Virus record (IMG/VR): IMGVR_UViG_3300042402_002564 | Coordinates: 124,001 to 188,000 of that record | Direction: 5' to 3' (one strand) | DNA length: 64,000 bases | Translations under genes and position numbers: made by a program | Shown here: positions 1 through 64,000 of the stretch, piece by piece | How the letters are laid out: each line of letters begins with the position of its first letter | Position numbering within the stretch: the stretch's first letter is position 1 | Notes under the pieces: model-generated | Told to the model about the DNA's origin: nothing | What the model saw: only the letters and a program-made list of their open reading frames with translations | Databases searched by the model: none

Positions 1-15
1 CATCATTATTGAACA

Positions 16-150
16 ATGATTGAAGTTCTTGCCGCTTACGTTGTCGGAATGATGCAGGTTGCACCTAATCTCATTCAGACAGATTACCTCAACGAAGACA
101 AGCAAATCATTTCCGTCACTGAAGTAATCCAAGAGGTTCCACAATCATGA
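16..150 (+). CDS. small hypothetical early protein (44 aa)
   Basis: Hand-read ORF MIEVLAAYVVG...; its stop overlaps the next start (ATGA), typical of coupled early genes. Confidence 0.55.
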   Translation: MIEVLAAYVVGMMQVAPNLIQTDYLNEDKQIISVTEVIQEVPQS

Positions 151-293
151 CACTCACACACCTCAACTATCAAGAGATTGATGCCCTGATGGCAATTCTT
201 GAGAGTAGTGATTGGCATTATCTGACTGAACTTGTGGATGCAGACATTCCGCTTCTGTATGACAAACTCACCGAAATGAGGGATGAACTGTGA
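147..293 (+). CDS. small acidic hypothetical protein (48 aa)
   Basis: Hand-read ORF MTLTHLNYQEIDALMAIL...; overlaps both neighbours (ATGA / GTGA). Confidence 0.6.
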   Translation: MTLTHLNYQEIDALMAILESSDWHYLTELVDADIPLLYDKLTEMRDEL

Positions 294-457
294 CTGAAAC
301 TCTCCGACAGTATCACTTCACTGACGAACAGATTGACTTCCTGATGCGAATTGTGCGGAACAATGCACAATTTGAAGATGGTGAAGACCGTGAGTTCATG
401 GAAGAACTTGCCAATCAAATTGAAGATCAAATCGTCAACCATCCTGACAACGACTGA
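290..457 (+). CDS. small acidic hypothetical protein (55 aa, GTG start)
   Basis: Hand-read ORF (M)TETLRQYHFTDEQIDFLMRIV...; TGATG coupling to the next ORF. Confidence 0.6.
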   Translation: MTETLRQYHFTDEQIDFLMRIVRNNAQFEDGEDREFMEELANQIEDQIVNHPDND

Positions 458-657
458 TGACACCTAACGCACCCTACGGTTGCCAAACCTATAAAGATCT
501 GCTGGTCATGTTACAATCTATGACAGCAGAGCAGTTGGACTGCACTCCTACGGTGTATGATCCTGATGCGGATGAGTATTATCCTATCACCACACTTCTC
601 ACCGCATCTGACACCAACGACGTGTTAGACTCTGATCATCCCTACCTCTCCTTCTGA
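457..657 (+). CDS. hypothetical protein (66 aa)
   Basis: ORF track; TGATG coupling on both sides. Confidence 0.7.
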   Translation: MTPNAPYGCQTYKDLLVMLQSMTAEQLDCTPTVYDPDADEYYPITTLLTASDTNDVLDSDHPYLSF

Positions 658-833
658 TGAACCGTTCTGAACTGCAAGACCAACTCATTCAGCAGATGTT
701 GGATGACATGGATCTCAAGACAATGACCCAACTCTGTTATGATTATCTGGATGAGGGTTATGGTAAGTATTCTGATGAGGAATTGATCACTGAATGTGAA
801 GAATACTACCCCGATTTGCTTGAAAATCAATAA
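657..833 (+). CDS. small acidic hypothetical protein (58 aa)
   Basis: Hand-read ORF MNRSELQDQLIQQMLDDMDLKTM...EEYYPDLLENQ; coupled to the upstream stop. Confidence 0.7.
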   Translation: MNRSELQDQLIQQMLDDMDLKTMTQLCYDYLDEGYGKYSDEELITECEEYYPDLLENQ

Positions 834-939
834 AGTATAAATTATTACAGGATGGGTTGGTATCCTGATTGTCACCGATACCATAAAACTCTACAGAGTC
901 TTTCCCGTCCTACCCAATCCCTGAACTGGCACAGACCCC

Positions 940-968
940 TTGACAGGGTGCCAGGAATCGCTTAATCT
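940..968 (+). promoter_or_regulatory. sigma70-type early promoter
   Basis: TTGACA(940-945)-N17-TAATCT(963-968); -35 flanked by inverted repeat CTGGCAC/GTGCCAG; leader hairpin at 979-998. Confidence 0.75.
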
Positions 969-1038
969 AAGAAAACAAGCGGGGGTGAAGCATCCCGCTC
1001 AAAACACTTCACTCAAACCCTTACAATGTGATTTAATT

Positions 1039-1266
1039 ATGTCTCAGTTCGCTTTTACTTCTTCCGCCATCGAAAGCATCTCTGATGTGAATGATGGTAA
1101 AGTGACTATCACCTTCAACGGTGGTCGTGAGTATACCTACGGTGTGCAAGATGTTGAGATGTTCGTGTCTCAACTGAGCACCGTGATTGCCGAACAGCAG
1201 TCCGTGGGTCGTTTTGTAAATAATGCTATCAAAACGGAACAACTGCTCGCAGTGACCGCCGCCTGA
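1039..1266 (+). CDS. KTSC-domain-like protein
   Basis: SSAIESI...VTITFNGGREYTY...SVGRFVNNAIK matches the KTSC pattern (SS.I..+.Y, F..G..Y.Y, S.G.++N..IK); start moved to ATG 1039 downstream of the promoter. Confidence 0.7.
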   Translation: MSQFAFTSSAIESISDVNDGKVTITFNGGREYTYGVQDVEMFVSQLSTVIAEQQSVGRFVNNAIKTEQLLAVTAA

Positions 1267-1319
1267 TAGTATAATACGGGGGGAGGCAACTCCTCCCATC
1301 ACACTACTCCCAAAGAACA

Positions 1320-1484
1320 ATGACTGATTACTTCGACCCTAACGAACAGTTTTCAATCCTTGATCTTATTGATGATTCACAACCTTATGAAGATTTCTCT
1401 CCTGAGGTTAGACAAATGCTTAACGAAGTTGAGTATTACGATGACTACTCTTATGGGGTAGAAGTCGATAATGATTACGACTAA
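1320..1484 (+). CDS. very acidic small hypothetical protein (54 aa)
   Basis: Hand-read ORF MTDYFDPNEQFSILDLIDD...; follows a hairpin plus C/A-rich leader. Confidence 0.55.
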   Translation: MTDYFDPNEQFSILDLIDDSQPYEDFSPEVRQMLNEVEYYDDYSYGVEVDNDYD

Positions 1485-1543
1485 TCTCGACTAGTTAATC
1501 ATCATAATCTCGTCGAGATCACGTCATTAAATCTCGACGAGAT
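1484..1543. repeat. three copies of a 13-bp palindrome ATCTCGWCGAGAT
   Basis: ATCTCGACTAGTT 1484-1496, ATCTCGTCGAGAT 1507-1519, ATCTCGACGAGAT 1531-1543; spacing 23 and 24 bp; intergenic. Confidence 0.85.
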
Positions 1544-1578
1544 ACGCACACAAATCACTTGAAATTCTTCTCTTTAAC

Positions 1579-1713
1579 ATGGAAAATCGTTCGCTCCTGC
1601 TTTCGCTTCTTCGTAAAGGTCAAACTGGTGAAGAAATTCTCCAGATTCTGGAAACTATCATTGGCAGCGATGATGATAGTGATGGTCCTACCCTAAACCC
1701 CATCGATTTCTGA
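1579..1713 (+). CDS. small hypothetical protein (44 aa)
   Basis: Hand-read ORF MENRSLLLSLLRKGQTGEEILQILETII... Confidence 0.6.
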   Translation: MENRSLLLSLLRKGQTGEEILQILETIIGSDDDSDGPTLNPIDF

Positions 1714-1717
1714 TACA

Positions 1718-1906
1718 ATGGAAACTGCATTTGTGACACCCGTATCTAAGAAAGCAAAAAACCGTTTTGCTAATCTTATGGGTGGACTTGATGAGTGTAT
1801 TGTAGAACAACACAAAGGAGACAAAGTGTTCCTCACAAGTGCAAACGGTAAAAACCATTTCTGGGTTAACATTAACAAAGATCCAGACTGGATTGTAGAG
1901 TTCTAA
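1718..1906 (+). CDS. hypothetical protein (62 aa)
   Basis: ORF track; co-oriented with neighbours; followed by a terminator. Confidence 0.75.
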   Translation: METAFVTPVSKKAKNRFANLMGGLDECIVEQHKGDKVFLTSANGKNHFWVNINKDPDWIVEF

Positions 1907-1917
1907 GATTATACCAT

Positions 1918-1943
1918 CCCCCGCCAAGTGCGGGGGTTTTTTT
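1918..1943 (+). terminator. intrinsic terminator
   Basis: CCCCCGC-CAAGT-GCGGGGG followed by T7. Confidence 0.85.
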
Positions 1944-2068
1944 ATACTTTATAGTATGCTTCCCACCCCTCCCGCCCTCTAGCGTAGGGGCGATGCCCCC
2001 CTGAAGTCAACCCCTGAGCCATAAGCATTTCTGATGCAACCCATAAGCGAGACTGATAGGAAAACCCG

Positions 2069-2096
2069 TTGCAGGGTGCCGCCGATGCTGTAGGAT
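2069..2096 (+). promoter_or_regulatory. putative early promoter
   Basis: TTGCAG-N16-TAGGAT; shares CTGTAGGAT with the modules at 2774 and 3503. Confidence 0.5.
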
Positions 2097-2119
2097 TCTG
2101 GCAACGCCAACCCACCCCC

Positions 2120-2734
2120 ATGGCACACACCGACTCCATCATCGCCACCTATTTCCAGAGCAACACTCTGGATCGCCAGACTGGTGCCCAATGGTATAAC
2201 AACGCTTATGGCGTTTGTGTTACTTTGGGTGAAAAGTATGGTGTCCATTCTGACATCGTTGCAGGTGTTATCGCTGCACTTTCTCCTAACAACAAATGGG
2301 AGAGAAATGTAGAGGATGCTGAGGCAATGATCAAAGCATGGGCATACGAAATCTCCTATGATTCGGTTGCAGTTTGTTCCTACTCTGCCAACAAAGACAA
2401 GGCACAAACTATTCTCGATTTGCAACTTAATCGTGAGCAGATTGTTAAAGTTTTGCGTGGCAACAAAACTATTGCTTTCTTCCTTTGTATTGCTAACAAT
2501 GGTGATAGCGATTCTCCCTGCATTGATGGTCACGCTTACAACATTTGGAACGGAACTGTAACTAACCTGAAAGAGGTTCCTTCTATGTCAGACAAGACTT
2601 TCCGCATGATTCAAGATGCCTACCGTGACGCCGCTAAGTTAATCTCTGAGGTGACGGGTTTGCATTATTCAGCGGCACAAGTGCAAGCGATCACCTGGGT
2701 TACGTATCGCAGGATACACAAAAACCTAGTGTGA
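2120..2734 (+). CDS. DUF7178-like phage protein, possible HhH-glycosylase-like fold
   Basis: Motifs G..WY, AGVIAALSP...W..N, K...F..CI, CIDGHA, QVQAITW; ATG 2120 preferred over the TTG inside the promoter. Confidence 0.7.
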   Translation: MAHTDSIIATYFQSNTLDRQTGAQWYNNAYGVCVTLGEKYGVHSDIVAGVIAALSPNNKWERNVEDAEAMIKAWAYEISYDSVAVCSYSANKDKAQTILDLQLNREQIVKVLRGNKTIAFFLCIANNGDSDSPCIDGHAYNIWNGTVTNLKEVPSMSDKTFRMIQDAYRDAAKLISEVTGLHYSAAQVQAITWVTYRRIHKNLV

Positions 2735-2773
2735 CGGATTGTTACAGGGGCATCGCTGGCGATGCCCCCCATG

Positions 2774-2810
2774 CTGTAGGATACTCTCAAGCGGGGCAAA
2801 CGGACCCCGC
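2774..2810 (+). repeat. 37-bp promoter(-10)/leader stem-loop repeat, copy 1
   Basis: CTGTAGGATACTCTCAAGCGGGGCAAACGGACCCCGC; second copy at 3503-3539 with two compensatory changes. Confidence 0.9.
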
Positions 2811-2827
2811 ACAATCGGAAACCCGAA

Positions 2828-2998
2828 ATGTTCACTTCCTGGTCTGCTGCTCCTAAAGGCACTGGCATGGATCACCTGGAATTTTTCACCAGTGAAGAAC
2901 ACGCCGTAGATGTTGCCTACGATTGGAGTATTGAACTCGGTGGCAAACCCATTGTAATCTACTGTAACGAACAGGAATGGATGGAAATCACCGCCTGA
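2828..2998 (+). CDS. small hypothetical protein (56 aa)
   Basis: Hand-read ORF MFTSWSAAPKG...AVDVAYDWSIELGGKPIVIY; directly downstream of repeat copy 1. Confidence 0.7.
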   Translation: MFTSWSAAPKGTGMDHLEFFTSEEHAVDVAYDWSIELGGKPIVIYCNEQEWMEITA

Positions 2999-3049
2999 TT
3001 TGAAACACTTAGGGGGAGAAATCCCCCTCCCATTCTTCACTCTGAAACA

Positions 3050-3220
3050 ATGAAATTCGGTGCAATTGGTGTAACGATTCGCTACCAAACTCCCTACAAT
3101 TCTTGTGAATGGAGAGAGCAAACGTTTGCTACAATTGATGAGGCAAACCGCATGGTAGATTTCTATCGTTCCTGTGGTTCTCCCGCTGAGGTTGTTACTT
3201 TCCGTGAGGCACAAAAATGA
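3050..3220 (+). CDS. small hypothetical protein (56 aa)
   Basis: Hand-read ORF MKFGAIGVTIRYQTPYNSCEWREQTF...MVDFYRSCGSPAE; follows a GAAA hairpin. Confidence 0.7.
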   Translation: MKFGAIGVTIRYQTPYNSCEWREQTFATIDEANRMVDFYRSCGSPAEVVTFREAQK

Positions 3221-3327
3221 AAACATTTGCCCTCATTTTTGCGGTTATGTTTTTAATGTCTCCAGCAGTTAGAAACACTACCGCGAACACTTTACACACC
3301 GCTGCCACCATCATTTCAGCAGAATGA
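3217..3327 (+). CDS. small hydrophobic peptide (36 aa)
   Basis: MKTFALIFAVMFLMSPAVRN...; ATGA-coupled on both sides. Confidence 0.55.
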   Translation: MKTFALIFAVMFLMSPAVRNTTANTLHTAATIISAE

Positions 3328-3491
3328 CACACTATCCCTCCCGCCTTCGTTTCAAACTACCTGCCGAAAGAATCGCTGAGCTGGTAGAAAAGAATTGCAC
3401 CGTCCTAAGTGATAGTGAATGGATGCAATTTTTTGAAGAAATCAACATTATTTCGGATTGTAACGAAACGCCCGAACTGGTCACCCCCTGA
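3324..3491 (+). CDS. small hypothetical protein (55 aa)
   Basis: Hand-read ORF MTHYPSRLRFKLPAERIAELVE...; coupled start. Confidence 0.5.
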   Translation: MTHYPSRLRFKLPAERIAELVEKNCTVLSDSEWMQFFEEINIISDCNETPELVTP

Positions 3492-3502
3492 CCCCCCTGA
3501 CC

Positions 3503-3539
3503 CTGTAGGATACTCTCAAGCGAGGCAAACGGACCTCGC
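3503..3539 (+). repeat. 37-bp promoter(-10)/leader stem-loop repeat, copy 2
   Basis: CTGTAGGATACTCTCAAGCGAGGCAAACGGACCTCGC. Confidence 0.9.
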
Positions 3540-3557
3540 CCAACCCACACCAGACCG

Positions 3558-3818
3558 ATGCTCGCATCCATCATCCGCACCGCCATCCGCACCCGCCTGA
3601 TCAACGATGGCCCCCAGACCTGCTCCGACCTTGTGCGGGCAATGGGTTTGGATCCTCGCCGTCACAAGGGCACCATCCACGCCCTTATGGTCGATCTGGA
3701 AAAGGCAGGCACCCTGTCCGCCACCCGTTCCGATAATGGCAAGCGGGATCTGTGGTTTGTGAACTTTGAGCAAATCCGCAAGCGGGACCGCATCATCGCC
3801 GCCCTCTCTGGAGTGTGA
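3558..3818 (+). CDS. winged helix-turn-helix DNA-binding protein
   Basis: GPQTCSDLVRAMGL...TIHALMVDLEKAGTL...GKRDLW fits the wHTH pattern (helix-turn-helix, L..LE..G.+, wing). Confidence 0.7.
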   Translation: MLASIIRTAIRTRLINDGPQTCSDLVRAMGLDPRRHKGTIHALMVDLEKAGTLSATRSDNGKRDLWFVNFEQIRKRDRIIAALSGV

Positions 3819-3890
3819 ACGATTGTTAACGGGGGCACGATAGGGTGCCCCCACCCTGTAGAATTTAAAAGTCAACACGGGACACACCCC

Positions 3891-4130
3891 ATGACCGCCT
3901 ACGCTTTCACCGACCGCCAGCAGATTGACGAAAATCCTAAAGTCGATTTCGTCGATACTGTTACCGTCAACCTGAAAGTTTCGCCCCGCGAACTTAAGTT
4001 AATGTGTGATGCGTTGATTGAATCTGACCGCTATATGTGTCAGGAAGGCAAACTACAATCGGCAGATCTCCGCCGATGGGATGCAATCCTCGATTATATT
4101 AAGGATCGGGCATTCAACGACGCTTACTGA
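3891..4130 (+). CDS. hypothetical protein (79 aa)
   Basis: ORF track; preceded by an inverted repeat plus CTGTAGAAT -10-like element. Confidence 0.7.
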   Translation: MTAYAFTDRQQIDENPKVDFVDTVTVNLKVSPRELKLMCDALIESDRYMCQEGKLQSADLRRWDAILDYIKDRAFNDAY

Positions 4131-4180
4131 TACAATCGGGGGGAGAAATCCCCCCTTCTCAAACCACCTCACCTAGAACC

Positions 4181-4507
4181 ATGTTCCCCACCGTTCTTCT
4201 CAACAATCCGATGATTGAAAAGTATAACGAACTGCGTCAGGAAGTTCTTTCTAACGACACTGTGCAGCAGGTTCTTTATACTCTCGCCACCGTGCTAGGT
4301 GTTATCGTTGGTGTCACCCTTTGGTGTTACAAACGCATTGCACAATGGTATAACGAAGGTGGCAAAGATTCTTTCTACTTTGGTATCAACACCAGGGCAG
4401 GAAAGGATGATGAACAGTTCGGCATTGGTATATTCAAACTCTACGTGGGTTTGTATAACAATGTCCTACACATTGGGTTCACAGATCACAATGGGTGCCT
4501 GCCCTAA
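4181..4507 (+). CDS. hypothetical membrane protein
   Basis: ORF track; hydrophobic segment VLYTLATVLGVIVGVTLWCY. Confidence 0.6.
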   Translation: MFPTVLLNNPMIEKYNELRQEVLSNDTVQQVLYTLATVLGVIVGVTLWCYKRIAQWYNEGGKDSFYFGINTRAGKDDEQFGIGIFKLYVGLYNNVLHIGFTDHNGCLP

Positions 4508-4549
4508 GTGACACTTATGGGGTGCTGAGTTCTTTATACTTAGCACCCC
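4505..4549. repeat. adjacent palindrome and 12-bp inverted repeat
   Basis: TAAGTG-A-CACTTA (4505-4517); GGGGTGCTGAGT-N7-ACTTAGCACCCC (4519-4549). Confidence 0.8.
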
Positions 4550-4928
4550 TACATTCGTGCGTAAGTGTAAATGTGACAGTCTGTGACAGACAGTTGACGG
4601 TATAACGGTATCGTGATAACGGCGGGCCGTGCCCCCTACCCCCCCCTTAGCTAAAATTGATGACTCCCCTAACCTACAGAGGTGACAAAACGAGTGAGTG
4701 ATTTCATGTTCATAAGAAAAAATTTTACAGAAAAATTTCGCCTCATAAGGTCGATAAAAACCCTCACAAGGGTCTCCGAGAATCCTCACATAAGTATCCG
4801 TATGCAACTAAAGTATGTTATAATGTGTCTCCGAGAGTCTCTATGGATTCTCATATCACACGCCCTTAAAAATTTTTCGAGGGGTCTCAAAGGGGTGATA
4901 TATAGTGATGTAATGAGAAGGTGGTGAG

Positions 4929-5093
4929 ATGGACGACAAAATCTATCACATTTATAACAAAGAGAATCAGTGTGTATCTCCATGTTTATCTGAGGAAGAA
5001 TTCAGTGATACATGGAAAGAACTCACAGAAGATTCTTATGAATATGAAGAACTCGAAGCTTCTTATTCAAAGCAAGAGGAAGCGTCTTATTGA
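4929..5093 (+). CDS. small acidic hypothetical protein (54 aa)
   Basis: Hand-read ORF MDDKIYHIYNKENQCVSPCLSEEEF...EEASY, more protein-like than the overlapping track ORF 4921-5115. Confidence 0.65.
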   Translation: MDDKIYHIYNKENQCVSPCLSEEEFSDTWKELTEDSYEYEELEASYSKQEEASY

Positions 5094-5118
5094 CAACTTC
5101 CAAATAAAACGATAAAAT
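5090..5118 (+). promoter_or_regulatory. sigma70-type promoter for the glycosyltransferase-like gene
   Basis: TTGACA(5090-5095)-N17-TAAAAT(5113-5118). Confidence 0.75.
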
Positions 5119-5141
5119 TGATCTGAAGGTACTTTAAACTT

Positions 5142-5909
5142 ATGGCAAAAGGATTCACAGTAAAGGCCACTGCCCCTACAAAACCAAAGGAGGAGTGGGA
5201 CTATGAAGCAATTAAAGAACGAATGAGGGGGAAGAGCATTGTTTTTTGCCTCCCAGGTCGTGGATGTTCTTATACATTCCTAAAAGCATTTGTACAACTT
5301 TGTTTTGATCTTGTACAAAACGGAATGGCAATTCAAATTTCTCAAGATTATTCTTCGATGGTAAACTTTGCACGTTGCAAAGTTCTTGGTGCAAACGTTC
5401 TCAGAGGTCCGAAGCAAGTTCCCTGGGATGGTAAACTACAATATGATTATCAACTCTGGATTGATAATGACATTGTGTTTAACTCAGAAAAGTTCTGGCA
5501 ACTGTGTGACCTCGCAGTTCCCGCAGAAGGAGATGAAAAAGAAATCGTTGCTGGATGGTATGCAACCGAAGATGGTCACACAACCTCAGTTGCTCACTGG
5601 TTAGAAGAAGATGATTTCCGTCGTAACGGTGGAGTCATGAATCATGAAACCGTTGAATCGATTCAGAAGCGTCGTAAACCATTTACAGTTGACTACACTG
5701 GATTTGGTTGGGTTATGATTCGTAAAGGTGTATTTGAGCGTCTTGAATATCCTTGGTTCGCTCCTAAGATGCAAGTCTTTGAATCTGGGGCAGTACAAGA
5801 TATGTGTGGAGAGGATGTGTCGTTCTGTCTCGATGCAAAAGAGGCAGGCATTGAAACATGGTGTGACCCACGAATTCGTGTTGGACACGAGAAGACTCGC
5901 GTTATCTGA
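5142..5909 (+). CDS. GT-A fold glycosyltransferase-like protein
   Basis: ARC..L, YDYQLWIDNDI (DxD), TGFGWVMIRKGVFE, GEDVSFC, VGHEK motifs. Confidence 0.8.
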   Translation: MAKGFTVKATAPTKPKEEWDYEAIKERMRGKSIVFCLPGRGCSYTFLKAFVQLCFDLVQNGMAIQISQDYSSMVNFARCKVLGANVLRGPKQVPWDGKLQYDYQLWIDNDIVFNSEKFWQLCDLAVPAEGDEKEIVAGWYATEDGHTTSVAHWLEEDDFRRNGGVMNHETVESIQKRRKPFTVDYTGFGWVMIRKGVFERLEYPWFAPKMQVFESGAVQDMCGEDVSFCLDAKEAGIETWCDPRIRVGHEKTRVI

Positions 5910-6064
5910 TGAAGAGGTTTAATGTAATTTTTAGAGGTGAGGTATTGGCAGCGAATCTTTCATATGAAGATGCTGCTGATGCCCTTCACGAACTTGCATT
6001 AAAATACTTTGAATCTTATGATAACTTTAATCCTGAAGATATAACAATGGAGGAACTTGACTAA
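5909..6064 (+). CDS. small hypothetical protein (51 aa)
   Basis: Hand-read ORF MKRFNVIFRGEVLAANLSYEDA...; TGATG and TAATG coupling. Confidence 0.65.
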   Translation: MKRFNVIFRGEVLAANLSYEDAADALHELALKYFESYDNFNPEDITMEELD

Positions 6065-6210
6065 TGGCTATTAAAAAATCTCTGAGTGGCAATAAGTTTG
6101 TACTTGAATCCACACCCAAAAAGTCTCGACAAGGTGATGGTAAACATACTAAGTATGCCGCTACGTCTCGCAATAAAGCTCGTAAAAGGTACAGGGGACA
6201 AGGAAATTAA
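6064..6210 (+). CDS. small highly basic protein (48 aa)
   Basis: MAIKKS...PKKSRQGDGKHTKYAATSRNKARKRYRGQGN; the KRYRGQG ending is recalled from proteins near gp25 in T4-like cyanophages. Confidence 0.75.
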   Translation: MAIKKSLSGNKFVLESTPKKSRQGDGKHTKYAATSRNKARKRYRGQGN

Positions 6211-6213
6211 TCG

Positions 6214-6822
6214 ATGTATCTCTTAGACTCACAAGAAGAATGGAAGAATATCCACGATTCTGATTTGTGGGTCTATAATAAACTTTTTTTAAGTCGGATG
6301 TTAGGATATAACTGTGGGCCTGTTGGGGTTCCAGTTCCTAAATCCGACTTTTATATTATTCGCCCGTCTTTTAATTTACTAGGCATGGGGCGTTTCGCTC
6401 GAATAGAATGGATAGAACAATATACAGAACATATACATCCTTCAGAGTTTTGGTGTGAAGTATTTGAAGGAGAACATATTAGTATAGACTACAAGAATAA
6501 GTATCCAGAATTAGTTGTATTAGGCACAAAAGATTCTAAAGACCCATTATACAAATGGAGTAAATGGGAGAAGGTTGATAGATTCATAGAATTTCCATCA
6601 ATTTTAAATGGTCTCAAGGGGAATTATGAATATATTAACTGTGAATTTATAGGTAATAAACTAATAGAAGTTCACTTTAGAAGAAATCCTGACTTTAGAT
6701 ATGGGAATAATGTTGCTATTCCTATTTGGAATGACCAAGATATTAAAGAAGTAGATAATTATAACTATATTAGAGACGAAGATTATCGTCGAAAAGGTTT
6801 TTTAATTGATAACACGGGATAG
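6214..6822 (+). CDS. hypothetical protein, possible minimal ATP-grasp-like fold
   Basis: YIIRP...GMG, FWCEVFEGEHISID, NCEFIGNKLIEVHFR resemble ATP-grasp motifs; fold call is inference. Confidence 0.6.
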   Translation: MYLLDSQEEWKNIHDSDLWVYNKLFLSRMLGYNCGPVGVPVPKSDFYIIRPSFNLLGMGRFARIEWIEQYTEHIHPSEFWCEVFEGEHISIDYKNKYPELVVLGTKDSKDPLYKWSKWEKVDRFIEFPSILNGLKGNYEYINCEFIGNKLIEVHFRRNPDFRYGNNVAIPIWNDQDIKEVDNYNYIRDEDYRRKGFLIDNTG

Positions 6823-6868
6823 CAACCCCGTAAAAAGTTCTGATTTTATTTTAAAATCAGTAAGCACA

Positions 6869-7177
6869 ATGAACAAACAACCAGACCGAAACAAAGATTA
6901 CATGTACAATATGTGGGGAACTGATAGACTTTCAACAGATTATAATTCTATTGAGAGTTTAGAAGTTCCAGCAAAACCCATTGAAGGTTCTCATTTTTCT
7001 CATGGAATAAGTCCACACAATGGAAGAATGCTTCGTGAGATTACCGAAGATGACCTAGTACCAAAAAAACATAATTTTGAAGTACAAAATGAGGTACATG
7101 AAAGAATTAGAAATGATGAAGATTATGATGATTGGGACTATGGTACAGAACCAATTCCGTTGAGAGAATGGATATAA
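6869..7177 (+). CDS. hypothetical acidic protein upstream of gp25
   Basis: ORF track; start moved to ATG 6869 after the hairpins; C-terminal DYDDWDYGTEP. Confidence 0.7.
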   Translation: MNKQPDRNKDYMYNMWGTDRLSTDYNSIESLEVPAKPIEGSHFSHGISPHNGRMLREITEDDLVPKKHNFEVQNEVHERIRNDEDYDDWDYGTEPIPLREWI

Positions 7178-7187
7178 AAAAACCCTA

Positions 7188-7194
7188 ATAAATA
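7188..7194 (+). promoter_or_regulatory. gp55-dependent late promoter
   Basis: ATAAATA intergenic, 22 nt upstream of gp25. Confidence 0.7.
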
Positions 7195-7215
7195 AATCAT
7201 AATTAAACAATAAAA

Positions 7216-7617
7216 ATGCCTGTAGAGCGTGTTAGTCTTGGGTTTAAAGATATTAGTCTCTCGTTAAAGACAAATCCTTTAACGAGAGACCTTATTGATA
7301 TAAAGAATGAAACTGCAATATCTCGCTCTGTTCAAAATTTAGTATTGACTATAAATGGAGAAAGATTTTTTGATCCTTTAATTGGGTCAGGAGTAAACAG
7401 GTTATTATTTGAAAACGTTGATAATTTTGTTGCTGATTCTATAAAAACACAAATTGAAATCAGCATTAATAACTATGAACCAAGAGTGGAATTAAAAAGT
7501 GTTGAGGTTACTCCAAATTATGATGAAAATAAATTTGATGTGGTAATTGTTTACATTATAGTTGGGATTGATGCCCTCCCACAACAATTATCATTCGCAT
7601 TACTGCCAACTAGATAA
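7216..7617 (+). CDS. gp25: baseplate wedge subunit gp25
   Basis: FKDISLS...NP, AI..SV.NLV.T..GERFFDP, I.NYEPRV. Confidence 0.95.
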   Translation: MPVERVSLGFKDISLSLKTNPLTRDLIDIKNETAISRSVQNLVLTINGERFFDPLIGSGVNRLLFENVDNFVADSIKTQIEISINNYEPRVELKSVEVTPNYDENKFDVVIVYIIVGIDALPQQLSFALLPTR

Positions 7618-9537
7618 ATGTCACTAGTAAATTTCGCATCATTAGATTTCGATCAAATAAAGGAATCTATAAAAAGTTATTTAAGATCAAATTCAACATT
7701 CACAGATTACGACTTTGAAGGTTCTAATCTGTCGATTTTGATAGATGTATTAGCATATAATACTTATATTTCCTCATATAATGCTAACATGCTGTCCAAT
7801 GAGGTATTCTTGGACGGTGCTACACTACGAGAGAACGTAGTATCTTTAGCTAGAAATATCGGATATTTACCAAAGTCTGTAACAGCACCAAGAGCACTTA
7901 TATCTTTTTATATCGATGTAACTGAATTTGAAAGTAACCCAGTATCATTAACTTTAAAGCAAGGTATTGTTTGTACAACTTCAATTAATTTTGGAGATAG
8001 AAGTTTTGTATTCTCAATTCCATCAGATATAACAGTTCCTGTAACTAATGGATTTGCCTTATTTGAAAATATAGAAATTTACGAAGGCATCTATACAGTT
8101 AATAATTTTACTGTTGATAGTTTTAATAAGAATCAAAAATTCGTTTTAAATAATGCTAATATAGACACATCAACCGTAAGAGTTGTTGTAAGAGAAGATA
8201 AAAATAGTTCAATATCTAGAGTATATAAGTTTGTAGATAATATCTCAACTGTAAAAAGCACTGATAATGTATTCTTTTTAAATGAAATTGAAGACCAAAG
8301 ATACGAACTTATCTTTGGTGACGGAACATTTGGTAGTAAGTTAGAAAATGATAATTACATTATTTCATCATATATCATAACCAGTGGGGAACTTGGTAAT
8401 GGTATTGAAGATTTTACATTTTCTGGACGCCTTTTTGATAATAATGGTTCTCCAATACTTACAGCAAACCCACCTGCAATAATAGTAAATCAATCATCTC
8501 AAGGAGGTTCTAGTATTGAATCGGTATCCTCAATTAAAAAGTATGCCCCTAGAGTATATGCTTCCCAAAATAGGGCGGTGACTGCTACCGACTATGAATC
8601 ATTAATACCTCAGATTTATCCAGAAACAGAATCAGTTTCTGTTTTTGGTGGAGAAGAATTAGATCCACCAAAATTTGGTAAGGTTTTTATTACTGTTAAA
8701 CCAAAAAATGGTTCATATGTTCCAAACAATGTAAAAGATAACTTAAAAGTTCAATTAAGAAACTATTCTGTAGTAGGTATAATCCCAGAATTTATTGATC
8801 TAAAATATCTTTACATTGAATATGATGCAAGAGTTTATTATAATACAAATTTAGTTCAGAATAGTGAAGATGTAAAATCTTTAGTGACATCTAATATAAT
8901 TAAATATTCTAAATCTAGTGAGTTGAATAAGTATGGATCTAGATTTAAATACAGTAAATTTTTAAAACTAATTGATGATTCTAGCGATTCTATAACATCG
9001 AACATCACTAGAATAGCAATGAGAAGAGATATGAAGATCCAGATAGGTTCTTTTGCTGAGTATGAGATATGTTTTGGTAATGAATTTCATATCAAAAATA
9101 AAGCAGGTTATAATGTAAAGTCCTCTGGATTTACAGTAAGCGGTATATCAGGAACCGTATATATTGCAGACACTCCACCAGCAAATGAATCTGAATCAAT
9201 TGGTAATATCTTTTTATTCAGATTTGATGGGCAATCAAATCCTATTGTTATAAGAAAGTCTATTGGAAATATTGATTATAAAAAAGGAGAGATCAGAATA
9301 AATTCTATTAACATTATTGATACAGTTAAAAAATCTTTCGGAGATAATATTGTCCAATTTTCGGCAATACCAAAGTCAAATGATGTTATTGGAAAGCAAG
9401 ACCTTTACATACAATTAGATGTGACATCCTCTTCCGTCAATATGATTTCGGACGTTATTTCTTCTGGTATAGATATATCAGGATCACAATACATAGTATC
9501 ATCAAGTTATTTAAATGGAGATTTAGTAAGGCAGTAA
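7618..9537 (+). CDS. gp6: baseplate wedge subunit gp6
   Basis: LDFDQIK, FTDYDFEGS, LAYNTY, QNRAVTATDYE. Confidence 0.95.
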   Translation: MSLVNFASLDFDQIKESIKSYLRSNSTFTDYDFEGSNLSILIDVLAYNTYISSYNANMLSNEVFLDGATLRENVVSLARNIGYLPKSVTAPRALISFYIDVTEFESNPVSLTLKQGIVCTTSINFGDRSFVFSIPSDITVPVTNGFALFENIEIYEGIYTVNNFTVDSFNKNQKFVLNNANIDTSTVRVVVREDKNSSISRVYKFVDNISTVKSTDNVFFLNEIEDQRYELIFGDGTFGSKLENDNYIISSYIITSGELGNGIEDFTFSGRLFDNNGSPILTANPPAIIVNQSSQGGSSIESVSSIKKYAPRVYASQNRAVTATDYESLIPQIYPETESVSVFGGEELDPPKFGKVFITVKPKNGSYVPNNVKDNLKVQLRNYSVVGIIPEFIDLKYLYIEYDARVYYNTNLVQNSEDVKSLVTSNIIKYSKSSELNKYGSRFKYSKFLKLIDDSSDSITSNITRIAMRRDMKIQIGSFAEYEICFGNEFHIKNKAGYNVKSSGFTVSGISGTVYIADTPPANESESIGNIFLFRFDGQSNPIVIRKSIGNIDYKKGEIRINSINIIDTVKKSFGDNIVQFSAIPKSNDVIGKQDLYIQLDVTSSSVNMISDVISSGIDISGSQYIVSSSYLNGDLVRQ

Positions 9538-9541
9538 TCAT

Positions 9542-12500
9542 ATGTTAAATTCCCGTGTAAAAATCAGAAATCTTTTAGAAGGACAACTACCTGAGTTTCT
9601 AAGAGAATCATATCCAGAATTTCAACAGTTATTAACAGAATACTACAAATCTTCAGAGTCTCAGGGGGCACCTTTAGACTTACTTAACAATATTGATCAA
9701 TATGTAAAGATTGATAATCTTGCAGAAATTACATATTATTCGGAACTAAGTGCTAATATTACAGAAAATGATGATGTAATATTAGTAGATAGTACAGATG
9801 GATTTCCAAATAATTATGGATTATTGCAAATAAATGATGAGATAATATCATATGAGTCTAAAACTAATACTTCTTTTGTAAATTGCTCTAGAGGATTTAG
9901 TGGTATTACCTCATATAGAGACGTTGACAAAGATACTTTAATTTTTTCTACTAGCAATTCAGATTCACATTTTTCTGGTTCAACAGTATATAACTTATCA
10001 AATTTCTTTTTACGCGAATTATTTAAAAAATTTAAATCTCAATATGTTCCAGGATTTGACAATATTGATTTCTTCCCAGATGTAAATGAAAAGCTGTTCA
10101 TTTCTAAAGTAAAAGATTTCTATTCGTCAAAAGGTGCCATAACCTCTTTTGAAATATTATTTAAAGCACTCTATGGTCAAATAGTTAAAGTAGTTAAACC
10201 AAAAGATTTTATTATTCAACCATCAGATGCGGACTATAGAATTACTAGAGATCTCGTTGTAGAGCAATATCTTGGAAATCCAGAAAACTTATTGAATCTT
10301 ACTCTGTTTCAAGATCAGACAGAATCAATAACTAAAGCATCTGGAACTATAACTAAGATAGAAAAAATATATAGAAATTCGAAAGAATATTATCAGCTTA
10401 GTTTAGATTACAACCCAGATATCGAAGAATTTGAATTTACAATCCACCCAAAGACTGCGATAGTATCGGATGTAACACAAAATCAAACTTATCTTGATGT
10501 TGATTCAACATTGGGATTCCCAACTTCTGGTGTCTTGTCAGTAAAAGTTGATGGATTAGAATATTTAATATCTTACTCGGATAAATCTTCAACCCAATTT
10601 TTAGGTTGTGCTGATGTTCCATTTATCCCTAGAGGAACTAGAACAGAAACTTTAGACTATGCATATGCTATTGATAGATTTGGAAATGAAGTTAGAGTTA
10701 AAGTCACTGGAGTAATTTCTTCTTTAGATTATAATCCAGAAGAAACTTATTATTATAGAGAAAATGATGAGATTCAATTAGTTTCCTTAGGTAGATTGGG
10801 TAATAAACCAAAACATAATGAATGGATATTTAATATTACTCCAACATATGATGTAGTTAGTATCACACAATTAACCAATAAAATAAACGGTGCTGCTAGA
10901 TTTAGATTAGTAACAAAAGATGAAAATATTTTTACCGTTGGTGATCCAGCAATCATTAAATCCAATACTGGATTAATTTTAGATGCTTTTGTAATTTCAG
11001 TTAGCGATAAAAATACAATTGATATTAATTTAACTGTAGATGTTGATAAATCTTTAAAATATACAATTACCAAAGATATATCAAAAGTAAACTGCATAAA
11101 TTATCCAGAATTAAATGTATTGTCATCTGATGTTCAAAATGTTTATATTGATAAAAATGATGTTTATGTAACTTCAGCATCTTTACCAAACTATTATAAT
11201 GTTCCATTATCCTTAAAAGACTATTCAATAGTTTTTAGTGGAGAATTTAATGGTGAAGATTTAGTTTTAGGAGATCATCCATTTTATACTGGAGATTCCA
11301 TTTTTTATAAGTCCCAAAGTCCTACAAATAAATTAAACATTGAAGATGGAATATATTATGTGAAAAAAGTTAATGAAAGTACTATTAAATTAGCATCTAG
11401 TAAATCTAATTTATATAATGATATCTTCATTTCTCTATTTGGTACTATAAGTGATAATAAAATTCAGTTATCCAGATTCTATAATTTAAGTCCAAAATCT
11501 CAAAAATTAGTAAGAAAAATATCAGATCCTGTTGATGAAGGGATTTCATATGAAACTGAATCTGGACAAACTGGTATTTTAAAAAATGGTGTTGAAATTT
11601 TAAATTATAAATCTAATGATTTTGTTTATTATGGTGAAATAGAAGATTTAAAAGTAACTTCTTCTGGAGATTCAAACTATGATGTTATAAGTCCACCTAT
11701 TTTACACATAAGTGATGCTGTTGGATCTGGTGCTACTGGTGTATGTAATGTTGTAGGTTCACTTAAAAGGATTAATATCATTGATGGTGGATATGGATAT
11801 ATAAGTGAACCAAAAATAACAATAATAGGCGGAAATGGTTTTGGTGCTTCTGCAAAGGCAAACCTAATTTCAATTACAAATTCGGTAAAATTTAATGCTG
11901 GAGATCAATACGATCAAGTAAACTTATCAAATAGCACAATAGGATTTACTACAGATCATAGATTTTTTGATACTGAACAGGTAGTATATAAGTGTGGAAT
12001 TCAAACCTCAATTGGTGGATTAACAAATGATTCAATTTACTACGTTGGAGTAATTGATAGATTCACTATCAATTTATACTCATCTTTAAAAGATTCTATT
12101 AGTGGTATAAACACTATATCATTTACTTCTTATGGCGACGGATTACACACTATAGATTCATTTGAAAAAAGAAAAAAAATATCATCTATAGATGTTATTT
12201 CTTCGGGTGAGAATTATCAAAATAAAACACTATTTTTCAATCCATCTGATGTAAATATTTACTCAGATACCATAACAATAAAAAATCACAGATATAAAGA
12301 TAAAGAAATAGTAAATTACAACTCTACCCAAAGTTTAATTTCTGGATTATCATCTACTACAGATTATTATGTAAAAGTTATAGATAATGATCATATAAAA
12401 TTATCCTTAGTTGGAATTGGAACTTCTATTTCGGAAGATTTCTACTTTAATAAAAATAGATTCATATCTTTAGGTACTAAAGGTACTGGAATCCACAAGT

Positions 12501-15500
12501 TGATATATAAACCAATAACAATTAGTATAGAATCGCCTGTTGGCATAACGACATTCTCTGGGCAGGATTTTGATGCCAAAGTGCAGGCTATTTTTAGAGG
12601 AAATATTGATTCAATATCATTAAGTAATAAAGGTAAGCATTATGGTGATGAAGAAATTATAAACTATAATAGACAACCATTGGTTACATTATTAAATGGT
12701 GACTCTGCATTAATTACTCCTATTGTTTCCAATACTGGACAAGTCATTGATGCAATTATTAATAATAGAGGTTTCTATTATAATAGTCCACCAGAATTAA
12801 TAATAGACGGTGATGGTGTTGGTTGCATATTAACTCCAGTTATTAAAGATGGAAAAATCGTAGAGGTAAAAATAATTAATACTGGATTTGGATATAATAA
12901 AAATAACACTTTTGTTAGAGTTGTATCTCCTGGTTCTGGTGCAAAGTTTGAAGCTCAAATAAAAAACTGGAGAATTAATCTTGTCGAAAGATTAATAGAT
13001 ACCAATCAAATAAGATTTGATGATGGTGTTTTGTCGTTAGGAAAAAATGAAAGATATGGTTTACAATATTGCCACCCATATATTCCAAGAGAGTTAAGAA
13101 GAAAAAGCTTATCCACATCTTTAGGTGAAGATGGAACAGTAATTTATAGAAATGATATATTAAATGATGATTTAACTTTAAAATATCATTCTCCAATTAT
13201 TGGATGGGCTTACGATGGCAATCCAATTTACGGACCTTATGGTTACGGTGATAGAGAAGGTGGTTTAGTAAAAAGAATGACTTCTGGTTATTCACTTAGA
13301 CCAAAACCAGACAGACCATCATCATATCCAATTGGATTATTTGTTGAAGATTATGAATTCTCGGGTGAGGGTGATTTAGACATTTATAATGGAAGATATT
13401 GTAAGACACCAGAATTTCCAAACGGGGTTTATGCATATTTTTCAACTATTAATGCTCAAAAAGATTCTTCTGGAATCTTTAATGGATTTTTAAGACCAGT
13501 TTTCCCATATTTTATTGGAAATTATTATAAATCAAATCCTATAAGATTTAATTTTGATTTATTATCAAATCAAGACTTTATTGATATAAATCAAACAAAA
13601 TGGTTGAGAAATACTACACCATATTCAGTATTTTTAAACAACAGTTATTATGATGGATTTGTACAACCAGATAAATTCATACAAAACTATCCAATAATCA
13701 CATCCACGGTTCCTGGATTTGTTGATGAATTAAAGGTTGTTAATTTTGGCGATAATTACTCAATTAATGATAATATTTTCTTTAACAATGAAGGTTCTAG
13801 TGGTTCTGGAGCATATGCATCTATTAAAGAAATATCTGGAAGATCTGTACAAAATATTGTATATAATTCTTCAGTAATTGATAATGTTGAAATTGTTCCA
13901 TATAATAATAGTGGCACATTTATTGGATTTGCTACAGAACCGCATAATTTATCAGTATCAGATTTGATTAGAATCCAAAATCTTTCAAATTTAAATACAC
14001 AGTTTGATGGAATTTATAAAGTTGGAATAACAACAAATCAATTAACACTAACCCAAAACATTCCAAATTCTTCAATAACAGGTATTGTTACTTATATTAA
14101 TGTTATTGGAACGTTGACTATACCAGATCTTAGTGTAAATGATGTATTGGGAATTGGAACAGAAAAGGTTAAGGTTTTAGAGGTTGATACACCTAGCTCC
14201 AGAATAAAAGTAAGAAGAGAATATGATTCCACACTTGGAGTGGCACATTCTCAAGGAATTACTATCCAAGAATATCCAAGAAAGTTTTTTGTTAATATTG
14301 GTCTTACTGATATATCAAATTATAAATTAAATAAAGAACTCTATTTTTATCCAGCAGAAGCTATTTCTATACCAAGTGAGAATGTACTACCATACTCTAA
14401 TCCAGTAGATTTCTCCAATTGGTCTTCATATGTTGTTGGATCTGGATCTACCGTTACTGTAACTTATTACAATCATCCAGCTCCAAATAATACAATATCT
14501 GCAGCAAAAGTTCAAGTAGGTGTAGTAACATCAACAGAAATTTCTGGAATACTAAATGGACCTGTAACATTATCATCTGATGATTACACAATATCAGTAT
14601 TTTTGAAAGGTCAATTTGGTGGGGAAATTGTTTATTTAATAGTTGAAGATGGATCTAATTTTATTGCACAGCAATTAGTATTAACTAGTTCTTGGAAAAG
14701 ATATTCAGTATCTGGCACCGCAAATGCTGGACCTCACGACTTTTTTGTTGGTGGTTGGGGTCCACAAGGATATACAATACCAGAGTCTACATTTTACATT
14801 TGGGGGGCACAAATAGAATCTGGGAATGTATTAACTCCGTATATAAAAACTGAATCTTCTATTGTATTAAGAGCAGATAATGAAGTTGGAACTACTTATT
14901 TCTCAAATCCTGGATTTGGTATTAAAGAAGTAATTATTCCACAAAATTCAATTTATTTACCAGGTCATAATCTCAATACTGGAGATACTTTAATCTATAA
15001 AAATAATGGAAATAATTCAATCCAAGTTTCATTTGCTACAACGACATTTCCATTAGCAAATAATAGTGAACTATTTGCAGTTAGATATTCTGATACTTTT
15101 ATTGGGATATCTACTATAAAGGTAGGATTAGGTACAACTGGTTCTTATGTTGGAATTGGAACTACTGCATTAGGAAATATTCTAACATTTTCTGGATATG
15201 GCACTGGATTGGACCATAGTTTTGTTACAAACTATGATAATATTATATCAGGTGACATTTATAGAAAGGATGCAGTAGTAACTACAGATAGAGAACATGG
15301 ATTAAGAGTATCTGATATAATTGATATTAATGTTATTTCTGGAATTCAAACTACAGTTTATATTAGTTACGATGATTTAAATAGGAGATTGTTGGTAAAT
15401 CCAAGATCATTTACCGCACTAAATGTAGATACTAATGAAAATACTATATCTATACTTAATCATGGATTTGAATTGGGTTTCAAAGTAATACATAATTCAC

Positions 15501-18500
15501 AAACTCCAACTGGAGGTCTGAATAATGCTCAAATATATTACATAATTCCAATTAGTGAGAATTTAATAAAATTATCAAATAACTATTACTCCTCAATATT
15601 ATCATCAACTGAAGTTGAGTTTGTAGATCTTACTTCTGCATCATTTGGTACGTTGACACCTATTAATCCAGAAATAAAGGCGATAGCAAATTCCACTGTT
15701 ATATTTGATTTGTCAGATCAATCCTTATCCATTAATGGCGTACCCTCATTCGATTTTAACCTTTATACGGATAGTCAATTTAAAAATAAATTCTTCAACA
15801 CACAAAGTAACTTAAAGCAATTTAATGTATTCAAATCAGGAACTATCGGCATTGATGGTGGACGCTTAACATTGATAATAGATGAAAATGTACCAAAAAA
15901 TTTATATTATACATTAACTCCAATTAATTATGACGGTGCTTCTGCTGCAAAACTAGAATATTTTGAAGATGACTTTAATGTAAAAAATAATAATAAATTT
16001 AGCATTGTTCAGAGTGAGTTCAGTAAAAGAACAACTATTACTGGTGTAACAACAAATACATTTAGATATTCTTTAGTAAATACTCCAGAAAAATCTGGAT
16101 ATACAGTATCAGAAGGTATTACTACTTACTTCACAAATTCTCCTTCTGCTATAGGCCCAGTATATTCAACTAATGTCAGTTCCAAAGGAAGAGGTTATAG
16201 AAAATTACCTACAGTTGTAAATATTAGTAGTGGACTTGGAACTAATGCTATTTTCTTACCAGCAAGTAAAACTTTAGGAAAAGCATCTGAAGTTGAAATT
16301 ACTGATATTGGTTTTGACTATCCAGTAGATTATACTTTAAGACCATATGCTAAGTTTCCAAATGTATTTAAAATTGAACCTCTTTCCAAATTTAAAGAGA
16401 TAAAAATAATTTCTCCTGGAGTAAATTATTTTGTTCCACCGCAATTATTAGTTTTAGACGGATTTACTGGAAGAGTTAATGATGAAGTAGATTTAAGATA
16501 TCAAATTGGAGACATTGAAGTAACTATTGTAAGAAATACAACTGGTTTGTATAACGTTAAGCCTGTCATAATTCCAATTAATAATCCAAATGGTACTAGA
16601 ATTAGTAATATTTCTTATAATAGTACTACTAAAGAAGTTACCGTTGGATTAGGTATTAGTTATACTTCAGAAGACCAATTCCCATTTATAATTGGTGAAA
16701 AAGTAATTGTAGAAAATACAAATATTGATTTGGTAGAAGGTGGTAGAGGATATAACTCTGCAAATTATGGTTATGTATTATTTGAAATAATAGATGCCAA
16801 TTCAAATATTGGTGTAGAAGAAGATCCCTTTATTGTTTATAGTTTGCAAAGTTTATTGGGACCAAACCAAAGTCCTGGAATATATGATTCTTTTGAATCA
16901 TTTGGTACAGTTACTCCAGAGAGATATTTCCCAAGTTTTGACATAAAATTAGAAAAAGATTCTTTCAGGGCAGGAGAAATAGTTACAACAGATTCTGGTT
17001 CTATTGGTGTAGTTCAAAATTATGATCAAGCGAATGAATACTTAAAAATTAGAACAAAGTATCAATTTAATGTTAATGATTTAATTGTTGGTGCATCTTC
17101 TGGAAATAAAGGTGTAATTTCTTCGGTAGAAGGTGCTGAAGGAATCTTTGATGTCCGTTCTAATAGCATTACCAGAAAAGGATGGCAAAAACAAACTGGA
17201 TATTTAAGTGATGGGTTACAAAGAATTCATGATAATGACTATTATCAGTATTTTTCATATTCATTGAAGAGTCCAGTAAGTTATGAAATTTGGAATCCTG
17301 TAGTAAGTAATTTAAACCATACTGCTGGATTTAAAAAATTTGGAGAATTATCTATAGAGTCATTCAATGCAGATGAAGTTGGAATAAGCACATCTCAAGA
17401 TTTCGGAGCACTGATTGCAATTTCTGACCTAGTTGAGGTTGTTGATTTAAATTGCGTAAAAGATTTTGATGTTGCTAGAGAAAAAAGTATATTAATAGAT
17501 GAAACATTAGTTTCAAATGAAATTATATTCAGACTACCATTCCTACAAAGATATCAAGAATTTATTGGCAATAGAGTATTAAAAATTGATGATATTAGTA
17601 ACCAATTTGATAATAATACTAGAAGTTTTGACTTATATAGTAACAACTATCCAATATTCAAAGTACAATTTAATGCAAGTGATCCAAATATTGTTGACTT
17701 GGCAGATGCGAGTGTTAACTTAATTAATCATTATTTCGTATCAGGTGAAGAAGTTGAATATATTCCACAAGATAATGATTTTAATAATGCGATAGAAATA
17801 GTGCCCACATTTATAAGTGGAATAGGGGTTACTACAAAATTACCACCATCAATTTACGTAATTAAGGTAGATAACCAAAGAATTCGTTTTGCTTCTTCAC
17901 CAGAAAATGCACTTTTATTTAACCCAGTATCTATCAATTTAACTTCAGTTGGAATTGGAAGTACTCACATTTTTAAATCAAAAATTCAAAATACAAAGGC
18001 ACTGATTACAATCAATGGAACTATACAAACTCCAATAGTTGGAACAGCAATAACCTCTGCTCTTAGCAACTCTGTAGGAATAGGTTCTACTATTATTGGT
18101 GTTGTTGGTATTTCTTCATTCTTTGGTGGTGATTTAATTCAAATCAATGAAGAGATTATGAAGATTACTGCTGTTAGTTCAGCATCTACTACATTTACTG
18201 TATTAAGATCATGGATGGGAACTGTAGAATCTTCTCACAATACTAATGACCAAATAATTAAACTTTCTGGAACTTACAATATTATTGATAATACAATCAA
18301 TTTTATTGAACCAATGTGGGGTAATCTACCAATTGGATTTGGAACTACAGCAACATCTTCTGGTGAAATAGATTATGCTGGATTGACAACTAGTAGTAGA
18401 TTTAGTGGAAGAGTATTCATAAGATCGGCACTTAACCAAGCATTTACTACAAGTTTTGTAAGAGCGTATGAAACTAACTATATCTTTGATGATATATCAG

Positions 18501-21169
18501 ATCAATTTAATGGTATTACTACACAGTTTACATTAAAGCAAAATAGCTTAGATGTAGATGGTTTGACGGCAGGTAACGCTGTTATTCTTATTGATGATAT
18601 ATTCCAAGGTCCTCAAAGACTTGGTAACGTATTGACTAATATTCTTGGTGATTACAAAATCGAAGAATCTGCTGGCGTATCTACTTTAGGATTTACTGGC
18701 AATATAGCAAATTATAGTTTAACTCAAGACATTAATGTTAATAGAGTTCCAAAAGGTGGTGTAATTGTTTCAGTTGGTTCTTCAAATGGATTTGGATATC
18801 AACCATTGGTTTCTGCTGGTGGAACTGCAATAGTTTCAATTGCTGGCACTATACAATCAATATCAATAGGAAATTCTGGTTCTGGATATAGAGTTGGTAT
18901 TCAAACTATAGTTAATATTGGAGTTCAAACATATAGTTCTGGAACTCCTAATATAACTTTTGTTGGATATGCAACAGTATTAAATGGTAATGTTGTTGGT
19001 CCTGTAGTAATTACAAATCCAGGTAGTGGTTTTACGTCATCAAATCCACCAGAAGTTATCTTCGATGACCCATTAAGTTATTCAAATATCCCACTAATTT
19101 ATTCTTCAGATTCTCCACCAAATGGAATTGGAACTGGTGCGATTGTTGATATTGTAGTTGGTCAAGGTTCCAGTGTAATTAATTTTGAATTTAAAAATTA
19201 TGGCTATGCTTATGGACAGGGAGACATTCTAACAGTTCCTGTAGGTGGTCTATCTGGAATACCAACATCTTCTGGACTACCATTTAATGAATTTAAAGTT
19301 TTTGTGGATTCCACATATAGATCTAAGTTCTCTGGATGGAATGTTGGTGATTTCTTAGTATTAGATAATATTGAACAATTCTTTAATGGAAGAAGAAGAC
19401 TGTTCCCATTAAGTATTAATGGAGAAAGAATTTCTTTCTTTGCAAGACAGAATTCTGGAATTGATTTACAATCTAACCTTTTAGTATTTGTTAATGATAT
19501 TTTACAAACTCCTGGAGAAGGATATACCTTCACTGGTGGTAGCGTTTTAAGATTTAGTGAAGCACCAAAAGGAGGTATCGCTGGTATTTCTACGAAAGGT
19601 GATAGATGTAAACTATTAATTTATACTGGAACACAAACCATTGACGTTAAACAAGTTGATGTTTTACCAACTGTAAAAATTGGAGATGAAGTTCAACTTT
19701 ATAATGATACAGATGAAACCTTAAATCAAGAAGATAGATTGGTAATTGATATTAGTGCTGCAGATACAATTATTACCAACAACTATGCTGGTCAAGGTGT
19801 TGTTGCAGATGAATTATTTGAAAGACCAATTAGTTGGTGTAAACAGACAGTAGATAAAATTATTGATGAAAATGAAGTGGCTAAAGATAGAATTTATTAT
19901 GAACCAGCAATAACACCATCTACAAATATTTTACATAATGTTGGATTAGGTTCTACTGCTATTTTTGTATCTTCACTAAGACCATTTTTTGATTATCCTT
20001 TAGAAGGAATATCTATTGATGAAAAAACTACAATAGAATTAGTATCACAAGAAGATTTAGTTACTGCTACCGCAGAAGCAATAATTTCTGTAGGAGGAAC
20101 AGTATCTTCAATATCAGTAACAAATCCAGGATTTGGATATACCGTTGCACCAATGGTTACTATACAGTCTCCAGGATATGCAACGTCAGTATCTTCTACT
20201 GCCACAGGAATAGCATCAATTTCTTCTGGTATAGTTACATCTATTCAAGTTAGTTTTGGTGGAACTGGATATGTTTATGGTCCAGTTGAAGCATTATCAA
20301 TTTCTGCTCAAGGTTTAGGGTTCCCAAGAATTGATCCATCTACAAATAGGTTTATCAAAGCTAAATTAAAATCAAAAACTGGAATTGGTGTTAATGCTAC
20401 TGCTACTATTACTTTAAATCCATTTACTTATAACATTACAACATTAGAAATAATTGATGGTGGTTATAATTATCAACTTGGTGATCAATTATTCATAGAC
20501 ACTTTTGATAATGTTGGACTAGCATCAACACAAAGAAAATATGCTTTGACTAGACCAATGGAATTTACAGTATCTGCCATTAAACCCCCAGTCGTTTTAG
20601 TATCCCCTCCAGCTAGAAAAATTGAATCTATATTCTCAGTCACTTATTCTGGTGATTATGGAAATATAGTTGGTGTTGGAACTACTAATGTTGGAATTTC
20701 TACAGGAGTAGTATTTGATTTTTATATTCCATTAAATTCCATTTTAAGAAGAGATTATTCTATCTTTACATCAGGAATTCAAACAGGTCAGTATTTTGTA
20801 GTTACAGATTCATCTCTAGGTAATTCTTCAGTATCTTTAACATCTTCCAATGGTGTATTGGGAATTGGTTCTACATGTTTAGATAATGTATATGAAGTTA
20901 TATCAACTTCTCTAATTAATAGATATATTCCTTCTGATGGTATAACAACAAGTGTTGTTAGAGTTGTGACAAAAATTGCTAACTATAATGGTTTGACTGG
21001 AATAGCATCTACAGCATTCTATGGCAATTATAGTTGGGGTAGAATAGATACTCCAATTAGAACAAGACCAGTTGAATTTAACATTGAAACAAATCAATTT
21101 GTTGGCATATCATCAAATCCAATAGTAAGAAGGGCATTCCCATTAAAATATCTTGGATATATTGTTTAA
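9542..21169 (+). CDS. gp7: very large baseplate wedge initiator gp7-like protein (3875 aa)
   Basis: N-terminal QLPEF...FY.SKG...F.ILF; position between gp6 and gp8; YHYH-type HSPIIGWAYDGNPIYGP; DNDYYQYFSYSLKS...LNHTAGFKKF. Confidence 0.85.
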   Translation: MLNSRVKIRNLLEGQLPEFLRESYPEFQQLLTEYYKSSESQGAPLDLLNNIDQYVKIDNLAEITYYSELSANITENDDVILVDSTDGFPNNYGLLQINDEIISYESKTNTSFVNCSRGFSGITSYRDVDKDTLIFSTSNSDSHFSGSTVYNLSNFFLRELFKKFKSQYVPGFDNIDFFPDVNEKLFISKVKDFYSSKGAITSFEILFKALYGQIVKVVKPKDFIIQPSDADYRITRDLVVEQYLGNPENLLNLTLFQDQTESITKASGTITKIEKIYRNSKEYYQLSLDYNPDIEEFEFTIHPKTAIVSDVTQNQTYLDVDSTLGFPTSGVLSVKVDGLEYLISYSDKSSTQFLGCADVPFIPRGTRTETLDYAYAIDRFGNEVRVKVTGVISSLDYNPEETYYYRENDEIQLVSLGRLGNKPKHNEWIFNITPTYDVVSITQLTNKINGAARFRLVTKDENIFTVGDPAIIKSNTGLILDAFVISVSDKNTIDINLTVDVDKSLKYTITKDISKVNCINYPELNVLSSDVQNVYIDKNDVYVTSASLPNYYNVPLSLKDYSIVFSGEFNGEDLVLGDHPFYTGDSIFYKSQSPTNKLNIEDGIYYVKKVNESTIKLASSKSNLYNDIFISLFGTISDNKIQLSRFYNLSPKSQKLVRKISDPVDEGISYETESGQTGILKNGVEILNYKSNDFVYYGEIEDLKVTSSGDSNYDVISPPILHISDAVGSGATGVCNVVGSLKRINIIDGGYGYISEPKITIIGGNGFGASAKANLISITNSVKFNAGDQYDQVNLSNSTIGFTTDHRFFDTEQVVYKCGIQTSIGGLTNDSIYYVGVIDRFTINLYSSLKDSISGINTISFTSYGDGLHTIDSFEKRKKISSIDVISSGENYQNKTLFFNPSDVNIYSDTITIKNHRYKDKEIVNYNSTQSLISGLSSTTDYYVKVIDNDHIKLSLVGIGTSISEDFYFNKNRFISLGTKGTGIHKLIYKPITISIESPVGITTFSGQDFDAKVQAIFRGNIDSISLSNKGKHYGDEEIINYNRQPLVTLLNGDSALITPIVSNTGQVIDAIINNRGFYYNSPPELIIDGDGVGCILTPVIKDGKIVEVKIINTGFGYNKNNTFVRVVSPGSGAKFEAQIKNWRINLVERLIDTNQIRFDDGVLSLGKNERYGLQYCHPYIPRELRRKSLSTSLGEDGTVIYRNDILNDDLTLKYHSPIIGWAYDGNPIYGPYGYGDREGGLVKRMTSGYSLRPKPDRPSSYPIGLFVEDYEFSGEGDLDIYNGRYCKTPEFPNGVYAYFSTINAQKDSSGIFNGFLRPVFPYFIGNYYKSNPIRFNFDLLSNQDFIDINQTKWLRNTTPYSVFLNNSYYDGFVQPDKFIQNYPIITSTVPGFVDELKVVNFGDNYSINDNIFFNNEGSSGSGAYASIKEISGRSVQNIVYNSSVIDNVEIVPYNNSGTFIGFATEPHNLSVSDLIRIQNLSNLNTQFDGIYKVGITTNQLTLTQNIPNSSITGIVTYINVIGTLTIPDLSVNDVLGIGTEKVKVLEVDTPSSRIKVRREYDSTLGVAHSQGITIQEYPRKFFVNIGLTDISNYKLNKELYFYPAEAISIPSENVLPYSNPVDFSNWSSYVVGSGSTVTVTYYNHPAPNNTISAAKVQVGVVTSTEISGILNGPVTLSSDDYTISVFLKGQFGGEIVYLIVEDGSNFIAQQLVLTSSWKRYSVSGTANAGPHDFFVGGWGPQGYTIPESTFYIWGAQIESGNVLTPYIKTESSIVLRADNEVGTTYFSNPGFGIKEVIIPQNSIYLPGHNLNTGDTLIYKNNGNNSIQVSFATTTFPLANNSELFAVRYSDTFIGISTIKVGLGTTGSYVGIGTTALGNILTFSGYGTGLDHSFVTNYDNIISGDIYRKDAVVTTDREHGLRVSDIIDINVISGIQTTVYISYDDLNRRLLVNPRSFTALNVDTNENTISILNHGFELGFKVIHNSQTPTGGLNNAQIYYIIPISENLIKLSNNYYSSILSSTEVEFVDLTSASFGTLTPINPEIKAIANSTVIFDLSDQSLSINGVPSFDFNLYTDSQFKNKFFNTQSNLKQFNVFKSGTIGIDGGRLTLIIDENVPKNLYYTLTPINYDGASAAKLEYFEDDFNVKNNNKFSIVQSEFSKRTTITGVTTNTFRYSLVNTPEKSGYTVSEGITTYFTNSPSAIGPVYSTNVSSKGRGYRKLPTVVNISSGLGTNAIFLPASKTLGKASEVEITDIGFDYPVDYTLRPYAKFPNVFKIEPLSKFKEIKIISPGVNYFVPPQLLVLDGFTGRVNDEVDLRYQIGDIEVTIVRNTTGLYNVKPVIIPINNPNGTRISNISYNSTTKEVTVGLGISYTSEDQFPFIIGEKVIVENTNIDLVEGGRGYNSANYGYVLFEIIDANSNIGVEEDPFIVYSLQSLLGPNQSPGIYDSFESFGTVTPERYFPSFDIKLEKDSFRAGEIVTTDSGSIGVVQNYDQANEYLKIRTKYQFNVNDLIVGASSGNKGVISSVEGAEGIFDVRSNSITRKGWQKQTGYLSDGLQRIHDNDYYQYFSYSLKSPVSYEIWNPVVSNLNHTAGFKKFGELSIESFNADEVGISTSQDFGALIAISDLVEVVDLNCVKDFDVAREKSILIDETLVSNEIIFRLPFLQRYQEFIGNRVLKIDDISNQFDNNTRSFDLYSNNYPIFKVQFNASDPNIVDLADASVNLINHYFVSGEEVEYIPQDNDFNNAIEIVPTFISGIGVTTKLPPSIYVIKVDNQRIRFASSPENALLFNPVSINLTSVGIGSTHIFKSKIQNTKALITINGTIQTPIVGTAITSALSNSVGIGSTIIGVVGISSFFGGDLIQINEEIMKITAVSSASTTFTVLRSWMGTVESSHNTNDQIIKLSGTYNIIDNTINFIEPMWGNLPIGFGTTATSSGEIDYAGLTTSSRFSGRVFIRSALNQAFTTSFVRAYETNYIFDDISDQFNGITTQFTLKQNSLDVDGLTAGNAVILIDDIFQGPQRLGNVLTNILGDYKIEESAGVSTLGFTGNIANYSLTQDINVNRVPKGGVIVSVGSSNGFGYQPLVSAGGTAIVSIAGTIQSISIGNSGSGYRVGIQTIVNIGVQTYSSGTPNITFVGYATVLNGNVVGPVVITNPGSGFTSSNPPEVIFDDPLSYSNIPLIYSSDSPPNGIGTGAIVDIVVGQGSSVINFEFKNYGYAYGQGDILTVPVGGLSGIPTSSGLPFNEFKVFVDSTYRSKFSGWNVGDFLVLDNIEQFFNGRRRLFPLSINGERISFFARQNSGIDLQSNLLVFVNDILQTPGEGYTFTGGSVLRFSEAPKGGIAGISTKGDRCKLLIYTGTQTIDVKQVDVLPTVKIGDEVQLYNDTDETLNQEDRLVIDISAADTIITNNYAGQGVVADELFERPISWCKQTVDKIIDENEVAKDRIYYEPAITPSTNILHNVGLGSTAIFVSSLRPFFDYPLEGISIDEKTTIELVSQEDLVTATAEAIISVGGTVSSISVTNPGFGYTVAPMVTIQSPGYATSVSSTATGIASISSGIVTSIQVSFGGTGYVYGPVEALSISAQGLGFPRIDPSTNRFIKAKLKSKTGIGVNATATITLNPFTYNITTLEIIDGGYNYQLGDQLFIDTFDNVGLASTQRKYALTRPMEFTVSAIKPPVVLVSPPARKIESIFSVTYSGDYGNIVGVGTTNVGISTGVVFDFYIPLNSILRRDYSIFTSGIQTGQYFVVTDSSLGNSSVSLTSSNGVLGIGSTCLDNVYEVISTSLINRYIPSDGITTSVVRVVTKIANYNGLTGIASTAFYGNYSWGRIDTPIRTRPVEFNIETNQFVGISSNPIVRRAFPLKYLGYIV

Positions 21170-21175
21170 TAAATA
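21169..21175 (+). promoter_or_regulatory. late promoter
   Basis: ATAAATA upstream of gp8. Confidence 0.7.
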
Positions 21176-21197
21176 GAACAAAATAAGCTAATAGGCA

Positions 21198-22781
21198 ATG
21201 TCTGCAATTATAACTGATCAATTGAGAATTAAAAATGCTAGGTCATTTATAAATGAAATTAGATCTAGTGATAATTCATATTACACTTTTATTGGTCTTC
21301 CTAATGCGTCGGAAATAAGTTCTACATGGGATTCTTATCCACCCCCACCAAAAGATAGTTTTAATGAACAAAATGATTATTGGGATAGTATTATAGCATT
21401 AAAAAAAATTGGAGTAGATGATGTAAGGCCAGTTGTTAGAAGAATTCCCTGGGTTTCTGCTACAATTTATGATATGTATCGTCATGATGTAACACGAACT
21501 AATCTATCCAGACCATCCAATAAAACTAGTTTATATTCTTCAAACTTTTATGTAGTTAATAGCGAATACAGAGTTTATATTTGTTTAAATAACGGGGTAG
21601 ATCCAGAAAACCCAAACGGAAGACCATCATTAGATGAACCTAAATTTACAGATTTAGAACCAAGATCTGCTGGTATTAGTGGTGATGGTTATATTTGGAA
21701 GTATTTGTTTACTATTAGTCCAAGTGATGTAATAAAATTTGATTCTATTAATTTTATTCCATTACCAGTTGATTGGGAAACAAACACCGATTATGCTTCA
21801 GTTAGAAATAATGCTTTAAGTAGCGGACAAATAAAAATTTCTACTATTACTAATAGAGGATTTTTAGTTGGTCCACCAAATACAACTTACTCTAGAGTAC
21901 CTATAAAGGGTGATGGATTTGGTGCTGAGGCAACAATAGTTGTAAATAATGATTCTAAAGTAGAATCAATTACCATTACTAATGGTGGAACAGGATATAC
22001 ATACGGTTCAGTAGATTTAATTGGTGGAAATGTACCTTTAGGTAACACCACACCAACTTTTGATGTTATTATTCCTCCAAGTAATGGACACGGATATGAC
22101 ATTTACAGAGAACTTGGTTCTACAAATGTTCTAATTTATTCTAGAATAGAAAATAATGATCAAAATCCAGATTTTGTTACTGGGACAAAAATTGCTAGAA
22201 TTGGTATTGTAGAAAATCCAAACTCATTTGAATCAAATACTATTTTGACTGATGATAGAGCTAGTGGTGTTTATGCCTTAATGTTAAAAGGATTAAGTCC
22301 AAATACTGATGATTATAAGATAACTACTTTTCAACCAAATGCAATTATAACTCAGACAGTTGGTACTGGTGTAACAGCAGTTGGAAAAGTAATTTCATAT
22401 GATCAAACAACAGGAGTTTTGAGATATTGGCAAGACCGCACAATGGTCGGTTTTAATACAGATGGAACACAGAATCAATCTCCAAAATATGGATATAATA
22501 TAAATCGTTTTACTTCAGAAATTACTGGTTCTGGCACATTAAGAATTGTTGGTGGTAATAAAGATTTATATATTGATTCTGGATTTGGTTCAGAAAACAA
22601 TCCTGGTATAAGTACTGTCATAAATAATAAAACATATTACCTAGGACAAACTTTTATTAGTGGGGTATCAAATCCAGAAGTTCAAAAATATTCTGGAAAT
22701 ATTCTTTATGTCGATAATAGACCTTCGATAACAAGATCTATAAACCAAAGAGAAGATATTAAAGTAGTGTTGCAATTCTAA
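21198..22781 (+). CDS. gp8: baseplate wedge subunit gp8
   Basis: MSAIITDQLRI.NA, YRVYICL.N, DGYIWKYL, SG.ILYVDNR..ITR..NQ.EDIK. Confidence 0.93.
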   Translation: MSAIITDQLRIKNARSFINEIRSSDNSYYTFIGLPNASEISSTWDSYPPPPKDSFNEQNDYWDSIIALKKIGVDDVRPVVRRIPWVSATIYDMYRHDVTRTNLSRPSNKTSLYSSNFYVVNSEYRVYICLNNGVDPENPNGRPSLDEPKFTDLEPRSAGISGDGYIWKYLFTISPSDVIKFDSINFIPLPVDWETNTDYASVRNNALSSGQIKISTITNRGFLVGPPNTTYSRVPIKGDGFGAEATIVVNNDSKVESITITNGGTGYTYGSVDLIGGNVPLGNTTPTFDVIIPPSNGHGYDIYRELGSTNVLIYSRIENNDQNPDFVTGTKIARIGIVENPNSFESNTILTDDRASGVYALMLKGLSPNTDDYKITTFQPNAIITQTVGTGVTAVGKVISYDQTTGVLRYWQDRTMVGFNTDGTQNQSPKYGYNINRFTSEITGSGTLRIVGGNKDLYIDSGFGSENNPGISTVINNKTYYLGQTFISGVSNPEVQKYSGNILYVDNRPSITRSINQREDIKVVLQF

Positions 22782-22787
22782 CAAACC

Positions 22788-25700
22788 ATGCCAAAAGAAA
22801 CTAATTTAAATGTATCCCCATATTTTGACGATTTTGATCCAGAAAAACAATATTATCAGGTTCTTTTTAAACCAGGATTACCAGTACAAGCAAGAGAGTT
22901 AACCTCTTTACAGTCCGTACTACAAAATCAAATTGAGCAGTTAGGAAACCATTTATTTAAAGAGGGTTCTGTAGTTATACCTGGTCAAATTAATTACAAT
23001 AATAGTCTTTTTGCAGTAGAAGTAGAATCAGAATATCTCGGAATCCCCTTTGCAAGTTATGCTAGTGAGTTGCTAGGTAAGGTAATAAGGGGAGAAAATT
23101 CTAATGTAAGTGCAAAGGTAGTTCTAATAATAGGTCCAGAATTTTCGGAAAGAGGATATCATACAATTTATATAAATTATCTCAGTTCTGGAACTGATGA
23201 AAGACAAGCATTTGCTAATGGGGAAACATTATTATTAGAAGAAAATTTAGTATTAAATAATTTAAACTTCCAATCTGGACAAGGATTTGCTATTACTGCA
23301 CCTACAGATTGTACTAGTACTGGTTCTGCACTATTTTTATCAGAGGGAATTTATTTTCTTAGAGGATCTTTTGTTAAAGTTGATGAGCAAGTATTAATAT
23401 TAGAGCCACACGCAAATAATCCATCCTATAGAGTTGGATTTGAAATATTAGAGGAAGTTATTACTTCTTCTCAAGATCAATCTTTAAATGATAATGCTAA
23501 AGGATTTAATAATTATGCAGCACCAGGTGCTGATAGATTAAAAATAACTGCATCTCTTACTAAAAAACCTTTAGATTCTGAAAAAAATGAAAATTTTATA
23601 GAATTTTTAATAGTAAGAAATGGAACAGTTTCTCATATTAATGAAACACCAGAATATAATGTAATTGTAGATGAATTAGCAAGAAGAACATATGACCAAT
23701 CTGGTGATTTTTATGTAAAACCATTTTCAATAGTTTCTAGAGAATCTTTAAATGATAGTAAAGGTAATAATGGAATTTTTAATTCTAATCAGTTAACTTA
23801 TGGTAATTTAACACCAAATTCTAGCTTGGGTGTTTACAAAATATCTCCAGGTAAAGCATTCATTAAGGGATATGAAGTAAACGTAAGAGGAGTTACTTTT
23901 CTAGATTTTGAAAAAACAAGAACTACAAAAACTTTAGAGAATCAAAAAATAAATTTCATTACTGGACCAACATTAACTTTAAACAGAGTTTTTGGTGCTC
24001 CAACAATTGGATTTACAACCGATAATACAATTAGTTTAAGAGACCAAAGAATAGGTGTAGCACATTCAATATTTGCAGGAAAAGAAATTGGTGTTGCTAG
24101 AGTATATGATTATGCCTTAGAATCTGGTTCTTATTCTTCTTTTGACCAAAATCTAAATGAGTGGGATATTGCACTGTATGATATTCAGACTTATACTGAA
24201 ATTACATTAAATGAACCTTTAACATTAACTGCACCAACTTTTATTGAAGGAAAATCTAGCGGTGCAACTGCATACTTAAGATATAATACCACTTCTGGAA
24301 TTATAACCGCATATAATGGTCAAGGAAAATTCATTTATGGTGAAAAATTAATATTTAATGGAATCGAAGGAAACCGAGTATCTACAGCAATTACTGCTTA
24401 TAGTATTGATGATGTAAAATCATTATACTCTTTAGTTGGATCTGGCATTACATTTAACGCGGATGTCAAACCACAATTAAAATTATCATATGGTCAAGTT
24501 AGAATATCTCCAAAATCTGGTGCAGCACCAGGAATTTGTACAGTAACTTCAAATGATTTAGTATTTTTAAATGCAGTAAAGCCTGGTGATTTAGTATCAT
24601 TTACAAATCCAGCAATTAATAATGCACAATTAAAAACGTTTGCAAAAATTGTAAGCGTAACTGATGATTTTAACATTATAATTTCTGGAATAACAACAGT
24701 ATCTAACATATGTGATGGTGGATTACCAACATCTCAAATTACCCCTGTAGATTTTTCTATTTTAAAATCTAAATTCCAATCATCATCAGATAATACTTTA
24801 TATACACCATTACCTAAAAAATGGATATCTAATGTTAATTTAACAAATTCTAATTTGACAATTAGAAAAGAATTTGATGTAACTATTACTGCAAATACAA
24901 CTAATACTATTCAAGCCGATGAAGATGAATTTTTCTTACCTTTTGATGAAGAAAGATATGTTTTAGTAAATTCTTCTGGGTATATTGAGCCATTAACTCC
25001 AGATAAATTTAGATATACTAATGGAAACAGAGAAATAAGAATCTTTGGTGTAAACAGTGTTGGATCAGCAAGATTAATTGCAACTCTAGAAAAAATCAAT
25101 ATAAAAAATAAAGTAAAAAATATAAGTAGAGTAAATTCAATAATTGTTAATAAATCAAATCTTGCCCAATCAGGAATTGGTTCTACAACACTAAATGATG
25201 GATTATCTTATGGAAATTATGGATATGGATTAAGAGTTCAAGATAAAGAATTGTGCTTGTTAGTTCCAGACGTAACTAAGGTATATGGAATTTTTGAATC
25301 TTCAGACACCACAGATCCAAAATTACCAAGAATATCATTGTTCAATTTAAATGGACCTACTGGAAGAGTTGACGATTTAATAATAGGTGAAGAGTTTATC
25401 GGTAGAGAAAGTGGTGCTGTTGGTATATTTGTAAACAAAGTAGACAGTTTGAATTTAGAATTTATATACTTAAATGAATTAAGATTAAAGTTAAATGAAA
25501 CCATAGAGTTTAAAGAAACAAGTATTAGAGGTGTTGTTAATGGATTTGTTGAAGGTGATTCAAATATTACAAATAGATATCTTTTAGACAGTGGACAAAA
25601 AGAGACTATTTGCGACTATTCAAAATTGATTAGAATTACTAATAATAAAGAACCAAAAAGAAAATTAAGAATTATATTTGAAGCATCCCAATATTCATCT

Positions 25701-28700
25701 TCAGATAGTGGTGATTTAACAACAGCATCTTCATATGATCAAATAAATTACTGCGACTTACCTTTAATTAATGATAGTACTAGACTTACTGATATTTTAG
25801 ATATTAGACCAAGGGTATTACCATTTAATCCAGAATCTAGTGTTTCACCATTCGAATTCTTTGGCAGAACTTTTTCAGAAGAGAATAATTCATCAAAAAA
25901 TATAATTGCATCTGATGAATCTATAACTTTAACTTATTCATTCTATTTACCAAGAATAGATAAAATTTATTTGAATAAGAATAGAAGATTCCAATTAATC
26001 AATGGTATTCCTTCAGAGAATCCATTACCACCAATTCCAATTGACGATTCATTGGAAGTTGCAACAATAAATCTTCCACCATATATTTGTAACGCTAATT
26101 CTTTAGATATATCATTAAAACAGCATAAGCGTTATAGAATGCAAGATGTTGCCCAACTTGAAGATAGAATCAAAAACTTAGAATATTACACCGCATTATC
26201 ATTATTAGAAACAAATACAGAAAATTTATTTGTACCTGATGAAAATGGATTATCTAGATTTAAATCTGGAATTTTTGTAGATAATTTTTCAACTAGAAAT
26301 TCTCAAGTAAAAGTAGGTCCAGTAAAAAATAGTATTGACCCAGCAAATCTAGAATTGAGACCTTCACCATTCACAACAGAAATTGATTTACAAATAGGTT
26401 CTAAATCACTTATTGGTATTGGTACTACCGCATCCCCAATTGCAGACACAAAATTTGTAAATGATCTCGTTGGAAATAATGTAAGAAGAACTGGACAATT
26501 AATTACACTGGATTATGATGAAGTAGTTGAAATAAAACAACCCTTTGCGACAAGAGTTGAAAACGTAGTTCCTTACTTAGTAATATCTTATAAAGGAACT
26601 ATTGAATTATTCCCATCTTCTGATATTTGGATAGACCAAGTAAGATTAGAACCACAAAGATTAGAATTAGACCTGTATACAGAGTCTAGAGAAGAATTAA
26701 TACATTCTGGTTTCGATCCACAAACAGGTTTAACTCCAGTAACATGGGATGCTTGGGAAGCTACTTGGACAGGTAGTACTACATCAGTACAAAATTCTGC
26801 AGTATTTGCTGGATCTACTTCTAATCAAATAGGAAGAACTATAACAACAACAAATACTTTCCGAAATATTCAAACAACAACAGTAACTAGAACTGGAACT
26901 GAAACTAGATCTGGTTCTCAATTGAGATTAGCTGAACAAGTTGATGTTGTTAATGAAGGAGATAGAGTTGTTAGCACTTCTGTCATTCCATTCATGAGAT
27001 CTAGGAATGTTGAATTTACTGGAAAATCATTTAGACCTTTTACTAGACTATACACATTTTTTGATGGTGTAGATGTAAATAGATTTGTTTTACCAAAATT
27101 AATTGAAATTGAAATGATCACTGGTAAATTTAATGTTGGTGAGATTATAACTGGTAGAATGTCAACTGGAACTGAAACTGAAATTAATGACTCTACTCCA
27201 TTTATAACTTTTAGAGTTGCAAAATCAAATCATAAGTATGGTCCTATTTCCAATCCTACAGATACATTTACTGTAAGTCCATATAATCAGTCATATACAA
27301 TTCCAGAAGAATATTCTAGTTCTTCAATTCTTCTTAATGTTGATACTGCATCACTATCAGATATAACTCAAGGTTTGTATAGAGGATTCATACAAACAGG
27401 TATGAGATTGAGAGGTGAAGAGGGTGAAGCAGTTATAACAAATGTAAGATTGTTTACAGACCATGTAGGGACTCTTATAGGTTCATTCTTTATTCCAAAC
27501 CCAAATATTATATCAAATCCATCTTTTGAAACTGGAATTAAATTATTTAAATTAACAAGTAGCTCTACAAATAGTTCTGTTGGTGGACTTGTTAGCACAG
27601 ATGGTGAAGAGCAATATTTTGCTCAAGGTACAATTAATAATCAACAAGAAACTATTAGAACTACTAGAAAACCAAGATTTGATGAAGAGACAGTAAGTGA
27701 ATCTAGAGCGGCAGTAGATGTACAATCAACTACTGCAGTAAGTACATTTACAACTGTTAGTACTATTACATTACCGCCACCACCACCACCAGATCCACCA
27801 TGGGGAGGAGACCCACTAGGACAATCATTCTTTATTACTAATAATACTGGAGTTTTTGTAACTGCTGTTGATGTTTTCTTTAATACTAAAGACGAAACAC
27901 TTCCAGTAACAGTTCAGCTTAGACCTGTTGTTAATGGTGTTCCATCTACAGAAGTATATCCATTTGGTGAAGTTGTTGTTGAATCTAAAGATGTTGTTAC
28001 TTCTTCAGACGGTTCATTACCAACTAAAGTATTATTCCCTTCCCCAATTTATTTAAATCCAAATTCAGAAAATGCTATTGTATTATTAGCACAATCATAT
28101 GAATACACTGTTTGGATTTCTAGAATGGGTGAAATTGACATTGGTACTTTATCTCAACCAGAATCTAGACAGGTTCTAGTTTCTGCACAACCAATGCTTG
28201 GTTCTTTATTCAAGTCACAAAATGGTTCCACTTGGACACCTAGCCAATATGAAGATTTAAAATTCAATCTATATTCGGCAAGATTTAAGGGTAGTAATGG
28301 ATCTATAACATTCTATAATCCAGAATTATCAGAAGGTAACGCACAAATTGCAACTCTATTAAAAGATTCTTTAGAATTTAATGCTAAAAAAATTATTGTA
28401 ACTTTAAATGATACTGTAGATTTATCTGGAGTAGATTTGGGTAATACTATTATTCAAATGAATAATAATGCTTTTGCAAATTATGTTGGTGCTGGTGGTT
28501 CTGCTTCTGGAAATTTAAATATTGTTAATCCTGGTATTGGATATACACCATCTAATGGTTCATCGTTTACATTCACTAATATTCCTCTGGTATCTTCTAC
28601 TGGAAATGGTAAAAATGCGACTGCTAATATTACTATTGGAACTGTTAATGGATTAAATGGTGTTGCTATTGCTGCAACAATATCCAATGGAGGTTCTGGT

Positions 28701-30296
28701 TATCAAATTGGCGATGTTCTTACAGTTGAACAAATCGGTTCTGAGTCATTAGGAAGAAATTTACAGTTATCATTATCAAATATTTCTGGAACTAATGAAC
28801 TAATTTTAGATCAAGTTCAAGGTGAATTTAAAATTAATGGGGCAATGCCTATACAATATGTTGATAGTGTTGCTGGAATTACTACAATTTTAACTACTTC
28901 TGGTCCAAATGCAGTAATTACCGATTTAGAACTTTATTCCCTTGAGACAGATGGTTTACATATTAAAGTAAATCATAAAAATCATGGTATGCATTCTGAA
29001 ATTAATAAAGTTCAGATTAATCATGTTGATACTGATATAACACCTACCATATTGACTGCAGACTATACAAATTCTGACACTGGAAGTATCAGTATTGCAA
29101 GTACTACATCTTTCACAACGTTTGAAAATGTTTCGGTTGCTTCCACAAATCCAGGATATGTTTTAATAGATAATGAAATAATTTCATATACTGGAGTTGG
29201 TGATGGACAATTAATAGGTATTACTAGACAAATAGATCAAACTAGATCTTACAACTATCCTACTGGTTCAATAGTTAAAAAATATGAATTGAATGGAGTT
29301 TCATTAAGAAGAATAAACAAAACTCATGATTTACAAGATTCCCTAGTACAAAGACCAATAGGATTAGATTACTATTATATTAAACTTGACACATCATCAA
29401 ATGGAACTGATAGAAATAGTGGAAATGGATTTGAAAAACTATACATTAATGAATCCAAATCTTCTGGTGGCAATTCAGTAAAAGCATCACAAAATATACA
29501 ATATGAAATAGCAAGACCAATAGTTCAAACATTAGTTTTATCTGAAACTAACATTCGTTCATCAATTAAAACTGTAACTGGAACTAGTATTGATGGTGAT
29601 GAAGTATCATTTATTGAATCTGAAATACTTCCATTAAATATAACAGAAAATACATTCTTCGATACTCCAAGAATTGTTGCATCTAAGGTTAATGAAACTG
29701 ATAAATTGTCCAGTTTACCTGGAAATAAATCATTAAGCGTTACATTTAACCTATCTACTTTAAATAATACAGTATCTCCTGTTATTGATTTAGATAGAGT
29801 TGGATTAATTTTAACAACTAATAGAGTAAATAATGTTATTGACGATTACGTAAATGATAGTAGAACATCTTCAATATACGAAGATCCAACAGCTTTCATT
29901 TACACTAATAAGATGATTTCTTTAGAAAATTCTGCATCATCTATTAAAATTTTATTATCTGCTTATGTAAATGTTTTTAGTGAAGTTAGAGCATTTTACA
30001 CCATATCTAATAAATTAGAAACAAATCCAATTTATTATCCATTCCCAGGATATAATAACTTAGATGTAAATGGAAAAGTGATTGATATCTTTAATAGTGA
30101 TGGACTACCTAATAAGTTAGTACCAAAAACAGATATTCTTGGTTTTGGTAATAATGAAGTTACCTTTAGAGATTATGAGTTCTTTATTGATAATTTACCA
30201 GAATTTAGATACTTTGGCATTAAACTAATTGGAACATCTACAAATCAGGCACATCCACCAAGAATAAAAGATTTACGTGTAATTGCATTGGCTTAA
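22788..30296 (+). CDS. large virion structural protein, VrlC/DUF4815-like (2502 aa)
   Basis: NLNVSPYFDDF...VLFKPG.PVQARELT.LQS, APGADRL, RYRMQD...LE.RI.NLEYYT.LSLLE, DPLGQSF, GSLFKSQN..TW. Confidence 0.85.
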   Translation: MPKETNLNVSPYFDDFDPEKQYYQVLFKPGLPVQARELTSLQSVLQNQIEQLGNHLFKEGSVVIPGQINYNNSLFAVEVESEYLGIPFASYASELLGKVIRGENSNVSAKVVLIIGPEFSERGYHTIYINYLSSGTDERQAFANGETLLLEENLVLNNLNFQSGQGFAITAPTDCTSTGSALFLSEGIYFLRGSFVKVDEQVLILEPHANNPSYRVGFEILEEVITSSQDQSLNDNAKGFNNYAAPGADRLKITASLTKKPLDSEKNENFIEFLIVRNGTVSHINETPEYNVIVDELARRTYDQSGDFYVKPFSIVSRESLNDSKGNNGIFNSNQLTYGNLTPNSSLGVYKISPGKAFIKGYEVNVRGVTFLDFEKTRTTKTLENQKINFITGPTLTLNRVFGAPTIGFTTDNTISLRDQRIGVAHSIFAGKEIGVARVYDYALESGSYSSFDQNLNEWDIALYDIQTYTEITLNEPLTLTAPTFIEGKSSGATAYLRYNTTSGIITAYNGQGKFIYGEKLIFNGIEGNRVSTAITAYSIDDVKSLYSLVGSGITFNADVKPQLKLSYGQVRISPKSGAAPGICTVTSNDLVFLNAVKPGDLVSFTNPAINNAQLKTFAKIVSVTDDFNIIISGITTVSNICDGGLPTSQITPVDFSILKSKFQSSSDNTLYTPLPKKWISNVNLTNSNLTIRKEFDVTITANTTNTIQADEDEFFLPFDEERYVLVNSSGYIEPLTPDKFRYTNGNREIRIFGVNSVGSARLIATLEKINIKNKVKNISRVNSIIVNKSNLAQSGIGSTTLNDGLSYGNYGYGLRVQDKELCLLVPDVTKVYGIFESSDTTDPKLPRISLFNLNGPTGRVDDLIIGEEFIGRESGAVGIFVNKVDSLNLEFIYLNELRLKLNETIEFKETSIRGVVNGFVEGDSNITNRYLLDSGQKETICDYSKLIRITNNKEPKRKLRIIFEASQYSSSDSGDLTTASSYDQINYCDLPLINDSTRLTDILDIRPRVLPFNPESSVSPFEFFGRTFSEENNSSKNIIASDESITLTYSFYLPRIDKIYLNKNRRFQLINGIPSENPLPPIPIDDSLEVATINLPPYICNANSLDISLKQHKRYRMQDVAQLEDRIKNLEYYTALSLLETNTENLFVPDENGLSRFKSGIFVDNFSTRNSQVKVGPVKNSIDPANLELRPSPFTTEIDLQIGSKSLIGIGTTASPIADTKFVNDLVGNNVRRTGQLITLDYDEVVEIKQPFATRVENVVPYLVISYKGTIELFPSSDIWIDQVRLEPQRLELDLYTESREELIHSGFDPQTGLTPVTWDAWEATWTGSTTSVQNSAVFAGSTSNQIGRTITTTNTFRNIQTTTVTRTGTETRSGSQLRLAEQVDVVNEGDRVVSTSVIPFMRSRNVEFTGKSFRPFTRLYTFFDGVDVNRFVLPKLIEIEMITGKFNVGEIITGRMSTGTETEINDSTPFITFRVAKSNHKYGPISNPTDTFTVSPYNQSYTIPEEYSSSSILLNVDTASLSDITQGLYRGFIQTGMRLRGEEGEAVITNVRLFTDHVGTLIGSFFIPNPNIISNPSFETGIKLFKLTSSSTNSSVGGLVSTDGEEQYFAQGTINNQQETIRTTRKPRFDEETVSESRAAVDVQSTTAVSTFTTVSTITLPPPPPPDPPWGGDPLGQSFFITNNTGVFVTAVDVFFNTKDETLPVTVQLRPVVNGVPSTEVYPFGEVVVESKDVVTSSDGSLPTKVLFPSPIYLNPNSENAIVLLAQSYEYTVWISRMGEIDIGTLSQPESRQVLVSAQPMLGSLFKSQNGSTWTPSQYEDLKFNLYSARFKGSNGSITFYNPELSEGNAQIATLLKDSLEFNAKKIIVTLNDTVDLSGVDLGNTIIQMNNNAFANYVGAGGSASGNLNIVNPGIGYTPSNGSSFTFTNIPLVSSTGNGKNATANITIGTVNGLNGVAIAATISNGGSGYQIGDVLTVEQIGSESLGRNLQLSLSNISGTNELILDQVQGEFKINGAMPIQYVDSVAGITTILTTSGPNAVITDLELYSLETDGLHIKVNHKNHGMHSEINKVQINHVDTDITPTILTADYTNSDTGSISIASTTSFTTFENVSVASTNPGYVLIDNEIISYTGVGDGQLIGITRQIDQTRSYNYPTGSIVKKYELNGVSLRRINKTHDLQDSLVQRPIGLDYYYIKLDTSSNGTDRNSGNGFEKLYINESKSSGGNSVKASQNIQYEIARPIVQTLVLSETNIRSSIKTVTGTSIDGDEVSFIESEILPLNITENTFFDTPRIVASKVNETDKLSSLPGNKSLSVTFNLSTLNNTVSPVIDLDRVGLILTTNRVNNVIDDYVNDSRTSSIYEDPTAFIYTNKMISLENSASSIKILLSAYVNVFSEVRAFYTISNKLETNPIYYPFPGYNNLDVNGKVIDIFNSDGLPNKLVPKTDILGFGNNEVTFRDYEFFIDNLPEFRYFGIKLIGTSTNQAHPPRIKDLRVIALA

Positions 30297-30297
30297 A

Positions 30298-30528
30298 ATG
30301 GATAAAAAATATTTAAAAGTTGAAGGTCATAGTCATTTAGTTCGTGATGTACAATCAAATGCAATAATTAATATGAATAAAGATGGTTATCAATCTTACA
30401 AATCATTAAAAACTGCAAAAGAACGTGAAAAAGGTAGGATTGATAACATCGAAAATGATTTAAATAGTTTAAAGTCAGATTTGGATGAAATTAAAACATT
30501 ATTGAGGCAAATTGCAAATGGATCCTGA
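30298..30528 (+). CDS. hypothetical coiled-coil protein
   Basis: KVEGH..LVRD..SNAIIN and a C-terminal heptad repeat; start at MDKK. Confidence 0.8.
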   Translation: MDKKYLKVEGHSHLVRDVQSNAIINMNKDGYQSYKSLKTAKEREKGRIDNIENDLNSLKSDLDEIKTLLRQIANGS

Positions 30529-30691
30529 CAAAATTTCTTTAACAGATTTTAACAAATCATTTGAATATGAGAAAATATCTAGAGATATAGATAATATAGA
30601 GAGCCTTGAGCAATTAAAGACTATTGCCAAATCTTATGTTAAATTATACTTCCAGCAACAAGAAGTATTATTACAGTTAGGTAAAATTTAA
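30518..30691 (+). CDS. small helical hypothetical protein (57 aa)
   Basis: Hand-read ORF MDPDKISLTDFNKSFEYEK...KLYFQQQEVL; TAATG-coupled to gp13. Confidence 0.7.
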   Translation: MDPDKISLTDFNKSFEYEKISRDIDNIESLEQLKTIAKSYVKLYFQQQEVLLQLGKI

Positions 30692-31530
30692 TGGCACAAC
30701 CAGCATCAAGACAAGAATTAATTGATTATTGCAAGAGAAAACTGGGTTATCCAGTGTTGGAAATAAATGTTGCAGATGAACAAATTGATGACTTAGTTGA
30801 TGATGCTATTCAGTTCTTTCAAGAGAGACACTTTGATGGTGTCTCTCAAATGTATTTGAAATACCAAATAACACAAGAAGATATTGATAGAGGTAGAGCA
30901 AAAGTATCGGGAGTTGGAATTGCAACAACTTCTGCAACTGCAAATATTGCTGGAACCCCAACAACATTTAACTACTTCGAAACTAGTAATTACTTACAAA
31001 TTCCTCCTTCTGTTATTGGAATTAATAAAATTTTCCACTTTGAAGGTTCTAACAGCATTTCAAGTGGAATGTTTAGTATTAAATATCAATTATTTTTAAA
31101 TGATATTTATTATTGGGGTTCAACAGAACTTTTAACTTATTCTATGGTTAAACGATATCTTGAAGATATTGACTTTTTATTAACAACACAAAAACAAATA
31201 AGATTTAATCAAAGAATGAATCGTTTATATCTAGACGTTGATTGGTCTAGTTTAAGAGTAGGTGAATATCTAATAATAGATTGTTATAGAGCTTTAGATC
31301 CTAATGATTATACAAGAGTATGGAATGATTCTTTCTTAAAACCATACTTAACTGCCCTTATTAAAAAGCAATGGGGTCAAAATTTAATTAAATTCCAAGG
31401 TGTAAAGTTACCTGGAGGAATTGAGTTAAATGGTCGTCAAATGTATGACGATGCTCAAAGAGAAATTGATGAAATTATGAACAAAATGTCATCTACATAT
31501 GAATTACCACCATTAGACATGATAGGTTAA
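30691..31530 (+). CDS. gp13: neck protein gp13
   Basis: L.DYC.RKLG.PVLEINVADEQ, QWGQNL.KF.GVKLPGG..LNG. Confidence 0.95.
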   Translation: MAQPASRQELIDYCKRKLGYPVLEINVADEQIDDLVDDAIQFFQERHFDGVSQMYLKYQITQEDIDRGRAKVSGVGIATTSATANIAGTPTTFNYFETSNYLQIPPSVIGINKIFHFEGSNSISSGMFSIKYQLFLNDIYYWGSTELLTYSMVKRYLEDIDFLLTTQKQIRFNQRMNRLYLDVDWSSLRVGEYLIIDCYRALDPNDYTRVWNDSFLKPYLTALIKKQWGQNLIKFQGVKLPGGIELNGRQMYDDAQREIDEIMNKMSSTYELPPLDMIG

Positions 31531-31535
31531 TCAAA

Positions 31536-32918
31536 ATGGCATTAAATCCATTCTTTCTTCATGGTTCTATAGGTGAAAAAAATCTTATTCAAGATTTAGT
31601 AAATGAACAATTAAGGATGTATGGTGTAGAAATTTATTATATACCAAGAAGTTATGTCAATGAAAGAACTATTATAGAAGAAGTTTCAAAATCTGAATTT
31701 AAATATGCAGTACCATTAGAAGCATATGTAGAAACATATGACGGATATAGTGGTGCAGGTACGTTATTATCAAAATTTGGTGTTCAAGAATTAGATGATC
31801 TTACATTAACTATTTCAAAAGAAAGATATGAACTTTCAGTAAAACCTTTGATTCATGACAAAGAAAATATAAAATTAGCAGATAGACCCAAAGAGGGTGA
31901 TTTGATTTATTTCCCTCTTGGTGACAGATTATTTGAAATTAAATATGTAGAACACGAAAAACCATTTTATCAGCTTCAAGGAAGTTATACTTATGAATTA
32001 CGTTGTGAATTATTCGCATATAATCACGAATTAGTAGAAACTAACATAGATTTTATAGATGATAATGTTGAATCTGAAGGATTTATTCAATTTTATCAAA
32101 TGGTTGGATTTGGTTCTACGGCTTCTGCTATAACTTCTGTGGTTAATGGTGGTGTTACAAGAGTTAATTTATTAAATAGAGGTACTGGATATACAAGCGT
32201 TCCTGTAGTTGGATTTTCATCAGCACCAATAAATGGTTTAACTGCAGTTGGAATAGCATCTATGATTTCTGGAATTATTGATTTTTGTGAACCAAATCCA
32301 GATTTATCTAGAGTGCAAGCAGTTAATATAATTAATCCAGGATATGGATATACTGTAGCACCTCAAGTTACCTTTATTGGAGGTGGTGGATCGGGTGCTA
32401 AAGCAACTTCTGTGATTGGAAATGGAATAGTTGGTGTAATTACAGTAACTAATGGTGGTTCTGGATATGTTTTACCACCAACTGTTACTTTTACAGGAAT
32501 TTCAACTATACAAGCATCAGCAACCGCAGTTATAAATGCCAGTGGTACTGTAACACAAATCTTAATTAATAATGCTGGCCTTGGATATCAATCAACACCT
32601 ACTATTACAATTTCGTCCCCAGAAAGTATAGTAGGATACGGAACATATATATTTAATGAGGTTGTAGTAGGTAGCTCTAGTAGTGTTACCGCTAGAGTAA
32701 AATCTTGGAATGCTATAACAAAAGTATTACAGTTATCTAAAATTAATGGGTCATTTAATTCTGGTGAAAATCTAGTAGGACAAGAATCTGGTGCTATTTA
32801 CAGAATTAAATCACTAAATACTGATAATAATGATGGATTTGCTCAAAATCAAGTTATTCAAGAAGAAGCAAACCAAATAATAGATTTTAGTGAATCAAAT
32901 CCATTTGGAACACCATAG
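31536..32918 (+). CDS. gp14: neck protein gp14 with an internal repeat insertion
   Basis: LNPFF, EGDLIYFP....FEIKYVE...PFYQL, DFSESNPFG. Confidence 0.93.
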   Translation: MALNPFFLHGSIGEKNLIQDLVNEQLRMYGVEIYYIPRSYVNERTIIEEVSKSEFKYAVPLEAYVETYDGYSGAGTLLSKFGVQELDDLTLTISKERYELSVKPLIHDKENIKLADRPKEGDLIYFPLGDRLFEIKYVEHEKPFYQLQGSYTYELRCELFAYNHELVETNIDFIDDNVESEGFIQFYQMVGFGSTASAITSVVNGGVTRVNLLNRGTGYTSVPVVGFSSAPINGLTAVGIASMISGIIDFCEPNPDLSRVQAVNIINPGYGYTVAPQVTFIGGGGSGAKATSVIGNGIVGVITVTNGGSGYVLPPTVTFTGISTIQASATAVINASGTVTQILINNAGLGYQSTPTITISSPESIVGYGTYIFNEVVVGSSSSVTARVKSWNAITKVLQLSKINGSFNSGENLVGQESGAIYRIKSLNTDNNDGFAQNQVIQEEANQIIDFSESNPFGTP

Positions 32919-32938
32919 TAGAGTTTTAAATTTCCAAT

Positions 32939-33946
32939 ATGTTTGATCACTTTTACCACGAAATTCTTAGAAAAACCATTGTAGCCTTTGGTACACTATT
33001 TAATGGAATAACCATTGAAAGAAAAAATTCTGATAATAGTGTTGACTCTATAATTCAAGTTCCATTAGCTTATGGACCAACTCAAAAGTTTTTGGCTCGT
33101 TTAGAACAAGAACCTGATTTAAATAAACCAGTTCAAATAACATTACCAAGAATGTCTTTTGAAATGGTTGGTTTAAGATATGATACTGCAAGGAAATTAG
33201 CACCAACACAATCATTTATTGCAACAATAAAAACTGATAATACCGATTTAAGGAAGGCATATATGCCAGTTCCTTATAATATGGATTTTGAATTATCAAT
33301 AATGACATTGTTGAATGATGATATGTTGCAAATTGTAGAGCAAATATTACCATATTTCCAACCATCTTATAACTTAAGTATTGATTTAGTATCAAGTATT
33401 GGTGAAAAAAGAGATATCCCAATAACTTTAGATAATATTTCTATGCAAGATAATTATGAAGGTGATTATTCGACAAGAAGATCTTTAATTTATACATTAA
33501 AGTTTACAGCAAAAACTTATCTTTTTGGACCTATTTCTGGATCCGATTCTGCAAAAGATATTATCAAAAAAGTTTCTCTGGGTCTTTCTTCTGGAGAATA
33601 TGGAGATACTCCAAGAAGAAATGTTGTATATACAGTTGAACCAAAAGCAACTAAAAATTATACTGGGGATGTGGCAACAAATATTGTTGAAGATATTGCA
33701 GCATCTGATACTATTATTTTGGTTGATGATAGTTCCACAATTCCAACCAATTCTTATATAACAATAAATAATGAAACATTATTTGTAAAATCCAATTCAA
33801 ATAATACTTTAGTTGTTATTAGAGGATCTTATAATACAGTTTCCTCTGAACATGTTTCTGGAAGTCCTGTTAAGTTAATAACAGATGCAGATAATTTACT
33901 AGTAAATAAAAATGATAATTTTGGATTTGATGGTTCTATTGATTAA
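32939..33946 (+). CDS. gp15: tail sheath stabiliser/terminator gp15
   Basis: FYHEI.RK...AFGTLFN, VPLAYGP..KFLARL, LPRMSFE, QIVEQILPYFQP. Confidence 0.95.
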   Translation: MFDHFYHEILRKTIVAFGTLFNGITIERKNSDNSVDSIIQVPLAYGPTQKFLARLEQEPDLNKPVQITLPRMSFEMVGLRYDTARKLAPTQSFIATIKTDNTDLRKAYMPVPYNMDFELSIMTLLNDDMLQIVEQILPYFQPSYNLSIDLVSSIGEKRDIPITLDNISMQDNYEGDYSTRRSLIYTLKFTAKTYLFGPISGSDSAKDIIKKVSLGLSSGEYGDTPRRNVVYTVEPKATKNYTGDVATNIVEDIAASDTIILVDDSSTIPTNSYITINNETLFVKSNSNNTLVVIRGSYNTVSSEHVSGSPVKLITDADNLLVNKNDNFGFDGSID

Positions 33947-33954
33947 ATTTAAAA

Positions 33955-34392
33955 ATGGCAGAAAAATTTACCGATTTAGAGAGTGCTTTTGATGTAGAGA
34001 CTGAAATTATTCAGACAGAAAATACATTAAAAGAAATAAAAAACATTGCAAAAGAAGTTGCAGAATTAAATAATGATGTTAGAAAAGATTATGAATATAC
34101 CAGAGGTAATCTATATTCCATTATAGAAAAGGGTCAAGAAGCATTAAATAGTGCATTAGAATTAGCACAAGATGGTGGACAACCCAGAGCTTATGAGGTT
34201 GTTGGGCAATTAATAAAAAATGTCTCAGATGCTACTGATAAATTATTAGATTTGCAGAAAAAATTAAAAGATATTGAAGATAATGGTCAGGTAAAATCCC
34301 AAACCAATGTTACTAACAATGCTCTTTTTATTGGTTCTACTGCAGAATTATCTAAATTCTTAAAATCTAACAAAAAAAGTGAAAATACTTAA
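33955..34392 (+). CDS. gp16: terminase small subunit gp16
   Basis: DYEYTR..L, PRAYEV, NNALFIGSTAEL. Confidence 0.93.
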   Translation: MAEKFTDLESAFDVETEIIQTENTLKEIKNIAKEVAELNNDVRKDYEYTRGNLYSIIEKGQEALNSALELAQDGGQPRAYEVVGQLIKNVSDATDKLLDLQKKLKDIEDNGQVKSQTNVTNNALFIGSTAELSKFLKSNKKSENT

Positions 34393-34397
34393 TATTT

Positions 34398-34405
34398 TAT
34401 AAATA
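34398..34405 (+). promoter_or_regulatory. late promoter
   Basis: Exact T4 late consensus TATAAATA, intergenic. Confidence 0.8.
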
Positions 34406-34426
34406 ATAAAAAACTCTTTTGTAAAA

Positions 34427-36172
34427 ATGAAAAGAATATCCGAAGATCATAAAGAAATTGCAAGTGGTAAAAGAAAAGATGATGAAGGATATATGGCTCG
34501 CAATGAAATGGATGCTATCGAAAGATCTGTTAATAAGTTAAGAAAAGTAATAAAAAAGAGTGACACTCAACTTCCTGCTTGGGTTCAATCTAAAATCACT
34601 AAAGCAGCAGATTATATTGATACTGCAGCAGAATATCTTCAAAGTGATGAAGAATTAGATGAAAATTCCATTAGTTTTACCGTAGATCCCAAAAAACTTA
34701 GATCAGATGCAAGATCTGCAAAAATAAGAACTCTTGCTCAAAAAGGTTCTACTGAAGGTGAAAGACAAGCAGCAGAAAGAAAAACAAAGGGTCCAAAATT
34801 ATTTGGTGAAGATATTTCTTTGGTTGAAAAAATTCTAGGTGAAGAAAAATGTGGTAAGGGAATGTATTGGTGCAATACTGATAAAGTATGCAAACCCATA
34901 CCAAAAGGATTTAATGTTGATGGGCAAAAGAAAAAACCAACAGAAGTTGGAATCGGCAAACCTGTTGGAGAAGAGAAATCTTGTAACCACACCAAAAAAG
35001 GAACTTATTGCCCCATTCATGGTAAAAATGATTGTTCTTTAAAAGAAGAAAAAGATCCTAGAGGTCCAGTAAAATCATATAAATCACCTCAAGAAATTGC
35101 TAAAAAACATGGTGTATCTTTAGAGGCAATTAAAAAACAATTAGAAATGGGTCTTGAAGTGGAAAAAGAACATACTTCAAGTAAAACTGCGGCAAGAATC
35201 ACTGCATTGCAACATTTGGATGAACTTCCAGATTATTATACAAAGTTAAAAAAGGTGGAAAAAAAATCCATCAAAAATGAAAGTGTAACCGTTGAAGATA
35301 TGTTTGGTAATACATTTGTTGAATTTATAGATTTGATTACACCGCAAGATGTTATTGATGAGAAAAAAATTCCTGTTACTCGTCAGGCAGGAGACTTTAG
35401 ATATTCTGGAAAGACTGGGGAAGAAAAAGCAACAAATAAAGCAAAACGATTAAGTCAATCACAAAACCCTGCTGATCGTAAAAGAGCAAATAAAATCAGT
35501 AAAACTATAAAAACAGTTGCTGATCGTGATACTGCACAAGCAAGTTCTGATGCAAGGCAGGAACTTTATAGAAGACAACAAAGAAGAGCAAATGATCTTG
35601 CTAAACAGTTAAATCAACAAAAAAACAAGGTAGATGAAGCAGTAAGACTACCATCCCAAAATGGTCAATTAATGATGATTATTTTTACCTGGAGAGGCAA
35701 ATCATATTCATTAAAAATGTTCTTTCCACAAGTAAAAATGCCATCTAGAAAGGAAGTGGAATTCGAACTCCAAAAAGTATATCCTGGAGCAAGAGTTTTA
35801 CAATCTCATGTAACAGATTTACGTCAAGATGGAGCACCAGTTTTACAAATACAAAATTCTAAATCAAAAAATTATTTACTAAATAATGGAACTATTGGTG
35901 AAGAGTTAGAAGAAGATTGGCAAAAAGTCAATCGTCAAGATAAGACTGATGGATTAAGTAAAAAAGCAGTAAAAGCATATCGCAAAGAAAATCCAGGTTC
36001 TAAACTACAAACTGCTGTAACTGAAAAAAATCCAGAAGGAAAAAGAGCAGAACGCCGTAAATCCTTTTGTAGTCGAATGAAAGGGATGAAGTCAAAATTA
36101 ACTTCTTCAGATACCGCAAAAGATCCAGATAGCAATATTAATAAAGCACTAAGACGTTGGAACTGTAATTAA
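34427..36172 (+). CDS. modular basic protein, probable prohead-packaged internal (poly)protein
   Basis: Late promoter; short modules (LPAWVQSKIT, two Cys/His clusters, MG..VE.EHT...HL.E.PDYYTKL, RRKSFC.RM...RRWNC) separated by [ILV]xE sites. Confidence 0.7.
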   Translation: MKRISEDHKEIASGKRKDDEGYMARNEMDAIERSVNKLRKVIKKSDTQLPAWVQSKITKAADYIDTAAEYLQSDEELDENSISFTVDPKKLRSDARSAKIRTLAQKGSTEGERQAAERKTKGPKLFGEDISLVEKILGEEKCGKGMYWCNTDKVCKPIPKGFNVDGQKKKPTEVGIGKPVGEEKSCNHTKKGTYCPIHGKNDCSLKEEKDPRGPVKSYKSPQEIAKKHGVSLEAIKKQLEMGLEVEKEHTSSKTAARITALQHLDELPDYYTKLKKVEKKSIKNESVTVEDMFGNTFVEFIDLITPQDVIDEKKIPVTRQAGDFRYSGKTGEEKATNKAKRLSQSQNPADRKRANKISKTIKTVADRDTAQASSDARQELYRRQQRRANDLAKQLNQQKNKVDEAVRLPSQNGQLMMIIFTWRGKSYSLKMFFPQVKMPSRKEVEFELQKVYPGARVLQSHVTDLRQDGAPVLQIQNSKSKNYLLNNGTIGEELEEDWQKVNRQDKTDGLSKKAVKAYRKENPGSKLQTAVTEKNPEGKRAERRKSFCSRMKGMKSKLTSSDTAKDPDSNINKALRRWNCN

Positions 36173-36186
36173 AAACTGGTTTTATT

Positions 36187-37833
36187 ATGGCCGAACATTA
36201 TCTTGGCAATCCTCTTCTAAAGAAAGCAAATACTGCTATTCAATTTACAGAAGAACAAATAATAGAATTTGCTCGTTGTCAAGACGATCCTATTTACTTT
36301 GCGAAAAATTATATACAAATTGTCACCTTGGACTATGGTTTGCAACCATTTAAACCATATCCATTTCAGGAGACTATGATTGAAAGATTTCATAATTACA
36401 GATTTAATGTATGTAAACTACCAAGGCAGTCTGGAAAATCTACAATTGTAGTATCGTATCTTTTACACTATGCAATTTTTAATGACAATGTAAACATAGC
36501 AATTCTTGCTAACAAGGCATCTACTGCTAAAGACCTTTTAGACCGCCTACAAACTGCATACGAGAACCTTCCCAAGTGGTTACAGCAAGGTGTAATGACT
36601 TGGAACAAAGCATCACTGGAGTTAGAAAATGGTTCAAAAATTATTGCTGCTTCTACTTCTGCCTCTGCGGTACGCGGTGGCTCTTATAATATTATATTCC
36701 TGGACGAATTTGCGTTTATTCCTAACCACATTGCTGATCAGTTTTTCAGTTCTGTTTATCCTACTATTTCATCTGGTAAAAATACAAAAGTAATTATCGT
36801 TTCTACCCCTCACGGGATGAACCATTTTTATAAAATTTGGCATGATGCTGAACGTAAAAAAAATGAATATATTCCAACAGAAGTACACTGGAGTGAAGTT
36901 CCAGGTAGAGATGAAAAATGGAAAGAGCAAACTATTGCAAATACTAGTGAACAGCAGTTTAAAGTTGAGTTTGAATGTGAATTTTTAGGATCTGTTGATA
37001 CATTAATTTCTCCAAATAAGCTTAGAAATTTAGTTTACGAATCTCCAAGACTAAGAAGTGGTGGTTTAGATGTTTTTGAAGATTGTAAAGATGAACATAA
37101 TTATGTAATGTCTGTTGACGTTGCTAGAGGTGTCGGTAATGATTATTCTGCATTTGTTGTAATAGACATCACACAATTTCCACATAAGGTAGTTGCAAAG
37201 TATAGAGATAACCAAATAAAACCAATGCTATTTCCAAGTATAGTACACGAAGTAGCAAAGAGTTATAATGATGCCTATGTATTGTGTGAAGTTAATGATG
37301 TTGGTGATCAGGTAGCATCAATTCTTCACTATGATTTGGAGTATCAAAATGTTTTAATGTGCTCTATGCGTGGTAGAGCTGGACAAATTGTTGGACAAGG
37401 ATTTTCTGGCAAGAAGACTCAACTTGGAGTTAAAATGTCTAAAACTGTTAAAAAGGTTGGATGTCTTAACTTAAAAACAATGATAGAAGAGGATAAACTA
37501 TATTTTAATGATTATGATATTATTAGTGAATTAACAACATTTATTCAAAAGTCAAATTCTTTTGAAGCAGAAGATGGATGTAATGATGATTTGGCTATGT
37601 GTTTAGTAATATACGCTTGGTTAGTTGTACAAGATTATTTTAAAGAATTGACAGACCAAGATGTAAGAAAGAAATTATACGAAGAACAAAAAAATCAAAT
37701 AGAACAAGATATGGCACCATTTGGATTTATTGTAGATGGTATTAATAATCAATCATCTTTTGTCGATAATACTGGAGATAGATGGTATACGGACGAATAT
37801 GGTGATATGTCTTACATGTGGGACTATATGTAA
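36187..37833 (+). CDS. gp17: terminase large subunit gp17
   Basis: YLGNP.LK, PRQSGKST Walker A, IIFLDEFAF Walker B, VDVARG..DYS, DDLAM. Confidence 0.97.
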   Translation: MAEHYLGNPLLKKANTAIQFTEEQIIEFARCQDDPIYFAKNYIQIVTLDYGLQPFKPYPFQETMIERFHNYRFNVCKLPRQSGKSTIVVSYLLHYAIFNDNVNIAILANKASTAKDLLDRLQTAYENLPKWLQQGVMTWNKASLELENGSKIIAASTSASAVRGGSYNIIFLDEFAFIPNHIADQFFSSVYPTISSGKNTKVIIVSTPHGMNHFYKIWHDAERKKNEYIPTEVHWSEVPGRDEKWKEQTIANTSEQQFKVEFECEFLGSVDTLISPNKLRNLVYESPRLRSGGLDVFEDCKDEHNYVMSVDVARGVGNDYSAFVVIDITQFPHKVVAKYRDNQIKPMLFPSIVHEVAKSYNDAYVLCEVNDVGDQVASILHYDLEYQNVLMCSMRGRAGQIVGQGFSGKKTQLGVKMSKTVKKVGCLNLKTMIEEDKLYFNDYDIISELTTFIQKSNSFEAEDGCNDDLAMCLVIYAWLVVQDYFKELTDQDVRKKLYEEQKNQIEQDMAPFGFIVDGINNQSSFVDNTGDRWYTDEYGDMSYMWDYM

Positions 37834-37845
37834 AGTAACAATTTA

Positions 37846-37852
37846 ATAAATA
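37846..37852 (+). promoter_or_regulatory. late promoter
   Basis: ATAAATA upstream of gp18. Confidence 0.7.
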
Positions 37853-37887
37853 TTTTGTAGAGCAAAACTGAGATTACGGAGAAAAAC

Positions 37888-40656
37888 ATGGCGACTCCTC
37901 AATTATCTCCTGGTGTATTGGTCAGGGAAGTTGATTTAACTGTCGGGAGAGCTGAAAATGTATTAGATAATATTGGTGCTATAGCTGGTCCTTTTGAAAT
38001 TGGACCAGTTAATGAACCAATTAGTATCACTACAGAGCAAGAGTTACTTAATACTTTTGGTAGACCATCTAGTTCTGACAATCAATACGAATATTGGTTA
38101 ACTGCATCATCGTTCTTAACATACGGCGGAGTTTTAAAAGTTGTAAGAACTGACGGTGCTACACTAAGTAACGCCAATGTTGGTGTTGGTGCATCATTTG
38201 TATCTACAAAAATTAAAAACTTTGATGACTACAATTCAAACTTTATAGGTGCGGTAAATAACTTTTATTTTGCTGCAAAAAATCCAGGAAGTTGGTCAAA
38301 TGGATTAAAAGTTTGTGTAGTTGATGACCAAGCAGACCAAATTGTCGGTATTGCGACTACAGTTTTATCAAACATTAATATTCAAGTAGGATATGGTGTT
38401 ACCGTTGATCTTAGTGGAGAAGTTCTTCCTGGTATTGGAACAACTTCAGTATTCCAAGGATACCTGAAGGGTATTATTACTGGAACAGTAGATAATGTTA
38501 GGGGCGGTTCTGTAATCTACGTTAAGATAATTTCTAGAGTCTCTACAGGCGGAACTGAGTATCCAATTAGTTATGCAGAGAATAATACACTAAACTCTAT
38601 TGTGGAGGGAAGTAAACTATCAATTGTAGATAATAATGGTGCGGTAATATCACCAAAAGATTCAATTGATGAAGTTGGAATAACAACGTTTACCTCTATT
38701 AACGGTCAACAAGATGAAGTTTATACTGGAGTAGGTGCTACATCATCTGGTTCTGGAACTCAAGCAACTTTCACAATTACTAGAAATAGCAGTGATGGCG
38801 GAGTTCTTTCTGCAGCAGTTGTAAATCCTGGTGTTGGTTATTCAACTGGAGATTCTGTAACTATTGCTGGTAGTGATGTTGGTGGATTTGATTTATCTGA
38901 TGGTGTTATAAGAACTGTTGGTTTAACATCCTCAACAACAGTTGTTTCTGCAGCAAATGCTACTTATACTGGAGTTGCTGGTGTAAGCACAGTGGGTGCT
39001 GGAGTATCATTTACAATCTTTAGAAATGGTAGTGGTGGCATTGGAACAGTTTTTGTTTCTAACCAAGGAACAAATTATCAAGTAGGAACAGTAATTACTA
39101 TTCCTGGAAATACAGTTGGTGGAACTGCCCCAGCAGATAACCTCACTCTATCAGTTACTGCACTTAGAGACGATAAAATTATCTTAGAAGTAAATGAAGT
39201 TGCTTCTAGTATTATTGCAGGTCTTACTGTTGATTGGTATAGTCAACAGGTATTAAAGTTAGATAATGGAGTTGTATTCTGGAACACAATTGCACCAAAA
39301 CCTGGAACATCCCAATATGCTCTAGAAAGAAATGGTAGAGCGGATGAAATGCACATTGTTGTTGTAGATGATTCTGGTTCTGTTAGTGGTGTAAAAGGTA
39401 ATATTTTAGAAAAGCACTTATTCTTGTCAAAATCAACGGATGCTATTTCTTCTTCCAATTCCCCAACTAAAATTTGGTATAAAAACTATCTTGCAAACTT
39501 CTCGAATTACATCTATGCAGGAACTAACCCATCAAATGCTTATGATGGATATTGGTTAACTGACCCACAAGCAAATATATTCACATACGGAAGTAATTAC
39601 ACTTCAGATAATTTTGAGACAGATTTTAGTACATATACTATCGGTGAAACTGTTTGGGATAGACCAGCACAAGATGCGATCTTTAGCACTATTGGACAAG
39701 TTACTTATACATTAGGTAATGGAGTTGATTATAGTGCTGGTGGTGCTTTAAGATCTAGTCTTTCATTCGTTATGGAATCATATGATTTATTTGCTAATCG
39801 TGATGAAATTGCAGTAGATTACTTACTTATGGGTCCAAGTGGCGAAACAATTTCAGAATCACAATCAAAAGCAAATAGACTAATATCTATAGCAGACTCA
39901 AGAAAAGATTGTGTTGCAGTAATTTCTCCACATAGAACTGGAGTAATTGATATATTAAATTCAAATACACAAACAAATAATATCATTGAATTCTTTGGTC
40001 CATTATCTTCTTCATCGTATGCAATTTTTGATAGTGGATACAAATATACATATGATAGATTTAATAATGCCTTCAGATACATCCCATGTAATGGTGATAT
40101 CGCTGGATTAATGTGCAGAACAAACATAGTTGCATATCCTTGGTTCTCTCCTGCTGGTCAGCAAAGAGGTGTTATTAAAAATGCAATTAAACTTGCATAC
40201 AATCCAAACAAATCACAAAGAGACGCCCTGTATTCAGCAAGAATTAATCCAATTATCAATCAACCTGGAATTGGTGTTATTCTATTTGGTGATAAAACTG
40301 CACTATCTTATGCATCAGCATTTGATAGAATTAACGTTCGTAGATTATTCTTAACTGTTGAACAAGCACTGGAAAGAGCTGCTCAAGCACAACTCTTCGA
40401 ATTCAACGATCAAATTACAAGGGCAAACTTTGTAAACATTGTTGAACCATATTTACGTGATATTCAGGCAAAGAGGGGTGTTTATGACTTCTTAGTAATT
40501 TGTGATGAAACTAATAACACACCAGATATTATTGATAATAATGAATTTAGAGCTGACATCTTCCTGAAACCAGCTAAATCTATCAACTACATTACATTGA
40601 CCTTTGTTGCTACTCGAACAGGGGTAAGTTTTGAAGAAGTGGCTGGTAGAGTTTGA
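37888..40656 (+). CDS. gp18: contractile tail sheath protein gp18 (922 aa, with insertions)
   Basis: SPGV.VRE.DLT, PWFSPAG..RG, GDKT....SAFDRINVRRLF. Confidence 0.97.
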   Translation: MATPQLSPGVLVREVDLTVGRAENVLDNIGAIAGPFEIGPVNEPISITTEQELLNTFGRPSSSDNQYEYWLTASSFLTYGGVLKVVRTDGATLSNANVGVGASFVSTKIKNFDDYNSNFIGAVNNFYFAAKNPGSWSNGLKVCVVDDQADQIVGIATTVLSNINIQVGYGVTVDLSGEVLPGIGTTSVFQGYLKGIITGTVDNVRGGSVIYVKIISRVSTGGTEYPISYAENNTLNSIVEGSKLSIVDNNGAVISPKDSIDEVGITTFTSINGQQDEVYTGVGATSSGSGTQATFTITRNSSDGGVLSAAVVNPGVGYSTGDSVTIAGSDVGGFDLSDGVIRTVGLTSSTTVVSAANATYTGVAGVSTVGAGVSFTIFRNGSGGIGTVFVSNQGTNYQVGTVITIPGNTVGGTAPADNLTLSVTALRDDKIILEVNEVASSIIAGLTVDWYSQQVLKLDNGVVFWNTIAPKPGTSQYALERNGRADEMHIVVVDDSGSVSGVKGNILEKHLFLSKSTDAISSSNSPTKIWYKNYLANFSNYIYAGTNPSNAYDGYWLTDPQANIFTYGSNYTSDNFETDFSTYTIGETVWDRPAQDAIFSTIGQVTYTLGNGVDYSAGGALRSSLSFVMESYDLFANRDEIAVDYLLMGPSGETISESQSKANRLISIADSRKDCVAVISPHRTGVIDILNSNTQTNNIIEFFGPLSSSSYAIFDSGYKYTYDRFNNAFRYIPCNGDIAGLMCRTNIVAYPWFSPAGQQRGVIKNAIKLAYNPNKSQRDALYSARINPIINQPGIGVILFGDKTALSYASAFDRINVRRLFLTVEQALERAAQAQLFEFNDQITRANFVNIVEPYLRDIQAKRGVYDFLVICDETNNTPDIIDNNEFRADIFLKPAKSINYITLTFVATRTGVSFEEVAGRV

Positions 40657-40690
40657 TCTATATTATTAATTAACGAAGGAGGATCCTACA

Positions 40691-41293
40691 ATGTCAAATA
40701 GAAACATCAGAACAATCACTGATTTTAAATCAAAACTACAAGGTGGAGCAGCCAGACCAAATTTATTTGAAGTATCTATCCCATCTTTTCCATCTTCAGT
40801 AACTGGGTGGGACGATGAAACATTCCAGTTTATGTGTAAAGCGGCTGCTTTACCAGCTTCTAACGTAGCACCAATTGATGTTCCATTTAGAGGTCGTATT
40901 TTAAAAGTTGCTGGGGACAGAACATTTGATACCTGGACTGTTACTATCATCAATGATGAAGACTTTAAATTAAGAACTGCATTTGAGCAGTGGATGAATC
41001 AAATTAGTAAATTAGATAATGCTACTGGTGCCACAAGTCCAACATCATACATGGTAAACGCATTTGTTTATCAATTAGGTAGAGGTGCATCAAGATTTTC
41101 AACAGGAAATACTGATAATTTAACCAATACCGCATTGAGAACTTATAAGTTCTACGATATTTTCCCAACTAATGTATCTCAAATTGATCTTTCATATGAT
41201 ACCTCAGATACAGTTGAAGAGTATACAGTAGAATTCCAAGTTCAGTGGTGGCAAACTGAGGGTAGTGACCAAACTGGTACTGAAATTAGATAA
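40691..41293 (+). CDS. gp19: tail tube protein gp19
   Basis: GAARPNLFEV, PFRGR.LK.AGDRTF..WTVT..ND. Confidence 0.96.
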   Translation: MSNRNIRTITDFKSKLQGGAARPNLFEVSIPSFPSSVTGWDDETFQFMCKAAALPASNVAPIDVPFRGRILKVAGDRTFDTWTVTIINDEDFKLRTAFEQWMNQISKLDNATGATSPTSYMVNAFVYQLGRGASRFSTGNTDNLTNTALRTYKFYDIFPTNVSQIDLSYDTSDTVEEYTVEFQVQWWQTEGSDQTGTEIR

Positions 41294-41299
41294 TAAATA
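41293..41299 (+). promoter_or_regulatory. late promoter
   Basis: ATAAATA upstream of gp20. Confidence 0.7.
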
Positions 41300-41327
41300 G
41301 TAGAGATTTAGAAGGTTATTTTTAGTA

Positions 41328-42995
41328 ATGGCAAAATTATTTGGATTTTCTATAGAGAATAAAGAATCTCTTTCACCTTCTGTAGTATCCCCCGTTCCTC
41401 AAAATAATGAGGACGGGGTTGATCATTATCTAACAAGTGGTTTTTTTGGATCTTATGTAGATATAGAGGGTGTTTATAGAACCGAATATGATTTAATTAA
41501 AAGATACAGAGAAATGTCACTTCACCCAGAAGTAGACAGTGCTATTGAAGATATCGTTAATGAAGCTATTGTTAGTGACACAAACGATACTCCAGTACAA
41601 ATTGAATTATCTAATTTAAATGCTAGTGATGGATTAAAAAAGAAGATAAGAGAAGAATTTAAAACAATTTTAGATTTATTAGATTTTGATAAAAAATCTC
41701 ATGAAATTTATAGGAATTGGTACATTGATGGAAGACTTTATTATCATAAAGTAATCGATTTAAAAAATCCACAAAAGGGTATTCAAGAATTAAGATATGT
41801 TGACGCATTAAAAATGCGTTATGTTAGACAATCTATTTCTAAAAAGAAGAATAATGGTGGAGTTAGAATAAAAAATTCTAACGACGAAAATCCAATGGAT
41901 TATGATTTTCCACAAATTGAAGAATACTTCATCTATAATCCTACTGCCCAATCTCCAATTGGGTCTATGAATGGAAGAAATTCTAGTCAGGCAAATTCTG
42001 GAATCAAAATTGCGAGAGATGCGATAACTTATTGTACTTCTGGATTAGTAGATAGAAATAAAGGAACTTGTCTGTCATACTTACATAAAGCAATTAAGTC
42101 TCTCAATCAACTCCGCATGATTGAGGATAGTCTTGTTATTTACAGATTGTCTCGTGCTCCAGAGCGTCGTATCTTCTATATTGATGTAGGTAATCTTCCT
42201 AAAATTAAGGCAGAGCAATATCTTCGTGATGTTATGATGCGTTATCGCAATAAATTAGTTTACGATGCCTCTACAGGTGAAATTAGAGATGATAAGAAGT
42301 TTATGAGTATGCTTGAGGACTTCTGGTTACCTCGTAGAGAAGGTGGTAGAGGTACAGAGATTACAACTCTTCCTGGTGGTCAGAATCTTGGAGAAATTAC
42401 AGATATCAAATATTTCCAGAGTAAATTATACAAATCATTGAACGTTCCTCCATCAAGAATGGAAGGAGAAGGTGGATTTAATCTTGGTAGATCTTCAGAA
42501 ATTTTGAGAGATGAACTCAAATTTACCAAATTTGTTGGTAGATTAAGGAAGCGTTTTTCAAACATGTTTAATGACATGTTAAAGACCCAATTAATATTAA
42601 AAAATATCGTAACTCCAGAAGATTGGGAGCAAATGAGTGAGCATATTCAATATGACTTCCTTTATGATAATCACTTCTCTGAACTAAAAGAAGCAGAATT
42701 GATGACCGAAAGGTTAAATATTGCTGCTACTGCAGAACCTTATATCGGCAAATACTACTCTCAAGATTATGTAAGACGTAAGATTTTACGTCAAACTGAT
42801 GAAGAGATTATTGAGCAAGATCAATTAATCAAAAAAGAAATTAAAGCAGGCATTATTCCAGATCCAAATGCACCAATAGACCCAGCAACTGGTATGCCAA
42901 TGCCTTCTGATGCAAACCAAGATAATATTAATGGTGCATCAGGAAAAGTTCCTACAGAACCAGGGATAGATGGTTCAAGTACAGAAGTTAAGTAA
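41328..42995 (+). CDS. gp20: portal vertex protein gp20
   Basis: RAPERRIFYIDVGNLP, EDFWLPRREGGRGTEITTLPGG. Confidence 0.98.
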   Translation: MAKLFGFSIENKESLSPSVVSPVPQNNEDGVDHYLTSGFFGSYVDIEGVYRTEYDLIKRYREMSLHPEVDSAIEDIVNEAIVSDTNDTPVQIELSNLNASDGLKKKIREEFKTILDLLDFDKKSHEIYRNWYIDGRLYYHKVIDLKNPQKGIQELRYVDALKMRYVRQSISKKKNNGGVRIKNSNDENPMDYDFPQIEEYFIYNPTAQSPIGSMNGRNSSQANSGIKIARDAITYCTSGLVDRNKGTCLSYLHKAIKSLNQLRMIEDSLVIYRLSRAPERRIFYIDVGNLPKIKAEQYLRDVMMRYRNKLVYDASTGEIRDDKKFMSMLEDFWLPRREGGRGTEITTLPGGQNLGEITDIKYFQSKLYKSLNVPPSRMEGEGGFNLGRSSEILRDELKFTKFVGRLRKRFSNMFNDMLKTQLILKNIVTPEDWEQMSEHIQYDFLYDNHFSELKEAELMTERLNIAATAEPYIGKYYSQDYVRRKILRQTDEEIIEQDQLIKKEIKAGIIPDPNAPIDPATGMPMPSDANQDNINGASGKVPTEPGIDGSSTEVK

Positions 42996-44781
42996 CTTTA
43001 ATAAATTTATTTTTTAGAAGTCCTTTTCTTCTCAGTATAAAAAGATTATTTTTATCATATCCTATAAAGTCATTATCGATTTTATAGGATATTTTATTTT
43101 TCTCCCAAGTTTCTATATTATATTTTGAGTTTAAAGTTAATGGATATTTTTGATTTTCATTAAAAATAAATTTTTTCTGAATATCAATAATTTCTGAGTC
43201 AATTTGTACAATATTTGAGCAATATAACTCAATAAATTCAAATAGTTTTGATTTATTTTTAAATAAGAATTCAAAACTACTAGCATGTAAAGAATGACCA
43301 GTTTTGGCACCCTGTGTTATCTTCCCAGTCTTAATATAAGTAGAGACAATATTATATATTTCTTGATAATGAACTCCAATGAATCCATCATCATTTTTTA
43401 TACAGTCAAATAAATTATCATAAAATTTTCTATAACTTATATTTAAAATATTAAAGCAATATTTCGATAGCACTTGAGTATATCCCGCTATATGTAATTG
43501 AACAATCAACCATCCGTACATATAACATTCAATTAATTCATCTGTGGTTAAAGTATCGGTTTTATTAATTAATTCTATACTTTCTTTTACTTCTGAGTAA
43601 TCTTTTTCATTAGTGAATGAAACGTAATCCTCTGCTTTGATAGTTTCAATACCATATATTTTTCTAGATAATTCACTGTTCAATTCACTGTTACCAAAAA
43701 CTTGACAAAACCAAACATCAATAGATTCATGTTGCCCAAATTCTAATATTTTAGAGAATCCTTCCTTCCAAGAATCTATAGTTTCGTTTGGTAATCCTAA
43801 AATTAACTCGGTATAAGTTTTTACATCATGCTCTTTACTTTTTTCAATATGAGATGTAATGTTATTAATACTCATATTTTTTCTTTTAATTGCTTTAAGT
43901 GTTGGTTCATTCATACTTTGAACACTTATAGTTACACCTCTACTAATATCTCCAAGTATTTTTGCTATTTCAAAAACTACTTCTGTAGAATTTTTAGAAT
44001 ATTGCAAATTAACAGATTCTAATTTGCTATTATCAGCAACTTCTCTTATTAATTTTGCTATTTCCAAATCTCTTTCTTTATACATTCCAAAATTTGCATC
44101 TGCACAAAATATAAATGCAACATTATTATTTTTAATCCATTCAAGATCATTTTTTACACGATCTAGATTAAACATTTTAACTTTACTATAGGTTAATCCA
44201 CCCCAATCACAAAAAGTACATGAATGGGGGCACCCTCGATTAGTTTCAATAGTAGAAGCCCAAAGAGTATTTGGATTGTCTTTTACAATTTGATCAAATA
44301 CTTTAGATTCATATGGACTTGGAAAGTCTAATTGCTCTATTCTACTTTTTTGATATATTTTTTCTATTGTTTTATTTTGAACAATACTAGTTAATAAATC
44401 TAAGTAACTTTCTTCACCTTCACCAATTATTACACAATCTATAAATTCATTATCAAGAATTTTCAAAGTTGCTTGTGGTCCACCAAATTGAATAATACAG
44501 TCTGGAAATTTTTCTTTTATTAGTTTTGATAAAAATAGACAATATTGCTCATTCCAAACGTAACAACTAAAACTGCACACTGTTGGATTGTCTAATCTTT
44601 CCAGTATTTTATTTGGATGCTCTCTTTTAAAGATAATATCTTTTAATACAAAATTATTTTTTACTTCATCAAATTGATTACAATAACTCCATAAACAACC
44701 AACACTGTAAGGAAGCCAATATGTGTCTTCATTTCTAATTTCTACAGAATATTGCGGTTGAAATAAATATATATTTTTCAT
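42988..44781 (-). CDS. cobalamin-binding-domain radical SAM enzyme (paralog 2)
   Basis: N-terminal B12-binding-like region (FSCYVWN, GGPQ, GEGE); ETNRGCPHSCTFCDW CxxxCxxC; DANFG; TELILGLP.ET. Confidence 0.9.
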   Translation of the reverse strand: MKNIYLFQPQYSVEIRNEDTYWLPYSVGCLWSYCNQFDEVKNNFVLKDIIFKREHPNKILERLDNPTVCSFSCYVWNEQYCLFLSKLIKEKFPDCIIQFGGPQATLKILDNEFIDCVIIGEGEESYLDLLTSIVQNKTIEKIYQKSRIEQLDFPSPYESKVFDQIVKDNPNTLWASTIETNRGCPHSCTFCDWGGLTYSKVKMFNLDRVKNDLEWIKNNNVAFIFCADANFGMYKERDLEIAKLIREVADNSKLESVNLQYSKNSTEVVFEIAKILGDISRGVTISVQSMNEPTLKAIKRKNMSINNITSHIEKSKEHDVKTYTELILGLPNETIDSWKEGFSKILEFGQHESIDVWFCQVFGNSELNSELSRKIYGIETIKAEDYVSFTNEKDYSEVKESIELINKTDTLTTDELIECYMYGWLIVQLHIAGYTQVLSKYCFNILNISYRKFYDNLFDCIKNDDGFIGVHYQEIYNIVSTYIKTGKITQGAKTGHSLHASSFEFLFKNKSKLFEFIELYCSNIVQIDSEIIDIQKKFIFNENQKYPLTLNSKYNIETWEKNKISYKIDNDFIGYDKNNLFILRRKGLLKNKFIKVT

Positions 44782-46586
44782 TCATCAATTTTAGATATAG
44801 TATTTTTTAGTAATCCCTTTCTTCTTAAAACCCAAAAATCATTTCGTATTGACTCATCTCTTTTATTTGAAACCATTAAACTTGTTGGTTTATCTTCCCA
44901 TGTTGTTGTATCAACAGAAGAAGAAATAGTAATAGGATAATCTACCTCAGAGTCATAAACAAAGTTTTTTTGAAGATCCCAAAATTCATTAGTTATACCA
45001 CCAAATTTTACCAGAGATTTATCAATTAAGGCAAATACTTCATTCCTATTATTCATAAAAAATGAAAAATCATTAGGAGAATTAAATTCTAATGAATGTC
45101 CACTTTTATTATCTGGTAAAATTCCCTCTGTTAAGTAATTTTTTACATCGAACTTTAATTTTTGAAAATATTCACCAATTATTCCGTTGTCAGTTTGAAC
45201 CTTTTCAAATATTTCATCATAAAACATCCTATAAGTTATATTTTTATTGTAAAAAAGATATTTTGCTATTAGTTGAGCATATCCATTTATATGGAATTGT
45301 ATTACTGTCCAAGCATACAAATAACTTTCAATTAATTCCAAAGTTGCCATTGAATTAGTTTTATTAACTATCTCAACAATTTCTTTGAATCCATGATATT
45401 CCTTAGGATTAGTGAATGAAATATAGTCATACGCCTTTACTGTTTCAATTCCGTGCATCTTTCTAGATAATTCACTTCCCAATTCACTATTACCAAATAA
45501 TTGGCAGAACCAAACATCAATCGATTCGTGTTGACCACACTCCAAAACTTTAGATAATCCGTCTTTCCAAGTTTCTAAAGTTTCCTCGGGTAATGGCAAA
45601 ATCAGTTCAGTGTATGTTTTAACTCCATATTCTTGACTCATTCTCATATGATTAGTCAAATCATTTATATGAAGATTCTTTCTCTTAATAGCCTTCAAAG
45701 TTGGTTGATTCATACTTTGAACGCTAATTGTTATTCCCCTAAGACAATGTTCTTCAAGTATTTTTGCAATTTTAAATACTGCTTCTGTTGAATTCTTAGC
45801 AAATTGTAAAACAACGTCACCAACATTGGTTTCTTTTAATTTGTCTCTGATTATCTCTGCTATAAGTATATCTCGCTCCTTATACATTCCAAAATTAGCA
45901 TCAGCAACAAATAAGTATCCAATATTATTATTTTTTATCCAAGTAATATCATCTTCAACTCTCTTTATGTCGAAGTGGTCTACTTTACTCATAGTAGTTC
46001 CACCCCAATCACAAAAAGTGCATCTATGAGGACAACCTCTATTTGTTTCTATAGTTGCAGCCCAAATTACATCGGGATTTTCTTCAATTATTTTACTAAA
46101 GACATTAGATTGATATGGACTTGGATAATCTAATGTAGATAATCTAGTTCTCTCGTAATATTTTTTTATTTCTTTGTTTTCTATAATAGAATTAAGTATG
46201 TCTAGAAAATTTTCTTCACCCTCAGAAATTATTACAGTATCAATAAAATCATTTTCCTCTTGCATTTTTTTAGATGCTTGAGGTCCACCAAATTCGATAA
46301 TGCAATTTGGAAATTTTTCTTTTACGAGTTTAGCTATTCCTAGACAATACTGTTCATTCCAAATATAACAACTAAATCCACATAAAACAGGATTATCCAA
46401 TCTTTCTAATATTTTATCTGGATGTTCTCTTTTAAAAATTATATCCTTTAAAATAAAATTATTTTTTACTTCATCAAATTGATTACAATAACTCCAAATA
46501 CATCCAACACTATATGGTATCCAATAATTTTCTTGTTTTCTAACTTCTACAGAATATTGTGGTTGAAATAAATATATGTTTTTCAT
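44778..46586 (-). CDS. cobalamin-binding-domain radical SAM enzyme (paralog 1)
   Basis: Same architecture with RGCPHRCTFCDW; start set at 46586 because MKNIYLFQPQYSVE aligns with the paralog start. Confidence 0.9.
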   Translation of the reverse strand: MKNIYLFQPQYSVEVRKQENYWIPYSVGCIWSYCNQFDEVKNNFILKDIIFKREHPDKILERLDNPVLCGFSCYIWNEQYCLGIAKLVKEKFPNCIIEFGGPQASKKMQEENDFIDTVIISEGEENFLDILNSIIENKEIKKYYERTRLSTLDYPSPYQSNVFSKIIEENPDVIWAATIETNRGCPHRCTFCDWGGTTMSKVDHFDIKRVEDDITWIKNNNIGYLFVADANFGMYKERDILIAEIIRDKLKETNVGDVVLQFAKNSTEAVFKIAKILEEHCLRGITISVQSMNQPTLKAIKRKNLHINDLTNHMRMSQEYGVKTYTELILPLPEETLETWKDGLSKVLECGQHESIDVWFCQLFGNSELGSELSRKMHGIETVKAYDYISFTNPKEYHGFKEIVEIVNKTNSMATLELIESYLYAWTVIQFHINGYAQLIAKYLFYNKNITYRMFYDEIFEKVQTDNGIIGEYFQKLKFDVKNYLTEGILPDNKSGHSLEFNSPNDFSFFMNNRNEVFALIDKSLVKFGGITNEFWDLQKNFVYDSEVDYPITISSSVDTTTWEDKPTSLMVSNKRDESIRNDFWVLRRKGLLKNTISKIDE

Positions 46587-46609
46587 TTCATTGAACTTTA
46601 TGTATGTTG

Positions 46610-46624
46610 TATTTATCATAAATA
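46610..46624. promoter_or_regulatory. back-to-back divergent late promoters
   Basis: TATTTAT-C-ATAAATA: ATAAATA on both strands, each about 24 nt from the ATG it faces (46586 on -, 46648 on +). Confidence 0.75.
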
Positions 46625-46647
46625 TATCAGAATTAAATGATTAAAAA

Positions 46648-46806
46648 ATGGACGAACTTTTAGATATGATTATCTCTGACGAATCACCTGCACAAGTCAG
46701 TGATAAAATTAAAGAACTTCTTTTCGCAAAATCTGCGGATAAAATTGAAGCATTGAGACCAGCAGCAGGAAATTCATTATTTGGGAATCAAGAAGAGGTA
46801 GGATGA
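46648..46806 (+). CDS. small prohead-core-like protein (gp67 position, 52 aa)
   Basis: Hand-read ORF MDELLDMIISDESPAQVSDKIKELLFAKSADKIE..RP...SLF; position downstream of gp20. Confidence 0.75.
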   Translation: MDELLDMIISDESPAQVSDKIKELLFAKSADKIEALRPAAGNSLFGNQEEVG

Positions 46807-46807
46807 T

Positions 46808-47128
46808 ATGAAATCATTCAAGCAATTTATATCTGAATCAGTTAATATTGCTGGTGATTTTACTGGAAATCTTTATATTAATTCCGAAACAGAACAACCT
46901 CAGCAAGTAGGAGAAAACTATGTTGCTGATGTTATGTGGCAAGGAAACTTGTATAGATTGGAATTAGTAACCAAATCTGGATTGCCCTCAAAACAGGATT
47001 TAGGTGAGCAACTTCAAAGACAATATCCTGGAGCAATTGTTCATCAGATTTATCCAGCAGAAGAAAAGAACTTTAACATTAAAAACGTACAAAGATATCA
47101 CCCCTCAAAATTAGAATGGATTGATTGA
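46808..47128 (+). CDS. probable internal head protein with a capsid-targeting-like N-terminus
   Basis: MKSFKQFISE resembles the T4 IPII/IPIII capsid targeting sequence MKTYQEFIAE. Confidence 0.7.
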   Translation: MKSFKQFISESVNIAGDFTGNLYINSETEQPQQVGENYVADVMWQGNLYRLELVTKSGLPSKQDLGEQLQRQYPGAIVHQIYPAEEKNFNIKNVQRYHPSKLEWID

Positions 47129-47130
47129 TA

Positions 47131-49050
47131 ATGGCTCAGTGGAATATACAAAATCAAGATTATCTAAATCAAGAAAGATCTTTATTTGAAGTTAATAATA
47201 TTGCAACTAAAGATGGTCAACCAGTTAGTGTTGATAATCCATTTCCAGTATCTCTTGGAAGTTCTAGTATTACAATTAATGGTGATATTAGTATTCCTGG
47301 AATAGTAACTGTTACAAGTACACCAGAAAATCCAATTCATTCCCATATAGTTGAAGTTGGAACCAGTGGTGCATTAACAACACCATATCTTCCTGTTGGT
47401 GTTGGAACAGTAAATATAAATCTTTCATATCTTCCAGTTGGCATTTCCTCATTACTGAATACAGTATCAATCTCAAATACAAGTTTTTATATTCTAAATC
47501 CTGTTACTTCTGTGACGGTAGGTGGAACAGTATCAATTGCTAATACAGTATCAATCTCAAATACAAGTTTTTATATTCTAAATCCCGTTACTTCTGTAAC
47601 CGTAGGAGGAACTGTATCAATTGCCAATACAGTATCAATCTCAAATACAAGTTTTTATGTAACCAATCCAGTCACAACAGTCGCAGTATCAGGTATTGGT
47701 TCTACTGTTACAGTTCAGGGAACAGTAGGAATTGGAACAACTGGGCAAGTATCACTCAATCTCAATAGTGCTCCTGTAAGTTCTAGTAATCCCCTACCAG
47801 TTACGGGAACAGTATCAATTTCCACATCATCAGCAGCAGCATCTATTACATTTCCCCCAATAGCAACTGATGCATTTGGTCGTTTAAGAACTTCAACTCC
47901 ACTTACACTTTTTGATAGTTCCCACAGATACAAGGACAATAATCTTTGGAGTGGTTTAGTTGTAGGAACTGGTTCAACAGTTGGATTTGTAACAGCACAA
48001 GGTTTAGTCAATATTAGTATAGGAACTACTGCTGGATGTTCTGCGATTAGGGAAACCACAAAAGTATTCTCTTATCAACCAGGAAAATCATTACAAGTGA
48101 TGAATACTTTTGTAATGAACCCACCAAAAGCAAATCTTCGTCAAAGAGTAGGATACTTTGGTGCAGATAATGGAATGTATCTGGAACTTGATGGAAGCAC
48201 TTTATATTTTGCGGAAAGAAGTTTATCTACTGGAATAACAACACAAATTTCGCAAAATAACTGGAATATTGATACAATGCTTGGTGCAGGACATCTCAAT
48301 CCATCTGGTGTTACATTAGATATTTCCAAAGCACAAATTTTGTGGATGGATATTGAATGGTTAGGACTTGGAACAGTTAGATTGGGTTTTGTAGTCGATG
48401 GGAAGTTTATTCACTGCCATTCATTCCATCACGCAAACTTAATCACTTCAACTTATATCACAACAGCATCACTACCATTAAGATATGAGATTGTAAATAC
48501 TGGAATTACAACCAGTGCAAGCACACTTAAACAAGTTTGTTCTACTGTAATTTCCGAAGGTGGTTATGAACTTCGTGGATTACAACAGGCAATAGGAACA
48601 CCAATCACGGCACCAAGAACTCTTACAACTGCTGGGACTTTTTATCCTATAGTTAGTTTGAGATTGAAAACTACTGCTTTGGATGCAATTATCATTATGA
48701 CTGCACTTTCTCTTATGGGAATTGGTAATGGAGTTAATTATAATTGGCAGGTAAGAGCATCTGGAACTACAACAGCTGGAAGTTGGGTGAGTGCTGGTGT
48801 GGATAGTAGTGTTGAATATAATCTTACTGGAACTTCTTATGCTGGTGGAAGAATACTTGCGAGTGGATTTTTAAACTCATCAAATCAAGGTTCTCCATCA
48901 ATTGATATTCTAAAAGAAGCACTATTCAAGTTTCAGTTAGAAAGAAATAGTTTGACTTCTACACCTTTTGAACTCACACTTCTTGCTACTGCTGCAACTA
49001 ATGGTGAGCAGATTTTTGCTTCAATGGACTGGGAAGAAATTAGTAGGTAA
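47131..49050 (+). CDS. probable virion structural/fibre protein with a repeat stalk and a globular C-terminal domain
   Basis: V/S/T/G-rich N-terminal half with tandem repeats; DAFGRLR.S.P.TLFDS, YQPGKS, EWLG.G.VR.GF C-terminal domain. Confidence 0.7.
   Translation: MAQWNIQNQDYLNQERSLFEVNNIATKDGQPVSVDNPFPVSLGSSSITINGDISIPGIVTVTSTPENPIHSHIVEVGTSGALTTPYLPVGVGTVNINLSYLPVGISSLLNTVSISNTSFYILNPVTSVTVGGTVSIANTVSISNTSFYILNPVTSVTVGGTVSIANTVSISNTSFYVTNPVTTVAVSGIGSTVTVQGTVGIGTTGQVSLNLNSAPVSSSNPLPVTGTVSISTSSAAASITFPPIATDAFGRLRTSTPLTLFDSSHRYKDNNLWSGLVVGTGSTVGFVTAQGLVNISIGTTAGCSAIRETTKVFSYQPGKSLQVMNTFVMNPPKANLRQRVGYFGADNGMYLELDGSTLYFAERSLSTGITTQISQNNWNIDTMLGAGHLNPSGVTLDISKAQILWMDIEWLGLGTVRLGFVVDGKFIHCHSFHHANLITSTYITTASLPLRYEIVNTGITTSASTLKQVCSTVISEGGYELRGLQQAIGTPITAPRTLTTAGTFYPIVSLRLKTTALDAIIIMTALSLMGIGNGVNYNWQVRASGTTTAGSWVSAGVDSSVEYNLTGTSYAGGRILASGFLNSSNQGSPSIDILKEALFKFQLERNSLTSTPFELTLLATAATNGEQIFASMDWEEISR
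47458..47676 (+). repeat. 84-bp in-frame tandem repeat (~2.6 copies)
   Basis: Units start at 47458, 47542 and 47626 and encode NTVSISNTSFYILNPVTSVTVGGTVSIA. Confidence 0.9.
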
Positions 49051-49060
49051 TTGAGTATTT

Positions 49061-49068
49061 TATAAATA
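49061..49068 (+). promoter_or_regulatory. late promoter
   Basis: TATAAATA, intergenic. Confidence 0.8.
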
Positions 49069-49094
49069 ACTAATAAAGTCTTTATTATATAATA

Positions 49095-49364
49095 ATGCAA
49101 GTAACAAAACCACTTTCTATAGAAACTGATTTAGCAACTTCTTCTGGTGCTGGAACAAGTATACTTTCTGCAACATGCGTAAGATTATATAATGGAGCTG
49201 GTGCAGCAACTACAATTGCAATTTCAGCATCTGTTGGGGCGAGTGCATCTTATTCATTTACTTTACCATCTGGTGCTGTTGAATTTATACAAAAATTACC
49301 CACTGATATTATCTGGGCTTCAGCATCATCTATAAAAGTAACAAAAGTAGGATTTACTAACTAA
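49095..49364 (+). CDS. small hypothetical virion-associated protein
   Basis: ORF track; late promoter; ATCVRLYN...KVGFTN; directly before gp21. Confidence 0.75.
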   Translation: MQVTKPLSIETDLATSSGAGTSILSATCVRLYNGAGAATTIAISASVGASASYSFTLPSGAVEFIQKLPTDIIWASASSIKVTKVGFTN

Positions 49365-49369
49365 GAAAA

Positions 49370-50020
49370 ATGAAACTTATCAGAGAAGAAATCGAAAAGG
49401 TAGAACTTATCACCGAAGATGTTGGTGGTAAAAAACAAATGTATATCCAAGGTGTATTCCTCCAAAGCGAAACAGTTAATCGTAATGGTAGAATGTATCC
49501 TTTTTCGATTATGGAAAGAGAAGTAAATCGTTATAATGAAAATTATGTTAAAAAAGGTAGGGCATTAGGAGAACTTGGTCATCCAGATGGTCCTACAGTA
49601 AATCTCGATAGAGTTTCTCATAAAATTACTGAATTAAAGCAAAGTGGTAATAATTTTGTAGGTAAGGCACAAATCTTATCAACTCCAATGGGAAAAATTG
49701 CAGCATCTCTTCTTAAGGATGGTGTAACTCTTGGTGTTTCATCCCGTGGTATTGGTTCATTAAGAGAGAACAATAAAGGATATAAAGAAGTTGGTGAAGA
49801 CTTCATGCTTGCAACTGCGGCTGATATTGTTGCTGATCCTTCTGCTCCTGATGCTTTTGTTCAAGGCATTATGGAAGGTAAAGAATGGATTTGGGACGGT
49901 GGCATTCTCCGTGAAAAACTCGCTGAAAATACCAAAAGAAAAATTAATAATTTAGTCGATCAAAGAAGACTAGAAGAGAATAAAATTGAGTTATTTAATG
50001 AATTTTTGAATTCATTATAA
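49370..50020 (+). CDS. gp21: prohead core protease gp21
   Basis: NRNGRMYP, ALGELGHP, GVSSRG.GS, DIVADPSAPDA. Confidence 0.97.
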   Translation: MKLIREEIEKVELITEDVGGKKQMYIQGVFLQSETVNRNGRMYPFSIMEREVNRYNENYVKKGRALGELGHPDGPTVNLDRVSHKITELKQSGNNFVGKAQILSTPMGKIAASLLKDGVTLGVSSRGIGSLRENNKGYKEVGEDFMLATAADIVADPSAPDAFVQGIMEGKEWIWDGGILREKLAENTKRKINNLVDQRRLEENKIELFNEFLNSL

Positions 50021-50040
50021 TATCTTAAATTTAGATTTTA

Positions 50041-50047
50041 ATAAATA
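50041..50047 (+). promoter_or_regulatory. late promoter
   Basis: ATAAATA upstream of gp22. Confidence 0.7.
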
Positions 50048-50087
50048 AATATAGATTAAATTAATAAAGGTTAATCGGAGAGTTCAA

Positions 50088-51314
50088 ATGTCTCGTGGTA
50101 AAAATTTACAAGAAATGGAAGCAGGCACTAAGCAATCCAGAACCGCTGTCAATGCAGGTGCAAAGGCAGGGGATCCAATGCAAAAGCTAGCACCTGGTGC
50201 AGTTGCTGGTCAGACTGGTAGCTGGGAAGATCTTGGTGGTCCTACTCCAGAAAACTATCGTTCCGATGATAGTTCTGCAGAATTAAAGACCCCAGGAAAA
50301 ACTTTACAGCAAGTAAAGAATGTTGTAAATAAAGGTGCTAAAGCTGCTGATCCAATGAAGGGTCTCAAAAAGAGTGAAGCAGTAAAAGAAGATGAAGATC
50401 TAGAAGATGAAGACCTCATCGAAGAAGAAATTGAAGAGGACGAAGATCTTGATGAAGTTGAAGAAGACGTTGAAGAAGAAGTAGTTTCCGAAGCTTCTAA
50501 AGAAGAAGAGGATGAAGAGGATGAAGAAGATGAAGATGAAGAGGGTGAGGAAGAAGACAAAAAAATGAAGAAAGAAGAGTTTGATATTGAAGAAGATGTC
50601 AATGCTCTTTTAAACACTGGTGATGAAGAAGAACTCTCCGAAGAGTTTAAAGAAAAGGCAAAGGTAGTATTCGAATCTGCCCTTAGATCAAAAGTTTCTG
50701 AAATCAAAGAAGAACTAGAAGTTCAGTATGAGCAGAGACTTATTGAAGAAGTAGATGCTATTAAGGCATCTCTTGAGGAAAGAATTGATTCTTACCTTGA
50801 GTATGTTTCTGAAGAATGGATTTCAGAAAACGAATTAGCAATTGAGCACGGTCTTAAGACCGAAATGACCGAATCATTCCTCCAAGGAATGAGAGGACTT
50901 TTTGAAGAGCATTATGTATCAATCCCTGAAGATAAATATGATGTGTTAGAGAGCATGGTAGAAAAACTTGATGAAATGGAGACAAAACTCAACGAGCAGA
51001 TTGAGAAGAACATTTCCCTAAACAAGCGTCTCTCCGAGTCGGTTGCACAAGGAATCTTTGATAGTGTTTCTGAGGGTCTAGCACTTTCTCAGAAAGAGAA
51101 GCTCGCTTCACTTGCCGAAAGTGTTGAGTTTGAAAGTGACGTAGAATATCGTGAAAAACTGGAGACTTTGAAGGAATCATATTTCCCTTCAAAAACAGCT
51201 GCTCCACAAGCAAAAACTGAAACTCTTTCTGAAGGAGTAGACGTTGCTACTGAGTATCACTCAGATTCAATGCACGCTTACTTGAGAACTCTTTCAGCTG
51301 TTGCTAAAAAGTGA
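50088..51314 (+). CDS. gp22: prohead core scaffold protein gp22
   Basis: Glu-rich tract, ELSEEFK.KA..VFE, YLEYV.EEW..EN; between gp21 and gp23. Confidence 0.93.
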   Translation: MSRGKNLQEMEAGTKQSRTAVNAGAKAGDPMQKLAPGAVAGQTGSWEDLGGPTPENYRSDDSSAELKTPGKTLQQVKNVVNKGAKAADPMKGLKKSEAVKEDEDLEDEDLIEEEIEEDEDLDEVEEDVEEEVVSEASKEEEDEEDEEDEDEEGEEEDKKMKKEEFDIEEDVNALLNTGDEEELSEEFKEKAKVVFESALRSKVSEIKEELEVQYEQRLIEEVDAIKASLEERIDSYLEYVSEEWISENELAIEHGLKTEMTESFLQGMRGLFEEHYVSIPEDKYDVLESMVEKLDEMETKLNEQIEKNISLNKRLSESVAQGIFDSVSEGLALSQKEKLASLAESVEFESDVEYREKLETLKESYFPSKTAAPQAKTETLSEGVDVATEYHSDSMHAYLRTLSAVAKK

Positions 51315-51367
51315 ACTTAATATTATTCAAATAAAACACAATTACACTTAGTAAAAGGTAAAAGCAA

Positions 51368-52777
51368 ATGTTCCAAACTGAGCATCTGCAGGAAAAGTGG
51401 GCACCACTTCTCGACTATGATGGTCTTGATCCAATCAAAGATTCCCATAGAAGAGCTGTAACCGCTGTCCTGCTCGAAAACCAAGAAAAATTCTTAAGAG
51501 AACAGCAAGCTTTCTCAAGCGGCGTTCTTATGGAGACCCCAACCAATGCAGGTAATGCTGCTGGTGCATCTGGTGGTTTCTCAGGTTCCGCAGCTGCAGG
51601 TGGTCCTGTAGCAGGTTTTGACCCAGTTCTGATTTCTCTAATCAGACGTGCAATGCCTAACCTCGTTGCATATGACCTCGCTGGTGTTCAACCAATGAGC
51701 GGTCCTACTGGACTCATCTTCGCAATGCGTTCACGCTATAGCGATCAGTCTGGCACCGAAGCTCTATTCAACGAAGCAGATACTGCATTCTCTGGTCAGA
51801 ACTCTGGTATCGGTCTTACTGCGGCTAGCGATGTAACCGCAGGTATGGGTACTACTACCCAGTATGGTTCAAACCCAGGTCTTCTCAATCCTGTTGGTAC
51901 TGGTGCATCCACTGGTTCTTCTGGTTACAACGTTGGTCAGGGTATGTTCACTGGAGATTCTGAGAATCTCGGTAACGGTAATGACAACCAGTTCAATGAG
52001 ATGGCATTCTCAATCGAGAAGGTTCTCGTTGAAGCAAAGTCAAGAGCCCTCAAAGCTGAGTACTCCTTAGAACTCGCTCAGGACCTCAAGGCTATCCACG
52101 GTCTAAACGCAGAAGCAGAACTTGCTAACATTCTCTCCACTGAGATCCTCGCTGAGATCAACAGAGAAGTTATCAGAACCATCTACAAGGTCGCTGAGCA
52201 AGGTGCTGCTGTAAATACTGCTACCGCTGGTGTATTTGACCTTGACGTTGATTCCAACGGTCGTTGGTCTGTTGAGAAGTTCAAGGGTCTACTCTTCCAA
52301 ATCGAGCGTGATGCTAACGCAATCGCACAAAGAACTCGTAGAGGTAAGGGTAACGTTATCATGTGTTCTGCTGACGTTGCATCTGCTCTCAGCATGGCTG
52401 GTGTACTCGACTACACCCCTGCTCTGAATGCAAACCTCAACGTTGATGACACTGGTAACACCTTCGCTGGTGTTCTGCTCGGTAAGTTCCGCGTATATAT
52501 CGACCCATATTCAGCAAACGTATCTGCTAACCAGTACTACGTTGTTGGTTATAAGGGTTCCAGCCCATATGATGCTGGTCTCTTCTACTGCCCATATGTT
52601 CCTCTCCAAATGGTTCGTGCCGTTGGTGAGAACACCTTCCAGCCTAAGATTGGCTTTAAGACCAGATATGGTCTTGTTGCTAACCCATTTGCTGAAGGCA
52701 CCACTCAAGGTCTCGGCAGACTTCAAGTTAACGCAAACCGTTACTACAGAAGAGTTCAAATCAAGAACCTCATGTGA
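51368..52777 (+). CDS. gp23: major capsid protein gp23
   Basis: DPVLISLIRRAMP, VQPMSGPTGLIFAMR, SRALKAEYS.ELAQDLKAIHG, FQPKIGFKTRYG. Confidence 0.99.
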   Translation: MFQTEHLQEKWAPLLDYDGLDPIKDSHRRAVTAVLLENQEKFLREQQAFSSGVLMETPTNAGNAAGASGGFSGSAAAGGPVAGFDPVLISLIRRAMPNLVAYDLAGVQPMSGPTGLIFAMRSRYSDQSGTEALFNEADTAFSGQNSGIGLTAASDVTAGMGTTTQYGSNPGLLNPVGTGASTGSSGYNVGQGMFTGDSENLGNGNDNQFNEMAFSIEKVLVEAKSRALKAEYSLELAQDLKAIHGLNAEAELANILSTEILAEINREVIRTIYKVAEQGAAVNTATAGVFDLDVDSNGRWSVEKFKGLLFQIERDANAIAQRTRRGKGNVIMCSADVASALSMAGVLDYTPALNANLNVDDTGNTFAGVLLGKFRVYIDPYSANVSANQYYVVGYKGSSPYDAGLFYCPYVPLQMVRAVGENTFQPKIGFKTRYGLVANPFAEGTTQGLGRLQVNANRYYRRVQIKNLM

Positions 52778-52798
52778 TTTCTGGTCACATTTATCAAG

Positions 52799-52823
52799 AG
52801 GGACCCGAAAGGGTCCCTTTTTT
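52799..52823 (+). terminator. intrinsic terminator after gp23
   Basis: AGGGACCC-GAAA-GGGTCCCT followed by a T-tract; CTAAATA late-promoter variant follows at 52827-52833. Confidence 0.9.
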
Positions 52824-52844
52824 ATTCTAAATAGTTAAAAAACA

Positions 52845-53408
52845 ATGGCAGTCGGAAACGCTTTTAGTAATCAAATACAAAATAGAAACTTTTTATCCTC
52901 AGTTGGGTTTAAGTTTACATTAACTAGGGCACGTAAAGTATCATTCTTTTCCAATTCCGCAAATGTCCCAGGATTAAGTCTAGGAATTGCCCAACAACCA
53001 ACATACTTGAAGGATATTGATATTCCTGGTGATAAAATGGTTTTTGAAGATTTTAATCTAAGATTTATTGTTGATGAAAATCTAGAAAATTATATGCAAA
53101 TTCAAAACTGGATGAGAGGTCTCGGATATCCAGAATCTTTGAATGAAATTTATAGTTTACAAAAACAAGAAACAAATTTAAATACTTCTTTGAACAAGCA
53201 AATGAACATCTATTCAGATGGAACTTTGCAAGCACTGAATAGCAATAATCGCGTTCAATTTGAAGTTGTATTCAAAGATATGTTCCCATATTCACTATCT
53301 GCACTGGAGTTTGATTCAACAAATCCAGATGTCGAATACTTTACAGCAGAAGTATCATTCAAGTATACTATTTACAATATATTAGATGCTAGTGGAAATA
53401 AACTATGA
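52845..53408 (+). CDS. gp3: tail completion/tube terminator gp3-like protein
   Basis: NRNFLS..GFKF, PGDK..FED..LRF.VDENLENY; position after gp23. Confidence 0.85.
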   Translation: MAVGNAFSNQIQNRNFLSSVGFKFTLTRARKVSFFSNSANVPGLSLGIAQQPTYLKDIDIPGDKMVFEDFNLRFIVDENLENYMQIQNWMRGLGYPESLNEIYSLQKQETNLNTSLNKQMNIYSDGTLQALNSNNRVQFEVVFKDMFPYSLSALEFDSTNPDVEYFTAEVSFKYTIYNILDASGNKL

Positions 53409-53842
53409 TTATTGACCTTGAAATGATTCAAAAAATGTGGGAAGAAGATTCTAAAATTGACATGGATAATTTGCATACAGAATCTACCAATATCCCAGTT
53501 TTACATGCAAAATATTTTGATTTATATAATAACATCATTCTTTTAAAGAAAAAAGCAGAGCAACAAAGAAAAAATATTAGGCACGAGAGATATGAATATT
53601 TTACTGGTAAAGCAGATCCAGATGTTTATATAGAAAATCCATTCCCTAAAAAAATTAGAGACAAAGATACTTTACAAAAATATCTAGATGCAGATGAGAA
53701 ATTGTCTCAAGTTAGTTTAAAAATAGACTATTATGAAACCATTATAAATTACTTAGAGAGTATTCTTAAAGTAATTCAGAATAGAACTTACCAAATTAAG
53801 AATGCCATCGAATTTTTAAAATTCCAGGCAGGTTATGGTTGA
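53405..53842 (+). CDS. uvsY: recombination mediator UvsY
   Basis: W..DS.ID, IP.LHAKY, YL.AD, R.YQIKNAIE; adjacent to uvsW. Confidence 0.92.
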   Translation: MIIDLEMIQKMWEEDSKIDMDNLHTESTNIPVLHAKYFDLYNNIILLKKKAEQQRKNIRHERYEYFTGKADPDVYIENPFPKKIRDKDTLQKYLDADEKLSQVSLKIDYYETIINYLESILKVIQNRTYQIKNAIEFLKFQAGYG

Positions 53843-55307
53843 TAAATTTGATCTAATAATTTCTAAATCCAACGAAGTTTATTTAAAAATAGAATGTGAA
53901 CCACACATTGAATATGAACTTCGGGATCACTTTAAATTCGAAGTACCGAATGCAAAATTCATGCCTCAATATAGAGGCAGAAATTGGAATGGAGAAATTC
54001 ATCTATTCGACATGAGAACCAAGCAGCTCTACGTAGGTCTGTTGGATAGATTAATTTCTTTTTGTAAAAACTATGGATACAATTACAAGTTTGTAGAAAA
54101 TAAATTCTACGGATTACCCTTTGAAGTAAATGAAGAGATTACTCTTGAGGGTGTTAAAGGATATATGCAATCTATTTGTTCCCACTCTCCAAGGGATTAT
54201 CAAATAGATGGAGTATGTGATGCGTTAAAGCATAATCGAAGGCTATTGATAAGTCCCACAGCATCAGGCAAATCTCTGATGATTTACTCTCTAGTAAGAT
54301 ACTATGTGAGTAAACACGAAAAAATACTTTTAGTTGTTCCAACGACATCTCTTGTAGAGCAAATGTACAAGGATTTTCAGGATTATGGTTGGGATGCTGA
54401 TTCATATTGTCACCGAATTTATTCTGGTAGAGAAAAGACAAACGAACATCCTGTTACCATTACTACTTGGCAATCCGTATATAAATTAGAACGTTCATTC
54501 TTTGAAGATTATGGTGTAATTATAGGTGATGAGGCTCATTTATTCAAGAGCAAATCACTTATTGAAATTATGACTAAACTTCATCATGCAAAATATAGAT
54601 TTGGATTTACAGGAACTTTAGATGGAACTCAAACTCACAAATGGGTTCTTGAAGGTTTATTTGGACCATCATATAAAGTTACACGAACTGCAGAATTAAT
54701 GGAAAAGGGACACGTATCCAAATTAGATATTCGTTGTCTTGTGTTAAAACATACTCCTCAGATTTTTGAGACTTATGAAGATGAAGTTCAATTTATTATA
54801 TCTCACGAAAAAAGAAATAACTTTATTAAAAACCTTGCTTTAGATTTAAAGGGTAATACTCTTATATTATTTTCTAGAGTCGAGACTCATGGACTTCCTT
54901 TGTATGAATTAATTAATAAGAACAAAAAAGAAAATCGTAAAGTATTTTTTGTCCATGGAGGAATTGATACTGAAGAAAGAGAGCAAGTCAGAGAAATAAC
55001 AGAACGAGAGAATGATGCAATCATCGTAGCTTCTTATGGTGTATTTTCTACTGGAATAAATATTAGAAACCTCCATAATGTTATTTTTGCATCCCCAAGT
55101 AAATCCAGAGTTCGCAATCTTCAAAGTATTGGTAGAGTTTTAAGAAAGGGTAAAAATAAAACAAAAGCAATGCTTTATGATATTTCCGATGATTGCACTC
55201 ACAAAGCAAGAAAAAATTATACTTTAAATCACCTGATAGAAAGAATTAAAATTTATAATGAAGAAAACTTTAACTACGAAATAATTACAATCAATTTAAC
55301 GCCATGA
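53835..55307 (+). CDS. uvsW: SF2 DNA/RNA-DNA helicase UvsW
   Basis: SPTASGKS, GDEAH, GFTGT, LQSIGRVLR. Confidence 0.96.
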   Translation: MVDKFDLIISKSNEVYLKIECEPHIEYELRDHFKFEVPNAKFMPQYRGRNWNGEIHLFDMRTKQLYVGLLDRLISFCKNYGYNYKFVENKFYGLPFEVNEEITLEGVKGYMQSICSHSPRDYQIDGVCDALKHNRRLLISPTASGKSLMIYSLVRYYVSKHEKILLVVPTTSLVEQMYKDFQDYGWDADSYCHRIYSGREKTNEHPVTITTWQSVYKLERSFFEDYGVIIGDEAHLFKSKSLIEIMTKLHHAKYRFGFTGTLDGTQTHKWVLEGLFGPSYKVTRTAELMEKGHVSKLDIRCLVLKHTPQIFETYEDEVQFIISHEKRNNFIKNLALDLKGNTLILFSRVETHGLPLYELINKNKKENRKVFFVHGGIDTEEREQVREITERENDAIIVASYGVFSTGINIRNLHNVIFASPSKSRVRNLQSIGRVLRKGKNKTKAMLYDISDDCTHKARKNYTLNHLIERIKIYNEENFNYEIITINLTP

Positions 55308-55705
55308 TGGAAGAAGATTTTTATGCAACAATTAAATTAAAGAATGGAGAAGAAATATACGCAAAAGTATCTCCATGCTTTGAAGAAGAAAAAACTTTAT
55401 TATTAATAACTAATCCGATTACAATATCTGAAGTAAAATCAAGATCTGGAATGTCTGGGTATAAATTAGAATCTTGGTTAAAGACTAGTAAAGAAGATAT
55501 GTTATTAATTAATATGAATGATGTATTAACTATTAGTGAGTCTAAAGATATTGATATGATTATCATGTATCAAAATTACGTTAGACAATCAAAGGATTAC
55601 GGTGACGATTATCCTAGTAGAAAAAAGATTAATAGAAAAATGGGATATATCTCTAATGTTAATGATGCTAAAGAGATATTAGAAAAGCTCTATAAAAATA
55701 GCTAG
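55304..55705 (+). CDS. conserved hypothetical protein (possibly Sm-like) between uvsW and gp55
   Basis: FYATIKLKNGEEI, KMGYIS.V..A...LE..Y; syntenic position. Confidence 0.8.
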   Translation: MMEEDFYATIKLKNGEEIYAKVSPCFEEEKTLLLITNPITISEVKSRSGMSGYKLESWLKTSKEDMLLINMNDVLTISESKDIDMIIMYQNYVRQSKDYGDDYPSRKKINRKMGYISNVNDAKEILEKLYKNS

Positions 55706-55732
55706 ATATAATGTTTCAAACCTAACAAAGGT

Positions 55733-55761
55733 ATTTTATCTATATTTTGGATCCTTGTCAA
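55733..55761 (-). promoter_or_regulatory. antisense sigma70-type promoter
   Basis: On the - strand, TTGACA(55761-55756)-N17-TAAAAT(55738-55733). Confidence 0.6.
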
Positions 55762-55763
55762 GT

Positions 55764-55792
55764 TTGTAGATATTTCATATGGATGGTATAAT
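55764..55792 (+). promoter_or_regulatory. sigma70-type promoter for the gp55 operon
   Basis: TTGTAG-N17-TATAAT with extended TGn. Confidence 0.7.
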
Positions 55793-55820
55793 TGATATAC
55801 ATATTAAATTAGGTATTCTT

Positions 55821-56318
55821 ATGATAACTACAAATGCCATGACAAAGAGGAAGAGATCGGTTCATTACGTCAATAACAAAGATTTTTTAGCAGCATTAAT
55901 TGAGTATAAAAAAGCAATTGCTGATGCTGAAGGTAGAGGTGACCCAAAACCACAAATTACGAATTATCTTGGTGAATGCTTTTTAAAAATTGCAACTCAT
56001 TTATCATTTAAACCAAATTTTGTCAATTACATCTTTAAGGATGATATGATTAGTGATGGTATTGAAAACTGTGTTCAGTACATCCATAATTTCAATCCAG
56101 AAAAATCTCAAAACCCTTTTGCATACTTCACTCAGATTATTCACTACGCATTTCTGAGACGCATTCAGAAAGAAAAGAAGCAACTGGAAATTAAGAATAA
56201 GATTCTTGAAAGAACTGGATATGATGAGGTCTTTTTTGACGACAACCATATTGACGGAATGAATTATTCTGACTATAATAGCATCAAGGATAGTATTCAC
56301 TCTAAAACAAGGTACTGA
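55821..56318 (+). CDS. gp55: late-transcription sigma factor gp55
   Basis: HYVNNK.F, KIA.HLS.KPNF, NPFAYFTQI..YAFLRRI.KEK; the track ATG at 55779 lies inside the promoter, so 55821 or 55839 is preferred. Confidence 0.95.
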   Translation: MITTNAMTKRKRSVHYVNNKDFLAALIEYKKAIADAEGRGDPKPQITNYLGECFLKIATHLSFKPNFVNYIFKDDMISDGIENCVQYIHNFNPEKSQNPFAYFTQIIHYAFLRRIQKEKKQLEIKNKILERTGYDEVFFDDNHIDGMNYSDYNSIKDSIHSKTRY

Positions 56319-57358
56319 TGCGTGTAGCAATAATTACAGACCAACATTTTGGTGCTCGTAAAAATTCTAAATTATTTCATGATTATTTTTTAAAATTCTA
56401 TAATGATGTGTTTTTCCCGACGCTGGAACAGTACGGGATTACCACTATCATTGATATGGGAGATACTTTTGATAGTCGTAAAGGTATTGACTTTGCCGCT
56501 TTGGCATGGGCAAAAGATAATTACTATGATAAACTAGAGTCTTTGGGGTGTCAGGTTTATACTGTAGTTGGAAATCACACAGCTTATTATAAGAATACCA
56601 ATCAAGTAAATGCTGTTGATTTATTGTTGAGAGAATATAAAAACGTAAGAGTAATATCAGAAGCAGAACATATTAAAATTGGAGAGCAGAATATTTTGTT
56701 TATTCCTTGGATAAACTCTGAGAATGAACAAAAAACATATGAAATAATTGATAAAAGCAATTCCGAGATTGCAATGGGGCACTTAGAATTGAATGGATTT
56801 TCTCCATACAAAGGTCATGTGATGACATCTGGGCATGATAGTGAAATATTTAATAAATTTACCAGAGTTTTTTCTGGACACTATCATACTAGGTCTAATA
56901 ATGGAAAAATATATTATCTCGGTAATCCCTACGAGATATATTTAAACGATTACAATGATACCAGAGGATTTCATTTATTTGATTTGAATTCTTTAGAATT
57001 GACTTCAATTAATAATCCATATCGCATGTTCTATTCAGTTTTTTATGAGGACAATGATCCACAACTGTTTGATGCGAGAGAATATGAAAACAAAATAGTA
57101 AAGTTAATCATAAGAAAAAAATCTGATCCTAAAAAATTCGACAAATTTTTAGATAAATTATACGCCGCTAATGTTGCAGAAATTAAAATCGTAGAAAGTT
57201 TTAGAATAGATGAAGAGATTCAAATAGATGAATTAGAATCTGAAGATACTGTATCTTTACTTAACCGATATGTTGAAGATTCTGATGTAATTTTGGATAA
57301 AAATATTATTAAAGGAATTATCCAAAATATATACAAAGAGGCATGTGAGATGATCTAA
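56318..57358 (+). CDS. gp47: recombination endonuclease subunit gp47 (Mre11/SbcD-like)
   Basis: TDQHFG, GDTFD, GNH, SGHYH metallophosphoesterase motifs. Confidence 0.95.
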   Translation: MRVAIITDQHFGARKNSKLFHDYFLKFYNDVFFPTLEQYGITTIIDMGDTFDSRKGIDFAALAWAKDNYYDKLESLGCQVYTVVGNHTAYYKNTNQVNAVDLLLREYKNVRVISEAEHIKIGEQNILFIPWINSENEQKTYEIIDKSNSEIAMGHLELNGFSPYKGHVMTSGHDSEIFNKFTRVFSGHYHTRSNNGKIYYLGNPYEIYLNDYNDTRGFHLFDLNSLELTSINNPYRMFYSVFYEDNDPQLFDAREYENKIVKLIIRKKSDPKKFDKFLDKLYAANVAEIKIVESFRIDEEIQIDELESEDTVSLLNRYVEDSDVILDKNIIKGIIQNIYKEACEMI

Positions 57359-57627
57359 TGTTTATTCTAACAATAGAAGGAAAAGAAGATGAAGGTGCAT
57401 ACTCCGTAGTAAATGAAGATGGAGAACAAATATTGTATCTCTTTGAACAAGAAGACGATGCAGTTAGATTTGCTATGATGCTAGAAGATATGAATTATCC
57501 TTCTATGCATGTTATTGAAATTGATGATGATGTTATTATTAAAACATGTGAAATGAATGATTATCAATACGCAATAATTACTGAAAACGATATTGTAATT
57601 CCCCCTCAAGAAAATGATCTTATTTGA
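57358..57627 (+). CDS. conserved hypothetical protein between gp47 and gp46
   Basis: ORF track; coupled to both neighbours; FEQEDDA.RFA. Confidence 0.8.
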   Translation: MFILTIEGKEDEGAYSVVNEDGEQILYLFEQEDDAVRFAMMLEDMNYPSMHVIEIDDDVIIKTCEMNDYQYAIITENDIVIPPQENDLI

Positions 57628-59323
57628 AAAAATTAAGTATAAAAACTTTTTAAGTACTGGCAATCAATTTACTGAAGTATCTTTTACGGGAAGTCCTACT
57701 ACTTTAATTATTGGTAATAATGGTGCAGGTAAGAGTACCATGTTGGATGCCCTTACATTTTCTCTATTTGGTAAATCATTTAGAGGAGTAAATAAACCAC
57801 AACTGGTCAATTCTACTAATGAAAAAGATTGTGTAGTTGAGGTTGAATTCACAATTGGTTCTAATAAATGGAAGGTTATTCGAGGAATTAAACCTGCTAT
57901 TTTTGAAATTTATAGAAATGATAAACTACTGAATCAAGATTCTGCTTCCACTGATCAGCAAAAATGGTTGGAGCAAAATGTTCTTAAAATGAACTATAAG
58001 TCATTCACTCAAATTGTTATTTTGGGTAGTAGTAGTTTTGTTCCTTTTATGCAACTTTCTGCTGCTCATCGCAGAGAAGTCATTGAAGATTTGTTGGATA
58101 TTAAAATATTTTCATCTATGAATGGTTTAGTGAAAGAAAAAATCCGTTCAGTAAAAGATGAGATTAAAGTTCTTGAATTAAAACGAGAATCTTTTCAAGA
58201 TAAAGTTGATATGCAAGAGAGTTTTATCGAAGAACTTGAGAATAGAGGAAGGGATAATATAAGCAACAATAATCGGAAAATTTCCGATTTGGATAAGGAA
58301 ATCGAACAGTATTTGAAGGAAAACGAATCTGTAGAAGAACCTCTTCAAGAACTTATTCGTGAGCAAGATGCTATTGCGGGATATGCAGATAAACTTCGTA
58401 AGTTAGGAAACCTTAAAGGAAAAATCTCTCAAAAGGTATCTACAATTACTAAAGAGCATAAGTTTTTTACAGAGAATACGGTATGCCCCACCTGCACACA
58501 ATCAATTGATGAGGAATTTAGGATAAATAAAATTGATGACGCTCAAAATAAAGCAAAAGAGTTGCAATCTGGTTATAAAGAACTAGAGGAGGCAATTAAA
58601 GAGGAAGAGAAACGAGAGTGTCAATTCAATTCTCTATCTAAGGAGATTTCAAATCTAACGAATGGCATTTCTCAAAACAATATTAAGATTAATGGATTGC
58701 GAAGACAAATCAAAAATCTTGAATCTGAAATTCAAACTCTTACCGAAAACCTTGCAAATCGAAATTCTGAACATGAAAAGTTAGAAGAATATAAAAATAA
58801 TTTGAATTCTGTACTGAGTGATTTAGATTCTGTAAAGGAAAAAATTAATTATTACGATTATATCTACAGTCTCTTAAAAGATGGTGGAGTAAAAACTAAA
58901 ATTATTAAAAAGTATTTGCCTCTTATTAATCAACAAGTCAATCGTTATTTACAAATGATGGACTTCTATATTAATTTCCATTTGGATGAAGAATTTTCTG
59001 AATCCATTAGATCTCCGATTCATGAAGATTTTTCATATACTTCATTTAGTGAAGGTGAAAAAATGAGAATTGATTTGGCTCTTCTTTTTACATGGAGAGA
59101 AATCGCTAAAATCAAAAATTCTTTGAATTGTAATATTATAATTTTTGACGAAACTTTTGATTCCTCTTTAGATGGATTTGGTACAGATGAGTTTTTAAAG
59201 ATTATTAGGTATGTAATTAAAGACGCAAATGTATTTGTAATCTCTCATAAAGAAGGTATGCGAGATAAATTTAATAACGTAATTAAATTTGAGAAAATAA
59301 AAGGATTTAGTAGGGCAGTTTAA
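57614..59323 (+). CDS. gp46: recombination endonuclease ATPase subunit gp46 (Rad50/SbcC-like)
   Basis: GNNGAGKST, CPTC zinc hook, SFSEGEK signature, IIFDE. Confidence 0.96.
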   Translation: MILFEKIKYKNFLSTGNQFTEVSFTGSPTTLIIGNNGAGKSTMLDALTFSLFGKSFRGVNKPQLVNSTNEKDCVVEVEFTIGSNKWKVIRGIKPAIFEIYRNDKLLNQDSASTDQQKWLEQNVLKMNYKSFTQIVILGSSSFVPFMQLSAAHRREVIEDLLDIKIFSSMNGLVKEKIRSVKDEIKVLELKRESFQDKVDMQESFIEELENRGRDNISNNNRKISDLDKEIEQYLKENESVEEPLQELIREQDAIAGYADKLRKLGNLKGKISQKVSTITKEHKFFTENTVCPTCTQSIDEEFRINKIDDAQNKAKELQSGYKELEEAIKEEEKRECQFNSLSKEISNLTNGISQNNIKINGLRRQIKNLESEIQTLTENLANRNSEHEKLEEYKNNLNSVLSDLDSVKEKINYYDYIYSLLKDGGVKTKIIKKYLPLINQQVNRYLQMMDFYINFHLDEEFSESIRSPIHEDFSYTSFSEGEKMRIDLALLFTWREIAKIKNSLNCNIIIFDETFDSSLDGFGTDEFLKIIRYVIKDANVFVISHKEGMRDKFNNVIKFEKIKGFSRAV

Positions 59324-59391
59324 AGAGTGGCACAGGGGTCGTCCAATGGGCGATCTTTTTTTGTATTATACGCACATACGACATAAATCAA

Positions 59392-61575
59392 ATGCCTGTC
59401 TCTCACGAAATCAAGTCTCAACTTGCCAAATTGCTTGCCACTGAGGATCTCGTTGTCGAGCATAAAAAAGTTTCTACTGCCTGCTTTAATGTCCACACTC
59501 GTGTTCTGACACTTCCTTTGTGGGAAAAAGCAAGCAATCTTGTGTATGACCTTCTGGTGGGTCACGAAGTTGGTCACGCTCTCTTCACTCCTGATGAGGA
59601 TTGGACTGAGCAAGTAAAGGTTCCTGCTCAATTTGTAAACATCGTAGAAGATGCTCGCATTGAGAAGTTGATGAAGCGTAAGTATGCAGGACTTGCTAAA
59701 ACTTTCTTCAATGGATACAAAGAATTAAACGAGGAAGATTTCTTCCAGATTGCTGATGATGATATCTCTACTTTTAATCTTGCTGACCGTACCAATCTTT
59801 ATTTTAAAATTGGTAATTTTGTAAATTTAAAATTCGACTCAGAAGAGCAAGAAATTATTGACATGATTTCTGCTACTGAAACTTTTGCTGATGTTTTAAT
59901 TGCAGCGGAAGAACTTTACAAATATTGTAAAAAAGAAAAAGAACAAGAACAAAAGATTGCTAACTTTGATTCTCATGAGCAACAAGGAGGTTCTCAATCA
60001 CCTTCTAATGAAATTATAGAGACTAATAATTCTGATTCTGAACAAGATGGTGATGGTGATAATTCTCAACCAAAAGAGAATGAAGGAACTGGTGGAAATT
60101 CTCAAGGTGAACAAACTCCAATCAAATCTTCTGGGGATGATAATGAACCTGAAGTTCGTACTGCTGATTCTCTAGAGGAAAAGATTCGTGATCTTGTTGG
60201 GAATGATTCATATGAAAATATGTACGTAGAAGTTCCTCAACTAAATTTGGACAGTGTTATTGGTAAAAATTCTGATGTTCATAAAGATATTGATGCATCT
60301 TTTGAACATCAACAAAAAATTCACAATGAGCATTCTCAAATGAGTGGTTATCCCACAATAAATTTATATGAAAATGTTGATCTTGAGTTTAGGAAGTTCA
60401 AATCTTCAGCACAGAAAGAAGTCAACTATCTCGTGAAAGAGTTTGAATGTCGCAAGGCAGCAGACCAGTATGCTCGTGCGTCAACTGCTCGCACTGGTGT
60501 TCTTGATACTGCTCGACTTCATACCTACAAATATAACGAAGACCTTTTCAAGAAGGTTTCTGTAATTCCTGATGGTAAGAATCATGGACTAGTGTTTGTT
60601 CTAGACTGGAGTGGATCTATGTCTGATGTGATGGTTGATACTTGTAAGCAACTATTCAATCTCGTTTGGTTCTGTAAAAAAGTTAATATTCCATTTGAGG
60701 TATATGCTTTTACTAACGAGTGGCGTCGAGGGGAGTATGACTATGAAACTGGAAAATATATTGCGGTAGACCGTGCTTCGCATTATGAAAAGAAAGAAAA
60801 TTTATTGGTTGTGGATGAATCTTTCTCCATGATGAATATTCTTACCAGTAAAGTTTCTGGTAAGCAGATTGAAAAGCAAATGCTGAATATTTGGAGACTT
60901 GCTTGTTGTTTTAAAAATACTTATAGGTCTACGTACACTTATCCAAATCGTTTGAGTCTTTCTGGAACTCCTTTGAATGAAGCACTGATTTCTCTTCATC
61001 AAATCCTTCCAAAATTCCAAAAGGAAAACAAACTCCAGAAAGTTCAATGTATTGTTTTGACTGATGGTGAGGCAAATCAACTAGTTTGTCATAAAGAAGT
61101 GAGGCGACATTGGGAAAAAGAACCATATATGGGAGTTGGACATATTAATGCTATGAGTACTTTTTTGCGAGATCGTAAACTTGGCACTACTTACAAGATT
61201 GGATATGGGTATCATGAATTTACTGATGTTTTACTTAATAACTTAAAGGATAAGTTTTCTTCAACAAACTTCATTGGTATTCGTGTCCTTGAGAGTCGTG
61301 GTGTTCAAAGATTTATTAGTCTTTATCATCAAATTGGTGATAACGATTATGACAAAATTCAAAATGACTGGAAAAAAGTGAAAAGTTTTACCATTACAAA
61401 ATCTGGATATAATGCTTATTTTGGAATGTCTTCCGCTGCTCTTTCTCAAGATAGTGAGTTTGATGTTGCAGAATCTGCTACTAAGTCTCAAATCAAATCT
61501 GCATTTGTTAAATCTTTGAAGACCAAAAAACTAAATAAAAAAGTTCTTGGTGAATTCATTTCTTTAGTTGCATGA
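59392..61575 (+). CDS. metallopeptidase-like plus vWA domain protein (CobT-like partner of the AAA+ ATPase)
   Basis: HEVGH (HExxH) and NIVEDARIE; acidic linker; MIDAS DWSGS...GTPL...LTDGE. Confidence 0.85.
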   Translation: MPVSHEIKSQLAKLLATEDLVVEHKKVSTACFNVHTRVLTLPLWEKASNLVYDLLVGHEVGHALFTPDEDWTEQVKVPAQFVNIVEDARIEKLMKRKYAGLAKTFFNGYKELNEEDFFQIADDDISTFNLADRTNLYFKIGNFVNLKFDSEEQEIIDMISATETFADVLIAAEELYKYCKKEKEQEQKIANFDSHEQQGGSQSPSNEIIETNNSDSEQDGDGDNSQPKENEGTGGNSQGEQTPIKSSGDDNEPEVRTADSLEEKIRDLVGNDSYENMYVEVPQLNLDSVIGKNSDVHKDIDASFEHQQKIHNEHSQMSGYPTINLYENVDLEFRKFKSSAQKEVNYLVKEFECRKAADQYARASTARTGVLDTARLHTYKYNEDLFKKVSVIPDGKNHGLVFVLDWSGSMSDVMVDTCKQLFNLVWFCKKVNIPFEVYAFTNEWRRGEYDYETGKYIAVDRASHYEKKENLLVVDESFSMMNILTSKVSGKQIEKQMLNIWRLACCFKNTYRSTYTYPNRLSLSGTPLNEALISLHQILPKFQKENKLQKVQCIVLTDGEANQLVCHKEVRRHWEKEPYMGVGHINAMSTFLRDRKLGTTYKIGYGYHEFTDVLLNNLKDKFSSTNFIGIRVLESRGVQRFISLYHQIGDNDYDKIQNDWKKVKSFTITKSGYNAYFGMSSAALSQDSEFDVAESATKSQIKSAFVKSLKTKKLNKKVLGEFISLVA

Positions 61576-61757
61576 AACAAAAATTTCCACTTGAACATCT
61601 AGTCAAATATGACACTAAAGAAGTGTTAGTAATTTGTGATAGTGCAATTACTGCTATGGGTATTCCTGCTATTGTAAAAAAATACTATCCAGGATATACG
61701 GGCAAAATTGTGAGTAGAGATTACTTTGAAAAATTTAAGAGCCAGTTGGCGAACTGA
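61572..61757 (+). CDS. small hypothetical protein
   Basis: ORF track; ATGA-coupled to the vWA gene. Confidence 0.65.
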   Translation: MKQKFPLEHLVKYDTKEVLVICDSAITAMGIPAIVKKYYPGYTGKIVSRDYFEKFKSQLAN

Positions 61758-61821
61758 CCACTGAGAACCTTTCAGAACCAATTTTACCCTTATAATTATT
61801 GAGTTGAACAAACACATCGTT

Positions 61822-62940
61822 ATGACACTTTCTTCTGATTACATCCGCACCTCTCTTCAAAATCTTTATGGCAACAACATCACCAGTGCCGATGTTCGTG
61901 CTTGGTGTAGTATGAATGATACTAATTACCAAACTGTTACTAATAAAATTTATCAATATAAAACTGGTCATGGTAAATGGAATCTTGAAGTGACTCAACA
62001 AAAAGTGGAAGAAATCGAACGTACTTATCAAGCACCCGCAGTGGTTCCTCCTGTAGAGCAAAATCTCATTCCTGATAAAGATGATACCTTCGTCAAGTTT
62101 GGTAATTTTAACGATATTAAACGCATTATTCAGTCCAATCTCTTTTATCCTACGTTCATTACGGGTCTTTCGGGTAATGGTAAAACGTTCAGTGTTGAGC
62201 AAGCGTGTGCTCAACTTAAGCGTGAATTGATTCGTGTAAACATTACAATTGAAACTGATGAAGACGACCTTATCGGTGGATTCCGCCTTGTTGATGGAAA
62301 TACCGCTTGGCATAACGGTCCCGTTATTGAGGCACTGGAACGAGGAGCAATCCTTCTCCTTGATGAAATCGACCTTGCATCTAACAAAATCCTGTGTCTT
62401 CAATCCATCCTTGAAGGCAAAGGTGTTTTCCTGAAAAAGATTGGTCGCTGGGTAAAACCCGCTGCTGGGTTTAACGTGATTGCCACCGCAAACACCAAGG
62501 GTAAAGGTTCTGATGATGGACGTTTCATCGGCACCAACGTGCTCAACGAAGCATTCCTGGAGCGTTTCCCTGTGACCTTCGAGCAGTCCTATCCCGCCCC
62601 AGCAACTGAGCAGAAAATCCTTGAGGGGGTCGCTCTGGACCTTGGAGTAGAGGATCGTGACTTCTGCAAGCGTCTGGTGGACTGGGGTGATATCATCCGC
62701 AAGACCTTCTACGATGGTGGTATTGAAGAAATCATTAGCACCCGTCGTCTGGTTCATATCATCCGTGCTTACAGCATCTTCCAGGATAAAGCAAAGGCAA
62801 TCCAAGTTTGTGTCAATCGTTTTGATGACGAAACTAAGCAAGCATTCCTTGAACTTTATGACAAGGTTGATGCTGACTTCCAGATGCCTAAAGAATATGA
62901 GCATGTAACTTACGACCTTGACCAACAAACTCAATCCTGA
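61822..62940 (+). CDS. cobS: CobS/MoxR-like AAA+ ATPase
   Basis: GLSGNGKT, LLLDEID, ATANTKG.G, NEAFLERF, ISTRRL; TATAAT at 61791-61796 upstream. Confidence 0.88.
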   Translation: MTLSSDYIRTSLQNLYGNNITSADVRAWCSMNDTNYQTVTNKIYQYKTGHGKWNLEVTQQKVEEIERTYQAPAVVPPVEQNLIPDKDDTFVKFGNFNDIKRIIQSNLFYPTFITGLSGNGKTFSVEQACAQLKRELIRVNITIETDEDDLIGGFRLVDGNTAWHNGPVIEALERGAILLLDEIDLASNKILCLQSILEGKGVFLKKIGRWVKPAAGFNVIATANTKGKGSDDGRFIGTNVLNEAFLERFPVTFEQSYPAPATEQKILEGVALDLGVEDRDFCKRLVDWGDIIRKTFYDGGIEEIISTRRLVHIIRAYSIFQDKAKAIQVCVNRFDDETKQAFLELYDKVDADFQMPKEYEHVTYDLDQQTQS

Positions 62941-62946
62941 TAAAAT
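62918..62946 (+). promoter_or_regulatory. sigma70-type promoter
   Basis: TTGACC-N17-TAAAAT with extended TGn; hairpin at 62950-62969 follows. Confidence 0.7.
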
Positions 62947-62996
62947 ATAAGGAGGTAAATCTGCCTCCTCTTTTTGTCCTTTTACTATGAAACAAA

Positions 62997-63536
62997 ATGT
63001 CTGAAATTCCTGATAAAAATAAAAATTTTACTTCCATTTACGGAGACTTTATCGCAACTGAAGATTCTTATCCTTCGCCCGACACTATTTCTTTTGCTGG
63101 ATCTAGACTTTACGGTGGAATGAGTGATCAATCATATTGGGAAAGTGATGGGATTAGTCTTACTGGTAATCCTGCTCCCATGGGCGAAGACCGTATCACT
63201 TTAAATCCACCAACCCCCAAAGATGAATCGCAAAACAATTTTTGGAAATTTGGTGAAGGTAAAACTCTCAAAGCAGTAGAAGATTACATTATCAGCACTT
63301 ATAAAGCACATTACGCATCTGATAATTCTAAAGTTCAAGTTCTTGATATTATTGATGCAATTGGTGATGGTGTTCCATTTTGCCGAGATAATCTGATTAA
63401 ATATTCTTCTCGTTTTGGTAAAAAAGAGGGGATGTCTCGTCTGGATGCACTAAAGATTATTCACTACGGAATTCTTCTTTATCATTTTGCTGGATTTAAT
63501 AATGAAACTTCGAAATCAAACTATGAAACTTTCTGA
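62997..63536 (+). CDS. DUF3310-like protein (T7 gp1.7-related nucleotide kinase domain)
   Basis: C-terminal HY...Q..D.I...FC..N.IKY..R.GKK.G...D..K..HY. Confidence 0.7.
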   Translation: MSEIPDKNKNFTSIYGDFIATEDSYPSPDTISFAGSRLYGGMSDQSYWESDGISLTGNPAPMGEDRITLNPPTPKDESQNNFWKFGEGKTLKAVEDYIISTYKAHYASDNSKVQVLDIIDAIGDGVPFCRDNLIKYSSRFGKKEGMSRLDALKIIHYGILLYHFAGFNNETSKSNYETF

Positions 63537-64000
63537 TAAAACTCTGACACTTCTGAAGAATTTTTCTTCGATTAATCAATCCATTCTGTTTAAACAAGGC
63601 AATTCTCTTCGTACAATTTCAGTAATGAAGAACATCTTGGCAGAAGCAACTGTAGAAGAAGAATTTACCAAAGATTTTGGTATCTATGACCTGAATCAAT
63701 TTTTGAATGGTTTAAATCTTCATCAGAATGCAGAACTTGATTTTCAAAACGATGGTTATGTCGTTATTAAAGAAGGTAAATCGCGTTCCAAGTATTTCTT
63801 TGCAGACCCTAATGTAATCATCACTCCTCCAGAAAAAGATATTACACTTCCAAGTGAAGATGTTGCATTTACTCTGGATACAAAAGAACTAGATAAACTC
63901 CTTAAAGCTGCTGCAATTTATCAACTTCAAGATTTGTCAGTTATTGGAGAAGCAGGTGTTGTAAAACTAGTTGTTCGTGATAAGAAGAACGATACTTCTA
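63523..64000 (+). CDS. gp45: DNA polymerase sliding clamp gp45 (runs off the window)
   Basis: Hand-read MKLSDKTLTLLKNFSSINQSILFK.G...KNILAEA...FGIYDLNQFL. Confidence 0.93.
   Translation, partial: MKLSDKTLTLLKNFSSINQSILFKQGNSLRTISVMKNILAEATVEEEFTKDFGIYDLNQFLNGLNLHQNAELDFQNDGYVVIKEGKSRSKYFFADPNVIITPPEKDITLPSEDVAFTLDTKELDKLLKAAAIYQLQDLSVIGEAGVVKLVVRDKKNDTS

Follow-up and report, generated by a model that had tools for sequence, protein, structure and literature searches.

A conserved pair of predicted cobalamin-dependent radical SAM methylases in the head-gene cluster of uncultured T4-like cyanophages

Why would a T4-like cyanophage carry, antisense within its head-gene cluster, two radical SAM genes behind what looks like a late promoter? 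The genes were pointed out by an earlier note on a stretch of 64,000 nucleotides (positions 124,001 to 188,000 of IMG/VR record IMGVR_UViG_3300042402_002564; hereafter the window), which described two ATGA-coupled paralogs of around 600 residues, each with a B12-binding-like domain and an intact CxxxCxxC motif. The note proposed that both enzymes are expressed during morphogenesis, act sequentially or as a heterodimer with host (pseudo)cobalamin, and modify virion proteins, virion glycans or DNA being packaged. We found that what the note described is indeed present in the sequence. Its interpretation received partial support, in the sense that the enzyme type and a late-type control were backed by comparative data, whereas the range of possible substrates could be narrowed, on neighbourhood evidence only, towards a sugar or glycan.

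Gene structure and family of the pair

The features of the locus are collected in Table 1. The two proteins, denoted A (upstream) and B (downstream), are 58% identical over around 600 amino acids. Three details of the earlier description had to be adjusted. The ORF of A extends to an ATG at 46619 (613 aa), but homologs start at the ATG at 46586 and the ATAAATA box lies between these two ATGs, so that the ATG at 46586 is the probable start. The gene following the cassette had been taken as the gene at the gp67 position, but the first gene there is a previously unlisted ORF of 52 aa, which is followed by the 106-aa gene, and no homology to T4 gp67 was shown. Finally, the statement that the pair comprises the only substantial minus-strand genes is nearly right: a minus-strand ORF of 166 aa is also called as a gene in public calls, although it has no phage homolog. 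No Rfam family and no tRNA were found in the window.

Table 1. Features of the cassette and its surroundings (positions refer to the window)
Position	Strand	Feature	Remarks
2726..3226	-	166-aa ORF
41328..42995	+	Portal gene (gp20), left edge of the insertion	phrog_213, E 5e-229; 3' end overlaps the 3' end of B by 8 nt (42988-42995)
42988..44781	-	Paralog B (597 aa), TokK-type cobalamin-dependent radical SAM enzyme	CPHSCTFC at nt 44232-44209; backbone-tracking copy; 'dn' clade, support 100/97
43057..43092	+	Hairpin (15-bp stem) followed by a T-run	62 nt past the portal stop, inside the coding 3' end of B; may be the terminator of the portal transcript; weak, as two such sites were found against 1.0 expected
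44778..44781	-	ATGA stop/start overlap coupling A and B
44778..46586	-	Paralog A (602 aa from the conserved Met)	CPHRCTFC at nt 46034-46011; copy exchanged by recombination in relatives; 'up' clade, support 100/98
46610..46624	.	Back-to-back late-promoter-like boxes, TATTTATCATAAATA on the plus strand	Minus-strand ATAAATA (46616-46610) faces the cassette; plus-strand ATAAATA (46618-46624) faces the 52-aa gene
46648..46806	+	52-aa conserved head-module gene, divergent from the cassette; right edge of the insertion	64% identical to S-SM2 SSM2_115, which lies right after gp20 in a phage without the cassette
55779..56318	+	gp55-like late sigma factor, likely trans-acting reader of the ATAAATA boxes	Sigma70_r2 E 6.5e-5, just below the cut-off; between the UvsW/Sm-like genes and the gp47/gp46-like genes

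A search with the Pfam models for the two domains had been put forward in advance as a test of the assignment. The Radical_SAM model (PF04055) scored 55.9 and 52.5 bits against a cut-off of 29.5, which together with the cluster motif places both proteins in the radical SAM superfamily. The B12-binding model (PF02310) was detected but remained below its gathering score (21.2 and 25.6 bits against 32.1), and the presence of this domain is supported instead by the fold. An AF2 model of A (pLDDT 86) was compared by Foldseek with solved structures and matched TokK (PDB 7kdy) over all three domains, including the Cbl domain, with a TMq of 0.86, and CysS with a TMq of 0.72. The alignments covered 626-681 columns of TokK (TMq 0.84-0.86) and thus included the large C-terminal domain that closes the substrate channel. 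Binding of cobalamin or pseudocobalamin was not assayed. TokK was also the best solved relative in sequence searches, for both A (E 2e-63) and B (E 9e-68).

Two tryptophans, one beneath the corrin (TokK Trp76) and one in the active site after the cluster motif (TokK Trp215), are reported only in TokK, ThnK and CysS (bioRxiv 10.1101/2021.07.10.451909). Their counterparts, W76 (SCYxWN) and W194 (CDWG), are invariant in all 97 viral sequences, as are the three cluster cysteines. In contrast, Arg280 of TokK, which anchors the carbapenam carboxylate, is not conserved: the aligned position is V258 in A and Ile/Leu/Val across the family. The pair therefore does not share the hallmark of the TokK/ThnK orthologs, which only says that the substrate differs. 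Among the NCBIfam models KedN5 (NF033712) was the best hit (E 1e-48), but the scores (165.8 and 159.1 bits) are far below the family cut-off of 700, so that the proteins are not members of that family.

Distribution, evolution and promoter context

How often homologs lie in phage structural modules had likewise been named beforehand as a check. The cassette was found at the same site, between portal and prohead protease, in about 50 uncultured T4-like marine loci, and the empty site is seen in S-SM2, which supports that the pair is an insertion into the head module. More than 4,000 protein hits were obtained, at least 585 IMG/VR stretches encode relatives and one variant is indexed in 88 blocks of the collection. 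Nevertheless, neither protein has a PHROG family and a tblastn search with A against 50,697 deposited phage records gave a single weak hit, in a gut phage; the cassette is absent from these genomes, so cultured models have missed it. No characterised phage counterpart turned up, as the note had supposed, and literature searches found only generic mentions of radical SAM genes in marine phages. Of the closest cellular loci, one (L009) was uninformative and another (L010) looks like a misbinned phage contig. A pelagimyophage origin was rejected, as the major capsid protein is 83.5% identical to that of Synechococcus phage S-B05.

The A and B copies form reciprocally monophyletic sister clades that stem from one old duplication, and dN/dS values of 0.04-0.18 indicate that function has been kept. 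The retention of both copies, together with natural fusions of two such modules elsewhere, fits the proposal of sequential action or a heterodimer, although this was not tested directly. In relatives, A is replaced together with a gene for a partner protein, X298, as one block of 2.5 kb between phages that are otherwise 96-100% identical.

With respect to transcription, the minus-strand box GATAAATA lies 24 nt upstream of the start codon of A and holds one of only two minus-strand ATAAATA sites in 64 kb, against about 25 expected from base composition, which makes it more than a chance AT-rich word. The element is conserved as TATTTA(N1-3)ATAAATA in 27 of 37 distinct related loci while the flanks diverge. 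Together with the gp55-like gene in the window, the sequence features thus correspond to those of a T4-type late transcription unit, although no transcript data were at hand and no cultured phage carries the cassette. Sigma-70-type promoters were not enriched in the region (38 against 31.6 +/- 5.1).

The probable substrate

The connection to sugars rests on gene neighbourhoods. X298, the operon partner in relatives, is GT25-like by fold (COLGALT1, Mimivirus R655, PBCV-1 A64R) and by a profile search that bridged to PF01755, whereas Pfam, NCBIfam and PDB-profile searches gave nothing for X298, for a further protein, Y220, or for the small neighbours. Y220 has an HxD...H...R pattern, but an hhalign comparison with two 2OG oxygenases was not significant and such an identity is no more than a guess; homology of X298 or Y220 to the proteins designated f4 or f3 was rejected. 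In a second, PA5oct-like phage lineage the homolog, 44-49% identical, lies inside a cluster with a dTDP-glucose-4,6-dehydratase-like SDR, a DegT/PseC-like fragment, a GT1-like protein and a 'sporadic carbohydrate cluster' 2OG oxygenase. Of 80 cellular loci, 45 have sugar genes near the homolog, with DegT in 22 and sugar SDRs in 37 within 10 kb, and a fused double enzyme sits among GT2 and DegT genes. The genome to which the window belongs has homologs of f2 and f3, including a half-DegT, plus six GT25-like paralogs about 28 kb from the pair.

The association is strong in relatives, but in the window no glycosyltransferase is adjacent to the cassette, and the background rate of sugar genes near random bacterial genes was estimated rather than measured, so that the neighbourhoods do not decide whether the enzymes are sugar C-methyltransferases. 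In addition, GT25-like genes are common in cyanomyoviruses that lack the pair, making this co-occurrence not specific. The late promoter TATAAATA at the head of the glycosyltransferase island is present in the phage of the window but absent in its closest relative, and is not used as strong evidence.

Based on the above, we tentatively favor the following explanation, which we consider more likely than any single alternative but not more likely than not. The genes encode non-redundant C-methyltransferases of the TokK/CysS type. In that enzyme type one SAM methylates cob(I)alamin, and a second SAM is cleaved at the [4Fe-4S] cluster to a 5'-deoxyadenosyl radical, which abstracts a hydrogen from an unactivated carbon, after which the substrate radical takes the methyl group from methylcobalamin. 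In this view, the translationally coupled operon would be driven by a gp55-type late promoter that sits back-to-back with the late promoter of the head genes. The substrate is probably a nucleotide-sugar or a sugar already on a glycoconjugate, made by the phage's own GT25-like transferases and half-DegT aminotransferase-like protein. Each paralog would add a different or a successive C-methyl, where the conserved copy B would do the common step and copy A, exchanged together with a glycosyltransferase, would set a variable one. Late timing and head-module position point to a virion-associated glycan as the destination. The gene structure, the family, the conservation of genes and promoter box and the gene neighbourhoods follow directly from the analysis, whereas the methylase chemistry, the use of the host's (pseudo)cobalamin, the sugar substrate and the virion destination were inferred. 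No transcript, cofactor, substrate or product data exist, the characterised relatives (TokK, CysS, KedN5) act on pantetheinylated or aromatic small molecules and not on sugars, and nothing here shows that cyanophage virions are glycosylated. A more far-reaching and rather unlikely reading, which the data nevertheless allow, is that ocean cyanomyoviruses decorate their particles late in infection with a glycan carrying C-alkyl-branched sugars, and that swapping of the glycosyltransferase-plus-methylase module between near-clonal phages creates capsid 'glycotypes'. This would be the first cobalamin-dependent step in virion morphogenesis and would tie phage production to the pseudocobalamin supply in the host.

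The other explanations appear unlikely, each to a different extent. The same sugar context could reflect remodelling of host LPS or other cell-surface glycans, for example to block superinfection, and published views of glycosyltransferase and radical SAM cassettes in pelagimyophages (PMC7029224) and in S-SCSM2R (PMC12801897) favor cell-surface modification, while the module swapping also fits serotype-like surface variation. However, a late-type promoter and a site inside the head module fit poorly with a function that should act early, and the pair sits apart from the glycosyltransferase island. Promoter and position would agree with C-methylation of side chains of prohead or capsid proteins during assembly, as Mmp10 and QCMT do on methyl-coenzyme M reductase, and class-B radical SAM protein methylases exist (PMC9401015, PMC13469106). 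This is slightly less likely again, given that the closest relatives are small-molecule methylases, that the RiPP and protein-methylase models score far lower (E about 1e-10) than KedN5, and that the neighbourhoods in other lineages hold sugar genes and not peptide genes. The idea that the 52-aa neighbour is a RiPP-like, dedicated precursor was rejected, because this ORF is conserved in the cassette-less S-SM2.

Methylation of a base or a base-linked sugar on replicated DNA before packaging is doubtful as well. The late promoter next to the portal gene, the GTP cyclohydrolase I that borders the cluster in the second lineage and the glycosylated DNA of T4-like phages would be in line with it, and late expression would parallel the mom gene of phage Mu. 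Yet no DNA-binding or base-flipping domain is present, the whole protein matching TokK, no hydroxymethylase or DpdA-like partner was seen in the stretches examined, and the GT25 fold is known for LOS and protein acceptors. The least likely option is alkylation of a pantetheine- or carrier-bound metabolite, yielding a phage-directed secondary metabolite or a modified cofactor. It is suggested by the family and structure matches and by the fact that the S-SCSM2R authors called a neighbouring gene set 'antibiotic synthesis', but no carrier protein, NRPS, PKS or beta-lactam genes occur in any examined context and the substrate-anchoring Arg280 is absent.

Significance and comparison with known systems

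Class-B radical SAM methylases are known from antibiotic, cofactor and lipid pathways of cells, but none has been characterised in a phage and none is known as a fixed, late-promoter-driven part of a head-morphogenesis module; the cassette itself has not been studied. If the sugar reading is right, it reveals a new kind of viral glycan tailoring, gives a reason for the unexplained GT25/DegT islands of large cyanomyoviruses and shows a recombining glycosyltransferase-plus-methylase module that behaves like a serotype locus. The cassette would also make phage fitness depend on a trace vitamin (pseudocobalamin) and on the Fe-S and SAM supply in the host, a dependence that is testable in the sea. 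For enzymology, the family offers hundreds of natural TokK-type variants, including paired and fused forms, which presumably use different substrates.

Compared with T4-type late promoters (TATAAATA read by gp55), the element shares the ATAAATA core at a short distance from the start codon, many plus-strand copies of which lie just upstream of structural genes while the motif is depleted elsewhere. It differs in that the first base is G and not T, and in the back-to-back arrangement of the two boxes as a bidirectional element, for which no transcript mapping exists. The viral glycan machineries of PBCV-1 (A64R), Mimivirus (R655 cluster) and the GT25/DegT islands of cyanomyoviruses (S-SCSM2R ORF301-310) likewise comprise virus-encoded glycosyltransferases and sugar-tailoring genes, and the half-DegT in the genome of the window is 58% identical to that of S-SCSM2R. 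The target of the cyanophage islands is not known, and none of these systems has a B12-type radical SAM pair; S-SCSM2R has a short non-B12 radical SAM 'maturase' instead.

GenK/GenD1-type enzymes of aminoglycoside pathways are the precedent for cobalamin-dependent radical SAM C-methylation of sugar carbons, the chemistry proposed here. They belong to a different class-B subgroup, with GenK being listed in the TokK paper among the enzymes that lack the two signature tryptophans; a direct comparison was not run. CysS, the iterative methylase of cystobactamid (PDB 9n1b-d; E 1e-38), and the KedN5 family belong to the same subgroup of Cbl-dependent radical SAM methylases as the phage pair, which lacks a natural-product cluster context. 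TokK and ThnK, the iterative C6 methylases of carbapenems (PDB 7kdx, 7kdy), share with the pair the architecture of an N-terminal Cbl Rossmann domain, a radical SAM barrel and a C-terminal domain, at an identity of only about 22-24% in the structural alignment. Unlike these, the genes described here are phage-borne, paired and preceded by a late-type promoter, and lie in no beta-lactam cluster.

Setting and composition of the cassette

The stretch under study covers roughly positions 124,001-188,000 of the 246.5-kb contig Ga0453663_0000004 (IMGVR_UViG_3300042402_002564), which derives from an uncultured T4-like cyanomyovirus. Its genes run almost entirely on the plus strand and follow the usual order, with baseplate genes (gp25-, gp6- and gp8-like) accompanied by two giant structural ORFs, then the neck, gp15, terminase, sheath, tube and portal genes, the protease, scaffold and major capsid protein, and finally gp3-like, UvsY, UvsW, gp55-like and gp47/46-like genes and a CobS-like AAA+ gene. 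The latter is the usual cyanophage 'cobS' and shares a name link to cobalamin with the B12-type enzymes discussed here, although a functional link was not tested. The major capsid protein is 83.5% identical to that of Synechococcus phage S-B05 and the likely host is therefore a marine picocyanobacterium. The first 5 kb of the window deviates in composition (GC 0.40-0.58 in a phage of about 30% GC) and is partly devoid of publicly called genes; no tRNA and no Rfam family were found there and we have no explanation for it.

The earlier note described two coupled minus-strand radical SAM paralogs between the portal and the head genes, and this observation was confirmed with three small corrections. 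The two ORFs, denoted A (upstream) and B (downstream), overlap as ATGA, are 58% identical and each carries an intact CxxxCxxC motif. The search with domain profiles that had been put forward as a check yielded a Radical_SAM domain above the Pfam cut-off and a sub-threshold B12-binding match in each protein. Homologs and some public gene calls start A at an internal Met. The GC content of the genes is 26-28%, against 32% for the rest of the phage, and they are therefore long-resident and not a recent import. The coordinates of the various features are listed below.

Positions of the features in the window and in related loci
Sequence	Position	Strand	Feature
Window	1-5000		GC-rich segment, peak at 3301-3900; about 4 kb upstream of the DUF7178 gene, and also 3226-4929, without any gene in public calls
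Window	2069-2734		DUF7178 gene
Window	9542-21169	+	Giant structural ORF, 3,875 aa, with a YHYH domain (baseplate/fibre region)
Window	22788-30296	+	Giant structural ORF, 2,502 aa, with DUF4815 (baseplate/fibre region)
Window	42988-44781	-	Paralog B, 597 aa; overlaps the portal gene tail-to-tail by 8 nt
Window	43057-43092	+	Perfect 15-bp-stem hairpin with a T-run, 62 nt after the portal stop and inside the coding end of B
Window	44778-46619	-	Paralog A; 602 aa from the conserved Met encoded at 46586
Window	46616-46610	-	ATAAATA, 24 nt before the conserved start of A
Window	46618-46624	+	ATAAATA, facing the 52-aa head gene
Window	46648-46806		52-aa head gene
Window	46808-49050		106-aa gene (phrog_1742) and 641-aa 'virion structural protein' (phrog_1645)
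Window	61804-62940	+	CobS-like AAA+ protein (AAA_5 plus CbbQ_C)
L172 (same contig as the window)	12481-20487 (about 198.6-206.6 kb of the contig)		Operon-like island right after the gp41 helicase
L093 against L124	7130-9609 against 5336-7816		Replaced 2.5-kb block, GT25-like gene plus paralog A
L007	11724-12386	-	Y220, conserved gene of 213-222 aa in this locus and its homologs
L168	1-13501		Metagenomic contig with five B12-type radical SAM genes

Family, distribution and history of the two copies

The best NCBIfam match was the KedN5 family of methylcobalamin-dependent radical SAM C-methyltransferases (E 1e-48), although the score is far below the cut-off of that family. The best solved relative of both proteins is TokK, followed by CysS. 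An AlphaFold model of A (pLDDT 86) superposes on TokK over all three domains with a TMq of 0.86 and on CysS with 0.72, while every other radical SAM structure scores 0.5 or less. The TokK structure paper reports two Trp residues, Trp76 under the corrin and Trp215 beside the substrate, and both align to invariant Trp residues in all 97 viral sequences that we collected, as do the three cluster cysteines. The carboxylate-binding Arg280 of TokK is not conserved, so the substrate differs. We therefore place both proteins in the TokK/CysS-type subgroup, of which all characterized members are C-methylases and several are iterative.

A word-indexed search recovered more than 4,000 homologs, the top 120 of which are all at least 50% identical and come from marine metagenomes, and IMG/VR holds at least 585 encoding stretches. 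How often the homologs lie in phage structural modules had been raised beforehand as a test, and in about 50 T4-like loci the genes were found at exactly this site, between portal and prohead protease and on the opposite strand. The cassette-less state is seen in S-SM2, where the order is gp20, a 66-aa gene, an 89-aa gene and gp21, and where the 66-aa gene is the homolog of the 52-aa ORF of the window. Between the 52-aa and the 89-aa gene the window carries two additional genes that S-SM2 and many cassette-bearing relatives (for example the locus L003) lack at this position, which looks like a second insertion in the same interval. Many relatives in turn carry a further conserved gene (Y220) on the structural strand between the portal and the cassette, which is absent from the window; it has an HxD...H...R pattern that suggests a cupin or 2OG oxygenase, but no significant match was found anywhere. 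None of 50,697 deposited phage genomes has a close homolog of the cassette genes and there is no PHROG for them. Cellular relatives are at most 39% identical and taxonomically scattered. One 12.8-kb contig binned as Candidatus Puniceispirillum (L010) looks phage-derived; it carries Mtd_N, a MoxR/VWA pair, TauD, an Asp/Arg hydroxylase and a SPASM radical SAM gene around the B12 radical SAM gene, and is probably misbinned.

In a maximum-likelihood tree the upstream and downstream copies form two reciprocally monophyletic sister clades (100/98 and 100/97), and A and B of the window each pair with the corresponding copy in the locus L001. This indicates a single duplication before this phage clade diversified, with both copies kept since. 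Pairwise dN/dS is 0.04-0.18 for both copies. Elsewhere, two such modules are fused into single proteins of about 1,280 aa, in which each half has its own cluster motif. These facts argue for two distinct, coupled steps and against redundancy.

Expression signal and genomic neighborhood

The late-promoter core is strongly depleted in the window: ATAAATA occurs 16 times on the plus and 2 times on the minus strand, against about 34 and 25 expected, and the full TATAAATA occurs 2 times against 11.7 +/- 3.4 in shuffled sequences, which suggests selection against stray late promoters. Many of the plus-strand copies lie just upstream of structural genes. One of the two minus-strand copies precedes A and sits back-to-back with a plus-strand copy. 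The composite TATTTA(N1-3)ATAAATA is retained upstream of the first cassette gene in 27 of 37 distinct related loci, although the flanks differ, and a gp55-like gene is present in the window. Late co-expression with the head genes, as had been inferred in the earlier note, is therefore well supported by sequence but not shown by transcripts, and we consider late control fairly likely.

Four independent neighborhood observations point to sugars as the substrate. In most T4-like relatives the operon begins with a protein of ~300 aa (X298), whose model matches GT25/GT-A glycosyltransferases (human collagen galactosyltransferase COLGALT1, Mimivirus R655, bacterial beta-1,4-galactosyltransferases and PBCV-1 A64R) and whose more distant homologs carry PF01755. 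The cassette of the window itself has no adjacent sugar gene, however, and GT25 genes are common in cyanomyoviruses without the pair. In a second viral lineage, distantly related to PA5oct-like jumbo phages, a single homolog that is 44-49% identical lies inside a co-directional cluster with a GT1-like protein, a DegT/PseC-like fragment (f3), a small partner protein (f2), a dTDP-glucose-4,6-dehydratase-like SDR and a fusion of the two 'sporadic carbohydrate cluster' families TIGR04324 and TIGR04323. Among 80 cellular loci, 22 have a DegT-type aminotransferase, 37 a sugar SDR and 45 at least one such gene within 10 kb, although the background rate of sugar genes near random bacterial genes was not measured. 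The fused double enzyme sits among GT2, DegT and further B12 radical SAM genes; on the metagenomic contig L168, five B12-type radical SAM genes, one of them a 1,283-aa fusion of two complete modules, are interleaved with two GT2 genes and a DegT. Finally, the genome of the window has an operon-like island about 28 kb from the pair, with a 359-aa protein, homologs of f2 and f3 (the latter a half-DegT), a sulfotransferase-like gene and six tandem GT25-like paralogs of the X298 family. A full TATAAATA lies 31 nt upstream of this island, but not in the related locus L171. The half-DegT is rare in cultured phages and its best match is in S-SCSM2R, where it lies in an island of glycosyltransferases and 2OG oxygenases next to a different radical SAM gene.

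The phage loci L093 and L124 are 96-100% identical in every structural protein and 98% identical in copy B, yet only 48% identical in X298 and 56% in copy A. The replacement is clean, with DNA breakpoints at the start of X298 and about 190 nt before the end of A. The converse also occurs, as nearly identical A copies were found on diverged backbones (L122 against L119). The GT25-like gene and the upstream paralog thus behave as an exchangeable specificity module, while B tracks the backbone, and this is the pattern expected of a surface or recognition determinant under diversifying selection.

Functional interpretation and relation to described systems

On this basis we tentatively favor late-expressed sugar C-methylation by two coupled TokK-type enzymes, possibly on a virion-associated glycan. 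The separate elements of this reading are not equally secure. The reality of the cassette and the assignment to the family are directly supported by the analysis and held with high confidence, whereas the methylase chemistry is inferred but probable, a sugar as substrate is only somewhat more likely than not, and the virion as destination is doubtful. There are no expression or biochemical data and cobalamin use rests on fold and signature residues; marine picocyanobacteria make pseudocobalamin, but whether these enzymes accept it is unknown. The interpretation in the earlier note, that two such enzymes are expressed during morphogenesis, is supported in part. Alternative explanations that we consider next to the favored one are the remodeling of host-envelope glycans, direct protein methylation, DNA modification and the formation of a small-molecule product.

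In the literature we found only generic notes of radical SAM cassettes in marine phages, namely for pelagimyophages (PMC7029224), East Australian Current viromes (PMC7150976) and S-SCSM2R (PMC12801897), and no description of this pair. The enzyme chemistry involved is known, whereas the abundant, phage-specific arrangement in which it occurs here is undescribed.

What the first reader, a model, noticed from the sequence alone, without database searches (positions are those of the whole stretch)
46610..46624. Perfect palindrome forming two divergent late promoters
TATTTAT-C-ATAAATA places a gp55-type box on each strand, each about 24 nt from the start codon it faces. This spacing matches other late promoters in the window (roughly 20-40 nt). 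It suggests the radical SAM island is integrated into the late regulon rather than being a passive insertion. It also restores late transcription of the prohead genes that the insertion separated from gp20.
Basis: partly seen in the sequence, partly recalled or inferred. Interest (0 to 1): 0.65.

Follow-up and report, generated by a model that had tools for sequence, protein, structure and literature searches.

The report
Back-to-back late promoters beside radical-SAM island
A 15-base palindrome in a T4-like cyanophage is two standard late-promoter boxes set back to back, one for the head genes and one for an inverted pair of radical-SAM enzyme genes; related phages show both boxes are conserved, but the promoter type itself is ordinary.

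Summary
TATTTAT-C-ATAAATA lies at 46610-46624 in the 61-nt gap between two diverging genes. Each strand carries an ATAAATA box exactly 23 nt before the start codon it faces: rSAM gene ATG 46586 (-) and the 52-aa head-module gene ATG 46648 (+).

The genome is a complete 246.5-kb T4-like cyanomyophage that encodes gp55, gp33 and gp45. ATAAATA occurs 44 times within 60 nt upstream of gene starts, against about 3 expected, mostly 15-40 nt out.

- **Relatives without the island:** 36 distinct gp20-to-p52 junctions carry only the + box.
- **Relatives with the island:** all 28 distinct junctions (29 counting one cut by a locus end) carry a minus box 0-2 nt (once 7) from the + box. Flanks and even the first island gene differ.
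- **Palindrome:** it is a by-product. Most relatives pair ATAAATA with CTAAATA.
- **Plus box:** it is ancestral, so it is retained rather than restored.

T4 itself has divergent late boxes between genes 4 and 53. No transcript data could be obtained. Verdict: a real, conserved bidirectional late-promoter pair, a new member of a known kind, of modest interest.

The parts
46610..46624 (.). 15-bp palindrome, formed by two late-promoter boxes back to back. The 8-mers GATAAATA (-) and CATAAATA (+) share the central base pair 46617.
   Evidence: the only divergent box pair in the genome
46610..46616 (-). Minus-strand ATAAATA box, 23 nt upstream of the rSAM_A ATG. Proposed late promoter of the two-gene radical SAM operon. 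Inferred start site about 46603-46605.
   Evidence: conserved in 28 of 28 island-bearing junctions and absent from 36 of 36 island-less ones. The start site is inferred from T4 geometry (PMC2988020).
46618..46624 (+). Plus-strand ATAAATA box, 23 nt upstream of the 52-aa gene. Proposed late promoter of the prohead gene run. Inferred start site about 46629-46631.
   Evidence: the same box (ATAAATA or CTAAATA) sits 23-33 nt upstream of p52 in all relatives, with or without the island
44778..46586 (-). rSAM_A, a 602-aa cobalamin-type radical SAM enzyme and first gene of the minus operon. The real start is ATG 46586, not 46619.
   Evidence: Pfam Radical_SAM 7.8e-14; TokK 2.4e-63; N-termini; CxxxCxxC invariant
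42988..44781 (-). rSAM_B, a 597-aa paralogue (58% identical), overlapping rSAM_A by 4 nt. Its stop overlaps the gp20 stop by 8 nt in convergent orientation.
41328..42995 (+). gp20 portal protein
   Evidence: Pfam Portal_T4 2.6e-196
43057..43092 (+). 15-bp-stem hairpin followed by a U-run on the + strand, 62 nt after the gp20 stop and inside the antisense of rSAM_B. Probable terminator of gp20 transcripts.
   Evidence: RNA fold -17.4 kcal/mol, z -8.4, 0 of 200 shuffles as good; identical in L004 although the sequence beside it differs
46648..46806 (+). 52-aa conserved head-module gene (phrog_14164), first gene served by the + box
   Evidence: homologues in about 100 loci
46808..52777 (+). Downstream + strand run: 106-aa gene (phrog_1742), 641-aa virion protein, 89-aa gene, gp21 protease, gp22 scaffold, gp23 capsid. 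Further + boxes lie at 49062 and at 50041/50045.
55779..56318 (+). gp55 late sigma factor homologue, the protein expected to read the boxes
   Evidence: 38% identical to T4 gp55, E 1.4e-20; phrog_234 4e-67

Best explanation
The palindrome is a compact bidirectional late promoter. It consists of two T4-type, gp55-read boxes (NATAAATA) on opposite strands that share their first (N) base pair. The + box is the ancestral late promoter of the prohead gene run (p52 through gp21-gp23). The - box is the island's own late promoter and drives the two inverted TokK-like radical SAM genes, which cannot be reached by read-through because every neighbouring gene runs the other way. By T4 geometry, transcripts should start about 6 nt after each box, near 46630 (+) and 46604 (-), giving leaders of about 17 nt. 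The two start sites are only about 27 bp apart and each polymerase must cover the other's box. The two promoters therefore probably cannot be occupied at once and compete, each being activated by sliding clamps of one orientation. Shown here: the motif, its spacing, its genome-wide association with gene starts, the presence of gp55, gp33 and gp45, and conservation of both boxes only where the island is present. Inferred: promoter activity, late timing, start sites and mutual exclusion.
For: ATAAATA is 14-fold enriched in the 60 nt upstream of gene starts (44 against 3.2 expected; reverse-complement control 5), with spacers centred on 20-30 nt. It is depleted elsewhere. Only 9 minus-strand copies exist in 246.5 kb, and 3 of them lie 23-31 nt upstream of minus-strand units. 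One of those units is the bona fide late operon gp4-gp2-gp48-baseplate wedge. The other minus-strand units have TATAAT-like sequences upstream instead. The late machinery is encoded: gp55, gp45 and gp33 next to gp59. Comparison: 36 distinct island-less junctions have the + box only. All 28 distinct island-bearing junctions have TATTTA[T/G]-N0-2 (once N7)-[A/C]TAAATA, although flanks are diverged, rSAM proteins are 41-64% identical, and the first minus gene is either an rSAM or a glucosyltransferase-like gene. The pair occurs nowhere else in 1.46 Mb of related loci. On a gp20 tree the island label needs at least 3 changes, 2 of them forced by well-supported branches, so the association is not a single inherited accident. 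NATAAATA is the reported late-promoter motif of cyanomyoviruses (PMC2984593). T4 late-promoter rules are taken from PMC2988020. T4 has TATAAATA on both strands between divergent genes 4 and 53.
Against: The shared central base gives C and G at the N position, the least common choices among 51 boxes in this genome (A 26, T 18, C 5, G 2). In three relatives the minus box is only 5-8 nt from the ATG, too close for a normal leader. rSAM homologues in other genomic contexts mostly lack a nearby box. The island-bearing and island-less samples came from two different queries, and the sequences are related, so the counts are not independent trials.
Confidence: 0.78

Rival explanations
1. The radical SAM genes are transcribed by unmodified host polymerase from a sigma-70-type promoter (early or constitutive), and the minus ATAAATA is not what drives them. 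A candidate is an extended -10 on the minus strand, TGaTATATT at 46629->46621, just upstream of the late box.
For: The sequence TG-n-TATATT is readable on the minus strand and is kept in the 99%-identical relative L004. Many cyanobacterial promoters are said to work with a -10 element alone (own knowledge).
Against: The consensus scan lists no minus-strand sigma-70-like site in the intergenic gap, and such sites are at chance level in the region (57 found against 50.9 expected). There is no -35 match. The TG-n-TATATT is absent from the other island-bearing lineages, whereas the late box is present in all of them.
Confidence: 0.1
2. The dyad is a site for a dimeric DNA-binding protein, or a recombination scar or target through which the island was inserted. 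Its resemblance to late promoters is secondary.
For: It is a perfect 7+1+7 dyad. The right edge of the island coincides with the + box. Island presence is patchy on the gp20 tree. Island GC is 23-30% against about 34% in the flanks.
Against: In most relatives the arms are not symmetric (ATAAATA paired with CTAAATA) and the spacer ranges from 0 to 7 nt. Each arm varies only within the known late-box degeneracy. The + arm exists without the - arm in all island-less phages. Such palindromes are common here (20 in the window). The DNA shows no favoured structure (z +0.82).
Confidence: 0.07
3. The minus box is a chance AT-rich match with no function, and the island is silent or expressed some other way.
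For: The genome is 66% A+T, and short AT motifs arise easily.
Against: Only 9 minus-strand copies exist in 246.5 kb. The box is retained in 28 of 28 diverged island-bearing junctions and is absent from 36 of 36 island-less ones. Both rSAM genes are intact, with invariant CxxxCxxC cysteines.
Confidence: 0.03

Closest known systems
T4-type late promoters, and their cyanomyovirus form NATAAATA (S-PM2, Syn9)
   Same: The same 7-8 bp A/T box, placed 15-40 nt before start codons. There is no conserved -35 region. The phage encodes gp55, gp33 and gp45 (PMC2984593; PMC2988020).
   Different: Nothing in the box itself differs. The N position is C/G here because the two boxes share it, and A/T is the commoner choice in this genome.
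Divergent late boxes between T4 genes 4 and 53
   Same: Two late boxes on opposite strands lie in a short (47-nt) gap between diverging late genes, 26 and 28 nt from their start codons. This is read from the T4 sequence; I did not check start-site mapping for these two.
   Different: In T4 the boxes are crossed: each lies nearer the other gene, so the 5' ends of the transcripts would overlap. Here they are back to back, 1 nt apart, so the transcripts would not overlap, and one arm serves an accessory island rather than a core virion gene.
TokK / CysS cobalamin-dependent radical SAM C-methyltransferases
   Same: rSAM_A aligns with TokK over residues 19-484 (E 2.4e-63) and with CysS (1.1e-38). 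The best NCBIfam match is the KedN5 C-methyltransferase subfamily. The CxxxCxxC cysteines are invariant.
   Different: Scores are far below family cut-offs (166 against 700 bits). The genes sit in a phage head-gene cluster under a late-type promoter, and the substrate is unknown.

Membership tests
T4-type (gp55-dependent) late promoter | An 8-bp box TATAAATA, or NATAAATA in cyanomyoviruses | tested here: met
   CATAAATA at 46617-46624 (+) and GATAAATA at 46617->46610 (-); motif definition from PMC2984593
T4-type (gp55-dependent) late promoter | Placed a short, typical distance upstream of the gene it serves | tested here: met
   23 nt on each side; genome-wide spacers are mostly 15-40 nt
T4-type (gp55-dependent) late promoter | No conserved -35 element | tested here: met
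   Sequence beyond the boxes is poorly conserved among 28 junctions and among 51 genome boxes
T4-type (gp55-dependent) late promoter | A+T-rich segment just downstream of the box, with an A-rich start region | tested here: inconclusive
   4 of 6 bases are A/T after each box. A is enriched 5-8 nt after the box across the genome's boxes, and both arms have A there.
T4-type (gp55-dependent) late promoter | The phage encodes gp55, gp33 and the gp45 clamp | tested here: met
   gp55 phrog_234 4e-67; gp45 E 4.5e-28; gp33 phrog_254 1.7e-28
T4-type (gp55-dependent) late promoter | Transcripts start about one helical turn after the box, late in infection, and depend on gp55 | not testable with these tools
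Bidirectional (divergent) promoter pair | Two promoters on opposite strands in one gap between diverging genes, both kept by selection | tested here: met
   28 of 28 island-bearing junctions keep both boxes; 0 of 36 island-less junctions have the minus box; all 29 contexts found lie at this junction
Cobalamin-dependent (class B) radical SAM methyltransferase | CxxxCxxC cluster motif in a radical SAM core | tested here: met
   Pfam PF04055 7.8e-14 and 7.9e-15; C185, C189 and C192 invariant in 8 sequences
Cobalamin-dependent (class B) radical SAM methyltransferase | N-terminal B12-binding domain | tested here: inconclusive
   PF02310 hits fall below the gathering score (25.6 and 21.2 against 32.1 bits), but the alignment with TokK starts at residue 19
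Cobalamin-dependent (class B) radical SAM methyltransferase | Methyl transfer to an unactivated carbon of a defined substrate | not testable with these tools
   No assay is possible and the substrate is unknown

The most novel reading that the evidence does not exclude
The back-to-back boxes act as an either-or switch. Each initiation commits the shared 15 bp to one direction, chosen by the orientation of the incoming gp45 clamp. This fixes a ratio between head-gene and radical SAM transcripts. The TokK-like methylases, joined in many relatives by a glucosyltransferase-like gene, would be made late because they modify a virion component or a glycan during head assembly. That would be a capsid-linked C-methylation system, carried by many uncultured cyanomyophages and absent from all cultured ones in GenBank.
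Probability: 0.12. Interest if true: 0.65.

Novelty: new member of a known kind. Interest (0 to 1): 0.35.

Why it matters
The result shows how an accessory gene island inserted in reverse orientation into the most conserved late operon of a T4-like phage is wired for expression. It brings, or keeps, its own copy of the phage's late promoter box, abutting the existing one. That predicts the TokK-like radical SAM methylases are made together with head proteins, which narrows guesses about what they do. It also gives a clean natural test set, 28 junctions with the island and 36 without, for the sequence requirements of cyanophage late promoters. The promoter type and the divergent arrangement are already known from T4, so the finding is confirmatory rather than surprising.

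Tried and rejected
- **Sigma-70 and terminator scan:** sigma-70-type sites in 41000-50200 are at chance level, with none on the minus strand in the gap.
- **Structure:** folding the palindrome region as single-stranded DNA gave nothing (z +0.82), so a hairpin or cruciform role was dropped.
- **Start codon 46619:** this start, inside the palindrome, was rejected from homologue N-termini.
- **Pfam on the extra first gene in relatives:** no hit. PHROGs later gave a glucosyltransferase match.
- **rSAM homologues outside the gp20/p52 context (35 loci):** only a few have a late box nearby, so 'rSAM genes are always late' is not supported as a general rule.
- **tblastn of rSAM_A against 50,697 GenBank phage records:** one weak hit, in an unrelated gut phage.
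- **Left edge of the island:** a near-box ATAAATT sits just after the gp20 stop, but I could not show it is a remnant of the original box.
- **GC-rich start of the window:** a distant DNA search gave only short matches to hypothetical genes.
- **Literature searches:** no description of this island was found.

Full report
**What is there**

Window 46610-46624 reads TATTTATCATAAATA, a 7+1+7 palindrome. It lies in the 61-nt gap between two diverging genes.

- To the left, on the minus strand, are two paralogous genes of about 600 aa with radical SAM and B12-binding domains: 44778-46586 and 42988-44781.
- To the right, on the plus strand, are a 52-aa gene (46648-46806, phrog_14164), a 106-aa gene, a 641-aa virion protein, an 89-aa gene, gp21, gp22 and gp23.
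- gp20 (portal, 41328-42995, +) ends 8 nt inside the 3' end of the second radical SAM gene, in convergent orientation.

The window is bases 124001-188000 of a complete 246,502-bp viral genome with terminal repeats and 33.8% G+C. Its nearest named relatives are Synechococcus myophages, at about 75% DNA identity in structural genes.

**Start codons and spacing**

The mechanical ORF list starts the minus gene at ATG 46619, inside the palindrome. All homologues, including the paralogue next door, begin MKN[IV]Y[LM]FQP and have no in-frame extension. The real start is therefore ATG 46586. Each ATAAATA then ends exactly 23 nt before the start codon it faces. The two 8-mers, GATAAATA (-) and CATAAATA (+), share base pair 46617.

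**Is it more than chance?**

A palindrome of this size is not unusual. There are 20 in the window and 48 in the genome, against about 8 per shuffle of the window. The motif and its position are what stand out.

- ATAAATA is depleted in the window: 18 copies against 44 +/- 7 in shuffles.
- It is strongly strand-biased in the genome: 71 copies on + and 9 on -.
- It is concentrated before genes. There are 44 copies in the 60 nt upstream of 326 predicted starts, against 3.2 expected and 5 for the reverse complement, with spacers mostly 15-40 nt.
- Three of the nine minus-strand copies lie 23-31 nt upstream of minus-strand transcription units. One of these units is a classic late operon: head closure gp4, gp2, baseplate tail tube cap and a baseplate wedge protein.
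- The other minus-strand units have TATAAT-like sequences upstream instead.
- This is the only divergent box pair in the genome.

**The reading machinery**

The genome encodes all three late transcription proteins.

- gp55 is at window 55779-56318: 38% identical to T4 gp55, phrog_234 at 4e-67.
- The gp45 clamp is present.
- gp33 lies next to gp59, as in T4: phrog_254 at 1.7e-28.

NATAAATA is the reported late-promoter motif of cyanomyoviruses, all of which carry g55, g33 and g45 (PMC2984593). T4 late promoters are an 8-bp box about one helical turn before the start site, with no -35 element. They are activated by a sliding clamp whose orientation sets the polarity (PMC2988020).

Searches of IMG/VR with the 106-aa protein, with rSAM_A and with an rSAM alignment gave 192 loci in total.

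- **Island-less relatives.** gp20 is followed directly by the 52-aa gene. In 36 distinct upstream regions the + box is always present (29 ATAAATA, 7 CTAAATA), usually overlapping the gp20 stop codon. A minus-type box is never present.
- **Island-bearing relatives.** All 28 distinct junctions have TATTTA[T/G], then 0-2 nt (23 times 1 nt, once 7 nt), then [A/C]TAAATA. One further junction is cut by a locus end.
- **Specificity.** In 1.46 Mb of related loci this pair was found in 29 distinct contexts, every one at this junction.

The flanks are diverged and the rSAM proteins are 41-64% identical. The number of rSAM genes varies from one to three. In many lineages the first minus-strand gene is a glucosyltransferase-like gene of about 305 aa (phrog_2835) rather than an rSAM.

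On a gp20 tree the island label needs at least three changes, two of them forced by well-supported branches. One island-bearing locus (L019) is nested among island-less ones. The association of minus box with island is therefore not one inherited accident. The caveat is that the samples came from different queries and gp20 may recombine.

1. The palindrome is a by-product. Most relatives pair ATAAATA with CTAAATA, which is what two independent late boxes would do and not what a symmetric protein site would do.
2. The + box is older than the island, so it is retained rather than created to restore head-gene transcription.

The + box is probably more important here, though. A 15-bp-stem hairpin with a U-run lies on the + strand 62 nt after the gp20 stop. 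It gives -17.4 kcal/mol, z -8.4, and none of 200 shuffles folds as well. It would stop gp20 transcripts before they run antisense through the island.

**How it most likely works (inferred)**

gp55-polymerase binds either box and starts about 6 nt downstream, near 46630 (+) or 46604 (-), giving leaders of about 17 nt. The start sites are about 27 bp apart and each complex must cover the other box. The two promoters therefore probably exclude each other. Clamps of opposite orientation would activate opposite directions. The island cannot be expressed by read-through, because all neighbours run the other way, so its own late box is its only conserved signal.

**Rivals**

- **Sigma-70-type promoter.** An extended -10 (TG-n-TATATT, 46629->46621, minus strand) is readable. 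It has no -35, is not reported by the scan and is not conserved.
- **Structural role.** The region has no favoured fold.

**Weak points**

- There are no transcript data.
- C/G at the shared N position is the least common choice in this genome.
- Three relatives have the minus box only 5-8 nt from the ATG.

**Known relatives of the arrangement**

In T4 the 47-nt gap between genes 4 (-) and 53 (+) holds TATAAATA on both strands, 26 and 28 nt from the start codons. There the arrangement is crossed rather than back to back. The present case is a new member of a known kind.

**The island itself**

rSAM_A matches the cobalamin-dependent C-methyltransferases TokK (2.4e-63) and CysS, and the KedN5 subfamily below its cut-off. 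The CxxxCxxC cysteines are invariant. Island G+C is 23-30%, against about 34% in the flanks. No GenBank phage record holds a close homologue, yet at least 541 IMG/VR stretches do. I found no description of the island in the held literature. Its substrate is unknown. Late co-expression with head genes is the main clue.

Noticed in passing
window 43057-43092 (+): A 15-bp-stem hairpin followed by a U-run lies 62 nt after the gp20 stop, embedded in the antisense of the rSAM_B coding sequence (RNA -17.4 kcal/mol, z -8.4). It is a probable one-way terminator for gp20 transcripts. It is identical in the relative L004 although the sequence beside it differs.
   Followed up: partly
window 44763-44769 and 46568-46574 (+): Each rSAM gene carries a + strand ATAAATA antisense to its codons 2-7, created by the codons chosen for I-Y-L-F. 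These could be cryptic antisense late promoters, and the second would lie in tandem with the real + box, 50 nt upstream. Other island-bearing lineages use different codons and lack them.
   Followed up: partly
window 1-5000 (genome about 120-130 kb): This stretch has 42-57% G+C in a 33.8% G+C genome, with only short ORFs on both strands. There are no tRNAs, and only short DNA matches to hypothetical genes of Synechococcus phages.
   Followed up: partly
window, whole: 7+1+7 palindromes are more frequent than in shuffles (20 against a mean of 8.3, maximum 16). Many lie in the giant genes between 7.8 and 31 kb. The cause was not examined.
   Followed up: no
window 9542-21169 and 22788-30296 (+): Two giant ORFs of 3875 and 2502 aa, each preceded by a late box region (boxes at 7188 and 21169). 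They are presumably virion proteins and were not analysed.
   Followed up: no
L006, L010, L014 and many others (island-bearing relatives): Island content varies: one to three rSAM genes; often a glucosyltransferase-like gene of about 305 aa (phrog_2835, 1.9e-29) as first gene; and a 220-aa + strand gene of unknown family between gp20 and the island. In these relatives the 106-aa and 641-aa genes are not next to the 52-aa gene (they lie about 11 kb away in one contig).
   Followed up: partly
L137, L143, L172 (junction upstream of the first rSAM gene): The minus late box is only 5-8 nt from the ATG. The predicted transcript would be leaderless, or it would start inside the start codon.
   Followed up: no
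genome 52886-53172 (L116 5086-5172): The gp4 operon's minus late box (31 nt from its ATG) directly abuts an unannotated + strand ORF of about 275 aa. The only + strand box-like sequence there is CATAAATT, in a crossed position as in T4 genes 4/53.
   Followed up: no
window 51400-52800: The gp23 capsid gene has 47-49% G+C, far above the 33.8% genome mean and its neighbours.
   Followed up: no
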